DNA of 64,000 bases, taken from NCBI GenBank assembly GCA_963664225.1, contig OY760937.1:1216001-1280000 (forward strand). Reading direction: 5' to 3'. Positions 1 through 64,000 of this stretch are shown here, in pieces. The notes below the pieces were generated by a model. It had not been told where the DNA came from and did not search any database. It saw only the letters and a program-made list of their open reading frames with translations. The stretch is from Verrucomicrobiia bacterium. Lineage in GTDB: Bacteria; Verrucomicrobiota; Verrucomicrobiia; Limisphaerales; UBA1319. The position numbers and the translations under genes are program-made. Positions within the stretch are counted from its first letter, which is position 1; every line of letters begins with the position of its first letter.

Positions 1-2
1 GC

Positions 3-470
3 GGTCATGCCATGGCTGCCGGCCTGTCGGTTCGGTCTGATCGCGTGGATGAACTTCGCATTCGACTTAACGCATTCGCCCGCGAAAGCATTGCGCCGGA
101 GCTGTTGCGACCCCAATTGGAGATCGATGCCGAGGTGCAATTGTCGGAAATGACCCTGGACCTTATTGAGGAATTGCGCGCGCTCGAGCCGGTGAGCCAC
201 GGGAATCGCGGTGTCAGATTTGTGGTGCGCGGGGTGCGCTGCCAGCGTCCGCCTGTGAAGCTTGGGAAGGAACGCCAGCATTTGAAACTGTGGGTTACAG
301 ACGGCAAAGTGACCCGGGAAACCTTGTGGTGGAATGCTGGTGACGCGCGGATCCCGGACGGGACGTTTGACCTTGCCTTTGTGCCGGAAATAAACGAATT
401 CAACCGTCGGCGCACGGTAAATCTCAAATTGTTGGATTGGCAGCCGACTGGAGTTGCGCTCAACACATAA
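3..470 (+). CDS. recJ: ssDNA-specific exonuclease RecJ, C-terminal part (5'-truncated by window edge)
   Basis: GHAMAAG DHHA1 motif at the window start, followed by 'LEIDAE...LEPVSHGN' and 'HLKL' of the RecJ OB region. Confidence 0.85.
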   Translation, partial: GHAMAAGLSVRSDRVDELRIRLNAFARESIAPELLRPQLEIDAEVQLSEMTLDLIEELRALEPVSHGNRGVRFVVRGVRCQRPPVKLGKERQHLKLWVTDGKVTRETLWWNAGDARIPDGTFDLAFVPEINEFNRRRTVNLKLLDWQPTGVALNT

Positions 471-481
471 TATTTTTTCGC

Positions 482-1162
482 ATGGTATCTGCAATCATTG
501 TCGCGGCAGGCAGGGGCACACGCATGGGACCGCTTGTCGATAAACTGTTTTTGGAGGTCGGCGGCAGGCCCATCGTCGCACACACCTGGCAGCGGTTTGA
601 GGATGCCGATTGCATCGATGAGATTGTTCTCGTGGTGCGGGCTGGAATGGAGACCGATTTTGAAATCCTCGCCAAAAAGTATGGTTTCAAAAAGCCATAC
701 CGCATGATCGAAGGTGGCAGGGAGCGTCAGGATTCCGTTTGGAACGGTATAAATGCCGTTTCCAGCGAATGCAAGGTGGTGGCCATTCAGGATGGCGCGC
801 GACCTTGCACGACCCCCGGGCACATTGCCGAGGTGGTGCGCGCTGCACGAGAAACAGGGGCCGCCGTGGCGGCGCAGCGTGTGACAGATACCGTCAAAGA
901 GTCCGGGGATGGCGTGAACATTTTGCGCACGGTGGATCGGTCCAGGCTCTGGTCGGTGCAGACGCCGCAGGCTTTTCGTTTGGAGGTGATACGCCGGGCG
1001 CTTTCGGCCGTGCGGGATCAGGGAATGGCCGTTACGGATGATACGGCAGCCTGTGAGACGATTGGTCAGGCAGTCCGGCTGGTGGAGGGCAAGGCTCCAA
1101 ATCCAAAAGCCACATCTCCGGCGGATCTTCCTTTCCTCGAGGTTGTTCTGCGTGCGTTTTAA
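482..1162 (+). CDS. ispD: 2-C-methyl-D-erythritol 4-phosphate cytidylyltransferase
   Basis: AAGRGTRMG, GGRERQDSV, QDGARP and QTPQAF motifs; ATG at 482 preferred. Confidence 0.92.
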   Translation: MVSAIIVAAGRGTRMGPLVDKLFLEVGGRPIVAHTWQRFEDADCIDEIVLVVRAGMETDFEILAKKYGFKKPYRMIEGGRERQDSVWNGINAVSSECKVVAIQDGARPCTTPGHIAEVVRAARETGAAVAAQRVTDTVKESGDGVNILRTVDRSRLWSVQTPQAFRLEVIRRALSAVRDQGMAVTDDTAACETIGQAVRLVEGKAPNPKATSPADLPFLEVVLRAF

Positions 1163-1333
1163 TCGGATGCGTTGTTGTTGTGCGCGAATGCAGGCGATCG
1201 GTTGATTGGGCGCACCTAACGTGCAGCCTTAATTCCCTTTAAAAAGACGTGTAATTAATGGAAATTCGTTTTAGCGTCGCCAATGCACTGCAAAAGGATT
1301 GCATTTGAGAACTGACCGATTCACTTTCAAGAT

Positions 1334-1708
1334 ATGACTAGCCCTCTGGCATTGATGGTATATGAGAACCTGCTTCCCGGCAGCCAATTGGCCGACCGGA
1401 TGAAGGAGCAGGGGTATCGTGTCATTGTGCGCGCCGGGAGCGAGGGATTGGTGGAGCAGGCGGTCCAGGAGATGCCGCTGGTCGTCATTATGGATCTCGC
1501 GAGCAAGCAGGGGGATTTGTGTCCGGCCATACGGGAATTAAAATCCAATCCGGCCACAAACCATATTCCGGTGCTGGCTTTTTCAAACAATCAAAACATC
1601 TCCCTGCAAACCGCTGCGAGTGAGGCGGGCGCGGCCATGGTCGCAAGCGATCAGGCGATTCTGGCTCAATTGCCGGCCCTGTTGGAGCAATTGTTGCGGG
1701 TCGAGTAG
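1334..1708 (+). CDS. Single-domain CheY-like receiver protein (atypical)
   Basis: 'LVVIMDL' and 'NPATNHIPVLAFS' receiver fold; acidic pocket degenerate. Confidence 0.65.
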   Translation: MTSPLALMVYENLLPGSQLADRMKEQGYRVIVRAGSEGLVEQAVQEMPLVVIMDLASKQGDLCPAIRELKSNPATNHIPVLAFSNNQNISLQTAASEAGAAMVASDQAILAQLPALLEQLLRVE

Positions 1709-1728
1709 AGCGGAATCAATCCGCAATC

Positions 1729-2604
1729 TCAATGAGCGGTGTTCACGGTTTGCCGACGGTATGCCCGGGGTGATACACCCGCAATCTTTCGAAATTGGCG
1801 TGTGAAGTAATTGCTATCGCTAAAACCCACCTTGAAGGCGATTTCGGTCACACTATCGCTGGTGCCGCGTAACAAGTTGATGGCACGGTTGATGCGCAGT
1901 TGAATGAGGTAAGCGATGGGGGTGTAATCCGTGGCTGCCCGGAAGGTCCGCAGGAAGCTGCGTTTGGACATCCCGGATTTTTTGGCCAGATCGTCCAGAT
2001 TGATCGGCTTTTCATAATTTGTTTCCAGGTGGGTGATCGTTTCCGCGATCCGCAGTAGTGCGCGCGAATCGGGATTGCGACTCTGGCTGTAGCAGCGGGA
2101 CAGAAATCCGATGATCTGCATGAACAGTGCCGTGGCCATGAAGCCAAAACCGGAGGTTCGATGCTTTAATTCCAGGTCGAGTTGATCCATCAGCCCTGTG
2201 ACAATTCCCAATTCCTGCGGGGAGAGGTGCAGACGACTCTTGAATTGATGACGCTTTCTCCAGGCTGGTTCGAGGGTGAACAAGGCGTGGTATCCCGCCA
2301 GGCTTGGGAGGTCGGCAAGTTCCATCCTGAGTTTTTTTGGCTGGAACAGGATATTGATGAGGCAGAGGTTCTGCATCTCGTCATAGTGATGCGGGCGGTT
2401 GCCGCTGATCACGAAAACATCGCCTGCCGCCAGAGGCCAGGATTCGGCGCCGGTCACATGCAATCCCTTGCCGCCGGTCACCAGAACCAATTCGGAAAAT
2501 TCATGGGCATGAGGGCCGAAGGGTTCCTGCGGTTGACGTCGCTCAACCGTGATGGGAAAGCCATCAGCGTGAAACCACTCGCTGGTTTTTAGAATGCGGT
2601 GCAT
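1729..2604 (-). CDS. AraC-family rhamnose regulator (RhaR/RhaS-like)
   Basis: N-terminal cupin (HAHEFSEL) and C-terminal double HTH (IAFKVGFSDSNYFTRQF); divergent from rhaA; ATG at 2604 preferred. Confidence 0.85.
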   Translation of the reverse strand: MHRILKTSEWFHADGFPITVERRQPQEPFGPHAHEFSELVLVTGGKGLHVTGAESWPLAAGDVFVISGNRPHHYDEMQNLCLINILFQPKKLRMELADLPSLAGYHALFTLEPAWRKRHQFKSRLHLSPQELGIVTGLMDQLDLELKHRTSGFGFMATALFMQIIGFLSRCYSQSRNPDSRALLRIAETITHLETNYEKPINLDDLAKKSGMSKRSFLRTFRAATDYTPIAYLIQLRINRAINLLRGTSDSVTEIAFKVGFSDSNYFTRQFRKIAGVSPRAYRRQTVNTAH

Positions 2605-2656
2605 AAATGGAGGGCGGGGCCCAGTCCGGACTTGTAACGGACCCGTTGCGCCATTG

Positions 2657-2695
2657 ATGGCCAAATAATCCTGATTTATGGCACGATTGTCAAGG
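2657..2695. promoter_or_regulatory. Putative AraC-type operator (imperfect direct repeat)
   Basis: ATGGCCAAATAATC at 2657 and ATGGCACGATTGTC at 2678, 21-bp spacing, between the regulator and rhaA. Confidence 0.35.
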
Positions 2696-2765
2696 ACGTC
2701 CCCGGTACGATTCCCTAGATTAGCCACTCAGCAAACGAAACCCATCAACAACGAAATAACAATTT

Positions 2766-4034
2766 ATGTCGAACCCGAAGAATATTGAGCAGGCTTACGA
2801 CTTGGCAAAGGAACGGTATGCGGAACTGGGGGTTAATACCGAGAAGGCCTTGAAACAGATCGCGGCAGTGGCCATTTCCTTGCATTGCTGGCAGGGGGAC
2901 GATGTGGGTGGGTTTGAGAACGCGGGCAGCGAGCTGGGTGGCGGTCTGGCGGTTACTGGGAATTATCCCGGCAAGGCGCGGACACCCGAGGAATTGAGGG
3001 CGGACGCGGGCAAGGCCCTGTCGCTCATTCCAGGCAAACACCGTTTCAATCTTCATGCGTGCTATGCGGAAACCGGCGGCAAAAAGGTGGATCGCGATGC
3101 CATGGGGCCTGAACATTTCAAGAACTGGATCGCCTGGGCCAAAGCCGAGAAGTTGGGTCTGGACTTCAATCAAACCTACTTCGCCCATCCCAAGGCCGCA
3201 GATGGTTTGACACTGGCGCATCCGGACAAGGCCATTCGCAAGTTTTGGGTGGACCATGGTATTCGCTGCCGCGAGATTGGTGCCGCCTTTGGCAAAGCCC
3301 TTGGAAAAAGCTGCCTCACGAACCTTTGGATTCCTGATGGCATGAAGGACACCCCGGCTGACCGGTTTGCTCCTCGCCAGCGCTTGCTGGAGTCTTTGGA
3401 CGCGATCTTCGAGAAAAAAATCGATCCCAAGCTCAATGTGGATTCGATTGAGGGCAAGCTTTTCGGCATCGGTTCCGAGTCCTATGTTGTGGGCTCGCAC
3501 GAGTTTTATCTGGGATATGCGGTGAGCCGCAAGAAACTCGTGACGTTGGATACCGGCCATTACCATCCCACGGAATCCGTTGCGGACAAAATCACCTCCG
3601 TCTTCATGTATCTGGATGAAATTTCCCTGCATGTGAGCCGCGGCGTGCGCTGGGATAGCGACCATGTGGTGACGTTGACGGACGAGTTGCAGGCTCTGGC
3701 GCAGGAGTTGGTCTGGGGTGGTTATTTGGGTCGGACGCGCATCGGTTTGGATTACTTCGACGCGAGCATCAATCGTGTGGCGGCCTGGGTCATTGGCACC
3801 CGCAACATGCTCAAGGCCCTGTTGATGGCGATGGTGGCCCCTGCGGATAAAATCCGGAAAGCCGAAATTGCCGGTGATTTCACCTCGCGTCTGGCGCTCC
3901 AGGAGGAAAGCAGAACCCTCCCGTTTGCGGCAGTCTGGGATTATTACTGCATGAAGACCGGCGTGCCCGTCGGCGAGGCGTGGCTGTCGGAAGTCAAGCA
4001 GTATGAAAAGGACGTGCTGTCCAAGCGCCAATAA
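2766..4034 (+). CDS. rhaA: L-rhamnose isomerase
   Basis: [36 protein letters not shown] and RWDSDH motifs. Confidence 0.96.
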
Positions 4035-4076
4035 GGCGCGAAATCCTGCTGCGAACAACTTTAAAAAGGAGCATCC

Positions 4077-5228
4077 ATGAATCCCGTTGCGGAGGCATCG
4101 GCAAATCCGGCCCTGGGCGTAATGATTTTCGCCTTGGGCGGTCTGGCAGGCGCGGTTTTTTACCTGCCCTTTAAAAAGGTCAAGGCATGGGCCTGGGAAA
4201 GCTACTGGCTTGTCTATGCCGTGTTCGGTCTGGTGATTGTGCCCTGGGTCCTTGCCTTGAGCACGTCGCCCAATCTGATGGCGGTGCTCAAGGGCGCCCC
4301 TTCAAAGGATCTGGCCTATTGCTACCTGTGCGGTGCGATGTGGGGGGTTGGAGGATTGACCTGGGGCCTGATGATTCGCTACCTCGGCGTGGGCCTGGGC
4401 CTGGCCATTGGATGCGGCTTATGCTCGGCCGCTGGCACCCTGGTTCCTAAGATGCTCAAGGGCGAGTTCGGCCAGCTTTTTGAAACCAACGCGGGGATTG
4501 CATCCCTGGTCGGCGTGGCCATCTCCCTGGTGGGTATTGTTGGGGTCGGCATGGCCGGCATGTCCAAGGAGAAGGAATTGTCCGAGGAGGAAAAGAAAAA
4601 GGCCGTGGCGGAATTCGATTTCAAAAAGGGAATTCTGGTCGCGGTTTTCTCCGGCCTGATGAGCTCTGGAATGGGCTTTGGATTGCAGGGCGGGGGAAGC
4701 CTCGAGGTTCTGGCGCAAACAACCGCGCCCGTGACCTCGGCCACTTGGAAGGGCATGCCGGTGCTGGTGGTGGTTTTGCTGGGTGGTTTTACCATCAACT
4801 TCCTGTGGTGCCTTTTCTTGAATTTCAAAAACAAGACCGCAGGGGATTACTTAAAAGCGGGCGCGCCATTGGCGGGCAACATTGTTTTTGCCGGATTGGC
4901 AGGTGCCATCTGGTGCGCACAGTTTATTTGCTTCAAAACCGGCGAACCTGCCATGGGCTCGATGGCCTATGTGGGTTGGGCGGTGTTAATGGCTACTGCA
5001 ATCCTGTTCAGTACCTTGCTGGGGATCTTCCTGGGCGAGTGGAAGGGAACGAGCAATCGCACCAAGTCCTTGCTGGCAGGCGGGCTTGCCATGCTGGTGG
5101 TATCTTCGGTGGTGGCTGGCTATAGCAGCTATCTGGGACAGGATAAAACCGGATTGGATAAGGCAGCGAAATCCCTGGAACAGGTGGTTCCGGCGGTTCA
5201 AAATGCCGTTCCAGCCCCTGCAAAATAA
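4077..5228 (+). CDS. rhaT: L-rhamnose/proton symporter
   Basis: Multi-TM protein; FYLPFKKVKAWAWESYW and GAMWGVGGLTWGL motifs; follows rhaA. Confidence 0.88.
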   Translation: MNPVAEASANPALGVMIFALGGLAGAVFYLPFKKVKAWAWESYWLVYAVFGLVIVPWVLALSTSPNLMAVLKGAPSKDLAYCYLCGAMWGVGGLTWGLMIRYLGVGLGLAIGCGLCSAAGTLVPKMLKGEFGQLFETNAGIASLVGVAISLVGIVGVGMAGMSKEKELSEEEKKKAVAEFDFKKGILVAVFSGLMSSGMGFGLQGGGSLEVLAQTTAPVTSATWKGMPVLVVVLLGGFTINFLWCLFLNFKNKTAGDYLKAGAPLAGNIVFAGLAGAIWCAQFICFKTGEPAMGSMAYVGWAVLMATAILFSTLLGIFLGEWKGTSNRTKSLLAGGLAMLVVSSVVAGYSSYLGQDKTGLDKAAKSLEQVVPAVQNAVPAPAK

Positions 5229-5240
5229 ACAACATTGTTT

Positions 5241-5271
5241 CAATCGCGCCCCTGTAAAAGGGGCGTTATTG
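5241..5271 (+). terminator. Hairpin, possible intrinsic terminator
   Basis: CGCCCCT-GTAAA-AGGGGCG stem just after rhaT. Confidence 0.45.
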
Positions 5272-5341
5272 TTCCATGTTATGAAGAATTTAGTTCAATA
5301 TTCAGTGCCCTCGGCATGCCAAAAGCAATCCGATTGATCCT

Positions 5342-6058
5342 ATGACAGTTTCGTTATTCATCCCTTGTTTCATCGATATGTGCTTTCCCAAGGTCGGGAT
5401 CAGCATGGTAAAGATTCTCGAAAAACTCGGGCATAAAGTGGCCTGTCCGGAAGCCCCTGCGTGCTGCGGTCAGCCAGCCTTTAACACTGGGTATTGGGAT
5501 GAAAGTCGCGACACGGCCATCAAGGTCATTGAGCAATACAAGGATGCCGAAGTGGTGGTCATCGCTTCGGGGTCCTGTGGGGCGATGATGAAAGTGTTTT
5601 ACCCTGAATTATTTGCTCAGACCAAATACGCCGAAGACGCGAAGGCCATGGCCGCCAAGTGTTTTGAATTCTCCAGTTTTTTGGTCAATCGCCTTGGAGT
5701 CAGCGATCTGGGAGCGAGTTTTCCCGCCAAGGTCACATTCCACGATGGCTGCCATGGTTTGCGGGAATTGAAGTGCAAGAAGCCGCCGCGTGTGTTGATG
5801 GAAAAAGTCAAAGGCCTGGAGTTGGTTGAAATGGACGCCGCCGAAGTATGTTGCGGATTTGGAGGGACGTTCTCGGCCAAGTTTCCGATGATTTCCACCG
5901 CCATGGGCGAGGTCAAGTGCGACTCGGCCAAGGCCACTCAGGCCGAGTATATCGTTTCCAACGATTCAAGCTGCCTGATGCATATCCAGGGGCTTCTGGA
6001 CCGGCGGGGCAGCAAGCTTAAAACCATTCACCTGGCGGAAATCCTGGCGCAATCATGA
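5342..6058 (+). CDS. lutA: L-lactate utilization Fe-S protein A (CCG domains)
   Basis: CCGQP, HDGCH and CCGFGGTF motifs. Confidence 0.88.
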   Translation: MTVSLFIPCFIDMCFPKVGISMVKILEKLGHKVACPEAPACCGQPAFNTGYWDESRDTAIKVIEQYKDAEVVVIASGSCGAMMKVFYPELFAQTKYAEDAKAMAAKCFEFSSFLVNRLGVSDLGASFPAKVTFHDGCHGLRELKCKKPPRVLMEKVKGLELVEMDAAEVCCGFGGTFSAKFPMISTAMGEVKCDSAKATQAEYIVSNDSSCLMHIQGLLDRRGSKLKTIHLAEILAQS

Positions 6059-7449
6059 ATGCCATCGCTCATCAATTTAAAGATCAGGCCACCAGGTTGA
6101 CCAGTGACCTGCGCCATCGGGAGTTAATCCAGACCGCGCTGGGCAAATACGCCATCGTTAGGGACAAGAAGATCGCCCTGTTCAAGGATTGGCAGGGCGC
6201 CCGTCAAAAAGCCTCGGAAGTTAAATGGAATGCGGTCAACCACCTGGACGAATATCTGGTGGAGTTCACCAAAAAATTGGAGGCCCGCGGTACCGTGGTT
6301 CACTGGGCCAGCACCGCCGGTCAGGCGCGGGAGATCATTACTGGGATTGTCAAAGCGAAGAACGCCCGGTCAGTCATCAAGTCCAAGTCCATGACCAGCG
6401 AGGAAATTCACCTCAACGACGCCCTGGAAAAAGAAGGCGTGGAAGTGGTGGAATCCGATTTGGGCGAATTCATCGTCCAATTGCGCCACGAGGCTCCTTA
6501 TCACATCGTCTTTCCGGCAATGCACCTGGACCGAAAGGATATCAGTGAATTGTTTACCCGGGAGTTGAAAAGCGCTCCGACCAGCAGTCCGGAAGAATTG
6601 ACGATGATTGCGCGGGGCGTGCTGCGACAAAAATATGTAAAGGCGGATGTCGGGATCACCGGGGCGAACTTCGCGATCGCTGAAACCGGGATGATTTCCA
6701 TCACGGAAAACGAAGGCAACGCCCGTCTGACGGCGGCATTGCCCAAGGTGATGATCACTCTTATAGGCTTGGAAAAAGTGTTGCCGAAGCTGGAGGATCT
6801 GGCTTTGTTCCTGCCCATGCTTGCAACGGTGGGCGCGGGTCAGACAATCAGCGGTTACAACACCATGTATGGAGGCCCCCGTCAGAAAGGGGAGGCCGAT
6901 GGTCCTGAGGAATTTCATGTGGTGCTCCTGGATAATCAGCGCGTCGCGTTGCTGGCGGATGCCGAGCAGCGGGACATTCTGCATTGCATACGGTGCGGAG
7001 CCTGCCTGAACGTTTGTCCCATCTACCGGAATGTGGGAGGTCACACCTATGGCACGACTTACTGCGGACCAATTGGGGCGGTGCTGACACCCCATTTGCG
7101 CGGATTGAAGGATTGGAAACATTTGTCCTACGCATCGTCCTTGTGCGGGGCGTGCACCGAGGGCTGCCCGGTCAAGATCAACCTGCATCATCATCTGCTT
7201 CAAACCCGGCGCAATAGCGGCTCGCAAAATCCGGTCTGGTGGCAAAAGATCGCGTTTAAATTATTTGCTCCGGTGGCCAATGGCCGCTTCCTCTGGTCGA
7301 TGGCCACACGCCTGGGCCGCGTGGGACAGATATTCCATCCATTGGTGAAAGGAACCCGCCTGGATCCCGCCTATGCATGGACCAAAACCCGCGAGACCCC
7401 AAAAATCGCGCCTCAAAGTTTTAAAGAATGGTGGAGACAGCACAAATGA
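6055..7449 (+). CDS. lutB: L-lactate utilization Fe-S protein B
   Basis: KSKSMTSEE, ESDLGE, ENEGN, CIRCGACLNVCP and LCGACTEGCPV; ATGA overlap with lutA. Confidence 0.9.
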   Translation: MNAIAHQFKDQATRLTSDLRHRELIQTALGKYAIVRDKKIALFKDWQGARQKASEVKWNAVNHLDEYLVEFTKKLEARGTVVHWASTAGQAREIITGIVKAKNARSVIKSKSMTSEEIHLNDALEKEGVEVVESDLGEFIVQLRHEAPYHIVFPAMHLDRKDISELFTRELKSAPTSSPEELTMIARGVLRQKYVKADVGITGANFAIAETGMISITENEGNARLTAALPKVMITLIGLEKVLPKLEDLALFLPMLATVGAGQTISGYNTMYGGPRQKGEADGPEEFHVVLLDNQRVALLADAEQRDILHCIRCGACLNVCPIYRNVGGHTYGTTYCGPIGAVLTPHLRGLKDWKHLSYASSLCGACTEGCPVKINLHHHLLQTRRNSGSQNPVWWQKIAFKLFAPVANGRFLWSMATRLGRVGQIFHPLVKGTRLDPAYAWTKTRETPKIAPQSFKEWWRQHK

Positions 7450-8132
7450 GCGAAAGAGAGAATATACTGGCCCGGATTCGTGAAGCCTTGGTGATACCGG
7501 CGCACAAACCGGTTCGTTCTGTGCTGCAAAACGGAAAGGACGCCGCGCCGGAAACCGGGAATGGTTATGCGGCGTTTCTGCCCATGGCTGCGACGGGCTT
7601 TGATGACCAACAGAAGCAGTTTCAGTTGAATGCCGCGGACTTGAAAGCGGAGTTTCACCTTCTGGAAAATGCAGCCGACGCGGCCGCCGCGCTGGCGAAA
7701 ATAAGCCTCGAAGAAGGTTGGAAGAAAGTCGCCACCCATCATGGTGAGTTGACCCTCCCTGCGTGCAAGGCGCTTGGCTTGCCCACCCTGATTGTTGACG
7801 ATGCTTTCGACAAAAATGAGTTGGAGGCTTCCGACGCGGGGATAACCGAATGTGACGCCCTCGTGGCGCAAACGGGTTCGGTGTTGGTGACCAGCCGCAG
7901 CGCGGGGGGACGCGCGTTATCGGTATTGCCTCCGCATCACGTCGTCCTGGCGCGCCGCGACCAGATGGTGTCCGATCTGCCGGCTGCTTTTGCGCTGTTA
8001 AAAGCCCGGTATGGCGCCGATTTCCCCAGCATGATTTCCTTTATCACCGGTCCGAGCCGGACAGGAGATATCGAGCGCATCCTGGTTTTGGGCGCGCATG
8101 GGCCTAGGAAATTGACGATTCTTTGTTTTTAA
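7446..8132 (+). CDS. lutC: L-lactate utilization protein C (LUD domain)
   Basis: ITGPSRTGDIERILVLGAHGP; ATGA overlap with lutB. Confidence 0.88.
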   Translation: MSERENILARIREALVIPAHKPVRSVLQNGKDAAPETGNGYAAFLPMAATGFDDQQKQFQLNAADLKAEFHLLENAADAAAALAKISLEEGWKKVATHHGELTLPACKALGLPTLIVDDAFDKNELEASDAGITECDALVAQTGSVLVTSRSAGGRALSVLPPHHVVLARRDQMVSDLPAAFALLKARYGADFPSMISFITGPSRTGDIERILVLGAHGPRKLTILCF

Positions 8133-8242
8133 CCGGCTTCCACGTCTTTCGGACTGGGCCAAATCCACAAATCCAATCTGCAGGCAGTGACCGAGCTAAG
8201 ATTAGCGTTGCACGCAGCAACGGGTCCGGGCAAGAAAAGGCC

Positions 8243-8599
8243 ATGATCTATGTGTGGGCGGCGTTGATTGGGCTTTTAAGTGGCGTAGCCAGCGGTTTGT
8301 TCGGCGTGGGCGGAGGCATCATCATGGTGCCTGCCATGATGTTCTTCATGGGATTGCCCATTCATGTGGCCGTTGGAACCTCTCTTGCGGTGATTATTCC
8401 CACAGCCTTGATGGGGACCTACAAACACAACCTTCAGCATAACATCGATTGGTTTGTCGCCTTGAGCCTGGCGCCGACCGCGATTTTGGGTGGTTTCCTG
8501 GGCGCGCATTTGACGACGTTGATTTCAGCAAACAGCCTGAAACGGGCCTTCGGTGGGGTGCTTTTGGCGGTGGGTGTCAAATTATTGTTTTTCAAGTAA
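8243..8599 (+). CDS. TSUP (TauE/SafE) family membrane protein, half-size
   Basis: GLFGVGGGIIMVP and AVGTSLA motifs; hydrophobic. Confidence 0.8.
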   Translation: MIYVWAALIGLLSGVASGLFGVGGGIIMVPAMMFFMGLPIHVAVGTSLAVIIPTALMGTYKHNLQHNIDWFVALSLAPTAILGGFLGAHLTTLISANSLKRAFGGVLLAVGVKLLFFK

Positions 8600-8702
8600 G
8601 CGGTCCGTGCCCGCTGTGTTACCTTTGAAAAAAGTTGAATTGGGGCTTGATCTTTGCCCGAACCGGCTCCATAAGTTTTTAAAACTTAATACGCGAGAAA
8701 TT

Positions 8703-8936
8703 ATGGCTGATAAAGCGAACAAATATCCAAACAATGTGAGCGGAAAGTACTACGTGGACAATCAATGCATTGACTGCGATCTTTGCCGCGAGACCGCTCC
8801 TCAGAATTTTACACGCAACAACGACGGGGGTTACTCATTTGTTTCCAAGCAACCCTCAACCCCTGAGGAAGAGGCGCAATGCAAGGAAGCCAAGGAAGGC
8901 TGCCCCGTTGAAGCAATCGGCAACGATGGTCAATAG
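8703..8936 (+). CDS. Ferredoxin
   Basis: CIDCDLC...CPVEAIG. Confidence 0.88.
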   Translation: MADKANKYPNNVSGKYYVDNQCIDCDLCRETAPQNFTRNNDGGYSFVSKQPSTPEEEAQCKEAKEGCPVEAIGNDGQ

Positions 8937-8988
8937 TAGCCGTAGCCTTTGTAGCGCTTGAAGCGCTTATTATCGTTCCTTTTGGAAT

Positions 8989-9020
8989 AAACCGCGGGCT
9001 TGTTTAAACCTGCGGTTTTT
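8989..9020 (+). terminator. Intrinsic terminator between convergent genes
   Basis: AAACCGCGGG...CCTGCGGTTTTT stem plus T-run. Confidence 0.6.
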
Positions 9021-9100
9021 CTGTACAGATCGCCAACAGCGGCCGATTGCTCTATGCCCTGATCGGCGTGGCTGATGTTATCGTTAAATAACCTGCTCGG

Positions 9101-10729
9101 TTATTGGTCTTTGCTTTTGGCGGCAACCTCGGCTTCAATTTTTTCAGGCGCGAGTTTTGCGATCTCAATTTTTGGATTGGTTTGTTGGAAATAGGCGGCT
9201 GACCAATCGTTGGCGAATAATATCACCGTGTTGTCATCGCTGTCTTTGGCAATCCGGGAGCCGGTGGGTAACTGGAGATGATCGCACTGCTCGTCAGTCA
9301 TGGTGCGCGGCAGCCAGCGGATCACAGTCCAGGGTGCGGCTTCCAGCCGCGATTCGGCGCCGTACTCGGAAAGCAGTCGGAATTGGACCACCTCAAATTG
9401 CAGTGGACCGACTGCGGCGAGCAGGGGAACTTTAACGGTGGCATCCTTCAAGTGAAGGATTTGAATCACACCCTCCTGGAGCAATTGTTCCAGACCCTGA
9501 CGGAATTGTTTGTATTTTCCGGTATTCGGATTGTGCAGGTAGGAAAAACTCTCCGGCGTGAACCGTGGAATTTCCTTATAGAATATGGTGGGATCTTCGG
9601 ACAGGGTATCGCCAATGCCGAACTCATCGTGTCCTACCAGCCCGACAATATCGCCTGGGAATGCTTCATCCACGGTCTCACGGTCTCGGGCAAAAAGTTT
9701 GTGTGAATTGGACAGGCGCACTTTCTTGCCGGTGCGCGTGTGGGTGGCGGTCATGTCGCGCTCAAAACGACCGGAACAAATGCGCAGAAATGCGATGCGA
9801 TCCCGGTGTTTGGGATCCATGTTCGCCTGGATTTTAAAGATGAATCCGGAAAAAATGGGATCCTCCGGGGAGATGATTCCCTGGGTGACTTTGCGCGGAC
9901 GCGGCGCTGTGCTATATTTCAAGAAGTTGTCCAACAACATTTGAACCCCGAAATTATTTGTCGCGCTTCCGAAGAAGACCGGTGTCAATTGGCCCTCCAG
10001 AACCGCCTGGGCGTCAAATTCCGCACCGGCCAGTTCCAGCATGCCCAGTTCTTCAGTGACCTTTAGAAACACATCCTCGTCCATGCGCTGGCGCACCTCG
10101 GGATCGGTGAGCGAGGCGATGGAGACAGGCGCCCGGTAGGCGCCGCCGGCGGTGCGTTCGAAAAAGTGGGCCTGACGATTCAGCCGGTCATAGACACCCT
10201 TGAAATCCACGCCGGCTCCCAGCGGCCAATTCATGGCGAAGGATTTGATCTGGAGAACGCTCTCCAATTCATCAAGCAAGTTCAATGGCTCCCGGGTGGG
10301 TCGGTCGCATTTGTTCATGAACGTGAAGATCGGCACGTGTCTCTGACGGCAAACCTCGAAGAGTTTGAGGGTCTGGCTTTCGATGCCTTTGCCCGCGTCG
10401 ATGATCATGACAGCCGCGTCCACAGCGGTCAAAACGCGATAGGTGTCCTCGGAGAAATCCTTGTGGCCGGGAGTGTCGAGCAGGTTGATGCGGTATCCGC
10501 TGTAATCGAACTGCAAGGCGGTGGAGCTGATGGAGATTCCGCGTTTGCGTTCCAATTCCATCCAGTCCGACGTGGTGGCGCGCTCCTGCTTTCGGGCGGA
10601 GACGGAACCCGCCAGCTGCACGGCGCCGCCGTACAGAAGCAGCTTCTCAGTCATCGTCGTCTTGCCCGCATCCGGGTGAGAGATGATGGCAAAAGTGCGG
10701 CGCTTTTCTATTTCGTTTTGAATATTCAC
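9101..10729 (-). CDS. prfC: Peptide chain release factor 3
   Basis: RRTFAIISHPDAGKTT, DTPGHKDFSEDT and FKIQANMDPKHRDR; GTG start at 10729 inferred. Confidence 0.95.
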   Translation of the reverse strand: MNIQNEIEKRRTFAIISHPDAGKTTMTEKLLLYGGAVQLAGSVSARKQERATTSDWMELERKRGISISSTALQFDYSGYRINLLDTPGHKDFSEDTYRVLTAVDAAVMIIDAGKGIESQTLKLFEVCRQRHVPIFTFMNKCDRPTREPLNLLDELESVLQIKSFAMNWPLGAGVDFKGVYDRLNRQAHFFERTAGGAYRAPVSIASLTDPEVRQRMDEDVFLKVTEELGMLELAGAEFDAQAVLEGQLTPVFFGSATNNFGVQMLLDNFLKYSTAPRPRKVTQGIISPEDPIFSGFIFKIQANMDPKHRDRIAFLRICSGRFERDMTATHTRTGKKVRLSNSHKLFARDRETVDEAFPGDIVGLVGHDEFGIGDTLSEDPTIFYKEIPRFTPESFSYLHNPNTGKYKQFRQGLEQLLQEGVIQILHLKDATVKVPLLAAVGPLQFEVVQFRLLSEYGAESRLEAAPWTVIRWLPRTMTDEQCDHLQLPTGSRIAKDSDDNTVILFANDWSAAYFQQTNPKIEIAKLAPEKIEAEVAAKSKDQ

Positions 10730-11015
10730 AGCAAAAACCAATGTATCAAAGAACGGGCAGTTTAACCGACGCGGGCCGCAGCGCAAGCGGGCATTCTTGC
10801 CGATGAAAAAGTTCCCAACCAATGAAAGCCGCAATGATGCAAAGTATTAGCGCAGGTGCTTCCTTATGCAGGAAGGAGGTTGAATGAAAAATTCTTATTT
10901 AAAAATATTTGGCTCGTGGATGCAAATTTAGTTGCTCCACAGCGGGAATGAATTTAGAGAATAGCGAGATACCCTTAAACGGGTGATGTGGACCGAGCAA
11001 TCGCGGTGTGTAAAC

Positions 11016-14000
11016 ATGATAAGCAACGAGAAGCAATCGACGGAACCGGAACAGCGACGGACGAACAAGGCGCCTGGCAAGCAGGGGCTATACGATCCGC
11101 AGTTCGAACATGATGCCTGCGGCGTGGGATTCGTGGTGCACGCCAAGGGCGTGAAGTCACATTCCATTGTCAAACAGGCTTTGACGGTGTTGACCAATTT
11201 ACGTCACCGCGGCGCGTGCGGCTGTGAGAATAACACCGGTGATGGCGCAGGCATTCTGATGCAGATGCCCCATGAGTTTTTGAAGGGGGCGTGCTCGGAA
11301 GTGGGGATCAACCTGCCTGAATACAAGCAGTATGGGACTGGATTGGTATTTCTTCCTGTTGAGGCCAAGGCTCAGGCAAAATGCCGCAAAATAATGGGGG
11401 ATATCGTTGCTGACGAAGGGCAAACGCTGATCGGGTGGCGTATCGTGCCGGTCAATAACGCCTCTTTGGGACAGACTGCGAGGGATTGCGAGCCGGTATT
11501 CGAGCAGGTATTCGTGGGCCGGAATCCAGACATCAAGGACGACCTCGCGTTCGAGCGGAAACTTTACGTGATTCGGCGACGGGCTGAAAATGCCCTTCGT
11601 TACGGCGGTATGGAAGGCTGCGATGAGTTTTACATGCCCAGCCTTTCGTATAAAACATTGATATACAAGGGCATGCTCATGGCCGAACAGCTTGAGGATT
11701 ATTTCCCGGAGCTGATGGACCCGGCAATGGAGAGCGCGCTGGCCCTGGTGCATTCCCGCTTCAGCACGAACACGTTCCCCAGTTGGGCGCGCGCGCATCC
11801 TTATCGTTATTGCGCGCATAATGGCGAAATCAACACCCTGCGCGGCAACATCAACTGGATGCATGCCCGTCAGGCGATGCTTAAATCCGACCTGTTTGGT
11901 GAGGATTTGAAGAAGCTTTTGCCGGTCGTCTGCACCGATGGAAGCGATTCGGCCATGTTCGACAACTGCCTTGAATTCCTCGTCCTCTCAGGCCGGTCGT
12001 TGCCGCACGCCATCATGATGATGATTCCCGAGCCGTGGTCCAATCACGAAACCATGAGCGAGGACAAGAAGGCCTTCTACGAGTTCCACAGTTGTTTGAT
12101 GGAGCCTTGGGATGGTCCGGCGTCCATTGCGTTTACGGATGGTGTCAAGATCGGTGCGGTATTGGATCGCAATGGATTGCGCCCGTCACGTTATTACGTC
12201 ACCAAGGACGATCTGGTGATCATGGCTTCGGAAGTGGGAGTTCTGGACATACCGGCCGAGCGGATTTTGCTTAAAGGCCGTCTGCAGCCCGGCCGTATGT
12301 TCCTGGTGGACACTGAAGAGGGCCGGATCATTGCCGATGAAGAATTAAAGGGCCAGATGGCGGTCGAAAAACCGTACAAGGAATGGCTGAAAAAGCATCT
12401 GGTGCCCCTTGAGAAATTGCCCCCGGCGGCTGGGATGGTGGAACCGGGGCATGACTCAGTGCTGCAGCGTCAGCAGGCCTTTGGATATTCCTATGAAGAC
12501 CTGCGCATTCTCATGTCCCCAATGGCGCGCACGGGTGTGGAGGCTTTGGGCGCCATGGGTAACGACACGCCGCTGGCCGTGTTGTCCAACCGGCCGCGGT
12601 CGCTTTACGATTACTTTAAGCAATTGTTTGCCCAGGTCACCAATCCGCCGATTGACGCGATTCGCGAGGAACTCGTCACTTCCACGCTGACCACCATTGG
12701 TTCGGAGCGAAATTTGATCGATCCGGTGGCTGAGAGTTGTCACTTGATCAAGCTCAAGTATCCGGTGCTCTCGAATGAGGAATTCGCGCGGCTGGCACAT
12801 ATCAGCCAGCCTGGATTCAAAGCCGCAACGATTCCGATCCTGTTCAAGGCTGCCGAGGGTGGCGAGGGAATGGCCAGTGCAATGGAGGAGATTTATCTCC
12901 AGGCGGATCGCGCCATCAAGGACGGGGCAAACATCCTGATTCTCTCGGATCGGGGGATGAACCGTGAAATGGCCTCGATTCCCGCGTTGCTGGCGGTGGC
13001 GGGCTTGCACCATCATCTCATCCGTAATGAAACACGCACCCGCACCGGGCTTTTGCTGGAGTCGGGCGAACCGCGCGAACCGCACCATTTTTCGCTGTTG
13101 ATCGGCTACGGCGTTGGCGCCATCAATCCGTATCTCGCCTTTGAAACACTTGATGACATGATCCGCGAAGGGATGCTTCCGGGCCTCAAGCACGAGGACG
13201 CCGTCAAGAATTACATCAAGGCGGTCGTCAAGGGAGTCATTAAATCGACTTCCAAAATGGGCATCTCCACTATTCAGAGCTACCGTGGCGCGCAAATCTT
13301 CGAAGCCATCGGCCTGAATCACACGGTCGTGGACAAGTATTTCACGGGAACACCATCACGCATTGAAGGGGTTGATTTGGGCACGATTGCCAGGGAGGTC
13401 CTGATCCGTCACGAACAGGCGTTTCCAGCGCGTCCCATGGAGAATAACGCACTGGATGCGGGCGGTCAGTACCAGTGGCGCAGCGATGGCGAATACCATC
13501 TTTTCAATCCAGACACGATTTATAAGCTCCAACTGGCTTGCCGGACCAACAGCGCTCAAATGTTCAAGGAATACTCCAGCCTGGTGAACGATCAGGCGAA
13601 GCATCTTTGCACATTGCGCGGTTTGTTTGGATTCAAATTCGCCCCACATCCGGTTCCCTTGGAAGAGGTGGAGCCGGTCGAGGCCATTATGAAACGGTTC
13701 AAAACCGGGGCGATGTCCTACGGTTCGATCAGCAAGGAAGCGCATGAAACGCTCGCCATTGCGATGAACCGTATCGGTGGCAGGAGCAACACCGGCGAAG
13801 GCGGCGAAGACCCGAAACGCTATCTGCCGCAATCCAATGGGGATTCTCTTAACAGTGCCATCAAACAAGTGGCTTCCGGTCGGTTTGGTGTGACCAGCCT
13901 CTACCTCGTCAACGCCAGGGAACTGCAGATCAAGATGGCCCAGGGCGCCAAACCGGGCGAAGGCGGTCAATTGCCGGGGCAAAAGGTATATCCTTGGATT

Positions 14001-15653
14001 GCCAAAGTGCGGCATTCCACACCGGGCGTGGGTTTGATTTCCCCGCCGCCGCATCATGATATTTATTCGATCGAGGATCTGGCTGAATTGATCCATGACC
14101 TGAAGAACGCCAACATGGGCGCGCGCATTAACGTCAAGCTCGTCGCCGAGGTTGGTGTGGGCACGGTCGCCGCAGGCGTGGCCAAAGCGCATGCGGATGT
14201 GGTCCTGATCAGCGGCCATGACGGCGGCACGGGCGCGTCCCCGCTGGCCAGCATCAAACACGCGGGCATCCCGTGGGAATTGGGTCTGGCGGAAACCCAT
14301 CAGACCCTGTTACTGAACAATCTGCGCAGCCGCATTGTGGTGGAAACCGATGGCCAGTTAAAAACAGGCCGGGATGTGGTCATCGCCTGCCTGCTGGGCG
14401 CGGAGGAATTTGGTTTCGCCACGGCCCCGCTGGTCGTCTTGGGATGCATCATGATGCGGGTATGTCATTTGAACACCTGCCCGGTGGGGGTGGCCACGCA
14501 GGACGAACATCTGCGCAAGAATTTCAACGGCAAAGCCGAGTATGTCGTGAATTTTATGCGTTTTATCGCTCAGGAAATGCGGGAATTGATGGCGCAGCTT
14601 GGCTTTAGGACAATCAACGAGATGGTCGGCCATCTCGAATGCCTCGAAGTCAAAAAGGCTGTCGATCACTGGAAGGCCAAGGGCCTTGATTTTAGCAAAG
14701 TTCTGCACCAGCCCATCGTGGGTCCCGAAGTGGGAACCTATTGCCAGATCCGTCAGGATCATGGTTTGGATAAATCGATGGATCAGCAGTTTCTGCTCAA
14801 GCTCTGCGCTCCCGCCCTGGAAAAGGGCGAACCGGTGCGCGCGGTTCTGCCCATTCGCAACAGTAACCGGGTGGTCGGCACGATTCTCGGCAGCGAGGTC
14901 ACCCGCCGGTATGGTGCTGCCGGCCTGCCGCAGGACACGATCCGGCTGCATTTCAAGGGTTCGGCCGGACAGAGTTTCGGCGCCTTTGTGCCCAACGGAG
15001 TCACGATGATTCTCGAGGGTGATGGCAACGACTATGTCGGCAAGGGCTTGTCGGGCGGTAAAATCATTCTTTATCCGCCGCAAGGATCCACGTTTTTACC
15101 GGAAGAGAATATCATTGCCGGAAATGTGGCACTGTATGGCGCAACCAGCGGTGAGGCTTACATCGGAGGCATGGCGGGCGAACGCTTTGGCGTGCGTAAC
15201 AGCGGCGTCCATGCCGTCGTGGAGGCCGTGGGCGATCACGGCTGCGAGTATATGACCGGTGGCCGCGTCGTGGTACTTGGTATGACCGGTCGAAATTTTG
15301 CAGCCGGCATGTCGGGCGGTGTGGCCTATGTCCTGGACGAAGTCGGTGATTTCAGCAGCCGCTGCAACCTGCAGATGGTGGGGCTGGATCGCATTCAAAC
15401 CCCGCAGGAAGCCGAAGAAGTGCGGCAATTGATCCAGCATCACGCCGAATACACGAAGAGCCAGAAGGCGTGGAGGATTTTGGCGCTCTGGGAGGAGTAT
15501 GTTCCAAAATTCGTCAAGGTCATGCCCAACGATTACAAACGGGTTCTGGAGACTTTGCAAAAGGTCAAGGAAAGCGGCTTAACCGGTGATGAGGCTGAGA
15601 TGGAAGCTTTCAAGGTCAACGCCAAAGACCTGGCTCGAGTGGGTGGCAGCTAG
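11016..15653 (+). CDS. gltB: Glutamate synthase large subunit
   Basis: [32 protein letters not shown] and GXGXG domain. Confidence 0.97.
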
Positions 15654-15689
15654 AGAAATGCTGAAAAACTTTATTATTGGAGAATTGAA

Positions 15690-17171
15690 ATGGGAAAGCC
15701 GACAGGATTTTTAGAGTATTTTCGCGAGGTGCCCGCGGATCGTGCGCCTCAGGAGCGCATCCGCGATTGGAAGGAATATCACCTGCACATGCCCGAGGAC
15801 GATCTGCGCAAACAAGGCGCCCGTTGCATGGATTGCGGGACGCCGTTCTGCCATACGGGCATGCTGCTGGCGGGCATGGCTTCGGGCTGCCCCATCAATA
15901 ACCTCATTCCTGAGTGGAATGACCTGGTTTTTCGCGGCCTGTGGCGGGAGGCTCTGGATCGGCTCCACAAAACGAATAACTTCCCCGAGTTCACCGGTCG
16001 GGTGTGTCCGGCTCCCTGCGAGGGCGCCTGCAATCTGGGTTTGATCGAAAAGCCGGTGACGATCAAAAACATCGAGTGTTCGATCATCGACAGGGCTTTT
16101 GCCGAAGGCTGGGTTCAATCGGAAACGCCGATTAAAAGAACAGGCAGGAAAGTCGCCGTGGTGGGTTCCGGCCCGGCGGGCCTGGCCTGCGCCGAGCAAT
16201 TGAACAAGGCGGGTCATCAAGTCACCGTTTTTGAACGCGCGGATCGTATTGGCGGTTTGCTCATGTACGGCATTCCGAACATGAAACTGGACAAAGCCGT
16301 CGTGCAGCGCCGGGTCGATCTGATGGCGAAGGCGGGTATTGAATTCGTCACAAAGACAGAGGTCGGCGGGAATTATCCGGCCGAGAATTTGTTAAAGCAA
16401 TTCGATGCCGCCGTTTTGTGCGGTGGAGCGACCAAGCCGCGTGATTTGAACGTGGAGGGCCGACATCTCAAGGGCGTCCATTTTGCAATGGAATTTCTCA
16501 CCGCCAATACCAGGAGTCTGTTGGATGGGGGACAGTTCAATCCACCCATCTCCGCAACTGGCAAAAATGTGGTCGTGATTGGTGGCGGCGACACCGGCAC
16601 GGACTGCGTGGGAACCTCGATGCGCCATGGATGCCGCAGTCTGGTTCAGTTGGAGATCATGCCTCAGCCGCCCATGGAACGGACGAAGGACAATCCGTGG
16701 CCGCAATGGCCCAAGGTCTATAAAATGGATTATGGCCAGGAAGAAGCCGCTGCGGCCTATGGAGCCGATCCGAGGGTTTATCTGGTGACCACCAAGAAAT
16801 TCTTGGGAGACGAATCCGGGGCTGTCACCGGTGTTCAAACCGTTCTTGTGCAGTGGATCAAGGATGACAAGGGCCGGTTTATGCCCAAGGAAGTTGCGGG
16901 CAGTGAAAAGGTCATTCCGGCGGAGTTGGTGCTTCTGGCAATGGGTTTTCTGGGGCCTGAAGACACGCTGCTCCAGCCCCTGGGAATCATCCGTGATGAG
17001 CGTTCGAACGCGAAGGCGGCTCACGGTAAGTTCGCAACGAATTTGAAGGGCATTTTTGCGGCGGGCGACATGCGGCGTGGTCAGAGCCTTGTGGTCTGGG
17101 CGATCAACGAGGGTCGCGGCGCTGCCAGGGAATGCGATCGTTTTCTCATGGGTGGCACGCAATTGCCATAG
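15690..17171 (+). CDS. gltD: Glutamate synthase small subunit
   Basis: MGKPTGF, RCMDCG, GSGPAG and [11 protein letters not shown]. Confidence 0.96.
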
Positions 17172-17184
17172 CCAGAAAGTGCGG

Positions 17185-17212
17185 GGCCGCCGCTTTGAAG
17201 GGAGGCGGCCTT
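17185..17212 (+). terminator. Hairpin after gltD
   Basis: GGCCGCC...GGCGGCC stem with a weak T-tail. Confidence 0.35.
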
Positions 17213-17312
17213 GAATTGTCAGCGTCCGGTTGAAGAATTCTTTTTTAACGCCGGACGCTTTTCTTTTGCAAATGGCCATGACATTGGTTGGGCGTCTTCG
17301 TATAATTTGGAC

Positions 17313-18203
17313 ATGCTATTCCAGAAAATCACCCTGATTGGAGTTGGGTTGCTGGGCGGTTCACTGGGACTTGCGGTGAAGCAGAAAGGCCTGGCGGAAA
17401 AAATCGATGGGTATGTGCGCCGCACGGCCAGTATTGCGGAGTGTATCAGCATGGGTGTGGTGGACCATGCCACGCGGGATTTGCAGCGAGCCGTCGAAAA
17501 CGCCGATCTGGTCGTCCTTTGCACACCGATTTCCCGAATGCGGGCGCTGGTTGAGCAAATGTTGCCGGCGCTCAAACAGGGCGCCATCGTCACGGATGTG
17601 GGCAGTGTGAAAGAATCAGTGGAAGAGGAGTTGGAACCCATCGTAAACCGGACCGGAGCCCATTTTGTCGGAAGTCATCCAATGGCCGGTGCGGAAAAGA
17701 TCGGGGTCAGCGCGGCGCGTGTCGACTTGTTTGAGGGATGTCACTGCGTGGTGACGCCCACGAAGCACTCGGATGCCGGGGCCGTGGACAAGGTGGAATT
17801 ATTCTGGCAATGCGTGGGCGCGCGCGTTTTGCGACTCTCACCCGGGGCTCATGATGAATTGGTGAGTCGGTCGAGTCATTTGCCCCACATCGTTGCTGCG
17901 GAATTGGCCAATTATGTCTTAAGTCCGGCCCATCCCAAAGAGCAGGCGCTGGTCTGCGCATCCGGCTTTCGGGATACAACCCGCATTGCCTCGGGTTCAC
18001 CGGAGATGTGGAAGGATATTGCCTTGGGCAATCGCGCCAATTTATCCCGCGCGCTGAGAGTGTTCATTGACGATTTGGAGGAGTTTCAAATTGCGCTCGC
18101 CAATCAGGATGAGGCTTCAATTCTGGAATTTTTTGAGAAGGCAAAGTCGCGCCGCGATCACTGGGTCGGTCGCAACGAGCCTTCCTCGGGAGAAACGGTC
18201 TAG
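17313..18203 (+). CDS. tyrA: Prephenate/arogenate dehydrogenase
   Basis: GVGLLGGS Rossmann motif, DVGSVK, HPMAG, SHLPH and GFRDTTRIA. Confidence 0.92.
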   Translation: MLFQKITLIGVGLLGGSLGLAVKQKGLAEKIDGYVRRTASIAECISMGVVDHATRDLQRAVENADLVVLCTPISRMRALVEQMLPALKQGAIVTDVGSVKESVEEELEPIVNRTGAHFVGSHPMAGAEKIGVSAARVDLFEGCHCVVTPTKHSDAGAVDKVELFWQCVGARVLRLSPGAHDELVSRSSHLPHIVAAELANYVLSPAHPKEQALVCASGFRDTTRIASGSPEMWKDIALGNRANLSRALRVFIDDLEEFQIALANQDEASILEFFEKAKSRRDHWVGRNEPSSGETV

Positions 18204-18208
18204 CCATC

Positions 18209-19525
18209 ATGGGACTGCCTGACGTCATTTCAATCCATCCGCCATCCCGTCCGGTCACAGCCGGCATTAGTGTCCCCGGCTCCAAAAGCATCACGAACCG
18301 GGCATTGATTCTGGCGGCGCTGGCTTCCGGACGCACCGTGTTAAGGGGTGCGCTTTGGAGCGATGATACGCAGGTGATGGTGGATTGCCTCCGAATCCTG
18401 GGGTTTGGAATTCAGGTTGAACCGGATTCTCTCGTGGCCTGCAATCGCACCATCGTCATTGATGGCTTGGCGGGACGGGTTCCACCGGGCGGCACACGGG
18501 AGAAACCCGTTGAATTATTTGTTGGAAACGCAGGCACCGCGGCCCGTTTTTTGGCGGCCATGCTTTGTCTCGGATCTGGAGTTTACAGATTGCATGGCGT
18601 GGCCCGGATGCATGAGCGTCCGCAAAAGGCTTTGTTCGAAGCCTTGCGCCAGTTGGGCTATCGCATCGAATCAACCCAGGACAAACTCCCGGCATTGATT
18701 CACGGTGCGGGACCGCTTCCCGGAGATTGTTCGGTCAGTGTGATGGAGAGTTCTCAATTCGCATCAGCCCTTTATCTGGCATCGGAAAACGGCCATTGGC
18801 GGGTGAAAACGACTGGGGATAATGACGAGGAATCGCGCTATGTCACGATGACCACGCAAATGTTGAAAAGCTTTCCACGCGCAGGCGGAGATTTTGTGGT
18901 GGAACCGGATGCCTCCAGTGGCAGCTATTTTCAGGCGGCCCATATCTTGATGAATTTGGCGGGCCTTTCGCGGAATGAGAACACGGTCTTGGAAGACGCC
19001 CCTTTCTCGGATATCCATGTGGCACAATGGCCGGTTTCGGGCTGGCAGATTGACGCGGCTTTTGCAAATTTCTGGCCTCTCCCGGACCATGTCTCCCGCC
19101 AGCGCGACTTGGGCGACAGCATTTTGACGGCGATGATTTTGGCGCCCTTTGGATCCAAGGTGACGCGCTTTGAGGATCTGGGACGCCTTCGCGTGCAGGA
19201 ATGCGAAAGGGTTGCCGCCATGCGCACGGAATTGACGCGTTGTGGCGCGCGCGTGGAGGAGGCCGGTGATACGCTGTCCGTCTGGCCATCCAAAATGCAC
19301 GGAGCGCAAGTCGAAACCTATGGGGATCATCGCATGGCCATGTGCTTTGCCACACTGGGATTGGTGGTTCCGGGTATGCGCATCCTTGATCCCGCCTGCG
19401 TGAAGAAGACGTTTCCCAACTTTTTTCAGATACTCGCCTGCAAGCCGCCCAGCGGATTGGGCGCAACAATTTTCAACGCTCGAACGGGCCTGATATTGTC
19501 AGAGGAAGATTTATTTGCTCAATAA
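18209..19525 (+). CDS. aroA: 3-phosphoshikimate 1-carboxyvinyltransferase
   Basis: PGSKSITNR, GNAGTAARF, SSQF, DHRMAM and KTFP. Confidence 0.92.
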   Translation: MGLPDVISIHPPSRPVTAGISVPGSKSITNRALILAALASGRTVLRGALWSDDTQVMVDCLRILGFGIQVEPDSLVACNRTIVIDGLAGRVPPGGTREKPVELFVGNAGTAARFLAAMLCLGSGVYRLHGVARMHERPQKALFEALRQLGYRIESTQDKLPALIHGAGPLPGDCSVSVMESSQFASALYLASENGHWRVKTTGDNDEESRYVTMTTQMLKSFPRAGGDFVVEPDASSGSYFQAAHILMNLAGLSRNENTVLEDAPFSDIHVAQWPVSGWQIDAAFANFWPLPDHVSRQRDLGDSILTAMILAPFGSKVTRFEDLGRLRVQECERVAAMRTELTRCGARVEEAGDTLSVWPSKMHGAQVETYGDHRMAMCFATLGLVVPGMRILDPACVKKTFPNFFQILACKPPSGLGATIFNARTGLILSEEDLFAQ

Positions 19526-19526
19526 C

Positions 19527-20189
19527 ATGCAAGAACCGATTGTGATTGCCATCGATGGCACCAGTGCCAGCGGCAAGAGCACCAATGCGAAATTGGTGGC
19601 TGCCGCCATGGGTTTCACCTATGTGGATACGGGGGCGATGTATCGCACCCTGGCTTGGTATTGTTTGAAGAACAATATCAGTGTCGATGATGGCCAGGCG
19701 GTCGCCAATGCTTGTCGGCGTTGGAAGACCAAACTGGTTTGCGAGGCTAGGCAGGTGAGACTTTTGGTCGATGGCTACTATCCGGCAACCGAAATCCGGA
19801 CCTCCGAAACGAGCGCCGCCGTGGCTCGAGTGGCCGCAGTTCCCAAGGTGCGGGAGTGGATGAAGAAGAAGCAGCGCGAATGCGCTCTCTTCGGCGATCT
19901 GGTGATGGAAGGCCGGGATATTGGTTCCAATGTGTTTCCCGAAACCGATTATAAATTCTACCTCGATGCAACCTTGGGTGAACGTTCCAGACGGCGCGAA
20001 GCCGAAGGCGTGCTTGAAAATCTGGCCGAACGCGATAAACGGGACAGTCAACGGGCGACCGCTCCATTAATGATCCCGCTGGGGGCCATGGTGATCAATA
20101 ACTCCGACATGACTTCGGAGCAAACGAGCGCATTGATCATTGCCGAGATGAAACGTCGGTTGACCGCGGAGGGAGGCCGCTCCCGGTGA
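19527..20189 (+). CDS. cmk: Cytidylate kinase
   Basis: AIDGTSASGKST, DTGAMYR and EGRDIG. Confidence 0.92.
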   Translation: MQEPIVIAIDGTSASGKSTNAKLVAAAMGFTYVDTGAMYRTLAWYCLKNNISVDDGQAVANACRRWKTKLVCEARQVRLLVDGYYPATEIRTSETSAAVARVAAVPKVREWMKKKQRECALFGDLVMEGRDIGSNVFPETDYKFYLDATLGERSRRREAEGVLENLAERDKRDSQRATAPLMIPLGAMVINNSDMTSEQTSALIIAEMKRRLTAEGGRSR

Positions 20190-20836
20190 GTAGGGGCATG
20201 AACTTGAGTTACACGATCGGGTGGCATTGCTTTCGCGCCATTTTGCTCGTGTACTTTCGATGGAAAACATACAACTATGAGCGTGTTCCGCTAACCGGTC
20301 CGGTCATTCTCGCCTCCAGCCACACCAGTTTTCTCGATCCACCCCTGGTGGGGGTGGCCATTCACCGGACCATCAATTATCTCGCTCGCGAGTCCCTCTT
20401 CCGATTTCCGATCATGGGGTGGGTATTGCGTTCGTGGAGTTGCGTTCCGGTGAATCGGGAAGGTGGAGGCGCTTCCGGTCTTAGGGCGATTCTGGATCGC
20501 CTGCACCGCGGAGGAGCTATTTTACTGTTTCCTGAAGGCACCCGATCCCCTGATGGAAAGCTGCAACAGGCCCGTGCCGGCGTGGGTTTAACGGTCATCA
20601 AATCCAGCGCTCCAGTCATTCCTGTGCGGGTGTTTGGCACTTATGAGGCGTATGGCAGGCATATGGTAATTCCCAGGCCCTACCGGGTCGCCGTCAAATA
20701 TGGCCACCCATTGGATTTCAAGGCCCTTCGGGCGGAAGCGGCGGTATGCGATAAACCGCGTTTAAAGGCGATTCACCAACAGGTGGCCGATGAAATCATG
20801 GCGGCGATCGCCGCCTTGCAGCCCGGATGGGATTGA
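20186..20836 (+). CDS. plsC: 1-acyl-sn-glycerol-3-phosphate acyltransferase
   Basis: HTSFLD and FPEGTR acyltransferase motifs. Confidence 0.85.
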   Translation: MSRGMNLSYTIGWHCFRAILLVYFRWKTYNYERVPLTGPVILASSHTSFLDPPLVGVAIHRTINYLARESLFRFPIMGWVLRSWSCVPVNREGGGASGLRAILDRLHRGGAILLFPEGTRSPDGKLQQARAGVGLTVIKSSAPVIPVRVFGTYEAYGRHMVIPRPYRVAVKYGHPLDFKALRAEAAVCDKPRLKAIHQQVADEIMAAIAALQPGWD

Positions 20837-20925
20837 CTGGAGCTGCTCCAAATAGAGGTTCAAGCAGGGCGTGCAGTCAGCCGCCGTCCGTGATCAGGAC
20901 GCACATCAATGCGGTCCTTTGTATG

Positions 20926-21545
20926 ATCGGGTCGGGTGCCAGGGATTTCGCCCCGGCACCCTCCCACACCACCGGACGTGCGGTTTTCTCGCATCCGGCG
21001 GTTGGAACATTCAGAGTTCTTCCTTCCCAGTCGTGCAGACATGTGACCCCGGAATACTTCGACGGGTTGGGCGCTTCCAGCGTTGGGCCCGCCGTTTGCC
21101 AGTGCCAGGATGGTAACCGTAATTGTTGCGTCCTGTTGCTTCATTCCATCACTCGTCCTCATGTCCAACGCCTTGGTTGGCTCCGTTTGTTCCTTCGGCC
21201 CTTCGCTCCTCCCGGCTTTCACCGGGCCTCATCACTACTATGGCCTCTGCTGACTTCTGTCCCGCTCTCACGGGACAGATCTCTCTGGGTCGGTATTGAC
21301 TCTGTCGGCGCGCGCCGCCGGGCTCTACCTGATGCGTTTGGATGACCTTTGGGTTTCGCCGTTACTCGCCAGCTAACCCACGCACCCGGCCTCACTGCCC
21401 GTTCGTGTTCCTACGGTCGCGCCTTTGCTCTCGGCCCTTTCGCGTCCGACCCTCGCGGATCGAACCTGGCCTACCGCTACGGTTGGCGTCACCGCCCCCG
21501 TTGGGCTCCTTTCATCCCAATAGATCCAATACCTGCCAGACACAC
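20926..21545 (-). mobile_element. Group II intron, class C (IIC), ORF-less, 620 nt
   Basis: Minus strand starts GTGTG at 21545. Domain V ACCGCCGGATGCG-AGAAAAC-CGCACGTCCGGTGGT (21002-20968) has a CGC triad. Domain VI GGGTGCCGGGG..CCCTGGCACCC ends CCCGAT at 20926. A hairpin lies 4 nt upstream of the 5' splice site. No RT ORF inside. Confidence 0.88.
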
Positions 21546-21566
21546 GAGTCCCGGCTTCAGCCGGGG
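21546..21566. repeat. REP-like palindrome (intron target)
   Basis: GAGT-CCCGGCT-TC-AGCCGGG-G. Confidence 0.6.
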
Positions 21567-21650
21567 CGGCCATCGCATCGCAGAAGCGCTGGAAGTCGGC
21601 CATCCCCTCGAAATTCAAATTCCCGCTGAATGCTCCCCCCATCTTCCGTG

Positions 21651-21751
21651 CAACCCGGAACGGGTTGTAATCATTCAGACCCGGGTTGCCCGCCGAGGGC
21701 TACCCGGGGTCCCACGTCCCTCAGAAGTCCAACGCTGTAGGCGTTGAATCA
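21651..21751. repeat. REP/BIME-like three-hairpin element
   Basis: CAACCCG-GAA-CGGGTTG, CCCGGGTTGCCC...GGGCTACCCGGG and CAACGC-TGTAG-GCGTTG; the outer hairpins are each followed by AATCA. Confidence 0.55.
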
Positions 21752-21821
21752 AATCCCATTCCCATCTGACTAGCGTTTATCAATTGTCAATTATCCATTC
21801 ATCATTCCCATTATCCATTCA

Positions 21822-22808
21822 TCAAGGAGCGTCCTGATCCAATTCCGAGGTTTTCATTTGAGCGGCCTCGAGCTTTATGTAATTAAGGAGGACGGGGGCA
21901 AGAATCATTCCCGTAATGCCCATGAGCCTTTCACCGACAATCAATCCAATAAGCGTGAGCCAGACCGGGTTGTTGATCCGTTCCCCAATGATTTTGCTGT
22001 TCAGAAAATACTCAAGTTTGTGAATCGTGATCAGGAAGGCCAGAGCCCAAAGAGCCAGGTTGGGGCTGACCGTGAAAGCGACACCGACGATGATTGAATT
22101 GCTGATCAAATTCCCGGCAATGGGTACCAATCCACAAAAGAACGTGGTGAGAATGACCAATGGGCCGAAAGGAAGGTGCGCGATCAGGATAAATATTGAG
22201 GTTAATCCGGTATTGATGGTGGAAATTGTTAATTGGGCGCCCATCACGGTTTCGAAGGATTCGTAAAGAGCGCGAAATCGATTGGCAATCTCGCTGGATG
22301 AGGCGGTATAAATATTGTTCTTGATCCGATAATTTCTACGGTTCAGATCCATCGCGGGACTTAGAAAAATGCTCACCGAGCCAACGATGCCGATAAGCAG
22401 AAATACGCATTGTTTTGCAGTCGCTTTGGCAAAGACAAAGATACTTAAGAACTGAAGCTCATTCTTCGCGTAATCCATGGTGAATGCCTTCAAGCTGATC
22501 ATATCCGTGAATGGAAGTTCCATTCCATGATCGCTGGCGAATTGGATGATCAAGGGAACTGCGGTGGCAAAAACCTTTGGCAACGTCTTTGCCGCATGAT
22601 CCACAAAATAAATCATCAGCGCGCCAACGATCGTAACGATGGCAATGTAGGCGCTGATGGTCAGCCACTTGTAACGCAATACCGTCAGTTTATTGAGGAC
22701 AAAGTAGCAAAACAGGGTGGTGATCAATAGCGTGCCCAACCCTCCCCATCCTGCGAGAACCAGAACTGCCCCGAGCAAAATATATGAGTTGCGCTTCGAC
22801 GATGTCAT
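21822..22808 (-). CDS. AI-2E family transporter
   Basis: Multi-TM; GLVPIAGNLISN and IHKLEYFLNSKIIG...GMILAP. Confidence 0.85.
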   Translation of the reverse strand: MTSSKRNSYILLGAVLVLAGWGGLGTLLITTLFCYFVLNKLTVLRYKWLTISAYIAIVTIVGALMIYFVDHAAKTLPKVFATAVPLIIQFASDHGMELPFTDMISLKAFTMDYAKNELQFLSIFVFAKATAKQCVFLLIGIVGSVSIFLSPAMDLNRRNYRIKNNIYTASSSEIANRFRALYESFETVMGAQLTISTINTGLTSIFILIAHLPFGPLVILTTFFCGLVPIAGNLISNSIIVGVAFTVSPNLALWALAFLITIHKLEYFLNSKIIGERINNPVWLTLIGLIVGERLMGITGMILAPVLLNYIKLEAAQMKTSELDQDAP

Positions 22809-22927
22809 TGCAGGCCGACTGTAGCATAGTGGCTTTGCAAAAACAATGAAATGTGGTCCGCTTGCAGGAATCAGGGACCGCCAGCGCACTGTAAGACGTT
22901 TGACATAAACAGTTAATGGGGTTTTGA

Positions 22928-24940
22928 TTACTCCTCTGACTGGCTTAGGCGCGCCAGGACGCTCAAGTCCTCCAGGGTTGTCGTGTCACCCTTGATTTCC
23001 GAGCCTGAGGCAATTTGCTTGAGCAGACGCCGCATAATCTTGCCGGACCGGGTCTTTGGCAGTGCTTCGGCAAATCGCATATCGTCAGGTTTGGCAAAGG
23101 CTCCGATTTCCCGGCTCACATGTTGACGCAATTCATCCCGAAGTTGTTGTGTCGCTTTAATGCCGGTTTTCAGCGTCACAAATGCGACTAAGGCTTGGCC
23201 TTTCAGATCGTCCGGTCTGCCGACAACGGCGGCTTCAGCTACTTTCTGGTTGCCCACCAGCGCGCTCTCGATTTCCGAGGTGCCGATCCGGTGACCGGCG
23301 ACATTGAGAACATCGTCGATGCGTCCCATGATCCAGAAATAACCGTCCTTGTCCCTGCGGCAGCCGTCCCCCGTGCAATATGCGTGGGCTACCTCATTCC
23401 AATACATCTCGCGGTATCTTTTTGGATCACCCCACAAACCGCGCAACATGCTTGGCCAGGGCTTTCGAATAACCAGTTTTCCACCTGTGTCAGCGGGCAC
23501 GGATTGCCCCTTGTCGTTCACGACATCGGGCAGGATTCCAAAGAAAGGTAGTGTGGCGGTGCCCGGTTTGGTGGGGATCGCGCCGGGCAGGGGTGAAATC
23601 ATGATGCTGCCGGTTTCTGTCTGCCACCACGTATCGACGATCGGGCAATGGCTCCCGCCAATGACCCGATGATACCACATCCAGGCCTCGGGATTGATCG
23701 GCTCGCCCACAGACCCCAGTAAACGCAGGGAGCTGAGATCATGTTTTGCAGGCCATTGTTCACCCCATTTCATGAAGGCGCGGATGGCCGTGGGAGCCGT
23801 GTAAAGTATCGTGACTCCATACTTTTCGATAATGCGCCAGAATCGATCGGGTTCGGGGAAATTGGGCGCCCCTTCATACATGAGCGTTGTCGCGCCGTTG
23901 GCCAGAGGCCCATAGACAACATAACTGTGCCCGGTCACCCAACCAATGTCCGCAGTACACCAGAAGAGGTCGGTGTCTTTGAGATCGAAAACGTATTTGG
24001 AGGTCATTTTTGCCCCCAACAGATAGCCTGCTGTGGTGTGAAAGACCCCCTTGGGTTTACCGGTGGAACCGCTGGTATAAAGAATAAAGAGCGGATCCTC
24101 ACTATTCATCTTTTCCGCCGGGCATTCCGCATTCACATATTCGAGTTCGCGATGCCACCATACATCCCGGCCTTCCTCGATATGGATTTCGTTGTAAGCC
24201 CGGCGCAATACAATGACCTTCTCAACGGATTTTCCCAGCAACCGGTCGTCTGCATCCGTCAATTTGAGGGCGTCATCCACATTCTTCTTGAGTTGCACAA
24301 TCGAGCCCCTCCGAAAACTCCCGTCCGCGGTGACGACGACACGGGCTGAACAGTCATGGACGCGATCAGCCACGGATTGAGCGCTGAAACCGCCAAAAAC
24401 AACCGAGTGAATCGCTCCAATGCGTGCGCAGGCCAGCATGGCGATCGCGGCCTCGGGAACCATGGGGAGATAGATGATGACGCGGTCGCCTTTCTTGACG
24501 TTATTTCGTTTGAGAACGTTGGCGAAACGGCAAACCTCGCGGTGCAACTGTTTATAGGTGATCACCCGTTGCTCACCCGGTTTGCTGACGGAGTCGGGTT
24601 CGCCTTCCCAGATAATGGCAGCCTTGTTCGCGGTGGCGGTATTCAGATGGCGATCCAGGCAATTGAAAGCGGCGTTCAACCGCCCACCATCAAACCAGCG
24701 CGCAAAGGGTTCTTTCCATTGGAGAACTTTGTTCCATGGCTTGCTCCACACCAACTCGGCTTTGGCATGACGTGCCCAGAATCGCTCCGGCTGTCGAATG
24801 GATTCCTGATACATCCGGCGGTATTGCTCCAACGATTGAATATGGGCCGCGGCGGAGAACGCTTTGGATGGCTTGAAGATCCGTTTTTCCTGGAGGACAG
24901 ACTCGATGCCGTGAAACTCGGGGTTATTTTGGTAACTCAT
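22928..24940 (-). CDS. acs: Acetyl-CoA synthetase
   Basis: [20 protein letters not shown] and [11 protein letters not shown]. Confidence 0.96.
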
Positions 24941-25133
24941 ATCCGTGACATGCTTTGATTCCAAAAAACGCTAATGCAAGTAATAAGATAAACTACACTT
25001 AGTAATCGCATCCAATTTATAATTGTCAATGGACGCTTGCGGTGGAATTGGAGGCTGGGAATTTCCGCTTGCCGTTGTCTGGCTGCAAGGCCACATTGAA
25101 ATGAGTCGAGCATGTAGAGATTCAGAGCAAGAT

Positions 25134-26360
25134 ATGGCAAATTCAGCGTCAGAAGCGTCGTCCAAGATCAACCTCCGCCGTCCAGACATCATGGAAGCGG
25201 TGCAAGCCCAGGTGCTTTCGCATTACCGAAGCGAACTTGTGGATCGGATTCGCGCCAAGGGCCGTTTATTGGCAGCCAACGGTTTGACCGTGAAGCTGGC
25301 CAAGGAGTTCGGTTTTTGCTACGGGGTGGAGCGCGCCATCGATCTGGCCTATGCCGCTCGAAAAGTGTTCCCAGACCAGCCGATTTACATCCTGGGCGAG
25401 ATTATTCATAACCCCGAGGTGAACGATCAGATTCGAGGCATGGGGATTAAGTTCCTTTCCGGAAAGGAAAAAACAGCCGATTTGGAGGATTTGCATGAAG
25501 GCGACCTGGTCATTATTCCCGCCTTTGGCGCTGACATGGCGACGATGCAGAGACTTCAAGCCAAGGGTTGCCGGTTCGTCGATACGACTTGTGGGGATGT
25601 GATGAGCGTGTGGAAACGCGTGCGGCAGTATGCGGGTGATTCGTTTACGAGCATCATTCATGGCAAGGCATGGCACGAGGAAACCAAGGCGACCAGTTCG
25701 CGCGCGATAGCTCATGGTCGGGGGCGTTACCTGGTGGTCTTCACTCTTGAGGAAGCCGATTGCGTTTGCGATTACATCGTTCGCGGGGGGCAGAAGCAGA
25801 TGTTTTTGGACAAATTCAAAGGGGCTTATTCCCCTGGATTCGATCCCGACACGGATTTAAAGGCCATCGGCGTGGCCAATCAAACCACCATGTTGAGGGG
25901 CGAAACCGAGGAGGTTCAGCGCCGCCTGCGTGCCGCCATGATTGAGAGATTTGGGGCAGGGGAGCTTGCCCAGCATTTTCGCTCGTTCGACACGATTTGT
26001 GGCGCGACTCAGGATCGGCAGGATGCCCTCCAAAAGCTTTTGGCCGACCCTCTGGACCTGTTGATTGTGATCGGAGGGTATAACTCTTCGAATACCTCGC
26101 ACCTGGCCGAAATGGGCGAGGCCAAACTGCCAACCTATTTCATCAAGAACGCCTCCAAAATGGTGTCGGACGATTTGATCCAGCACTATAATTTGCATTT
26201 GCAGCAGGAAATCGAGACACGGGGATGGTTTCCCTCCAAGGAGATGATTGTCGGAATCACTGCTGGCGCCTCCTGTCCGAACAATTTGATTGAAGACGTC
26301 ATTCGCCGATTGTTCGAGCTGCGCAACGTGTCAGCACACGAGGTTTTGGAGAAGAACTAG
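25134..26360 (+). CDS. ispH: 4-hydroxy-3-methylbut-2-enyl diphosphate reductase
   Basis: FGFCYGVERA, IIHN, DTTC, QTT, TICGAT, SSN and TAGAS. Confidence 0.93.
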   Translation: MANSASEASSKINLRRPDIMEAVQAQVLSHYRSELVDRIRAKGRLLAANGLTVKLAKEFGFCYGVERAIDLAYAARKVFPDQPIYILGEIIHNPEVNDQIRGMGIKFLSGKEKTADLEDLHEGDLVIIPAFGADMATMQRLQAKGCRFVDTTCGDVMSVWKRVRQYAGDSFTSIIHGKAWHEETKATSSRAIAHGRGRYLVVFTLEEADCVCDYIVRGGQKQMFLDKFKGAYSPGFDPDTDLKAIGVANQTTMLRGETEEVQRRLRAAMIERFGAGELAQHFRSFDTICGATQDRQDALQKLLADPLDLLIVIGGYNSSNTSHLAEMGEAKLPTYFIKNASKMVSDDLIQHYNLHLQQEIETRGWFPSKEMIVGITAGASCPNNLIEDVIRRLFELRNVSAHEVLEKN

Positions 26361-26423
26361 CAGGCGACCATCGCGTAAAATGCGCGCATTCGGTTCCAAT
26401 AATTATTAATTAACAGGATAAAC

Positions 26424-27593
26424 ATGCCTTGCACCCGGGATCAGTTGGAAGCCGCCGAGAAAACGCGCCTTGCGCGATACGCGCAATTCAGCGCTGAGAC
26501 CAGGGGTCGGAAATATGAGGAACCTCCTGCCGATTGGCGCACGCATTACCAGCGGGATCGCGACCGGGTGATCCATTCGCGCGCATTTCGCCGTCTCGAA
26601 TATAAGACCCAGGTGTTTCTTAATGGCAGCGGAGATCATTTGCGCACGCGGCTCACGCACACGATGGAGGTCACAGCCATTGCGCGAAATATTGCCCGCG
26701 CGCTGGGTTTGAATGAGGACCTCACCGAGACGATCGCCCTGGCCCACGATTTGGGCCATTCGCCCTTTGGCCACAAGGGCGAGGACGCGCTCAACCGGTT
26801 GATGAAAACCCACGGGGGGTTTGAGCACAACCGCCAGAGTCTTCGCATCGTCGAGGAATTGGAGCAGAAGTATCCAGGATTTCCCGGCCTGAATTTGACC
26901 TGGGAAACGCGTGAAGGACTCATCAAGCACGACACGGCCTATGATCGGCCGGCCATTGAAAAGGATTTTGTCGCTCCCTGCGCTTCGTTGGAGGCCCAAG
27001 TGGCGAATCTGGCCGATGAAATTGCCTATTACAGTCATGATCTGGACGATGGGCTGGACGCGGGCTTCCTCGACGAAGCCAGGCTGCATGACGAAGTGCG
27101 AATTTGGCGGGATGCCGCCGATTCGGTGAAACGGGAATACGGCGATCTGCCGGAGGAATGCCGGCGGTATTTTATTATCCGCTGTGTCATTGATGGGCAG
27201 GTGCGGGATGTCGTTTATACTGCGGAGCGGCAGATTGCGGATGCGGGCATAAATTCCGCGGACGACGCCCGGCGGCAGCCGCAACCGTTGGTGCGTTACA
27301 GCCCGGAACGCGCGGAATTGAATTTGGAGCTGCGGCGCTACTTATATCGCAACCTGTATTACAACCCCGTGGTGCATGAGCCAAACATGCAGGCCGTGCG
27401 ATGTCTGGAGCAATTATTTGAGTATTATTTGGAGCATACTGGAGAAATGGGCGATTTTGCGCAGCAACGACTTGCAAAGGTGGGATTGCACCGGGCGGTG
27501 TGCGATTACATGGCCGGAATGACCGATCGCTACCTCATCATTGAGCATCAGCGTTTGCTGGGCGGCCTGGCCACCTCCAGGTCGCAACCGTAA
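26424..27593 (+). CDS. dgt: dGTP triphosphohydrolase (HD family)
   Basis: RDRDRVIHSRAFRRL.YKTQV, RTRLTH and HDLGHSPFGH. Confidence 0.92.
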   Translation: MPCTRDQLEAAEKTRLARYAQFSAETRGRKYEEPPADWRTHYQRDRDRVIHSRAFRRLEYKTQVFLNGSGDHLRTRLTHTMEVTAIARNIARALGLNEDLTETIALAHDLGHSPFGHKGEDALNRLMKTHGGFEHNRQSLRIVEELEQKYPGFPGLNLTWETREGLIKHDTAYDRPAIEKDFVAPCASLEAQVANLADEIAYYSHDLDDGLDAGFLDEARLHDEVRIWRDAADSVKREYGDLPEECRRYFIIRCVIDGQVRDVVYTAERQIADAGINSADDARRQPQPLVRYSPERAELNLELRRYLYRNLYYNPVVHEPNMQAVRCLEQLFEYYLEHTGEMGDFAQQRLAKVGLHRAVCDYMAGMTDRYLIIEHQRLLGGLATSRSQP

Positions 27594-27644
27594 ATGCGTG
27601 GAATTATCAGTTGCACTGGCTCGGTCCTATTTTATAGTTCCCCA

Positions 27645-27848
27645 ATGACGATGAGACGCAGAGTTGGATGGTTGATGCTGGCTTTAGGCCTGCCGCTGTT
27701 GGTTACGGGATGCGGCGGGTTTCACGGTTCGCAGGGAATTTCACCGGCTACCTTTCTGGCGCCGGGGGCGGTGGAGAACTCGCGTCCCGTGGTTTTGACG
27801 GTTCCGGAACCTCAGATGGCAGCCAATACCGCAAGTCCGATCCAATAA
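27645..27848 (+). CDS. Small putative lipoprotein
   Basis: Basic N-terminus, hydrophobic core and VTGC lipobox. Confidence 0.55.
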   Translation: MTMRRRVGWLMLALGLPLLVTGCGGFHGSQGISPATFLAPGAVENSRPVVLTVPEPQMAANTASPIQ

Positions 27849-27861
27849 CCTTTTCTTAATT

Positions 27862-29214
27862 ATGCGTTTTCCATTGGCCCTGACGGTCAAAATTGCCCGT
27901 CATATCATCAAACACAAACTTCTGCGCACGCCCAAATTCGCCTTGGTGCTGCAGTTGGAGCCGTTGCATACCTGCAATCTGACCTGTACCGGCTGCGGTC
28001 GCATTCGGGAATATTCCACCAGTTTGAAGGATGTCATGTCGCTGGAGGATTGCCTGGGCTCGGCGCAGGAATGCGATGCGCCCATGGTTTCAATATGCGG
28101 CGGCGAGCCTCTCATTTACCCCCAGATTGAGGCGCTGGTCGAAGGTATCCTTAATCAGGGGCGGATTGTTTACATCTGCACCAACGCCGTGTTCATGCGG
28201 CGCAAAATGCGCGATTATCTGGCCGCTGTTTATGGGCCGGATCAGGAGCCGTTGCTCAAGGATTTGCAGGCGGAACAGTTGATCACGGAGAAGGAGGCCG
28301 CCGAAATCCGCAAAGGTAAATCGGATGGCAAGCCCGTCATTCGTCCCTCGAAGTGGATGTATTGGAACGTCCATGTCGATGGCCTGGAATACACCCACGA
28401 CCTGATCGTCGAGCGGGAAGGGGTGTTCAAGGAATGTGTTGCCGCCGTGAAAATGGCCAGGAAACTTGGCTACCAGGTGGCCACCAACACGACGGTTTAC
28501 AGGGAAACGGACGTGCGGGAAATCGAGCAGATGTTCGAGTTTTTCTCCTGGCTCGGTGTCGATGGACATACGATTTCGCCCGGTTATGATTTTGATGCCG
28601 CCAAGCTGGACATGGCCAAAAGGCTGGGCAAAAATCCGGCTGACTTTTTCCTCACACGCGCCATGACCCATCAGAAGTTTGCTCAGATTCAGGAGTGGGG
28701 TCGGAAATTTACAATTTTTGGAACGCCGGTTTATCAGGAATTCTTGCAGGGCAAACGGGATTTGACCTGCACGGCCTGGGCCATTCCCACGCGCAATGTG
28801 CGCGGCTGGAAAGCCCCGTGCTATTTGATGACAGACGGGCACTACGCCTCCTACAAGGAGATGCTGACCCAGGTGAAGTGGGAAAAATACGGAGTCGTGG
28901 GCGGGGTCGCAAGGGATCCGCGATGCGAGAACTGCATGGTTCACTGCGGCTACGATCCCAGCGGCGCGTTGGGCACCAATTACCAGTCCGGCGATACATG
29001 GAAGAACATCCGATACAATTTCGGCGCGCGCCCCAAACCATTCGCTGAGGGTGGACAGGTCCAGGCCTTCAACGGTTTTTCAATCGGAAAGGGTCATCTG
29101 GCGCAAGCCAGGGCGGCAATCAAGCCGTCGGACGCTTCCGGGGGATGCTGCGGAACGGCGGACACGCAGGAGCGGAGCGCCTTGTTGAGCCAGATCGATA
29201 CCAGGAAGAAATAA
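27862..29214 (+). CDS. hpnH: Hopanoid radical SAM adenosyl-hopane synthase HpnH-like
   Basis: LEPLHTCNLTCTGCG, GGEPL and RDPRCENCMVHCGY. Confidence 0.8.
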   Translation: MRFPLALTVKIARHIIKHKLLRTPKFALVLQLEPLHTCNLTCTGCGRIREYSTSLKDVMSLEDCLGSAQECDAPMVSICGGEPLIYPQIEALVEGILNQGRIVYICTNAVFMRRKMRDYLAAVYGPDQEPLLKDLQAEQLITEKEAAEIRKGKSDGKPVIRPSKWMYWNVHVDGLEYTHDLIVEREGVFKECVAAVKMARKLGYQVATNTTVYRETDVREIEQMFEFFSWLGVDGHTISPGYDFDAAKLDMAKRLGKNPADFFLTRAMTHQKFAQIQEWGRKFTIFGTPVYQEFLQGKRDLTCTAWAIPTRNVRGWKAPCYLMTDGHYASYKEMLTQVKWEKYGVVGGVARDPRCENCMVHCGYDPSGALGTNYQSGDTWKNIRYNFGARPKPFAEGGQVQAFNGFSIGKGHLAQARAAIKPSDASGGCCGTADTQERSALLSQIDTRKK

Positions 29215-29256
29215 TTCCAGCAGGCATTAATCATTAGGCATTAGTCACTAATTAAC

Positions 29257-30690
29257 ATGAAATCGCTTTTTTTGAGTCCGCCTTCGTTTGATGGGTTTGA
29301 TGGCGGCGCCGGGTCTCGTTACCAGGCGCGGCGCGAGATCCGCTCGTTCTGGTACCCCACCTGGCTGGCCCAGCCCGCGGCCCTCGTGCCCGGCAGCAAG
29401 CTCATGGATTGCCCGCCGCATGACATCGACGTGCCGACCTGTCTGGCCGAGGCAAAGAATTACGATCAAATCATCATTCACACTTCCACGCCCTCGTTGA
29501 AGAACGATTGCAAGGTGGCCGAGGCGATCAAGGCCCAGAAACCTTCCACTCAAATAGGTTTTGTCGGAGCCCATGCCGCCGTGCTCCCGGTGGAAACCCT
29601 CAAGGCCTCTCCGGCCATCGATTGGGTCGGTCGCAAGGAGTTTGATTACACCTGCAAGGAAGTGTGCGAAGGCCGTCCGCTCTCCGAAGTTCGGGGCCTT
29701 TCCTACCATTCAGAGGGAAAGATTATCCATAATCCCGAGCGCGAGTTGATCGCAAATATGGATGACCTGCCCTGGGTGACCGATGTTTACAAGCGCGACC
29801 TCCAAATCGAAAAATATTCGATCGGCTATTTAAAGGATCCTTATCTGTCTTTTTACACGGGACGCGGCTGTCCTGCTCAGTGTATTTTCTGCCTCTGGCC
29901 CCAGACCATTGCCGGCCATAAATATCGGGTCCGCTCGCCGGAAAATGTCGCGGCGGAAATGGCGCACGCTCAGAAATTGTTTCCGCAGGTGAAGGAATTC
30001 TTTTTCGACGACGACACGTTCACCGCGAATCTGCCGCGCGCCCGCGAGATCGCCAAAAAACTCAAGCCATTGGGCATGACCTGGTCCTGCAACAGCCGGG
30101 CCAACGTCAATTACGAGACGCTCAAGTTGATGAAGGATTGCGGCCTGCGCCTCCTTCTGGTCGGTTATGAGTCTGGCAATCAGGATATCCTCAATCGCAT
30201 CAAAAAAGGCATTGATATCGAGGAAGCCCGCCAATTTACCAAACACTGCCGTGACTTGGGCATCATGATTCATGGCACGTTCATTCTTGGACTGCCCATC
30301 GAGACGCCGGAAACGATCGAGCAGACCATTCGATTTGCCATTGAGCTGGACGTCTTCAGCATCCAGGTCTCCCTGGCCGCGCCGTATCCGGGCACCGAGC
30401 TCTACGAGTTGGCGCGCCAGAATGGATGGTTTTCAAAGAAGGACAAGTCGGCCGTCATTCACAGCGACGGCATTCAGACCTCCGCGCTGGAGTATCCAGG
30501 GTTGAGCAAGGAGGAGATATTCGAAGCGGTTGAGAAGTTTTACAACCGTTTCTATTTCCGGCCGCGCCCCATTTTGCGGATCATCAAAACCATGCTTCAG
30601 GACAAGGGCGTTTGCGTGCGACGTCTGCGCGAGGGATACGAATTTTTTAAATTCATGGCCCAGCGCAAAAACGACCTGGCTTCCGCTTAA
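29257..30690 (+). CDS. hpnJ: Hopanoid-associated B12-binding radical SAM HpnJ
   Basis: PPSFDGFDGGAGSRYQARRE.RSFWYPTWLA and GRGCPAQCIFCLWPQT. Confidence 0.9.
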   Translation: MKSLFLSPPSFDGFDGGAGSRYQARREIRSFWYPTWLAQPAALVPGSKLMDCPPHDIDVPTCLAEAKNYDQIIIHTSTPSLKNDCKVAEAIKAQKPSTQIGFVGAHAAVLPVETLKASPAIDWVGRKEFDYTCKEVCEGRPLSEVRGLSYHSEGKIIHNPERELIANMDDLPWVTDVYKRDLQIEKYSIGYLKDPYLSFYTGRGCPAQCIFCLWPQTIAGHKYRVRSPENVAAEMAHAQKLFPQVKEFFFDDDTFTANLPRAREIAKKLKPLGMTWSCNSRANVNYETLKLMKDCGLRLLLVGYESGNQDILNRIKKGIDIEEARQFTKHCRDLGIMIHGTFILGLPIETPETIEQTIRFAIELDVFSIQVSLAAPYPGTELYELARQNGWFSKKDKSAVIHSDGIQTSALEYPGLSKEEIFEAVEKFYNRFYFRPRPILRIIKTMLQDKGVCVRRLREGYEFFKFMAQRKNDLASA

Positions 30691-30747
30691 GCCCTGCATG
30701 GAAGCGGATCATGATGGCAACGCACAACGGCATTGACCGCATTAACC

Positions 30748-31920
30748 ATGGCCATATCTAACCCACCCATGGAAACGCCTCTTGTCCAGAACGACAGGAA
30801 GTCCGAAGGCTTTCGGCCGGTCGCGCGTCCCCAAAAGGGCTTCATGAAATTGCTCGGTGAGGTGCTGCAGCATGGGGGGCCGGGTTATCTACAATTTGCC
30901 ATCACCAATATTTGCAATGCCCGCTGCGATTTCTGCAATTTTGCTGTCGATAAATTCGATCCCAAGGCACGCCGCAGTGTGACGTTGGCTCAGGCGCGCG
31001 ATGTGATCGATATCGCCGTGCGCAATCAGATCGGCTACATGCTTTTTGTGGGGGGGGAGCCGCTCGCGCACAAGGATTTGCCCGCCATGGTGCGCTACTG
31101 CGCCCAACAGGGCATATCCCCCATGGTCTGCACCAATGGCTCGCTGTGGAACGACGATAACATGCGCGAACTCGCCCGGTGCGGCCTGGCCAGTGTCATC
31201 ATGTCCATCGACTCCCACGAAGTCTCCCGGCACGAGGCCAACCGGGGCCTGCCTGATGTGTGCCGCAAAATCCAGCGCGCCAATACGGTGTTTCGGGAAT
31301 TGGGGATACAGACCACCGCCAGTGTCACCGTCAGTAAATTGATCGATGATTATCAAAAACTTCCTGGCTTTCTCCAAAGCCTCGGTTTTACGAGCTGCAC
31401 TTTCAGCTATCCGCTCACCACGCTCGAGTCCAGCTATTTAAGCTTCAGCGATTCCAAGCTGGTCAGTTATACCGCTGATGAACTCATTGCCGTCTTCGAT
31501 AAAATCAAGTCGATCAAGAAACACCAGAATTTCCAGATCGTGAACCCGTCGGAATCCCTTTCCGACATGCAGCGGCACTTGCGCAAGGAACCGGAGAAAT
31601 TCGGTTGCCTTGGAGGCCATAAATATTTCTATCTGGATTGGAACCTCAATTTGTACCGCTGCCATTATTGGAATAAACCGATGTGCAGCATTTATGAGTT
31701 TGACCAATCCAAACTCATCAGGGACGGCTGCACCAAATGCATGATCGATTGCTATCGCGATCCCAGTGTCATGCAATCCATCGCTGTCAACCTCAGTGAC
31801 GCTTACCATCACGTGAAGCGGGGCAGGCTCATCGCCGCCGCCGGGGATATTTTTAATCGTCGCAACGTGACCTCTCTCAAAGCCATTTGGGAGGAGCGTA
31901 AATGGATTCGCGAGGTTTGA
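30748..31920 (+). CDS. Radical SAM protein (SPASM/twitch-like C-terminus)
   Basis: CNARCDFC, GGEP and C-terminal C..G...C...CTKCMIDC. Confidence 0.85.
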   Translation: MAISNPPMETPLVQNDRKSEGFRPVARPQKGFMKLLGEVLQHGGPGYLQFAITNICNARCDFCNFAVDKFDPKARRSVTLAQARDVIDIAVRNQIGYMLFVGGEPLAHKDLPAMVRYCAQQGISPMVCTNGSLWNDDNMRELARCGLASVIMSIDSHEVSRHEANRGLPDVCRKIQRANTVFRELGIQTTASVTVSKLIDDYQKLPGFLQSLGFTSCTFSYPLTTLESSYLSFSDSKLVSYTADELIAVFDKIKSIKKHQNFQIVNPSESLSDMQRHLRKEPEKFGCLGGHKYFYLDWNLNLYRCHYWNKPMCSIYEFDQSKLIRDGCTKCMIDCYRDPSVMQSIAVNLSDAYHHVKRGRLIAAAGDIFNRRNVTSLKAIWEERKWIREV

Positions 31921-32292
31921 TCCCGGTTGTTCCTGACAGTCTTTGAAGTCTTCACCGCTGCGAGGCCGTGAGATCTCACTCCCCTCGATTCTTTGGTCCC
32001 CAGCGCAATGAAGCGCGCAATGCACCGCTTTTGCGCTTTTTTATGGAGGCGCAGCACAAAATTCATCTGCAATGGCGAAAAGGCCAATAAATCCATGGGT
32101 GTTCGTGAATGCTGCGGTTTCGCATTGTTCCCATGCGGGAAATGTCATCCCCTCTCCCTCGCCAGAGGGAAAGGGTGAGGGAGTTTTTATTCTTGAATCC
32201 AAGTTCCTCTGGTCATCTTGGATTGATTCAACGTATCCGTCAGGCGAAGTGGCTATAGGCAATGGCCGGGCTGAAGTGGTTAAATGGGGGGC

Positions 32293-32631
32293 GTGAAGCA
32301 CCGAACTGCATCCTCAAATCGATTTCCGCAAACCACATGTGAACAACGTGCCCAATGGATCCTTCGCTATCACCAGAGTGGATTGACGCGGCGCGCCTTT
32401 GCTTCTGAGTATGGCATCGGATTGTCCACATTGGGGAGGTGGCTCAGAGACCCGGTGCCCACCGCCGTGGAACCACCCGCACTGCCACGCCTGCAGGAAG
32501 TCCCTCTGGCTTCCCTGCTGGGAAATTCGCCTTGGGCTGCGGAAATCACCTTTGCCGACGGGACCGCGGTGCGCCTGACTGGGGACCTGGCCGACCGACT
32601 TTTGCAACCCTGGCTTGGGGCGCGTTCATGA
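32293..32631 (+). CDS. tnpA: IS66 accessory HTH protein
   Basis: SGLTRRAFASEYGIGLSTLGRW HTH; GTG start inferred. Confidence 0.8.
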   Translation: MKHRTASSNRFPQTTCEQRAQWILRYHQSGLTRRAFASEYGIGLSTLGRWLRDPVPTAVEPPALPRLQEVPLASLLGNSPWAAEITFADGTAVRLTGDLADRLLQPWLGARS

Positions 32632-32963
32632 TCACGCCCACTGCCGCCACACGTATCTTCGTTGCCCTGGCTCCGATGGACTTGCGCCAGTCCTTTAACG
32701 GGCTGTGTGCCTGGGTCCAGGAGTCCTTGCGTCAGGATCCTCTCTCGGGCCATCTTTTTTTGTTCACCAACAAACACCGGAACCGTCTCAAGGCCCTTTA
32801 CTGGGACGGCAGCGGACTTTGGGTCAGCACAAAACGTTTGGAGCGGGGTCGATTTACCTGGCCACAAGGGGAGGGATTGCAGGCAAACTTGCGCGCCGAG
32901 GAACTCAGCGCGTTAGTCAACGGATTGGAGATCCGCGCACGCAAAGACTGGCGGCGAAACTGA
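32628..32963 (+). CDS. tnpB: IS66 Orf2 accessory protein
   Basis: DLRQSFNGL and LYWDGSGLW..KRLERGRF. Confidence 0.92.
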   Translation: MITPTAATRIFVALAPMDLRQSFNGLCAWVQESLRQDPLSGHLFLFTNKHRNRLKALYWDGSGLWVSTKRLERGRFTWPQGEGLQANLRAEELSALVNGLEIRARKDWRRN

Positions 32964-33029
32964 AAGATTCTTAAAATAAATTGCGTATAACTATTGACAT
33001 AATAATTTATATTGTTATGAGTAATAACA

Positions 33030-34679
33030 ATGAATCCAGCACCGTCACTGACTCCCGAACTTCTGGCTCAGATGCCCGAGTCCTTCCGCGGTGTCGTCCT
33101 CCAGGCCGTTGGTCAGCTCGAAAGTCAGGTGCAGTCTCTGTCCAGCGAGAACAAGCTCCTGCGCCAGAAAATCGATGCCCTGATCCGCCAGTATTTTGGT
33201 TCACCCAAAAACGAGACCCTCGATCCCAACCAACTGCTTCTGCTCTTGAGCGGACTGGCAGGAACCTCCGCCCCGGTTGCGGCCACCCCGGTCCAATCCG
33301 CCCCGGCTTCCAAAGCCACGACAAATCGCAAACCGGCCCGTTCGGGGATTCCGGAGAATCTGCCCATTGAAAAGGTGGTGCTGCTGCCCGACGAGGTGAA
33401 AGCCAACCCGGACCAGTTCCGCCAGATTGACCAGCTGATCACACGGGAATTGGACTATGAGCCGGGCCGGTTTTTCTGGAGGGAAATTACGCGGCCAAAG
33501 TTTGTGCGTCGGACTGCGGCGGCCCCGGCCCCCGAAATTTCGCTCACGACACCGGAAGGCAAGCTGCCGCCGCTGGCGTTGGCCCTGGCAATGACCTCGT
33601 TGCCCGAGGTCAGGGAGGTTCTGATCGCGGAGCTGCCCAACCGGCTGATCGAAAAAGGACTGCCGGGAGTGGGCTTGCTGGTCCACTTGATTTTGAGCCG
33701 CTTTGAAGATCATCTGCCCTTTTACCGGCTGGAAAAGATCTTCCGGGAACGACACAGGGTGCCCATCGCCCGGCAGACAATGGTCGATTGGACCGAACGC
33801 CTGGCCGATTGGTTCCTGCCGGTCTATCGCGAGATGGCCGCTGGACTGCGCGCCGCCAAATATCTTCAAGCCGACGAGACCCCCATTCAATATCTGGACC
33901 GGGAAGTGCCCGGGCGCAGTTGCACGGGATACTTCTGGGTGTATGGCCAGCCAGGCGGAGATGTGATTTTCGAGTGGAAGACCAGCCGGGGCCGGGAAGG
34001 ACCCAAGGCGTTTCTGGAGACTTTCAAGGGCAAGCTCCAATGCGATGGCTATGGCGTCTATCAATCTTTGGCTAGGGAACGGGAGGATTGGACCCTGATC
34101 GGTTGCTGGGCCCATTGCCGGCGATATTTCCATAAGGCCAAGGATCATGACCGGCACGCGGCCTGGTTTTTGAAGCAAATCAGCCTGCTCTATGAGATTG
34201 AACGACGTCTGAGCCAGCAGAAGGCCGGGCCCAACCTGCGGGAAGCCGTGCGGGCTGCGGAGGCCAAGCCCGTGCTCGCGCGCATTGGAAGGGCGCTGGA
34301 GAAAATCGAGCCCAAGATTTTGCCCCAAAGCCTTCTGGGCAAGGCCATCCATTATGCCAGGGGTTTGTGGACAGAGTTGAATCAATATGCCCAGTTCGGG
34401 GAGGTGGCGATTGATAATAATCCGATCGAGAACATAATTCGGCCCACGGCCATTGGGAAAAAGAACTTCCTGTTCATTGGCCATCCCGAGGCGGGCTGGC
34501 GAAGCGCCGTGATCTACTCGATCCTGGGCAGTTGTCATCGCCATAAAATCAATCCGGCCCTCTATTTGCGTGATGTGCTCAGCCGCCTCCCCAACATGCA
34601 GCAAAGTGAGGTGCCAACCATTACCCCAAAAGCCTGGGCCAAGGCACATCCCGAAGCGCTCGCACAGTTGCCCAAGTAA
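33030..34679 (+). CDS. tnpC: IS66 DDE transposase
   Basis: HLPFYR, ADETP, LQCDGY, CWAHCRR and IDNN..E..IRP. Confidence 0.94.
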   Translation: MNPAPSLTPELLAQMPESFRGVVLQAVGQLESQVQSLSSENKLLRQKIDALIRQYFGSPKNETLDPNQLLLLLSGLAGTSAPVAATPVQSAPASKATTNRKPARSGIPENLPIEKVVLLPDEVKANPDQFRQIDQLITRELDYEPGRFFWREITRPKFVRRTAAAPAPEISLTTPEGKLPPLALALAMTSLPEVREVLIAELPNRLIEKGLPGVGLLVHLILSRFEDHLPFYRLEKIFRERHRVPIARQTMVDWTERLADWFLPVYREMAAGLRAAKYLQADETPIQYLDREVPGRSCTGYFWVYGQPGGDVIFEWKTSRGREGPKAFLETFKGKLQCDGYGVYQSLAREREDWTLIGCWAHCRRYFHKAKDHDRHAAWFLKQISLLYEIERRLSQQKAGPNLREAVRAAEAKPVLARIGRALEKIEPKILPQSLLGKAIHYARGLWTELNQYAQFGEVAIDNNPIENIIRPTAIGKKNFLFIGHPEAGWRSAVIYSILGSCHRHKINPALYLRDVLSRLPNMQQSEVPTITPKAWAKAHPEALAQLPK

Positions 34680-35001
34680 CCGATGCCTTGTTGCGGGTGA
34701 CTTCTGAAAGTTGCCATATTCGCCTTTCACGCCGCCAATCTAATCAGGCCAGCCCCACATTGCCTATTGCCACTTCGCCTGACGGATACGATTCAACCAG
34801 GACTACTCACATGCCCTTTTGAAGGTCGATTTCTCTTGCCGAAGAATTCTGTCATGCACCCTTTTTCCGCCATCCCCGATTTCGGGGATACTCAGGCTTT
34901 TTAAAATATGGTAGTTTCCCCATCTGATACTCCAATCGGAGGAAAACAGGCTTTTCCAAAGCATTAGACAGACCAACTGTAAACCCAAGGAAACGCAAAA
35001 A

Positions 35002-37701
35002 ATGAGGACACTACTAACCGCATGCCTGGTTGCAGCCCCATTGATAGCAGCCACGGTGAATGCTCAGACGACCACCGTCTGGAACCCGGCCGCCAATCCC
35101 ACCACTACCGGTCTTTGGAGCGAAAGCGCCAATTGGACCGGCGGCGTCGTTCCAGATTATTCTTACAAGGTCGTGTTCAACGTTGCCGGAGCCAGTCCCT
35201 GCACCGTCAAAAGCGTCGCCACACCCGGTCAGTTGGTCATGGGAGATGGCGGTCCCGGAACCGTGATTATCGGCACTGGCGGCACTCTGACCACCGGGAC
35301 GAATTGGACCGGCCTGGGCTACAACAACGTGGCCGGCATCGAGGTCAGGTCCGGCGGCGCCGCCATTTTTAACGACCACCTGTGGGTTGGTTTTCTGCCC
35401 GGCGCGGATGGCACCCTTACCCTGAACGGCGGCACCGTCAATGTCTCTGGAATGTTCGGCTTGGGCTGGAACGGGGGCAAGGGATCGGCCTTTATCTACA
35501 ACGGCACCCTGAACCTTGCTCAATGGCATCCAACCGATTCGATTAAAAGTAATTCGATCATGGACATCACCGCCGGCAAGGTGGTGATCACCGGTAACGT
35601 GCTGGAATCCGTCAGTAACTATGTGGCGGTTGGAAAAATCATCTCCTACGCGGGGGCGGGGACTGTGGCATCCGCTTTTGATGAAGCCGCAGGCAAGACC
35701 ACTTTGACCGGCATTCGCCCCATCGGCGTCGGCCCGTTTGCCCCCACCAATTGGCCGACGAGCATCAAACCCGACAAAAAGGTCCATTTTTTCGCGGCGG
35801 ATGAATCCTTCGGCGCGCCGAATGAGAACTGGAATAACTCACTGGGACTGTTGAACGACGGAGATCAGACGACCATTGACGGAATGATTAAAGGCTTTGT
35901 AAGCAAGAAGGCTGCTTCTAGTTTTTTCAATATCACCGACTCCGCATACCAGGAATGGAACGCCTATGATCGCATTGATATTCTCATGCAGGTTTATGGC
36001 GATATTTCCGTGCTCAAACCCGGCAATCTGACTCTGCCGCGCCATATCCAATTCCTGACCGGCACCGTGCCTACTGAATTGGCTGTGGATGGGGGAGATT
36101 ATTCGATCGCCGCTTACAATCAGCGCTGGAACTGGATTGCCTTCTCCATTACCAACACTCTCATCGACGGCGGCCCCAACCACAAGGTGGGTTTCGTGCC
36201 AGATGGCGCGCAAGGGAACACCACTTATGGCGGTGTCAATGGAGGCACCATCCGGCTCCAGGGTCCCGATAATGGGGTCAATGGCATGTCGGTTCACGCG
36301 ATTGCCTTTGGCGAACCTGGCGCGTTTGGCGCCATCGCGGATATCAACCAGTTCGATGTTCCCGACGTATCCTGCGGTCCGGTACCTGATGAAAATCTGG
36401 TCGGCATCGACATTGCCGCCAGCGTTACCAATCACCTGGTGGTGCTGAATGACCAGGACCAGACCGTGACAGCGGTCACGGACGTGGGTCCCACAGGGGA
36501 CAAGCGTAATGCCGTCCTTCCGCAAGGCACTCTGTTGAATTTTGGAATCACCGATGAATTCCTGGGCAAGCCCTGCCATGACAACGCAACTTTCAAAGTC
36601 TGCCTTGATTTCTATGACGATCCCGCCTTTGCGGGAATGGGCGTCCAGTTTGGACCCGAGGCCTATGCCATCGATGCCTCTGGCGCGGTCGCGGTTTTCC
36701 CGGCGGGTCAGCTTCAAACCCTGGAGGGCTCCGGCAAATGGATTCGCCGTTCGTGGCTGATTCCAGGCGTCAACTTAAAGGGCGTCAACACGGGCTCGCT
36801 CACCGGCGGTCCGCGCTTTATTTGCGTCAATGGCCAGGTGGCGGTTTCGCGTTGCGAAATGGCCATTTTACGGACCGGCGATCATCCCCTGGCGGGGCAG
36901 GATCCGTTGGCGGATTGCTATTCCGATCCGCTGGTTTGCAGCGACGTTTACGGCAACTTTGCGGAACTCGATCTCGCCCGCGGCATCACGGATGGTCTGG
37001 ACGTGGGCACCAGCGGCGGTGACCAGTTCATGGTGACTGAGGAAGCCGGTCCGGTGGGCGATCGCCGCATGGCCGTCCGTCCCTCCTATGGAGACATCGG
37101 CACCGGCCAATTCCTGAACTTTGCCATTCTGACCAATGCCTTCGGACCTTCCACGCAACCCAATGCCCGTCTGGCAATGGCCGTCACTTATTATGACGAT
37201 CCCGCGCTCGTCGGGAAGGGATTCCGGCCCCAGGTATGGAAAATGGATTCCTCCGGCACTGAAGTCTTCAATTATCTTCAGCCAAAGGATAACATCGTGC
37301 TTCAGGGCACCGATAAATGGCGCGTTGCCTATTGGGAACTCCCGGCCATCAAATTCACCGGCGTCAACCAGGGACCCCAGGCCGCAGCCCGCTTCGATCT
37401 TGAAGGAAAGATCTTTGTCACCCGCGTTCGTTACGCGGTGATTCGCGCCTGCGGCCCCAACATGGGAAGAAACCTCCTCGAGAGCGAAAAGCCTTCCATG
37501 ACCATCGCCAGGGATATCGATGGGCAATTAAAGATGACCTGGCTCTACAAGGCCCCGCAGAACCAGATTCAAGGCATAAACACCTTTGGCGAGCTCTGGG
37601 CGCCATTGCAGGCCACCAACACCATTGAGAACAGCGAATGGAACGCTGTTCTGATCGCCCCCGAAAAAACCACCCGTTTCTTCAGGTTGGTGATGCCGTA
37701 A
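35002..37701 (+). CDS. Large secreted modular protein of unknown function
   Basis: Signal peptide (…VNA-QT), Gly-rich beta-repeat N-region, three internal repeats and C-terminal RFFRL module. Confidence 0.75.
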   Translation: MRTLLTACLVAAPLIAATVNAQTTTVWNPAANPTTTGLWSESANWTGGVVPDYSYKVVFNVAGASPCTVKSVATPGQLVMGDGGPGTVIIGTGGTLTTGTNWTGLGYNNVAGIEVRSGGAAIFNDHLWVGFLPGADGTLTLNGGTVNVSGMFGLGWNGGKGSAFIYNGTLNLAQWHPTDSIKSNSIMDITAGKVVITGNVLESVSNYVAVGKIISYAGAGTVASAFDEAAGKTTLTGIRPIGVGPFAPTNWPTSIKPDKKVHFFAADESFGAPNENWNNSLGLLNDGDQTTIDGMIKGFVSKKAASSFFNITDSAYQEWNAYDRIDILMQVYGDISVLKPGNLTLPRHIQFLTGTVPTELAVDGGDYSIAAYNQRWNWIAFSITNTLIDGGPNHKVGFVPDGAQGNTTYGGVNGGTIRLQGPDNGVNGMSVHAIAFGEPGAFGAIADINQFDVPDVSCGPVPDENLVGIDIAASVTNHLVVLNDQDQTVTAVTDVGPTGDKRNAVLPQGTLLNFGITDEFLGKPCHDNATFKVCLDFYDDPAFAGMGVQFGPEAYAIDASGAVAVFPAGQLQTLEGSGKWIRRSWLIPGVNLKGVNTGSLTGGPRFICVNGQVAVSRCEMAILRTGDHPLAGQDPLADCYSDPLVCSDVYGNFAELDLARGITDGLDVGTSGGDQFMVTEEAGPVGDRRMAVRPSYGDIGTGQFLNFAILTNAFGPSTQPNARLAMAVTYYDDPALVGKGFRPQVWKMDSSGTEVFNYLQPKDNIVLQGTDKWRVAYWELPAIKFTGVNQGPQAAARFDLEGKIFVTRVRYAVIRACGPNMGRNLLESEKPSMTIARDIDGQLKMTWLYKAPQNQIQGINTFGELWAPLQATNTIENSEWNAVLIAPEKTTRFFRLVMP

Positions 37702-37726
37702 TGCAGGGTTGTCAATTCCTGCCCGT

Positions 37727-37764
37727 AAAAGCCCGTCCGGTCCAAAAAACCGGCCGGGCTTTTT
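37727..37764. terminator. Bidirectional-type intrinsic terminator
   Basis: AAAAGCCCGTCCGGT...ACCGGCCGGGCTTTTT between convergent genes. Confidence 0.65.
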
Positions 37765-37824
37765 GGCCGGTCACCGGACGCCTCGTGAGGACGCTTGGCA
37801 TACAACATTTTCAGGTGTACCACC

Positions 37825-37887
37825 CCCTGTAGGCCGGGTCCCCTGACCCGGCGTCCCTGTAGGCCGGAGCCCCCACCGGGCGTCCCT
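37825..37887. repeat. Tandem GTAG-type REP-like repeats (2 copies, ~30 bp)
   Basis: CCCTGTAGGCCGGGTCCCCTGACCCGGCGT / CCCTGTAGGCCGGAGCCCCCACCGGGCGT. Confidence 0.6.
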
Positions 37888-37917
37888 TGGTATGGCATCC
37901 TTCGGCTTGGGTTTTGT

Positions 37918-39759
37918 TCATTTCTGCCCATGCTTCGTGACCAGCCATCGCATCGCAGCCTCTTCGCCAAAGCTCTGTATGCGGTCGATGTAGCTGATCC
38001 AATCCTGGTCTGGCATCGTTTGCAGCAAGGGCTCGCTCTGTTGAACGAGCGCATTGAACATCTCTTTTTGTTGGGCGATTTGGTTGAGCCGGTCTTGAAC
38101 AGTCTGCCCGCCGTCGCCATAGGGGCTGTTTGGATTCATTGCGCTCAAGGCATTGCGTTCGATGGCCAGGCCCACCAGATGGCTGATGGCGCCATCCCCC
38201 GCTGATCCCGCGCCGTAGCTTTGCCCCAGGCTTGCCGCGATTTGCAGAACCGCCTGCGCGGATGCCTGGTCGCCGACCTGTCGATAGGTGCTGGATAGGT
38301 CCACCATTTGCTGGCCAAGTTGCTTTAATTCCAGGAGTTGCGGCAGCTCCACCTGGGAACCGATCAATTTGGACGCCGCCGCGGAGTAACCGGCCGCAAG
38401 GTAGGCCTCTGCGTCATTCTGCGCGCGCTCGAGCGTGTAATCCTGGAACTGACGCTTTCCGGAGGCGGCCATCAATTCCTGCACAGCTTGATCCGTCTGG
38501 CCCGCCTTGAGGTAATCGCGCGCCGAGAGGTAATTCGCCAGCGCGTTGTCCGGAGCCGTCTGTTCGAAGTTGTTCAGCCATTGGCGTCGTTGCTCGGGTG
38601 TCAGGTCCCCCTTTAGAATCGCCTCAAAGGCCACCTTCGGGTCGCTGGGAAAGTTCTGCATGGCTTCCTTGAGCAATGCCGCGTTCCCGCTGGTGCGATA
38701 CGCCGCCAGCAGACTCGCGGCCTTGCGCCCGTTTGCCTTGAGATAAACCTCGACCTGTTCGGCGGTCAGCTTCGGTGGTTCATTGCCGAATCGGGTATAT
38801 AAATTGGTGGCTTGCGATTCCCCCATTGGGGAGGGCGTTTTCGTGGCAATCTGCATGGGCGGAACGGCCGGACGAGGCTCCCGGGCCTTCTTCGTTTGGG
38901 CGAACTGGTCAGAGAGGCCCGCGTTTTCGGACTGCAGTTGCGCGTTCTGCTGCTGCAACGCCTGGTTTTCCTCGCGAAGCCTCTCTTGCGTATGGTGCTG
39001 GATCACGAGCGTCGTCGTCGCCCCGGCAATCAGCAGGGCCGTGAATGTGAGTTGGAGTTTTGTCATGGCCAGTTTTTTTAGGAGTGTGAGTGTTGTTCCA
39101 GTTCCCACCGCCACCGCCGCAGTCGAGGTTGTCAGGAGCGTCGCCGCCAGGCCGGCCGGGGCCGCGGTGACGGCCTTGACGCTCAGTGTGGAGGCCAGCG
39201 CTGCCGCAGTGGAGGTAACGCCCTTGCGGGCCAGTTGCAGGCGCAGCTTGTCCAGCGCCCGGTCCACCCTCATGCGCGCGGCGTTGTCGCTCAGCCCCAG
39301 GGCCAGCCCCACCTCGTTCAGACTCTTGTTTTTGAAGAAGCGAAGCAGAACGGCATGGCGATCCGTGGCGCCGAGCTCATGCATGGCCTCTTCCAGCACG
39401 GGAAACAAATCATCGCCATTCGATTCTGAATCCGGTTCGCGCAGAAGTTCGATCATGGTATGGGCCTCCTGTTCGCGTGCCTGCCTTCGCTGTTCCGTGC
39501 GCCTCACCCGCAATGCCACCCAGCGGGTGGTGGTGTAGAGCCATCCCACAAGCGCGGGATGATTTCTAAGTCGGTTCGCCTGCCGCGCCAATTCCGAAAA
39601 AACCAGTTGGGTGACATCCTGCGCCCGGTGAAAGTCGCCGCCGGTCAAACGCAAGGCCGCGGAATAAACCAAATCCATGTGCCGTCGAATCAGCTCGGCA
39701 AAGTCCGCTTCTGAATGGTCGGCGGCATATCGGCTTAGCAATTCAGTATCTTCGCGCAT
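37918..39759 (-). CDS. ECF sigma factor with long C-terminal extension
   Basis: Sigma region 2 (AQDVTQLVF, GWLY) and region 4 (VLLRFF..SL.EVG.ALG...AARMRV.RAL), then a hydrophobic segment, coiled coil and helical domain. Confidence 0.85.
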   Translation of the reverse strand: MREDTELLSRYAADHSEADFAELIRRHMDLVYSAALRLTGGDFHRAQDVTQLVFSELARQANRLRNHPALVGWLYTTTRWVALRVRRTEQRRQAREQEAHTMIELLREPDSESNGDDLFPVLEEAMHELGATDRHAVLLRFFKNKSLNEVGLALGLSDNAARMRVDRALDKLRLQLARKGVTSTAAALASTLSVKAVTAAPAGLAATLLTTSTAAVAVGTGTTLTLLKKLAMTKLQLTFTALLIAGATTTLVIQHHTQERLREENQALQQQNAQLQSENAGLSDQFAQTKKAREPRPAVPPMQIATKTPSPMGESQATNLYTRFGNEPPKLTAEQVEVYLKANGRKAASLLAAYRTSGNAALLKEAMQNFPSDPKVAFEAILKGDLTPEQRRQWLNNFEQTAPDNALANYLSARDYLKAGQTDQAVQELMAASGKRQFQDYTLERAQNDAEAYLAAGYSAAASKLIGSQVELPQLLELKQLGQQMVDLSSTYRQVGDQASAQAVLQIAASLGQSYGAGSAGDGAISHLVGLAIERNALSAMNPNSPYGDGGQTVQDRLNQIAQQKEMFNALVQQSEPLLQTMPDQDWISYIDRIQSFGEEAAMRWLVTKHGQK

Positions 39760-40146
39760 GACGTTTCATAAAGTAATGCCCGCCCATGGGCAAAACGCAC
39801 AAGAATCTTTTCCCATGAATGAAATCCATTTGACAAGAGGTCTTTTGAGGCGCAAAAAGATCACGGCGTCAACGGTTTGCCTGACACGGATTCACCTTGG
39901 GCCACTATGAAAATATAACAGAAATGTTCAATGCGAAATGGAAAACGAATTCAAAATAATATGTCGATACGATATGCAATAATAAAAAGTGACAATCTAT
40001 ATGACTTTGAAAACACGTGTCGTTTGAAACATGCACAAAACAGGAGGTTTATAGAATAACGTTATGAAAACTTTATTAACAAACCGATATGCGAGTTGAA
40101 CCTAACGCTCAAAGGATAGCGCATATTTGTGAATTGACATCAATGT

Positions 40147-41175
40147 ATGAAATCCATTGTATTTTTTAATAACAAAGGTGGTGTGGGTAAAACTACGCTT
40201 ATTTGCAATGTCGCAGCAAACTTCGCAACGCGATTTAAAAAGAAGGTCCTCTTAATTGATTGTGACCCACAGTGCAATTCAACTCAATTAGTGCTCAACG
40301 ACGAGATATGCGCAGAACTCTACTGGAACAAAACGCCAAGCTTGCGCCACACATTATTAGATGTTCTGAAACCAATTGAAGTTGGAGACGCGGGCATTGA
40401 CCCCAACTTCACAGCGGTTTCTGCATCCGACAATCGATTCAATATCGACATTCTTCCAGGCCACCCTCGACTTTCATTAGTGGAAGATCGATTAGGTCAA
40501 GCGTGGAGTGAAGCCACTGGCGGCCAAATTGGCGGGTTGCGGAAAACAAATTGGGGAACTAGCCTTGGCAAATCATTACAAGGAAAATACGATGTTGTAT
40601 TCTTCGATGTTGGACCAAGCCTTGGCTCTTTAAACCGATCAGTTTTATTGGGGGCGGATTATTTCATCTCCCCGATGGGATGTGACATATTCAGTATTGT
40701 TGGCATTAGAAATATTGCAGAGTGGCTCAAACAATGGATATTATTGTATGAATCCGGAATCAACCTATGCAAGACTCAACATCCGGGTATGATTGATAGC
40801 TTTCCAATTGCAGTTGATGTAAAGATTTGTCATGGTTTCGCAGGTTACACTGTTCAGCAATACATTACCAAATCAAAGCTGGGTGTAAGGCGGCCAACAC
40901 TAGCCTTCGAGAAAATATTGGAAGATATACCAACAGAGATGGCAAGCAGTCTGCTGGGATTTGCAGCGACGGGTGTTGACACCGCCAAAGCGAAACTCGG
41001 TGATGTTCCAAATATGTTCAGTCTAATACCACTAGCTCAAACGGCAAAAGCCCCAATTCTAGACTTAAATTCATTAGACGGTCTTGTTGGAAGTCAATAC
41101 GTCCAGGCAAAGTCTTATGCAGTGTTCGTAGAATTGGTAAGCGAATCTTTACAGTCTAATATTGGAATTCTCTAA
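40147..41175 (+). CDS. ParA/MinD-family ATPase (orphan, AT-rich)
   Basis: Deviant Walker A KGGVGKTT, IDCDPQCN and Walker B FFDVGPS. Confidence 0.88.
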   Translation: MKSIVFFNNKGGVGKTTLICNVAANFATRFKKKVLLIDCDPQCNSTQLVLNDEICAELYWNKTPSLRHTLLDVLKPIEVGDAGIDPNFTAVSASDNRFNIDILPGHPRLSLVEDRLGQAWSEATGGQIGGLRKTNWGTSLGKSLQGKYDVVFFDVGPSLGSLNRSVLLGADYFISPMGCDIFSIVGIRNIAEWLKQWILLYESGINLCKTQHPGMIDSFPIAVDVKICHGFAGYTVQQYITKSKLGVRRPTLAFEKILEDIPTEMASSLLGFAATGVDTAKAKLGDVPNMFSLIPLAQTAKAPILDLNSLDGLVGSQYVQAKSYAVFVELVSESLQSNIGIL

Positions 41176-41187
41176 TTTAGCGCGCAT

Positions 41188-42054
41188 ATGATAACATGGC
41201 CTGATTCACTAGTAGCTGAACTTGCGGAGCGAAGATGCGTTATTTTTCTTGGAGCGGGTGCTTCTGCCGGATGCAAAGCCCGATCTGCTACAAATGTTTA
41301 TCCACCGCCACCCACATGGCAACAATTACTCCTTGACGCCGCGGAAAAGATTCAGGATTTATCTGACAAGAGCGAAGCGATTAGGTTGGTCAATAGCGGG
41401 CATTATTTGGATGCAGCCCAAGTTGCTTGGGACAACATTAATGAGCCCGAAATCCGAGCTTTTTTATGGGATAAATTTAAGACTCCCAATTATGAGCCTT
41501 CAGACATTCATAAGGTAGTTCTTGATCTCGACCCTAAAGTTGTAATTACTACCAATATAGATGACATATACGAATCCTACTGCAAAAATGCTGGGTCTGA
41601 CCAAGGTTATAATCACTGTAATTATTATGACGGCCATGCGCTGAATGATGTTCGTTCAACGCTACGCGTTATTCTTAAAGCGCACGGGTGCATTACAGCA
41701 GTCAATCAAGTGATTATGACACGACGACAATATTATGAAGCGAGATTAAAGTATTCTCAATTTTATTGTTTGCTCGACGCCTTATTTCTAACAAACACGA
41801 TCCTCTTCATTGGGTGTGGATTAAATGATCCAGATATTCAAATGATTTTGGAAAACTCCAATATCGCCGTTCCAAGCGGCCACCCTCACTACTCGATAGT
41901 GGAGGAGGGACGTCATCATTCTTTGATAGAGTCAATTAAAAAAACATATAACATTCAACTGCTTGAATATCAAAATGGAGAACACGGTCAAGCTGTCACA
42001 GCTCTTCAAGATCTCTCAAAACGTGTCGAGGCGTATCGTGCTACCACCTATTGA
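41188..42054 (+). CDS. SIR2-like (SIR2_2) protein, putative NADase
   Basis: FLGAGAS, TTNID, KAHG and LFIGCGLNDPDI; 12 nt after the ParA gene. Confidence 0.88.
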   Translation: MITWPDSLVAELAERRCVIFLGAGASAGCKARSATNVYPPPPTWQQLLLDAAEKIQDLSDKSEAIRLVNSGHYLDAAQVAWDNINEPEIRAFLWDKFKTPNYEPSDIHKVVLDLDPKVVITTNIDDIYESYCKNAGSDQGYNHCNYYDGHALNDVRSTLRVILKAHGCITAVNQVIMTRRQYYEARLKYSQFYCLLDALFLTNTILFIGCGLNDPDIQMILENSNIAVPSGHPHYSIVEEGRHHSLIESIKKTYNIQLLEYQNGEHGQAVTALQDLSKRVEAYRATTY

Positions 42055-42691
42055 TATTCCTTTGTGCCTAATCGTGCTCAATTCGAAGACCGATTCGGCC
42101 TGAATATATTCGGCCTTGGTTGCATCGTGTTCCTGATGCGCAAGCTTCCCTTTCTGCATTATAACGAAACAGCTTTAAAAGCATGAAGCAACTTGGCACG
42201 AACATCTCCAATTCGCAAATCTGCGCCGCAGGACTTCTGATGGTTTCGGCAGTTCAGTTGTCCGCCTCAGTAAAGGTCTAAAGGTCTAAAGGGGTAAGGG
42301 GTCATAAAGGACTCACCCATTAGTCCAGGGCTCACCACAACAAAACGTTGCTGCTCCGATTATTTATTTTTCGGTTTTTTTCTGTGGTGACCCGGGTACG
42401 CGTCTGCAGGTCCTGACCCAGTCCTGCGTTTTCGTCATTAATAATTCCGACCCACCCCCGCCACGGTCGCGGTCAACCCAATCACCCCGTGGTCAACCGG
42501 TTGAACGCAAGAAGGCACTCCTTGCGGAGGGATTGTTTGAAGCGGTTATGGCCCGGGGGGCTTTCTCCTGGCCCTGACGAATTTTGTCTTACGCCCAAAC
42601 GGAAACAGCCGCCCAGGCGTTTTTGAAGCTTGTATTCGTGGTGTATATGGGGACACCATCCTTCTTCCAGATTGAATCCAGATTGTGTCAA

Positions 42692-45025
42692 ATGAAGCGC
42701 TTTTTCATCATCATTTTGTCCGCCTTGTCGCTGAGCCTGGCGTTCCGTGCGCAGGCCCAAACCCGCTTGAAGCTTTCCAGCATCACTCCGGGCAGCGAAC
42801 AAACGCGCTTGGTTTACAATGGCGACTTCGAGTTCCAGACCCTGGGTGCCGGGGGACGCATCCTTCCCACTGGCTGGTCCTCTCAGGGGGATATGATCCT
42901 TGCGGTCGGCGTGAACACAAATGCCGTCAATCGGGGGTGGGTGGCCAGCGGGCGTGTGGATAATTCCGCCCCCGTTTCTCAGTGCCAGCGCATGATCGTT
43001 TTGGAACCGGCCACCCAATACGTGCTCAGCGCGTATATGTGGAATATGGGCGACGCTACAAACCATGTGGCGACAGTGGTTGATTTGAACGATGCCTTCG
43101 GTGAACCGCAAATGATTTTATCCGCAGCCGATTCTGAGGCGGACCACGGTTACTTCGTATATCGCTCGTTTAACACGGCCACCACGGGAACCAATGTCGT
43201 ATTGCGTTGCTTTTATGATGGGTTTTCCGGCACAGGCGCTGCCCCCGCGTATTTTCCCGTGGGCGCGCAGTGGGATAATATTTCCATCACCAGGGCTTCA
43301 GAATTTGCGCCACCCGCTGCGGCCAATAGCGGCGCCAACATTCTCCCTTCAGTCCGCATCACTGCTCCCACGGATGGAACAAACCTGTTCATCCAGAACT
43401 GGCCGGCAGTCGCGCAGATATCTGCGGAGGCCTCGGATTTGGATGGTTCGATAATCAAAGTGGAATTCTTCGCCGATGCCGTGAAAGTGGGGCAGGGGGC
43501 GTCGCTCCCTTGGACGGTGCCCTGGACCAATTCCGCCTCCGGCGATCATTCGCTCTGGGCCGTGGCCACGGACAACAAAGGTGCCACGACCCAATCGGCC
43601 CCCGTGAGCGTGGCGATTACCGTTCCACCGCCGCCGATTTCCCTGAGCATCGCGACCGCGGGCACCAACGTGGAGGTTTCCTGGCCGGTTGGAGCACCGG
43701 CCCTTTTTCTAAAATCCACAACAAATCTGGCGTTAACAAACGCCTGGAAACTGGTCACAAACGTTCCCTCCAGCAACAACACCGAACTCCAGGTCACCGT
43801 CCCGGGTTCCGACAACCAACGCTTTTTCCAACTGGCGCCGGACATTGACCCATCCACGCTGGATCGCAAGATGATGATGGGGTATCAGGGATGGTTTGCT
43901 TGCGCCAACGACGGCTCTCCTGTGAATCGCTGGGTGCACTGGTTCCGTCGGCAGTCAACGGTCGCCACCAACGCAACCGTGGACTTCTGGCCCGATATTT
44001 CCGAGTTGGACAGCGACGAGCTTTATCCCACCGAAATGACCCTGCCAGGCGGTGCGCCCGCGCAGCTCTACTCGGCCTTTAACCGTAAGACAGTGGTGCG
44101 CCATTTTAAATGGATGAAAGACTACCAGATAGACGGCGTGTTTCTGCAGCGCTTCACATCGGAGTTGGGGAGTCCCTCATTCTTCGCATTGCGCAACCGG
44201 GTCGCTGAAAATGTGCGTGCCGGGGCCGAGGAGAACGGGCGTGTGTTCGCCATCATGTACGATATTTCCGGCCAGTCCGCTTCCACGCTCTTGAGTGCCT
44301 TGACCAATGATTGGGCCTACCTGACCGGTACCTTGCGCCTGACCAACAGCCCCTGTTACGTGCGTCATAATGGAAAACCTGTCGTCGCCGTGTGGGGACT
44401 TGGTTTTACCGACCGACCTGGAACACCCCAGGATGCGCAGGCGGTGATCGCCTTTTTCAAGGCAGCAAATGTCACTTTGATGGGCGGCGTGCCGACCGGG
44501 TGGCGCACTTTGAACAGTGACTCCCAAACCGCTTCGGCGTGGGCATCCGTTTACCGTTCCTTTGATATCATCAGCCCATGGGCGGTTGGCCGCTACGGCA
44601 CCACCGCTGAGGCGGACAACTTCAAGCTCAACCAGATCGTTCCCGATCTGAACGAAACCCGGCTGCGTGGCATCGACTACATGCCGGTCGTTTTTCCCGG
44701 TTTTTCCTGGCACAACCTGAATGCGGGCACTCTCAACCAGATTCCCCGATACAGCGGGACATTCTATTGGCGGCAGGTTTACAACGCCCTGACCGCCGGT
44801 TGCAGCATGATCTACGTCGCCATGTTCGATGAAATGGATGAGGGCACCGCCATGTTGAAAATGGCCCCCACGCGCAACGAGCTTCCCGCTCAGGGTCAGT
44901 TTGTCCCGCTGAACGTCGATGGAAAACTGCTCCCCAGCGACTGGTATTTGCGTGTCGCAGGTGAAGCGTCGAAAATGCTGCGCCGTGAAATCCCGCTGAC
45001 CTCCCAAATCCAGATCAAGCCCTGA
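42692..45025 (+). CDS. Secreted glycoside hydrolase (GH71/GH99-like) with CBM-like and Ig-like domains
   Basis: Signal peptide; Ig-like ASDLDGSIIKVEFF..ATDNKG; catalytic domain MGYQGWF, DGVFLQRF, MYD and AMFDEMDEGT. Confidence 0.75.
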   Translation: MKRFFIIILSALSLSLAFRAQAQTRLKLSSITPGSEQTRLVYNGDFEFQTLGAGGRILPTGWSSQGDMILAVGVNTNAVNRGWVASGRVDNSAPVSQCQRMIVLEPATQYVLSAYMWNMGDATNHVATVVDLNDAFGEPQMILSAADSEADHGYFVYRSFNTATTGTNVVLRCFYDGFSGTGAAPAYFPVGAQWDNISITRASEFAPPAAANSGANILPSVRITAPTDGTNLFIQNWPAVAQISAEASDLDGSIIKVEFFADAVKVGQGASLPWTVPWTNSASGDHSLWAVATDNKGATTQSAPVSVAITVPPPPISLSIATAGTNVEVSWPVGAPALFLKSTTNLALTNAWKLVTNVPSSNNTELQVTVPGSDNQRFFQLAPDIDPSTLDRKMMMGYQGWFACANDGSPVNRWVHWFRRQSTVATNATVDFWPDISELDSDELYPTEMTLPGGAPAQLYSAFNRKTVVRHFKWMKDYQIDGVFLQRFTSELGSPSFFALRNRVAENVRAGAEENGRVFAIMYDISGQSASTLLSALTNDWAYLTGTLRLTNSPCYVRHNGKPVVAVWGLGFTDRPGTPQDAQAVIAFFKAANVTLMGGVPTGWRTLNSDSQTASAWASVYRSFDIISPWAVGRYGTTAEADNFKLNQIVPDLNETRLRGIDYMPVVFPGFSWHNLNAGTLNQIPRYSGTFYWRQVYNALTAGCSMIYVAMFDEMDEGTAMLKMAPTRNELPAQGQFVPLNVDGKLLPSDWYLRVAGEASKMLRREIPLTSQIQIKP

Positions 45026-45198
45026 ATTGGAGACTTGCGACCACTGCCGACTTTGCGATAAAGTGCCGTCGGATGAGATTTGAGGCGGGACTTGGCGGGG
45101 ACACATAAACCTCGTTTGGTTACTGGAGAGCAACACGCGTGCCAGGTTGTGAGACTCAAATCTAAATCTTCCGTAAGTCGTTGATTATTAGTAATATT

Positions 45199-45286
45199 GC
45201 CGGTGTGGCGAAATGGCAGACGCACAGGACTTAAAATCCTGGGACCGTAAAAAGTCGTGTCGGTTCGAGTCCGACCACCGGCACCA
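45199..45286 (+). tRNA. tRNA-Leu (anticodon TAA)
   Basis: GCCGGTG acceptor stem, CAGGA-CTTAAAA-TCCTG anticodon arm, long variable arm, GGTTCGAGTCC T-loop and encoded CCA. Confidence 0.96.
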
Positions 45287-45334
45287 CTTGTAAATCATTT
45301 TACATCAAGTCTTTGCGCGTGGGGGAGGCTCCAG

Positions 45335-45358
45335 CGGACACCAAAACGGACACCAAAA
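45335..45358. repeat. Perfect 12-bp tandem repeat, possible integrase arm-type site
   Basis: CGGACACCAAAA x2 between the tRNA and the integrase. Confidence 0.55.
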
Positions 45359-45457
45359 ATGGTAGTCCATTACTAGGGCGTCAGTGCTCGCATATGCGCT
45401 GCCACTACTCCCTAACGCTGGAGAATCGAAGTCAATTACGCTCGATTTCACGAACGT

Positions 45458-46564
45458 ATGAAGACCAGATTCCATTTAATTCGGCGCAATCATCGCGGGG
45501 GAACGTTTTATTGCACGGACACCCTCACCGGCCATCGCACCAGCCTTCAAACAAAGGACGAAGCCGAAGCCACGCAAATCGTGCAGGCCAAAAACCAGGC
45601 TTTGCGCCAGCCCATGCTGAATCTCCAGATTGCCAAAGCGTATTTGGCCGGCAGCGATTCAGGCGTCAACACGCGAACCTGGCAGCATGCTTTTGACGCC
45701 ATCATTAAACTCAAAGAGGGTGAAACCAAAGCGCGTTGGATGCGGGCGTCGTGCGAGGAACCCTTTGAATTGATCCGCAACCGGATTGTCATCGAAACGA
45801 AGGCCGAGCATTTTCTCGAGGTTTTGCAGGATGGAACTGTCAGCACCAATGTTCATCTGCGTAAACTGCACAACTTCTGTTTGGATATGAACTGGCTCCC
45901 TTGGCCCATTCTTCCCAGAAAGCAATGGCCACCCGTTCATTACCAGGAAAAGCGGGCCATCCTGGAAGGGGAACACCGGCAAATCATTCAAGCCGAGAAA
46001 AACGTTGAATTGAAAATGTTCTACGAATTGTGCTGGCACCTCGGCGGATCCCAGTCCGACATCGCCACACTCACCGCAGAATGTATCCAATGGGATGATC
46101 GGGTAATCGCTTATCGGCGCAAGAAAACGCACGTGGTATCCATTTTTCATTTTGGAGATGAGGTTGCCGATATCATTCAAGAACTCTCCACCGCAGGACC
46201 ATTATTCCCACGCCTGGCCCTGATGCACGAAAAACACCGCGCCAAAGAGTTTAAACGCCGCTGCAATGGCTTGGGAATCCACGGCGTGACGCTGCATAGC
46301 TACCGGTATGCGTGGGCGGAACGCGCCAAGAATTGCGGCTATCCAGAACGTTTTGCTCAAGAGGCGCTTGGCCATAACAGCAAGGCGGTTCACCGCGCTT
46401 ATGCGCGGAAAGCGCAGGTCCAGTTGCCAGCCCTCGAAGATTACGAAAAAGCCTATGCGAACAAGAACATTATTCCCTTCGACCTGCAGAAGGGAAAGCT
46501 AAACACGAAGACAACCCTGCTGGGCGGAGAAAACGAAAAAACGACAATGGCGGACAATCATTAA
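45458..46564 (+). CDS. Tyrosine recombinase/integrase
   Basis: LHSYR (HxxR), LGH, catalytic Y in HRAY and K in RKKT; adjacent to the tRNA. Confidence 0.88.
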   Translation: MKTRFHLIRRNHRGGTFYCTDTLTGHRTSLQTKDEAEATQIVQAKNQALRQPMLNLQIAKAYLAGSDSGVNTRTWQHAFDAIIKLKEGETKARWMRASCEEPFELIRNRIVIETKAEHFLEVLQDGTVSTNVHLRKLHNFCLDMNWLPWPILPRKQWPPVHYQEKRAILEGEHRQIIQAEKNVELKMFYELCWHLGGSQSDIATLTAECIQWDDRVIAYRRKKTHVVSIFHFGDEVADIIQELSTAGPLFPRLALMHEKHRAKEFKRRCNGLGIHGVTLHSYRYAWAERAKNCGYPERFAQEALGHNSKAVHRAYARKAQVQLPALEDYEKAYANKNIIPFDLQKGKLNTKTTLLGGENEKTTMADNH

Positions 46565-46793
46565 GGATTTGCTCACAATCCACCTGCCACCCATCGACTA
46601 CTCGCTAACCGATTTATTGGCGCTTCTGTTTCTCGGGCCTTTGGCAGGCTCGCTCGGCCTGGGGTCTCAATGACCGATGAAACAACGTTTCGGATTGGTT
46701 GACTAGCCGGTTTGAGTTGCGATAGAACGACTTTACCCACGAAGCAGGCACCGGTTCCATCGAAGAACGGGCCCAATGACAGGGAGGAGGTTC

Positions 46794-49700
46794 ATGCCGG
46801 CAGCAGGCAGGGTCATTAAAAACGATCTGCAACTTGATTTGTTCACTTTTGACCGAAGGAGACCAGCCTATGATCAAGCCACTGACGCAACTCGGCTTAA
46901 TGGCCGAGAAACACTGGAGACAATATCTGCCGAAAATGGTCGCGGAACTGGAAGCCAAGGGCCAACTCCAGGCCATGCTGCTGGAGGCGGAGGAAAAGAC
47001 CGAGGCGGACCTGGACCGGATTCGACGGCAGTTGATTCAGTGGGGCCAGTCGCCCCTGCAAGCGCACGTCCAGGCCTGGGAAATGGTCCGCCAACACTAC
47101 ATCTTACTGCCGCCCGAGTCATAGCAAACGGCCACGATTCTGTCGGTCACCAGGAGGGCCACAACGCGGGCAGTGACGAAACCACCACGTCCATGCCGGT
47201 TTCACCGTCCGCCGACGAGGAGCAGCAAGGTGGAGCGGCTCTTTCGTTCCAGAAACCCCCTGTATTTGAACCCGAACCGCTCCGCAACCAGACCAACTAT
47301 CGGATCACCGTCGGAGATCGCCTGGGAAGCGGGTCGCTGAAACAAAAGTGCCACGACAACCTCGCGGCCATTGAGTTGCTCAAGCGCTTGGAGGCCGAAG
47401 CCCGACCGCCTACCATTGAGGAAAAGAGAGGGATGGTGCGTTACGTAGGTTGGGGTGGATTACCCCAGGTCTTTGACGTCTGGAATGACGAGTGGAAGGA
47501 ACAACACGAACGGTTGGAGCGGTTGCTTGAGCCCGATGAATTGGAATCCGCCCGCGCTTCCACCCTGAACGCCCATTACACGGCCCCACAAGTCATCCGG
47601 GCCATGTATGCCGCGTTGCAGCGGTTCGGCTTCACTCAGGGCCGCATTCTCGAGCCTGCCTTGGGTCTTGGACATTTTATCGGCCTCATGCCCGACGAAA
47701 TGCATTCCCGCTCGCTGATCACCGGTATCGAAATAGATTCGCTCACCGCCCGGTTGGCCAAGGCGCTTTATCCCGACGCCGACATCCGGCATCAACCGTT
47801 CGAGGAAACCAAGCTGCCTGACGGATTCTACGATGTGGCCATTTCCAACATTCCTTTCGGGAACTACAAGCCCTTCGATCCCCGGTTCAAAGGCTGGAAT
47901 TTCCTCATCCATGATTATTTCTTCGCCGCCGCGCTCAACAAGATTCGCCCCGGCGGACTGATCCTGTTCATCACTTCGCACGGCACGCTCGACAAACAGG
48001 ACGCCGCGCTTCGGAATTACCTCTTCCACCAGGCGGACCTGCTGGGGGCCATCCGTCTGCCCAACGATGCCTTCAAACGCAATGCCAACACCGAAGTCAC
48101 CACCGACATCGTCATGTTGCGCAAGCGGCTTCCAGGTGAAACACCAAAAGGCCCGGAATGGATGCAGACCGTCGAGATCACCAACTCGGTGGGGGAAACC
48201 ATTTCGATCAACGAATACTTCGCCGCCCACCCGGAAATGCTGCTGGGCGAGATGCGTCTGGAGGGCCGGATGTATGGGCGGGGTGAAGCGACGCTCGTCG
48301 GTAACAAGCGTGACCTGGCAGAGCAATTGGCCGAGGCCATCGCGTTGCTGCCACGGGACATATTCCGTCGCGAGATCAAGACGGTTGAAAATCCGTCGCT
48401 GTCCCATACGTTCCCCGCCCCGGAGCACGTCAAGCCCAACGCCTATACCATCGTCAACGGTCAGATCGCCATTCGCGACGAAGACCGTCTCCGCCTATTG
48501 ACCGGACTGTCCTCCCAAGTGGCCGCGCGTATACGAGGGCTGATCCGCGTGCGGGACGCCATGCGGCGCTGCCTCCTGGCCCAAGTCAAGGAAGCCGACG
48601 AGTGCGAAGTGGCGTCGTCACGAGAGCAACTCAACCACGCCTACGACTATTTTGTGGCCCGGTTCGGACCGATTTCCGAACGCGCCAACACCAGCGCCTT
48701 CCGGGGGGATCCCGATCAGCCGCTGTTGTTGTCCCTGGAGAATTACAACGAGGAAACCCGGCGCGCGACCAAGGCCGCCATCTTTCGGGAAAGAACTATC
48801 CAGAAGAAACGTCCGCTGGCCGTCGTCAATTCCCCGGAAGAAGCCTTGCTTGTCACCTTGAACGAGCGGGGCTGCGTGGACCTGGACTACCTGGTAGGCC
48901 TGCTCCATCGCCGCCCGACGGAGTTCCTGCCGGACCTGCGCGGCACGATATTCCTCAATCCCCAGACCAATCGCTGGGAAACCGAGGATGCCTACCTGTC
49001 GGGCAATGTTCGGGCGAAATTGGAGACCGCCGAGGCGGCCCTGCTGTTGGATGAACAATTCAAAATCAACGTCGAGGCGCTCAAAGCCGTCCAACCGACT
49101 GACCTATCGGCGGTGGAAATTGACGCCCGCATGGGCAGTACATGGATTCCGCCAGAGGACATCGAGCGATTCGCCGAAGAACTGCTGGGCGAAACGAGCA
49201 TCCATGTCAGCCATGCCCCGCAGCTTGGGCTGTGGGTTGTCCGTGGTGGTTGGAGCGCGAAAATCTCCATCGCCAACACGACAGAATGGGGCACGGAGCA
49301 GCGTAGCGCCCTCGACCTTATCGAGGATGCCCTGAACCTGCGCACACCCACCGTTTATGAACACGATCCACACACTGACCGCGACGTGGTGGATGTTGCG
49401 GCCACCGAGGCCGCCCGCGACAAACAGGAGAAGATCAAAGAGCGGTTCAAGGAATGGATTTGGCAGGATGATGCCCGGCGGGAGCGTTTGGCACGGAAAT
49501 ACAACGACGAGTTCAACCACACGCGGCTCCGGTCGTTCAACGGCAATCATCTCACCCTGCCTGGGGCCAGTCCCGCGATTGACCTCCGTTCGCACCAGAA
49601 AGCCGCCGTGTGGCGCATCCTGCAAACGCCCAACTGCCTGCTGGCCCATGTGGTCGGGGCGGGCAAAACTTATGTGATGGTGGCCGCCGCCATGGAGCTG

Positions 49701-52070
49701 AAGCGGCTGGGGCTGGCGCAAAAGCCAATGATTACCGTGCCCAACCACATGCTCGGCCAGTTCACGGCCGAATTGCTGGGGCTGTATCCCGGCGCCAATA
49801 TCCTCGTGGCCACCAAGGACGATTTTGAGAAAGAGAAGCGCAAGACATTGATGAGCCGGATTGCCACGGGGAATTGGGACGCGGTCATCGTCACCCATTC
49901 CGGGTTCGAGAAAATCCCTGTCGCGCGGGAAACCCAGGAGGAATTCTTTCAGGAACACTTGCGGGAATTGGCCCTGGCCATCGAACAGCAGCGAAAGGAG
50001 GGCGACTGTCGTATCATCAAGGCCCTCGAACGCGCCAAGAAACAACTGGAGTCCAAGCTGAAGGAATTGGCGGCGAATGAGAAAAAAGACGACGGCCTCA
50101 CGTTCGAGGAATTGGGCGTGGACCGGTTGTTCGTGGACGAGGCCCATTGTTTCAAGAACCTGTTCTATGTCTCGAAGATGACGCGCATCGCCGGGCTGCC
50201 CCAGACGGCGTCGCAGCGCGCCTTTGATATGTTTCTGAAGGCGCAGCATGTGCAGCGAATGAATGGAGGCGGAGGCGTGGTGTTTGCAACAGGAACGCCG
50301 GTGACCAACAGCGTGGCCGAGATGTTCACCATGCAGCGGTTCCTCCAGATGATGACACTGAAGGATCAGAACGTGGCCCATTTCGATTCCTGGGCGGCGA
50401 CCTTCGGCGAGCCGGTGACGGCGATGGAGTTGGCCCCGGACGGTTCCGGTTATCGGTTACACACTCGTTTTGCCCGGTTCATCAACGTGCCGGAATTAAT
50501 GCAGATGTTCCGTCAAGTGGCCGACATTCAAACGCAGGAGATGCTCAAGTTGCCAGTCCCCGAATTGAGGCAGGGAAAACCGGCCGTCATCAGTTCTCCG
50601 TGCTCACCGGAATTGAAAGAGATCGTTCAGTCGCTGGTCGAGCGGGCTGAGGCATTGCGCACCGGCTCAGTTGATCCACGTGATGACAACATGCTTCTGG
50701 TGACCACCGATGGTCGCAAGGCAGCTCTGGACTTGCGATTGCACGACCCATCGCTGCCCGACCATGACAACAGCAAGGTCAACCGGGCGGTGGAGATGAT
50801 TGAACGCATCTGGCGGGAGACAGCGGAAGGCCGTTCCGCGCAATTGGTGTTCTGCGACATGTCCATTCCGACCGGCGGCAAGGGATTTTCAGTCTATGAA
50901 GACATACGGAACAAATTGATTGCGCGGGGTGTGCCGGATAAGGAAATCGCCTTTATCCAGGACCACGATAGCGATGCCGCCAAGCTGATGCTGTTCCGGG
51001 ATGTGCGGGCAGGCAAGGTGCGGATTCTTATCGGTAGCACACAGAAAATGGGCACTGGTGCGAATGTTCAGGAACGCTTGATAGCCTTGCATCACCTCGA
51101 CGCGCCGTGGCGGCCAGCCGATGTCGAGCAACGGGAAGGCCGGATTCTCCGGCAAGGCAACTCGAATCCTGAAATCCAGATCTACCGATACGTTACCGAA
51201 GCCTCGTTCGACGCCTACATGTGGCAAACGCTCGAGACCAAGGCCAAGTTCATTGGCCAGGTGATGACCGGCGAGAGCGATTTGCGTCGCATCGAGGACA
51301 TCGACGGCACCGCCCTGACCTATGCCGAAGTCAAGGCCATCGCGTCGGGCAATCCGCTCGTGATTGAGAAGGCCCGGATTGATGCCGAGGTGGCGCGCCT
51401 CAGCCGATTGCATTGCGAGCACCAGGAAACTCAATTCCGGCTCCGGTCGCGGGTCCGACACCTGACCGATGAGCTTCCGCGTTTGGAAAAACGGTTGGAG
51501 GATGTGGGCCGGGATATTGGGACACGTCAGGACACAAGCGGCGACAAGTTCGTCCTGATGCTGGAAGATCAGGAGATACGGGATCGCGGTATTGGTGGTG
51601 AACTCCTGCTCCGTCGGGCAGAACGGATACGTGGGAGTCGCTCCGAGCGCCTGGTGGGCAGCTTGGCTGGCTTCCAGTTATTCGTTGCCGACAACTTCAT
51701 GCAAGGCCCCGAATTGGTGATCAAAGGGACCACGACCTACACCGCCAAAGTCACTGACACAGCGCTGGGCACCATCCGCTCGCTGGAGCATACGATTCAA
51801 CACCTCGAAGAGGTATCAGCGAACCTGACCCACAACATCCAAGACAACCGGAAACGACTGACGGATCTTCACGTTCAAGCCAACACGCCCTTCGAATACG
51901 CCGAACGCCTGGTATCGCTCCGACGGCGCCAACAAGAGATTGCGGACGAACTGGATTTGACCAAGAACCAAACGCCTGCCCAACTGGAGACAACGGAAGG
52001 CGATCTTGAAAACGCCATTCCTAGCTGTTGCCCACCTGCTCGGTCATTGCTAGAGCAACGGAAGGACTGA
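46794..52070 (+). CDS. N6-adenine DNA methylase / SNF2 helicase fusion (DarB-like)
   Basis: RYVGWGG, EPALGLGHF, NIPF, AHVVGAGKT, DEAH, ATGTP and QREGR; strong RBS GGAGGAGG before ATG 46794. Confidence 0.9.
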   Translation: MPAAGRVIKNDLQLDLFTFDRRRPAYDQATDATRLNGRETLETISAENGRGTGSQGPTPGHAAGGGGKDRGGPGPDSTAVDSVGPVAPASARPGLGNGPPTLHLTAARVIANGHDSVGHQEGHNAGSDETTTSMPVSPSADEEQQGGAALSFQKPPVFEPEPLRNQTNYRITVGDRLGSGSLKQKCHDNLAAIELLKRLEAEARPPTIEEKRGMVRYVGWGGLPQVFDVWNDEWKEQHERLERLLEPDELESARASTLNAHYTAPQVIRAMYAALQRFGFTQGRILEPALGLGHFIGLMPDEMHSRSLITGIEIDSLTARLAKALYPDADIRHQPFEETKLPDGFYDVAISNIPFGNYKPFDPRFKGWNFLIHDYFFAAALNKIRPGGLILFITSHGTLDKQDAALRNYLFHQADLLGAIRLPNDAFKRNANTEVTTDIVMLRKRLPGETPKGPEWMQTVEITNSVGETISINEYFAAHPEMLLGEMRLEGRMYGRGEATLVGNKRDLAEQLAEAIALLPRDIFRREIKTVENPSLSHTFPAPEHVKPNAYTIVNGQIAIRDEDRLRLLTGLSSQVAARIRGLIRVRDAMRRCLLAQVKEADECEVASSREQLNHAYDYFVARFGPISERANTSAFRGDPDQPLLLSLENYNEETRRATKAAIFRERTIQKKRPLAVVNSPEEALLVTLNERGCVDLDYLVGLLHRRPTEFLPDLRGTIFLNPQTNRWETEDAYLSGNVRAKLETAEAALLLDEQFKINVEALKAVQPTDLSAVEIDARMGSTWIPPEDIERFAEELLGETSIHVSHAPQLGLWVVRGGWSAKISIANTTEWGTEQRSALDLIEDALNLRTPTVYEHDPHTDRDVVDVAATEAARDKQEKIKERFKEWIWQDDARRERLARKYNDEFNHTRLRSFNGNHLTLPGASPAIDLRSHQKAAVWRILQTPNCLLAHVVGAGKTYVMVAAAMELKRLGLAQKPMITVPNHMLGQFTAELLGLYPGANILVATKDDFEKEKRKTLMSRIATGNWDAVIVTHSGFEKIPVARETQEEFFQEHLRELALAIEQQRKEGDCRIIKALERAKKQLESKLKELAANEKKDDGLTFEELGVDRLFVDEAHCFKNLFYVSKMTRIAGLPQTASQRAFDMFLKAQHVQRMNGGGGVVFATGTPVTNSVAEMFTMQRFLQMMTLKDQNVAHFDSWAATFGEPVTAMELAPDGSGYRLHTRFARFINVPELMQMFRQVADIQTQEMLKLPVPELRQGKPAVISSPCSPELKEIVQSLVERAEALRTGSVDPRDDNMLLVTTDGRKAALDLRLHDPSLPDHDNSKVNRAVEMIERIWRETAEGRSAQLVFCDMSIPTGGKGFSVYEDIRNKLIARGVPDKEIAFIQDHDSDAAKLMLFRDVRAGKVRILIGSTQKMGTGANVQERLIALHHLDAPWRPADVEQREGRILRQGNSNPEIQIYRYVTEASFDAYMWQTLETKAKFIGQVMTGESDLRRIEDIDGTALTYAEVKAIASGNPLVIEKARIDAEVARLSRLHCEHQETQFRLRSRVRHLTDELPRLEKRLEDVGRDIGTRQDTSGDKFVLMLEDQEIRDRGIGGELLLRRAERIRGSRSERLVGSLAGFQLFVADNFMQGPELVIKGTTTYTAKVTDTALGTIRSLEHTIQHLEEVSANLTHNIQDNRKRLTDLHVQANTPFEYAERLVSLRRRQQEIADELDLTKNQTPAQLETTEGDLENAIPSCCPPARSLLEQRKD
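46870..47124 (+). CDS. Small helical protein, TnpV-like, nested in the +1 frame of the helicase gene
   Basis: Own RBS GAAGGAG; 'LGLMAEKHWRQYLPKMVAELEAKGQL...AWEMVRQHYI' resembles TnpV-type proteins. Confidence 0.6.
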   Translation: MIKPLTQLGLMAEKHWRQYLPKMVAELEAKGQLQAMLLEAEEKTEADLDRIRRQLIQWGQSPLQAHVQAWEMVRQHYILLPPES

Positions 52071-52293
52071 TCGGCAGTGAAATCGAGTCCTGTTTTGTCG
52101 AAGCCCGTTACGCTGGTTTCGGTCAGGATCAGGAACCCACCGACCTCACCATTGCCCAAGTCCTGACCGATTTTGTCCCGCTGTCCAAAATGATGGCGGA
52201 GCAGATTGGGGGGTGAGGAACTGGGCGAAAGGGAGGGCCAGGTATGCGACTTCATCGGTTTCAGAATCGAAGCTGAGGAGGTTGGTGGTGTAG
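52040..52293 (+). pseudogene. C-terminal remnant of a Ycf46-like AAA+ ATPase, frameshifted
   Basis: ARATEGLIGSEIE...VPLSKMMAEQIGG, then a frameshift near 52213 continuing RNWAKGRARYAT to TAG 52293; no Walker motifs upstream. Confidence 0.65.
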
Positions 52294-52397
52294 TTCGAAA
52301 GGGGAATGTGGCATCGGGCTGGATTCCTCTTTTTTTAGCTGTCTGCCTGTCCTGCGCAGAAAGTTCCACAAACTAATCGGTCAGGGAAACAGCGACT

Positions 52398-52895
52398 TCA
52401 GGTTTGCGGCGTTAAAGCTGAGGAAATGAATTGGTTGAACGCATCCACATCGCTCGCTGGGAGTTCAGCCAAGGAACCGGACAACTTCCCATCAGAGGGG
52501 TGCTGTAAAAAGTATCCACCAATCCCGGAAGCAGTGATATAAGCGGCATGCTGTGGGGTAATCGGCGTTGTTCGTTTGGTGTTTGGCCAATCTCCATGAT
52601 CGAGGAATGAACTGGATATTGCAATCGACCCGCTGACAAGCATTGATCCGAATGGGTGTTCATCGACCTCCGAACCATCAATGCGACGAAAATTATAGAG
52701 AATGACGGGGCTGTTCCCTGCACTTCCTGAGATGATGCGGGTGGCTGAATCAAACTTGGCTGCCAGACTTCCTGGGATAAACGAAGGGAAGTCGGCTGGG
52801 CCGACAACAAGGAACCCATCACCATCCACCAAGACGCTACCAAGCTCGACTGATTCAGTTGGGTCTAATCGGAATGGATGCACGAAGTTTGGCAT
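52398..52895 (-). CDS. Hypothetical protein, last gene of the Argonaute operon
   Basis: Open frame starting at ATG 52895 (or TTG 52910 overlapping the nuclease stop); no recognised motif. Confidence 0.55.
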   Translation of the reverse strand: MPNFVHPFRLDPTESVELGSVLVDGDGFLVVGPADFPSFIPGSLAAKFDSATRIISGSAGNSPVILYNFRRIDGSEVDEHPFGSMLVSGSIAISSSFLDHGDWPNTKRTTPITPQHAAYITASGIGGYFLQHPSDGKLSGSLAELPASDVDAFNQFISSALTPQT

Positions 52896-52906
52896 GGCAA
52901 GGAATA

Positions 52907-54145
52907 TCAAAGCCCTCTTGGGCCAACAATCACAATAATCCGCATCCGTTCCGTCGTTTCGGACAGATCCTTCTCCAGTGCGGTGGGTTTGTCACAATAC
53001 CTTTCCGGGTCGTAAACGAAGCAAATCAGGGTGCGGCAGTGGGGATGCGATTTGTATCTTTCCTTGTCTTCGGCCAACTGGGAGGTGAGCTCGCGTTGGC
53101 CAAGGTTCTTGCGAGTCATCTTCACCTCGACAACTACCTCTTCAGGCATGAGCAGGAAGTCCATTCGCGCTGAACTTCCTCCGTGGCTGGGAGTGGTTTC
53201 CTCAGGCCGCACGTCTTCAAAATGGAGTTGCAGCAGTGCGTGCATGAGGTCCTGCACGTCATACTCATCCTTGATCTGGATTCCTTTGCGTTTGTCGTGC
53301 CGCTTCTGCAACTGTTTTGCGAACAAGGGAAACCGCCTGCAAATGGATTCTACCAGTGACGCTGCATCCTGCGTGCTTCTGGACAGAATCCAGGTATCGG
53401 CAATGGCGGAGCAGAGCCTTGATCGGATTGCCTGCCTCAGCGAGCAGCAGAGAACGGACGCCTCCGCCAAGTCATGAACGTTTAGCTCAGATTCCAAGCT
53501 ACTCAAAAGCAGAGCCTTGTCCACGGGTGCAAAGGCGTGGTCGGTGAAAGTCGCAAACGCCTTGGAAGCGCTTCCGACCCACCGTGCTAGGGCCAACTCC
53601 TGAGCCCGGAGGCCTGCCCATTGGGATGGTGTATTGACAGTTTTCTGGACGCCAAGGATGTCGCCAGCGAACTGATGCAACGTTGATTCCCAGAAGCTGA
53701 CGCCGCTTGATTTTGCCAACTCTGCCAAAGCACCGATCAGCCACTCCACCTGTTGATCTTCGTGGTGTTTGCAGCAGGACAATCCAAGTGCAAGGCCAAC
53801 CACTTCGAGCGGGCGATATGCAAACGACGAACGGTCCACAGGGAACAATTCGCGCTTCTGGAGCCGCTGCAAGGCTTTCAGCCACGCAGCCTCGTCTGGC
53901 AGAGCCGACCGCCACAGCCCAGCCGCCATCGCGCTACCTGCAGCGGCGAGAATTGGGGCTTCGTCAAGGCGCTTCGCGTCCAGTGAAATCTTGGCCTCTG
54001 TCAGAAATGAAGGCACTTCACCGATTTTCCTGTAAATGACACCCGCGAATGCCATCGCTGGCGAAAAAGACCCCACGTTACGCCGTTGGAACTCATCCAG
54101 GCGTGCCAACTGAGCCGCGAGGCTGTGGTGCAAGACGTCGCTCAT
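52907..54145 (-). CDS. pAgo-associated nuclease with C-terminal PD-(D/E)XK REase (DpnII/MboI-like) domain
   Basis: DEYDVQDL..LL...F.DVRPEE, RMDFL and VEVK; ATGA overlap with the pAgo stop. Confidence 0.82.
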   Translation of the reverse strand: MSDVLHHSLAAQLARLDEFQRRNVGSFSPAMAFAGVIYRKIGEVPSFLTEAKISLDAKRLDEAPILAAAGSAMAAGLWRSALPDEAAWLKALQRLQKRELFPVDRSSFAYRPLEVVGLALGLSCCKHHEDQQVEWLIGALAELAKSSGVSFWESTLHQFAGDILGVQKTVNTPSQWAGLRAQELALARWVGSASKAFATFTDHAFAPVDKALLLSSLESELNVHDLAEASVLCCSLRQAIRSRLCSAIADTWILSRSTQDAASLVESICRRFPLFAKQLQKRHDKRKGIQIKDEYDVQDLMHALLQLHFEDVRPEETTPSHGGSSARMDFLLMPEEVVVEVKMTRKNLGQRELTSQLAEDKERYKSHPHCRTLICFVYDPERYCDKPTALEKDLSETTERMRIIVIVGPRGL

Positions 54146-56433
54146 AGGAACCATTTGCTTGCGCGCAACTTGATGTTCAGCATCGCTGGTGACCAATCAG
54201 GGACGGTTCGCATCCGACTCAACAGGCCGGCGATCAGCTCGGAATAGTAGATGGTGACGGGCAGCTTTGCCGGCAGAGTGGAACGCCACGACAGAGAGGT
54301 GAACTTCAACACCTGCTCAGCCAGCGAAGCCAGGTCACGATAACTGGATTCTGGATGAATACGCACCAGCAAGGGCACCGGCAGCGGTGAAACCGGGCGC
54401 TTGATCAATTCAGGTCCGTTGGTGCAGAGCAGCCGCGTGAAAGCTCCAAGCTGCGCGATGACACCACGCTGCGGCACGAAAACGGCCTTCCTCATTTCAC
54501 CGTGGTTCCTCATCGGTATGCCTGGCTGATCGCAATCAAACAGTCGGAACGGATGATCCTGCGTGACAGTCAGGAACGCGAACTCCACGTTCTGTTCATC
54601 TCCAACGGTTGCGACGCAGTCCTTCATGATGCTCGCAAGCTCCAGCTTCTTGAGCGGCTTAAAGGAATGCACGACCACGCGAACGGTGTCCCCCGGCTGC
54701 CAACCGTTTCGTTTCTTGATCTCTTTCAGGATCTCCACAGTCGAACGCTGAAGCACCTCCGGATAGTCGTCGTATCCACACTCCGATGACAGGTTCGAGA
54801 GCAGATAGTTTCCATCACCCCTGAAAACGGTGGTGATGCCGATGAAACGCTTGCGAGCCTCGAACCTGCTTTCTCGCATCTCGCAGGAACCGAGACCGAG
54901 CACCAACTCGTCCGCGATGGTCAGGTCGTGGTCCACTGTCCAAGGGATGCCGTTCAGCTTCGCGTAAAGGGCCACTGAGATGTTTTGCAGGTTATACTGG
55001 AGACTGGCTTCGGGCTGGCTGATGGTAAACACTCGAACATCCTGCACCGGGATTCCGGCCATCAGCAGCACTGCCTTGGAGTGAAGATATGGGTTTTGCG
55101 GGTCTGGAAGTCTGGCGTGGTCGTTCAAAATCGTCACGATGGCAGCATCGAACTGCGCGTCCCGACTCAGGAACTCGCTGATCGTTCTGCGGTATATTGC
55201 GGCTGGACTATCGTTTTGTCGGGGGAAGAGCGGTATGCGGCAGGGCACGAACTGGGGATTCACCAGGCAGAAAGATTTTGCAAAACCACCACCGTAGCGG
55301 CTATTCTGTAATCCTGTGATACCATCCCGGAAATACTTGAGGAAGCGCTCTGCCGGTCCTTGCACCGAATCCGGAAACACGAAGAGAATCCGCGGCGACT
55401 TCTTGGCCAAGGTGTCGCGGCTGAACGGGCCGAAACTCTCGAGACCAGGCCAGGCATATTTGTTCCTCTTGCTACGCGCTGAATCGAAGCAATAGTCTAC
55501 CACTGGAGCCTGAACAACAGTCTTGTAGTTGCCCACGTTCTGCATTCGGATGCGTTCACCGATTGAACACTGGATATCCGGACACAAAGTCAGCGGAGAT
55601 GCCTTTCGCAAATACTCACCCATGCGCCCAACCCGTTCGTCGAGGGCATCGCCAACCAGCACCAGTCCCTCTTGCTCTTGGCGTTCCTTTTCGAAGTCAT
55701 CGTATGCCTTGCCAAGCAACTGCTTGAGGCAATGTGCGAACGAAGCCCTCGACCCCTCCAGAAGAACATCGTCCACGAAAATGTCAGTCACTTTGTCGTG
55801 GGCTTCAGAGAGCGTGATTCTCTGCCCGATCACTTCCTTGATGCGGCCAACCAGCCTGCGGCCTTTTGGATCTGGAACCCGTCGCACGACATAAAGCCCT
55901 GCCACATCAATCCCAGACGTCTTGAGTTCGTCCAAGGGTGCGAGAATCTGCCAGTTCGTGGCGATGTCCACGAAAAGTCCGACCCGCAGCTCTCCCTCGC
56001 GCAATTCAATCATCCTGGCGTCCAACTCGAAAGTAAGGGAAATCTTGAACTTGCTCACAACGGGCGGGAGCCGTGTCAGCCGGGTTAAGATCGCTGCCAC
56101 AATTTCTTCTTTCTGACCACGAAACTTGAATGGCTTGCGCCGAAACGCTTCATACTGTGGGAACTTCTCCGGTAAAACGTCCGTCAACCGTCGCGCCAAC
56201 AGGGAGAGATGATCGGCGACTTTCAGCGTCTGTGCATGCCCGAATGGTTTTGACGGCGTTGCGCATTTCGGCAGTCCGTATGCAACCCCATCGTGCCAGT
56301 GGATAAACCATTCATCACCCAGTGCCTCCCGAGTAGGTTCCAACTGCTGGTTGTCGGGCATCGGGCTGACATAGCCGGTGAAGTCCTCCTTCGTGAAGGA
56401 CACTGAAAAGCCGTTGAAGAACAGGTTGCTCAT
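54142..56433 (-). CDS. Long-B prokaryotic Argonaute (RsAgo-like), catalytically inactive
   Basis: MID Y..SK..Q..N..YAK; PIWI PWTVDHD..DELVLGLG, RFIGITTVF.GDG.YLL and FTSLSWRSTLP..PVTIYYS; C-terminal WFL; first catalytic Asp absent. Confidence 0.93.
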   Translation of the reverse strand: MSNLFFNGFSVSFTKEDFTGYVSPMPDNQQLEPTREALGDEWFIHWHDGVAYGLPKCATPSKPFGHAQTLKVADHLSLLARRLTDVLPEKFPQYEAFRRKPFKFRGQKEEIVAAILTRLTRLPPVVSKFKISLTFELDARMIELREGELRVGLFVDIATNWQILAPLDELKTSGIDVAGLYVVRRVPDPKGRRLVGRIKEVIGQRITLSEAHDKVTDIFVDDVLLEGSRASFAHCLKQLLGKAYDDFEKERQEQEGLVLVGDALDERVGRMGEYLRKASPLTLCPDIQCSIGERIRMQNVGNYKTVVQAPVVDYCFDSARSKRNKYAWPGLESFGPFSRDTLAKKSPRILFVFPDSVQGPAERFLKYFRDGITGLQNSRYGGGFAKSFCLVNPQFVPCRIPLFPRQNDSPAAIYRRTISEFLSRDAQFDAAIVTILNDHARLPDPQNPYLHSKAVLLMAGIPVQDVRVFTISQPEASLQYNLQNISVALYAKLNGIPWTVDHDLTIADELVLGLGSCEMRESRFEARKRFIGITTVFRGDGNYLLSNLSSECGYDDYPEVLQRSTVEILKEIKKRNGWQPGDTVRVVVHSFKPLKKLELASIMKDCVATVGDEQNVEFAFLTVTQDHPFRLFDCDQPGIPMRNHGEMRKAVFVPQRGVIAQLGAFTRLLCTNGPELIKRPVSPLPVPLLVRIHPESSYRDLASLAEQVLKFTSLSWRSTLPAKLPVTIYYSELIAGLLSRMRTVPDWSPAMLNIKLRASKWFL

Positions 56434-56439
56434 TGATGA

Positions 56440-57408
56440 TTAGGCAGCAGGTGGACTTGTGACAACATTACCGTATATTTCCGGCAGCGCTTTCATGACC
56501 TCTGGAAAGACAGCCCCGGGAGGAAGCAAGAGCATGGCCGGTGCAATCGCGTTTAGCAAATCACGTCTACCAACATTTCTAAACAGCAGGGCGGCAGACA
56601 TGAGCGCCGGAGCCAGTCCCCGCATCATTTCGGCCAGTTGTTCATTCGTCTTACAAGTTCCAACCCACCATGCAAGGCCCCCGTTGTAGCCATCCGGGTT
56701 CGTGTCACCACAAATGAAACCGCCGCGAATTGTGAGGTTGAACCACCAGAAGAACGGCGTCTGCATTTGCGCATAACGAGCGCTTTGCGCCCCGAGGTCC
56801 AGAACTTTGCGCAACGACACCTTTTTCTTGTTCAGCGCTTTCTCATCATCGAGCTCATCAACAGATATCGTGGTAATCGGAAAGCCGAGTTCCACCCGAA
56901 ATCGCTTTCTGCCACCTGCAGCGGGGTCAACTCCCAGATCTTTTGGCTGATCTACGCCGCAAACTGAGCCCGACTTTCTTAGGTTGGGCACAAGTTCAAT
57001 AATCCCGCATTCAGCCTTGTGTTGGTGGTAAACGAACCAAGCCGGAAGTGTTGAATAGAGCGACAGCGTCCTTTTGTTCTTGTTCACGACAGCCAACATA
57101 AGCGGAAGGCCTAAACTAAAGAACCAGTCAAAATGAGCTGTGTAGGTCGAGTCGCCTTTTTGAGAGTCTGGCGGGGCAAGAACAATCTTGGGCTTTGACG
57201 CGGATTTCACAGACACCAGGTAGTGAGAAGTGAAGCTGAGCAGGTCCGCCTTGGAGTTATAATCCGACAGGTTGCAGACCAGATCAAAACCGATGTCCTC
57301 CTACCGCGGGACTTGCGTAACCAATCCGAGACCAGAAAGGATATATACCGCGAGGTATTCGCTTCGGTCTCCTTGCCTAAAATCAGGGTGTCGTGTGCCA
57401 GTTGACAT
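56440..57408 (-). pseudogene. PD-(D/E)XK-like nuclease gene interrupted by an in-frame TAG at codon 36
   Basis: ATG 57408 gives MSTGTRHPDFRQGDRSEYLAVYILSGLGLVTQVPR*EDIGFDLVC...YLVSVKS, in frame with the 56440..57216 ORF; TAG at 57303-57301. Confidence 0.7.
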
Positions 57409-57417
57409 AAAAGCTGT

Positions 57418-59379
57418 TCAAATATTGTCCCTCAGAAACCGCCGCTCCTTCTCTGTTGAAGAAAACGGCGGATGCACCAGCCAGGGCATGCCTTTCAGGT
57501 GCTCTGGCGGCGGTTCAGTGGTGGTGATAATGTATTGGATTGGCGCTTCTGCCTCGCTGAACTCCTCGTCCTTGGGAATGTCGAAGATGCGCCGGTAAAT
57601 GGAGGCGGTCAGGTCAGCTTCACGGGGGCTGTCGTGAATCAGGAAGCCAGGGTGCTGTTCGATTTGGCGGGCTGATGAGAGCAAGGCTGCGAGGTCGAAA
57701 ATCAGAACCTTTAGCGTCGTCAATGCCGTGCTTGTCAGGTCGCTATAATCGAGTTCCAGTTTCACATCGTCGGCAAGGAAACGCACCGTGCCGCGATTCT
57801 CCGATTGCAGGACTCGTCCAGCGAGCAGGCTGAACACCTCTGAGAAATCCGACTGGCGGGCCGTCGCCTTTTGCCGCAGACTTTCCTGGTAATCCGTTGA
57901 CTTCCGCTGCTCGCCTTGAAGTCGCTCGGATTTCTTTTGCTCGGCCTCCAGTTCTTCGGTGAGGGTCAAAAGGTCCGAAGTGACTTCATGCTTGCGCCGC
58001 GCAAGGGAGAGGTCCCCCTCTAACGCTTCGATTCTTTCCTGATGCTTCTGGCGGGCAGTTGCAATTTGCTTTTCGAGCCGTTGTTTCTCTTTCACACTTT
58101 CGGCCTGTTCACGTTTTAATCGACCGACTTGGTCCTGAAGGCTAGACACCCGCGCCTGTAATACGCCCTGGGTGGACTGAAGTTCAGCCAGGACATGCTC
58201 GGCAAAGCGATTGGGATGCAGCGCCTCCGCGAGCTTGCATCCGTGCGCGATTGCCAGTTCAAGCGGGGCGCTGCACTGGTCAGCCCGCAATGGCATCTGA
58301 GCTAGCTGTTGACGATATTCCTCCTGAGTGATGCGTTTTTCATGGAAATCCAAGGTAAGCGTCGCCTTCTTTCCATCATTCTCTGCGTCCTCCAGTTTCT
58401 TAGCCAAATCTGCCAGTTGTGTGATTTTCTTGTCTCTTTGAACTGGCAGCAAATCGCCCGCGCCATCCCGTTGCCGCATTTCGCCAATCAAGTTAAGAAT
58501 CCGGGTTTCCTCCTTTTCAAGCCCGGCCTTCTCCACCGTCAACGTGCTCTCCATGATCGTGGCATCTGGCGCATTCATCACGCTGCGGTATTTCTTCTCC
58601 GCCCGCCCACGTACGTAAGTTAGCTTGGGAATTAGCGTGTCACAGTCTCCCTTGTCTCGAAGAAGTCGCATATGTTCCCGCCGCGCCTCAAGCTCTCCAG
58701 GTTGGGTTAATCCCAGCACCGTGCGAACCAGAAGCGTGCGGTCTGAGCTGTGAATGTCGCCTAGAGACGACGCGCCCCCGTAACTGGAACGCCAGTCGAG
58801 CACATGGTCGTAGCGCGCTTCCTGGTCACGGCTCAACCACGCGAGCAGGTGCGCCCAATCCACTTGCTTGCCAGAACCCGGATAGACTTCAATTGGCAAC
58901 GGTTGGATGAACGCCTTCTGCAACGCGCGCACGAAATCGGCGTACGCCTGCCGATCGACACTCGCGTCAAACAACTTCTCGAATGTCACTCCGCGTGCGC
59001 TCCAATGCGGGCCGCCCGTGATGCCGACAAATCGGCCCACCAGCCACGCCTCGCCATCGAGATGCACCTCACCGGCCACCCACGCGTTGGGGAATTTGTT
59101 CCGAAACGCATCGCGAAACGTGTCGTTCCCGAAGTTGGAATCTCCCAGCAAGTAGCGGAGGAATCGGCAGAACGTCGTTTTCCCAGCCGCATGTCCGCCC
59201 GCACCTTGTTCGGATGGTTCAGCCCAGAGGATATTCAAGCCCTGTCGCAGAGTGATCCGCCGTTGGAGCGCATCCGGCTTCCACTCCCGATACACTGCGA
59301 GTTCCTTCACCCACAGCCGCGGTTCGCGGCGTGTTGCAGTTGGCAGCGTGGAGGCAAAAGGAAGGTCTGGTGTTTTCAT
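57418..59379 (-). CDS. SMC/Rad50-like ABC ATPase (ABC-three-component/Lamassu LmuB-like)
   Basis: GLNILWA..GHAAGKTT Walker A, long coiled coil with a central Cys pair, FLIHDSP Walker B/D-loop and QYIITT. Confidence 0.8.
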   Translation of the reverse strand: MKTPDLPFASTLPTATRREPRLWVKELAVYREWKPDALQRRITLRQGLNILWAEPSEQGAGGHAAGKTTFCRFLRYLLGDSNFGNDTFRDAFRNKFPNAWVAGEVHLDGEAWLVGRFVGITGGPHWSARGVTFEKLFDASVDRQAYADFVRALQKAFIQPLPIEVYPGSGKQVDWAHLLAWLSRDQEARYDHVLDWRSSYGGASSLGDIHSSDRTLLVRTVLGLTQPGELEARREHMRLLRDKGDCDTLIPKLTYVRGRAEKKYRSVMNAPDATIMESTLTVEKAGLEKEETRILNLIGEMRQRDGAGDLLPVQRDKKITQLADLAKKLEDAENDGKKATLTLDFHEKRITQEEYRQQLAQMPLRADQCSAPLELAIAHGCKLAEALHPNRFAEHVLAELQSTQGVLQARVSSLQDQVGRLKREQAESVKEKQRLEKQIATARQKHQERIEALEGDLSLARRKHEVTSDLLTLTEELEAEQKKSERLQGEQRKSTDYQESLRQKATARQSDFSEVFSLLAGRVLQSENRGTVRFLADDVKLELDYSDLTSTALTTLKVLIFDLAALLSSARQIEQHPGFLIHDSPREADLTASIYRRIFDIPKDEEFSEAEAPIQYIITTTEPPPEHLKGMPWLVHPPFSSTEKERRFLRDNI

Positions 59380-59385
59380 AGGGGT

Positions 59386-62300
59386 TTATGCGGCTGCCCA
59401 GAGTTTGAGGACTTCTTCCGGGACTGCTTCCAGCCAAGGCTTCGTTACGGTTCCTGCCGCGGCTGCATGGCTTAAGGCCATCTTGGCATCAACCAGCGTC
59501 CAGTCGAAGGTGATGGCTGTCCATTGAAGCCCTTTGAAAATCAAATGGCCGTTTTCCTCCGGGCGAATGTTCAGGGCGTGACGCATGACGATCAAATCGT
59601 GTAGCGCGGCCTGGAACGCCTTCGGGTCAACCAGGGACGATGGGAATTGTGACCGCCAAAGGCCGAACACTGAAGAGGCGCCTGTCGGAAGCGAGACAGC
59701 AGACATGGGGGGCGCGGCCAGGAACGTCAGGGCTTCCAAAAGCTCGGTATAGCCCAGTCTGTCACCAGCCATTTGGACCAGCGCCGGGATGAGCGTGACG
59801 TAAAACTCCGCTGGAGTGTTGATATGCGGGCGGCGTCTGGATGGTAGAACAAAATCGAAACCCGCAACCACTTCCTGCAAGCTGGGTGGATGGATTGCTT
59901 TGGGAATGGGAACTTGCTTTGCCGGATGACAGCAGAGTGGGTCTGCCGGGGGCGTATCCAGGCGGGTTTGGTAGGGGGTGCTGGTGCGGATAGATTCGGC
60001 GAGGGCGTCGTAAATTTCCAGGATGGTGTCTTTGGTGCGGTAGGTGCCGCATTTGGCCTCGTCCTTGCGTTTAACGATGGGGAAGGTGTCCATGATATAG
60101 GCCACGGCATCGCGAGGCGTGGGGAATGCTTGAGTCAGCGCGGCGGGGTTTTTGCGCCATTCTTCTTCTGAACCGAGGTAGAGGTGGAAGAAGGCGGCGT
60201 CCAACTCGCAGCGGAGCATGAAGCGGCGCTCCTCGTCCCAACGGAACGGCGGGCCGGACCAGTCGCAGTCCTGCGCGAACGCCTCCAAGTCCCACGCCGT
60301 GTAGGTCAGCTCCAGAACGCGTGGCAACATCCACTCGTTGAGCCGGCTCACTCCGTGCGCCCAGGGACAGTCGGCTTCATACTGCGGCAGCCCGATTACA
60401 GGCAACTGGCCGAGGTAGTGCCCACGGAGGTGGAGCCCTGCGACTTTCTGGCGCGCAACGTAGTCGAACGGAAGGGAGTTCAGGTTCGCTAGCAGACAAG
60501 CAGTCATGCTCGCGGCCTGTTCGGTCCCAAGCCAGGGCAGAGAGTCGGTTAGAGCAACTCCTGCCAGCATCGCTGCGATAGAGGTCCGCTCGTTTGTTGA
60601 CGAGGTGACGTCCTTTACCGCCAGACACCACCGTGGCACACCTCCACAGCGTTCGGCGACGCTCGCTGAGTTTACCCAGAACATAGGCAATGCCAGTTGC
60701 GCTGCGTCTTCGTGCTGCGACTCGGACAGTGCGACGGGCTGATTTCGCCGGACACGGTTGGTGGGATCGAACCGGATGCTCGCCGCCCGATGGTCATACA
60801 TGCCAACCATCTTTCCCTCGTAGAATGGCAGCCAAACCTCCTGATCCTGCACGTAACGATTTCCGTCCAGGTGGCATCCGGCGGTTTCAAGTTCCTCTGC
60901 CGTGCGATGACCCTTCATTTCGGCGTTCATCATGAACATCAGCATCGGCCTGATTCCCCAAGGGTGATCGCCGTCGCTACTGCCAATGATGGAGCCGACC
61001 TTCTGCATCTGGAGAGTCAAAACGTAATCATGCCGAGAGCGGAACAGTGGTGCGGTTCGGCTCAGCGGGTTCAAGGCACAGACAGCGTGGTGTGACAGCA
61101 GAACGTGGCGCCAAGAATCTGCCAGGTCGGAAGCCGAGTGCGCGAAGAAGACGAAGTCTGTTTCAGCACAGGCACCGTGACCGCCAATTGTGAGGAGGGA
61201 GAATCGGTATCTGCTGTCAACACTTGGGAAGAGACCTAGTCGGTTCTCGAAGTCGAAGAGGCTGACCAATCGCCCTTCGCCATGCAGCGCGGAGAAGTGG
61301 TCTTGGGAGAACGAATCGGAAGCGAAACCGGACGGCAGCACGATTCCAACTCGTCCGGCTGGCCGCACCAGTGTATGCCCTGCTTCAAGGAACAAGCGGT
61401 AGAGGTTCATCCTGCCAGTGGCAGAAAGGGGGAATCCTCCGCTGTGGGCCATGAAGTGCCGTTGTCCATAAGTCACACGGACATACTCTTGATACGATTG
61501 CCACAACGCAGGCTCTGAAGCACGAATTCTGGCCAGCACGGCAGCTTTGTCCTTCGCGCTCTTGACGGACAGGATTTCGGGGAAACTGGCGGCGAAGAAC
61601 TCATTGTCCTTCACCTCCTGCACGTCCCAGGGAGGATTGCCAAGGTTCACGTCGAAGCCGCCTTGCGCGGACACTTCGGGAAAGGCGAGATGCCAGTGGA
61701 AGAATTGGTATTGGTCGGCCAGTCGCTTGGCTTCGGCGAGCAGGCCGTCGGGCAGTGCTCCGCCTGCCACAAAGTCGCGGAGGTGCTGCGTCGTAATGCC
61801 GATGGGGACTTCTAAACTCGCTCGACTGCCCGCTTTGGCTTTCTTGGCTTTCGGGGCTTCTTCCGTGCCGCCGAAAAGGCCGGCTTGCGTTTCCGTGGGG
61901 CCGGAGGGGGCAGGCAACTTGAGATTGGAGATTTGAGACGTCCCACCAAGGAAATGCTTCTTGATGACGAAGGCAGAGCACCAGAGATTCGCCAAATCCC
62001 AGGCTTTCTGAAAATCGAAATTGGACTGCTCGGCTCGGTAGGCGTCCTCTTTGCACTTGATGTCCTCGGGTCGGCTGTCGCCCATTTCATCAATGGCCGC
62101 CGCCGCTTGGTTCATGCGATCCCGGAGGGTGGTGTCCTCGGCAATGAACAGATGGCGCAGTCCCTCGCGTTGCGCGCGGTTCAGTTTCTTGAGACTAGCA
62201 CAGGCTTCCTTGTCGTCGCCCTCGATGGGGTCGAAGGCTTCGTCGGGGAGGCCGACGGAGATGAGTTCCGGAGTCGTGCCGAGGAGGCTGTTGCCGCAGC

Positions 62301-63999
62301 GGATGTGGTGGTCCAGGAAGGAAAGGGGTTTGCCCGGTTCCATGGCTTCGAGCCAAAGGGTGACTTTGCACAGTTCAACGGCCATGGGGTTGATGTCCAC
62401 GCCATATAGACAGTGGCCGATAACGTCGCGCAAGGCGGTCTGGTAGAGCAATGGGGAGGGTTCGCTCTCGCCCTGGGCCATGGCGCGCACGCGGGCAAGG
62501 TGCCGGGCCAGCCGGTGACCCGCGCCGACGAGGAAGTGACCGGAGCCGACGGCTTTGTCGCAGACTTTGATGGCCAGGATGGCTTCTTCCGAGAGTTTCC
62601 ACCGCCGGGGCGTAGGCGAAACGGAATCCCAGGCACGCTTCCGCTCCTCAGTCGTGGCGGTTTTGGATGCTCCGGCGTGTTTGGTGAGGAAGGCGAGGAC
62701 GTAGGTGCGCTTGGCCGCGTCAGTCTGGATTTCCTTTTCGACGGCAGTCCAGTCGGCTTTCGCGAGACGCTCGGCGTCCGCCAGACGTTCGTTGACCACA
62801 GGGTCGAGCGCGGAATCGAGGAGGCATTGAACGAGGCTGTCGGGCGTGTAGTAGGATCCAGAGGTCTTGCGGTCGTTACCGGCGAATTCGGCGAAGGTGA
62901 ACCGCGCTCCGTCGCCGCTGATTTGCGGCGTCAGGGCGAGAAAGCTTTCATACACGCCGCCGAACTCCTCCGAACCGAGATTCTTGTAGTCCACGGGGCG
63001 GAGGATTTTGTCCTTGCGGATGAACGCGAGGTTGCGGAGCGCATCGAGGAAATCAACGTTGGAGAGTTCTGTCCCTGGGGTGCTCAGTCCCGACCCGTTC
63101 AGGAGCGCAGTGGAAGCGGGATTCCAGAGCATGCTGCCAAGCGATGGCAGCGAGAGAGCGCTGCGCGTGGCAGCGAAACGGTCTTCCCCCGAAAGCGCAC
63201 CGACCAGGAGTTGGAATTGACGCCAGAGATCGCCGTGGCGGCTGCCCTTGATGCGGGAGGAGAGTTCGCGGAGACGGCTGGTGCTGTAATGCGCGGCGTA
63301 ACGTTCACGGGCGAGGCGGGCTGGGTCGGATTTGTTCTGCGGGTGCAGAAGGGAGATGCCTTCGAGTTCACGGTCTTCGGCAACGAAGAGGAAGATAAGC
63401 CGATAGACGATGCGCAAAAGCTGACCGTGAAAATCCTTTAGGCTGACAGTGCCGTTGCGGAGGGCCTCGCGCAGATGGCTGTTCCTGGGATGGCTAACAA
63501 AGCCCTGGCCGAGAATTTCAAGCGCCTTTTCAACACCGCCGCGCAAGTCGGTGAGCGCGGCAACGCCTTGTTCAGCGGCTTCCTTGCTCCATGTTTCGAG
63601 CCAGCACGCCTGCGGCGAGCCGCCATCGGGGCGGCCATGTTCGCGCGGCAGGAATCGAGTAGCGTGGGCGATGAGCCAGAGAAGCACGAAGTCGGAATAG
63701 ACTTCGCCGTCGAACATGGCTTCGAGGTCGAATTCCAGGAAGGATTGACGCGAGAGAGCCTGGTTGTCGCGCAGGATGCGGAAAGAAATACCGTTGGAGA
63801 CGATGGCCCAAAGGTGGGCGGAGCTGCGGTTGAGAAATTCCTGAACGAGTCCGTGGGGATTTGATTGAGCTGCGCCGCGAACACCGGCCGCGCGATGGTC
63901 GAGGCTGACGCCACAGCCAACAAGATGAATGGCGGTATTACCGGCAAAGCGGCTGATCGCGTAAGTCTTGCCATCAATGGTCGGACCGGCAGTGGTGGT
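59386..63999 (-). CDS. Type IIG/Eco57I-like N6-adenine methyltransferase-restriction protein (5'-truncated by window edge)
   Basis: GSYYTP, DKAVGSGHF, YGVDIN, GNSL, NPPW and TNERT TRD region; the frame stays open from 63717 to the window end. Confidence 0.88.
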   Translation of the reverse strand, partial: TTTAGPTIDGKTYAISRFAGNTAIHLVGCGVSLDHRAAGVRGAAQSNPHGLVQEFLNRSSAHLWAIVSNGISFRILRDNQALSRQSFLEFDLEAMFDGEVYSDFVLLWLIAHATRFLPREHGRPDGGSPQACWLETWSKEAAEQGVAALTDLRGGVEKALEILGQGFVSHPRNSHLREALRNGTVSLKDFHGQLLRIVYRLIFLFVAEDRELEGISLLHPQNKSDPARLARERYAAHYSTSRLRELSSRIKGSRHGDLWRQFQLLVGALSGEDRFAATRSALSLPSLGSMLWNPASTALLNGSGLSTPGTELSNVDFLDALRNLAFIRKDKILRPVDYKNLGSEEFGGVYESFLALTPQISGDGARFTFAEFAGNDRKTSGSYYTPDSLVQCLLDSALDPVVNERLADAERLAKADWTAVEKEIQTDAAKRTYVLAFLTKHAGASKTATTEERKRAWDSVSPTPRRWKLSEEAILAIKVCDKAVGSGHFLVGAGHRLARHLARVRAMAQGESEPSPLLYQTALRDVIGHCLYGVDINPMAVELCKVTLWLEAMEPGKPLSFLDHHIRCGNSLLGTTPELISVGLPDEAFDPIEGDDKEACASLKKLNRAQREGLRHLFIAEDTTLRDRMNQAAAAIDEMGDSRPEDIKCKEDAYRAEQSNFDFQKAWDLANLWCSAFVIKKHFLGGTSQISNLKLPAPSGPTETQAGLFGGTEEAPKAKKAKAGSRASLEVPIGITTQHLRDFVAGGALPDGLLAEAKRLADQYQFFHWHLAFPEVSAQGGFDVNLGNPPWDVQEVKDNEFFAASFPEILSVKSAKDKAAVLARIRASEPALWQSYQEYVRVTYGQRHFMAHSGGFPLSATGRMNLYRLFLEAGHTLVRPAGRVGIVLPSGFASDSFSQDHFSALHGEGRLVSLFDFENRLGLFPSVDSRYRFSLLTIGGHGACAETDFVFFAHSASDLADSWRHVLLSHHAVCALNPLSRTAPLFRSRHDYVLTLQMQKVGSIIGSSDGDHPWGIRPMLMFMMNAEMKGHRTAEELETAGCHLDGNRYVQDQEVWLPFYEGKMVGMYDHRAASIRFDPTNRVRRNQPVALSESQHEDAAQLALPMFWVNSASVAERCGGVPRWCLAVKDVTSSTNERTSIAAMLAGVALTDSLPWLGTEQAASMTACLLANLNSLPFDYVARQKVAGLHLRGHYLGQLPVIGLPQYEADCPWAHGVSRLNEWMLPRVLELTYTAWDLEAFAQDCDWSGPPFRWDEERRFMLRCELDAAFFHLYLGSEEEWRKNPAALTQAFPTPRDAVAYIMDTFPIVKRKDEAKCGTYRTKDTILEIYDALAESIRTSTPYQTRLDTPPADPLCCHPAKQVPIPKAIHPPSLQEVVAGFDFVLPSRRRPHINTPAEFYVTLIPALVQMAGDRLGYTELLEALTFLAAPPMSAVSLPTGASSVFGLWRSQFPSSLVDPKAFQAALHDLIVMRHALNIRPEENGHLIFKGLQWTAITFDWTLVDAKMALSHAAAAGTVTKPWLEAVPEEVLKLWAAA

Positions 64000-64000
64000 G

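Follow-up and report, generated by a model that had tools for sequence, protein, structure and literature searches.

In ARMADA type I, as set out in the text of PMC12458937 (Bell et al. 2025, preprint), a YprA helicase, a SNF2 helicase and a PglX-like methylase follow one another in this order, and the ARMADA YprA is described there as closest to Druantia. BPAN is described as a two-protein system, in which guide-RNA-directed DNA recognition activates a collateral DNase (PMC13535254, PMC10620215). In this study, we analyzed a string of bacterial genes that resembles both. With ARMADA type I it shares the order of a YprA-like helicase, a BrxHII/SNF2-like helicase and a PglX-like methylase; the first of these carries MZB/DUF1998 and a putative DUF559/Vsr-like C-terminal part. 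Here, however, the methylase is followed by a fourth gene, encoding an SMC/LmuB-like DUF2326 ATPase, and usually by a fifth, encoding a small nuclease. With BPAN (the RsAgo operon, EcBPAN) it shares an RsAgo-family pAgo, a partner consisting of helical and REase parts, the pAgo-then-nuclease order and overlapping ORFs. However, the nuclease is here distant from EcbAgaN, and the pair lies 6 nt behind a gene of the other system, with an additional 170-aa gene after it that the related loci lack. It is probable that the string consists of two independent systems arranged head-to-tail plus one passenger gene, which were brought in as cargo of an integrative mobile element and form the distal half of a co-directional defence array of ~21 kb.

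Layout of the gene string

The window, i.e. the whole stretch of DNA analyzed, comprises 64,000 nt of a Verrucomicrobiia bacterium (GCA_963664225.1, OY760937.1, positions 1,216,001-1,280,000). ORF calling placed six ORFs, all co-directional on the minus strand, from 52398 to beyond 64000. These genes are listed below in window positions, together with two upstream genes given in L002 coordinates:

59386 to >64000 (reaching window-equivalent 64341), minus strand: predicted PglX-like N6-adenine DNA methyltransferase, ArmB-like (gene 1), 1651 aa
57418 to 59379, minus strand: SMC/Rad50-like, LmuB-like DUF2326 ATPase, 653 aa
56440 to 57408, minus strand: DREN/DUF4365-like PD-(D/E)xK nuclease with C-terminal helical domain (gene 3), 322 codons, TAG at 57301-57303
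54142 to 56433, minus strand: RsAgo-type long-B pAgo, 763 aa
52907 to 54196, minus strand: bAgaN-type pAgo-associated nuclease (REase), 429 aa from TTG 54196 or 412 aa from ATG 54145
52398 to 52910, minus strand: protein of an uncharacterised family (last gene), 170 aa
L002 1618-4464, outside the window, upstream and co-directional: SNF2/BrxHII-like helicase, 948 aa
L002 4461-9965, outside the window, upstream and co-directional: YprA-like helicase with MZB and DUF559-like C-terminus, 1834 aa

The spacing within the string is tight. Six nt separate the methylase stop from the ATPase ATG, 9 nt the ATPase stop from the gene-3 ATG at 57408, and 6 nt the gene-3 stop from the pAgo ATG; the pAgo and REase genes overlap by 55 nt with the TTG start or by 4 nt (ATGA, 54142-54145) with the ATG start, and the REase and 170-aa genes overlap by 4 nt. 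The 9-nt spacing requires that gene 3 start at ATG 57408 and continue past an in-frame TAG; the first start past this TAG is GTG 57216, which leaves 201 nt to the ATPase. Six co-directional genes with gaps of 6, 9 and 6 nt and a 4-nt overlap had been reported in a preliminary description of this DNA and are indeed present in the ORF calls, the 9 nt being conditional on readthrough of gene 3. The same description missed the TAG, the start of gene 1, which lies 341 nt past the window end, and the two co-directional genes upstream of it. Its statement that no intergenic room was left for promoters holds only in part: neither a promoter-like nor a terminator-like site was seen between the two modules in the sequence of the string, but a gap of 276 nt before gene 1 leaves room for a promoter. 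Co-transcription and regulatory coupling are therefore conceivable, and the genes may well be co-transcribed, although such shared transcription would reflect the stacking of cassettes rather than a single mechanism. A T4SS coupling protein, RadC, an integrase and IS66 in the surroundings indicate a mobile context.

A methylase cassette with an ATPase and a nuclease slot

First, we analyzed gene 1 and the two helicases. Gene 1 matched Pfam Eco57I (8e-18) and N6_Mtase; its best PADLOC match was DrmMI (3.7e-56), REase_MTase_IIG (1e-46) and PglX models matched as well, and the PADLOC IIG models aligned mainly to the methylase core. A type IIG enzyme would have an endonuclease domain fused to the methylase in one polypeptide; here, the N-terminal 447 aa yielded neither a Pfam family nor a recognisable nuclease domain, and inspection of the first 200 aa by eye revealed no evident ExK motif. 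In ARMADA type I, the YprA-like helicase has OB-CON-DUF1998 and a C-terminal Vsr-type nuclease. The 1834-aa helicase here contained DEAD, Helicase_C and MZB (3.9e-10) in Pfam, with DUF559 slightly below threshold (E 7e-4, 19.9 bits vs cut-off 20.6). Its best PADLOC match, DruE3 (1.6e-110), is consistent with the Druantia affinity stated for the ARMADA YprA. The 948-aa helicase was a BrxHII/RapA-like SNF2 protein (PADLOC DpdE 7e-243, DrmD 8e-84, BrxHI 3.4e-55; NCBIfam RapA 5.5e-33). The order YprA-like, SNF2, methylase was seen both here (L002 plus window) and in relatives. DISARM class 1, which combines DrmA, DrmB (DUF1998) and DrmC (PLD) with DrmD and DrmMI, was considered and rejected, with DrmA at E 0.0085 only, DrmD at 302.9 bits vs a cut-off of 610 (NCBIfam) and no PLD gene in the string. 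The ARMADA type I order, the lack of a detectable N-terminal nuclease domain and DrmMI as best PADLOC match make the earlier label of type IIG R-M enzyme doubtful; gene 1 is better read as the PglX-like methylase within an ARMADA type I cassette.

Second, the ATPase was found to carry a Walker A motif (GHAAGKT), a C-terminal FLIHDSPREAD motif and, in its central helical region, two cysteines (C369, C381) that are invariant in the homolog alignment. PADLOC LmuB matched residues 284-622 only (1.2e-13; up to 1.4e-19 in relatives), and Pfam DUF2326 matched below its cut-off (1.7e-5). We identified 83 homologs, many of which were exactly 653 aa long. A total of 71 ATPase loci was available, 33 of them with at least 3 kb downstream; many metagenome loci were short, and counts of absence are limited to the stated subsets. 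Upstream flanks of 3 kb or more were available for 37 loci. In 33 of these, the gene immediately before the ATPase, on the same strand, encoded a large N6-adenine methylase or R-M enzyme: a gene 1-like methylase in 30 and a Type ISP enzyme or Eco57I/MmeI-type methylase in a further 3. The remaining 4 had no methylase upstream. All four genes, in the order YprA, SNF2, methylase, ATPase, were present in 10 metagenome loci and in all five plasmid records with annotation that we examined, the latter with overlapping ORFs; methylase and ATPase were 10-11 nt apart in close relatives, whereas the overlap on the plasmids was 17 nt. Thus, the link between methylase and ATPase proposed earlier is a recurrent, tight one, both in the 33 loci and in the plasmid records.

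The slot behind the ATPase was surveyed in 35 loci with a co-directional ORF directly after it. One HNH_2 family occupied the slot in 14 of these, and TIR, SIR2, caspase or RES proteins were found in other loci. In the plasmid records, HNH directly followed the ATPase in three of five, and no effector did so in two. The earlier association of a nuclease with the ATPase is therefore supported by many relatives. Neither pAgo nor REase occurred in any of the 71 ATPase loci, and this includes the 33 whose downstream side spans 3 kb or more. The methylase-ATPase-nuclease arrangement is, as far as gene content and order tell, an ARMADA variant for which we found no published description; such fourth and fifth components are not mentioned in the main text of PMC12458937 or in the supplementary text covered here. 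This recurrent arrangement is an extension of ARMADA type I, a system named only recently, and ties Lamassu-like SMC ATPases to methylation-based immunity. Natural, intact versions of it occur on plasmids of culturable rhizobia and Burkholderiaceae.

Lamassu pairs an SMC-like ATPase, LmuB, with an LmuA effector that has a conserved LmuB-binding part, and type II adds LmuC. PADLOC LmuB models matched the ATPase here in part, and in both cases the slot for toxic effectors is swappable. However, the effector here is downstream of the ATPase, and the ATPase stands behind a methylase rather than alone. No LmuC-like gene lies between ATPase and nuclease in the string. LmuA was rejected as an identity for gene 3, since no PADLOC family was matched by it or by the intact homolog P0090. 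An alternative, which we regard as unlikely, is that the ATPase and its downstream effector form a self-contained, Lamassu-like two-gene system that inserts beside large methylases without any functional tie. The LmuB matches would fit such a system, and so would an upstream enzyme that varies (ARMADA, Type ISP, Eco57I/MmeI-type) or is missing (4 of 37 loci) and a downstream slot that varies like Lamassu effectors (HNH, TIR, SIR2, caspase, RES). On the other hand, the 33 of 37 loci in which a large methylase or R-M gene directly precedes the ATPase in the same orientation argue against it, and the 10-11-nt gaps, the 17-nt overlap of ORFs and the two of five plasmid records lacking an effector suggest that the ATPase is an operon member rather than a chance neighbour.

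With the ATPase as part of the methylase operon, the first system could work in two layers. By analogy with ARMADA type II, for which this has been shown, the methylase would mark self DNA, and the helicases and nuclease would restrict unmarked DNA. The ATPase-nuclease pair would most likely be a Lamassu-like second layer; in this role, suggested by its relatives, the ATPase would sense aberrant DNA, or a methylase complex that has failed, and then release the nuclease, which in this genome would be the DREN-like PD-(D/E)xK protein, knocked out at codon 36. More generally, we tentatively propose, at somewhat less than even chance, that an ATPase with a swappable nuclease (HNH or DREN-like) is an undescribed add-on of methylase systems, which gives a five-gene ARMADA type I and is also found on Type ISP and IIG/IIL enzymes, and which may act as a guard that fires the nuclease once the methylase complex encounters foreign DNA or becomes blocked by it. 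The idea of a guard comes from the likeness to PrrC/RloC. In PrrC/RloC, which guard R-M systems and target tRNA, an ABC/Rad50-like ATPase is fused with an anticodon nuclease in one protein. The likeness is that an ABC/Rad50-like ATPase lies beside an R-M enzyme and is, or here would be, coupled to a suicidal nuclease; here, in contrast, two genes encode the ATPase and the nuclease, the latter with folds of DNA type (HNH, PD-(D/E)xK).

Gene 3, a broken DREN-like nuclease

The TAG in gene 3 is codon 36 and corresponds to a CAG-to-TAG change (Q to stop), Q being present at this codon in 25 of 26 aligned homologs. The same TAG was present in contigs of two runs. The residues E17, D38, D42 and K66 were invariant among the 26 aligned homologs. 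Most of the 63 homologs were ~295-333 aa long, compared with 219 aa for the product called in the window. Gene 3 is thus read as a nonsense pseudogene here, with a nuclease predicted to be inactivated. The family model (pLDDT 88) had SPARDA DREN subunits as top Foldseek matches (E 3e-4 to 1e-2 over 113-147 columns), and VIA ranked I-Ssp6803I (Z 6.9) and Hjc (Z 6.5) highest.

In fold, the nuclease core of this family most resembles the SPARDA DREN subunit. However, SPARDA joins DREN-APAZ to a short pAgo, whereas the pAgo here is a full-length long-B protein with a bAgaN of its own, and gene 3 is broken. These structural matches raise the question of whether gene 3 might be a second, DREN-type effector of the Argonaute module, comparable to DREN-APAZ, rather than an effector of the ATPase. 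Its position is compatible with this, both here, 6 nt upstream of pAgo, and in locus L006, where a 63%-identical homolog lies less than 3 kb (2.9 kb) upstream of pAgo. In L006, however, a CBASS pair and another gene intervene, and six of the seven pAgo loci with a visible upstream side had no homolog. Moreover, the gene-3 family member in locus L012 directly follows the ATPase and is itself followed by CBASS instead of pAgo, many relatives have a nuclease in the same slot, and distant homologs reside in contexts without any pAgo. The fold match covers the nuclease core only, with no APAZ-like match among the structure-search results. We therefore find an Argonaute effector improbable and assign gene 3 to the ATPase, although most gene-3 homologs are apparently on contigs without this ATPase.

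The Argonaute pair and its neighbours

The pAgo matched NCBIfam NF052569 (864.7 bits vs cut-off 700), PADLOC pAgo_II over its full length (2e-209), and RsAgo (5awh, E 4e-213) and EcAgo (23wq, E 5e-68) in PDB. The REase combines a helical N-domain with a DpnII/MboI-like REase domain (Pfam DpnII-MboI 5.5e-52; PADLOC Aga_Helical-REase 2e-69), and matched EcbAgaN in PDB over the nuclease domain only (6e-4). It directly followed pAgo in all eight related loci. These data confirm the earlier identification of a long-B Argonaute with a nuclease, and the two proteins are assigned to the known BPAN pair. By analogy, an RNA-guided, RsAgo-type long-B pAgo, predicted to be catalytically inactive, would recognise invader DNA and then activate bAgaN, resulting in collateral DNA degradation and abortive infection.

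What lies upstream of pAgo varied among related loci: uncharacterised proteins of 325, 179, 316 and 260 aa, BrxL, a BTAD protein, and a DarT/ADP-ribosylglycohydrolase pair. The cassette began 3, 5 or 14 nt after unrelated genes, including BrxL, and the pAgo loci became homologous at the DNA level just a few bases ahead of the pAgo ATG. Since this Argonaute cassette is found only a few nucleotides from unrelated genes in other genomes, very tight spacing in a defence island is insufficient alone as a sign of a single system.

Could all six genes nevertheless belong to a single system, with the SMC ATPase sensing methylase or restriction breaks and passing them to nucleases that Argonaute triggers? 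This composite, favored earlier, is very improbable. The co-directional genes with their 6-9-nt gaps or overlaps and the lack of a terminator-like site between the modules are in its favor, as is locus L004, where ARMADA-like genes flank the pAgo pair on both sides, so that co-localisation of the two system types has been seen twice. However, recurrence of the gene order, the check suggested earlier, was confirmed for its parts only: methylase-ATPase(-nuclease) and pAgo-REase recur separately and never together, the ATPase being absent from all eight related pAgo loci just as pAgo and REase are from the 71 ATPase loci. In addition, distances of only 3-14 nt separate the cassette from unrelated genes in other loci, gene 3, which would bridge the modules, is a putative nonsense pseudogene in this genome, and BPAN is described as working with two proteins (PMC13535254, PMC10620215). 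Two independent systems thus remain our preferred reading. A bolder and less likely extension is that BPAN is deliberately stacked behind the ATPase layer on mobile elements, with a shared promoter and co-regulated layers.

Finally, the 170-aa protein had no Pfam, PADLOC or NCBIfam match, and its model (pLDDT 85) had no PDB fold match at E<=0.001. Its family was absent from all eight related pAgo loci, and the gene, without a pAgo link elsewhere, is taken to be an unrelated passenger. The family, typically ~167 aa long, had 109 cluster representatives at E<=1e-3 and 16 at E<=1e-10, and the gene is convergent with a 1764-aa gene ending at 52070.

Two modules in one gene string

We found that the gene string on the minus strand of 52398-64000, whose six ORFs were all confirmed by ORF calls, consists of two modules arranged head-to-tail, each of which recurs separately in other genomes. 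The first joins ARMADA type I genes to an ATPase and a nuclease gene, and the second is an Argonaute (pAgo) with its nuclease partner.

59386 to beyond 64000, minus strand: gene 1, methylase, stop codon at 59386-59388
57418-59379, minus strand: gene 2, SMC-like ATPase, ATG at 59379, stop codon at 57418-57420
56440-57408, minus strand: gene 3, nuclease family, ATG at 57408, in-frame TAG at 57301-57303 (codon 36), stop codon at 56440-56442
from 56433, minus strand: gene 4, pAgo, ATG at 56433
from TTG 54196, or from the ATGA at 54142-54145, minus strand: gene 5, REase
52398-52910, minus strand: gene for a 170-aa protein

The preliminary description had treated these genes as a single tightly coupled operon, and the spacings that it gave were reproduced: the methylase and the ATPase are 6 nt apart, another 6 nt separate gene 3 from pAgo, and the REase and 170-aa ORFs overlap by 4 nt (TTGA). 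The 9-nt spacing between the ATPase and the ATG of gene 3 was also found, but the in-frame TAG follows, so that only a 258-aa ORF from GTG 57216 is left, behind a gap of 201 nt. The pAgo/REase overlap is 55 nt with the TTG start, or the ATGA. Besides the TAG, it had been overlooked that gene 1 extends past the window, with its true start 341 nt further (1651 aa in the whole genome), and that two more co-directional genes, of 948 aa and 1834 aa and overlapping each other by 4 nt, are located upstream of it. The 276-nt gap ahead of gene 1 provides space for a promoter. A promoter/terminator scan of 51800-64000 and of this gap revealed nothing beyond shuffle expectation, and the Rfam gathering scan of 51800-64000 gave no match. 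Since no promoter- or terminator-like site was detected between the two modules, pAgo may be transcribed by read-through from the upstream genes. In a DNA search of 20 relatives, the sole match was an ATPase fragment of 74% identity from one genome; the island is not common to close kin among the relatives searched.

ARMADA type I genes, the ATPase and the nuclease slot

The 1834-aa gene encodes a YprA-like protein with DEAD, Helicase_C and MZB (DUF1998) domains, whose best PADLOC match was DruE3 (1.6e-110) and whose C-terminus gave a weak match to DUF559 (Vsr-like; E 7e-4, slightly below the cut-off). The 948-aa product is an SNF2 helicase that matches the DpdE, DrmD, BrxH and RapA models. 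Gene 1 has an Eco57I/N6_Mtase core (Pfam), with DrmMI as best PADLOC match (3.7e-56) and type IIG models next (1e-46), and no family match for its N-terminal 447 aa. Both gene content and order are those of ARMADA type I, which comprises, in order, a YprA-like helicase, a BrxHII-like helicase and a PglX-like methylase (Bell et al., PMC12458937). Gene 2 encodes an SMC-like ATPase (PADLOC LmuB, 1.2e-13; Pfam DUF2326 under its cut-off), for which 83 homologs were detected, many of them exactly 653 aa long. Two cysteines, C369 and C381 (window ~58237-58275, minus strand), lie 12 residues apart in its central helical region and were invariant in 19 and 22 aligned ATPases with identity down to 25%; the pair might serve as a Rad50-like zinc hook or as a dimerisation apex.

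To examine the neighborhood of the ATPase, we scanned metagenomes with a query alignment of 19 ATPase homologs and obtained 71 loci. A gene-1-like methylase was present upstream on the same strand in 30 of the 37 loci whose upstream sequence reached 3 kb or more, and the methylase-ATPase gap was 10-11 nt in the nearest relatives (L013-L015). Pfam analysis revealed a Type ISP enzyme (L043), an Eco57I/MmeI-type methylase with DUF7008 (L046) and a split helicase/methylase/Type_ISP_C set (L058) directly upstream of the ATPase in three more; thus, a comparable enzyme precedes the ATPase in 33 of the 37. The other four (L022, L031, L032 and L049) had no methylase-type gene upstream by Pfam. YprA, SNF2 and methylase matches in the order of the window were found in 10 loci, a count bounded by the 10-kb flank. 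In PLSDB, 8 plasmid records matched the ATPase. All five annotated records examined, from Mesorhizobium (two), Paraburkholderia, Caballeronia and Agrobacterium, had an identical layout of overlapping ORFs: a DEAD/DEAH helicase (~1720 aa), a helicase (~850-950 aa), an N6 methylase (~1440-1616 aa) and finally an 'SMC'/DUF2326 protein, followed in three of the five by an HNH endonuclease.

The slot after the ATPase, defined as an ORF of 150 aa or more that runs in the direction of the ATPase and starts -80 to +200 nt from the ATPase end, was occupied in 35 loci. BLAST clustering of these ORFs yielded families of 14, 3 and 2 members, one member of the gene-3 family (L012) and 15 singletons. HNH_2 was identified in all six members of the largest family that were among the 26 of 35 slot ORFs run against Pfam, and the four members of this family run against PADLOC matched an HNH model (1e-25 to 1e-28). 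Other slot ORFs included RES, OLD-type ATPase, TIR, SIR2_2, caspase, GmrSD_N, an SMODS-like protein and an N6_N4 methylase (Pfam), and some of these probably belong to adjoining systems rather than being ATPase partners.

Gene 3 fills this slot in the window and in L012; in the latter, a CBASS cyclase and a 4TM effector come after it (L012 946-3686). From contigs of identical size, we infer two further ATPase/gene-3 pairs (P0026/P0106, 44,523 nt; P0027/P0103, 7,832 nt). The family has 63 other members, mostly of ~295-333 aa. Aligning the window protein with 26 homologs showed E17, D38, D42 and K66 to be invariant, a pattern that fits a PD-(D/E)xK nuclease. When an intact member was modelled with AlphaFold (pLDDT 88.3, pTM 0.85), Foldseek matched the model best to the SPARDA DREN nuclease subunits (113-147 columns, E no better than 3.4e-4, TMq up to 0.25), followed by Hjc, RecU and I-Ssp6803I; VIA-align values were only moderate by the tool's standards (I-Ssp6803I, Z 6.9; Hjc, Z 6.5). 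In a sample of the order, more remote homologs (25-38% identity, including two weak partial matches at E ~1e-12) occurred in 6 of 400 other genomes, and neither an ATPase nor a pAgo was found near them. No homolog was detected in the viral contigs, in 400 other genomes of the phylum sample or in plasmids.

In this genome, gene 3 carries a nonsense codon. The TAG is located right ahead of the invariant ED-G-D motif, at a position occupied by Q in 25 of the 26 aligned homologs (A in one), and the gene caller reports only a 219-aa fragment. Reassignment of TAG was rejected, as TAG ends 4 of the 34 long ORFs in the window. Gene 3 is thus truncated ahead of its catalytic residues; restart at GTG 57216 would leave out E17, D38 and D42. 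Contigs from two runs of two studies span 51695-64000 without difference, TAG included; however, both may come from the same strain, and hence they provide no independent support for the TAG.

ARMADA, of which type II was tested, is described as conferring direct, non-abortive protection that requires the helicases and the methylase (PMC12458937). The ATPase and its nuclease would form a further layer that resembles Lamassu and is linked to the methylase complex. PrrC and RloC guard the R-M enzymes beside which they are encoded, and this layer may, by analogy, guard the methylase complex in the same manner. Alternatively, the ATPase may help to load the methylase, for which MANTIS (Gao_RL), described as having AAA+ ATPases and ATPase-dependent methylation, would be a precedent. 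MANTIS was rejected as the same system because of its AAA+ ATPases, and is a precedent for ATPase-dependent methylases only. The ATPase-nuclease layer is probably disabled in this genome, judging from its broken nuclease gene, and the remainder looks intact.

Both BPAN, the Argonaute-nuclease system discussed below, and ARMADA type I have been published (PMC10620215, PMC13535254; PMC12458937). No mention of an ATPase or subsequent nuclease for ARMADA was found in the main text and part of the supplementary text of PMC12458937, nor in full-text searches of the wider literature. Therefore, we rate the five-gene form (ARMADA type I, ATPase and nuclease) as a new variant, as far as the literature searched shows.

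Separate recurrence of the Argonaute-nuclease pair

Gene 4 encodes a long-B Argonaute of the RsAgo family (NCBIfam NF052569, 864.7 bits with the cut-off at 700; PDB 5awh, E 4e-213), and its partner, a helical-REase protein, is encoded by gene 5 (PADLOC Aga_Helical-REase, 2e-69; Pfam DpnII-MboI, 5.5e-52; EcbAgaN, PDB 23wq, E 6e-4). The two genes make up BPAN, described as an RNA-guided abortive system in which the pAgo finds target DNA and activates the nuclease, which leads to collateral DNA degradation (Song et al., 2023, PMC10620215; Liu et al., 2026, PMC13535254).

When species-representative genomes were scanned with the pAgo, eight loci of 49-82% identity were obtained, and these were searched by tblastn with all nine array proteins. 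The REase directly follows pAgo in all eight, a gene-3 homolog was present in one (L006), and the 170-aa gene was absent from all of them. Plasmids contained only distant pAgos (at most 35% identity). The preliminary description had proposed a composite of R-M, SMC ATPase and Argonaute, to be checked by recurrence of the gene order. The methylase-ATPase part of this order recurs (33/37 loci and 5/5 plasmid records), but the ATPase was never found with pAgo: the pAgo and REase were near the ATPase in 0 of 71 loci (0 of 33 with at least 3 kb downstream), and tblastn detected the ATPase in 0 of 8 pAgo loci. The composite is thus unsupported.

As L009 is cut inside pAgo, the upstream side is visible in only seven loci, and the gene ahead of pAgo is different in each: unknown proteins of 325 aa (L003, 3-nt gap), 179 aa (L004, 5 nt), 316 aa (L006) and 260 aa (L008), a BTAD regulator (L007), a DarT/ADP-ribosylglycohydrolase pair (L010), and, in a Limisphaerales MAG (L005, 7938-12295), brxL, at the end of a BREX system and 14 nt ahead of the cassette. 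Compared among loci, none of the unknown proteins was similar to gene 3 or to one another. Inter-locus DNA similarity starts only a few bases ahead of the pAgo ATG, and gene 3 resembles its homologs only up to its last codons; therefore, these joints are cassette boundaries. The MAG locus is a further case of BPAN placed straight behind a methylation-based system.

The family of the 170-aa protein counts 109 cluster representatives (~167 aa). In the protein, R76, D78, H105 and R113 are conserved, and its model is confident (pLDDT 85). The protein had no family name and no PDB fold match at E at most 0.001 (Foldseek), its protein-atlas matches were all below 0.9 and to unnamed clusters, and its gene was found neither in 400 other genomes of the order nor in plasmids.

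Mobile setting of the array

The array lies between genes of conjugation and integration, namely those for a T4SS coupling protein and RadC, and an integrase, IS66 and a SIR2_2 gene. In L006, a TrwC relaxase gene lies upstream, and the gene-3 homolog (63% identical, with Q at the codon-36 position) is followed by the same CBASS cyclase/4TM effector pair as in L012 (L006 4486-8207; cyclase 91% identical); only L006, not L012, runs on into the 316-aa gene and pAgo. Given mobile genes at both places, related mobile elements whose cargo has been shuffled best explain why gene 3 and pAgo occur together in the window and in L006. Just ahead of gene 3, L006 weakly matches the N-terminus of the YprA-like protein (residues 64-120, 57 residues, E 3e-6), and this stretch is possibly the deletion scar of an ARMADA cassette.

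L004 has ARMADA-like genes, 25-41% identical to those of the window, on both sides of the pAgo pair. The order in 1360-19991 is SNF2 fragment, 1580-aa Eco57I-type methylase, DUF4143 ATPase, AbiE pair, 179-aa gene, pAgo-REase and 1793-aa YprA-like helicase (MZB and MTES_1575/DUF559), which looks like an ARMADA-like set broken up by other defence cassettes including BPAN. Two ARMADA/pAgo co-localisations in nine loci (eight relatives and the window) are too few to distinguish preference from defence-island clustering.

Further genes were observed beyond the string:

46776-52070, plus strand, convergent with the string: 1764-aa protein, methylase-like N-part (PADLOC mad2, 9e-13) fused to an SNF2/Helicase_C motor
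45458-46564: integrase
40147-42054, plus strand: ParA-like ATPase gene, then a SIR2_2-domain gene 12 nt on
32439-34679: IS66 genes

Over 50000-51700, each run contained contigs of several variants at 90-99% identity, which suggests paralogous copies or strain variants of the C-terminal part of the 1764-aa protein. The ParA-like and SIR2_2 genes are possibly a further small defence pair on the same element.
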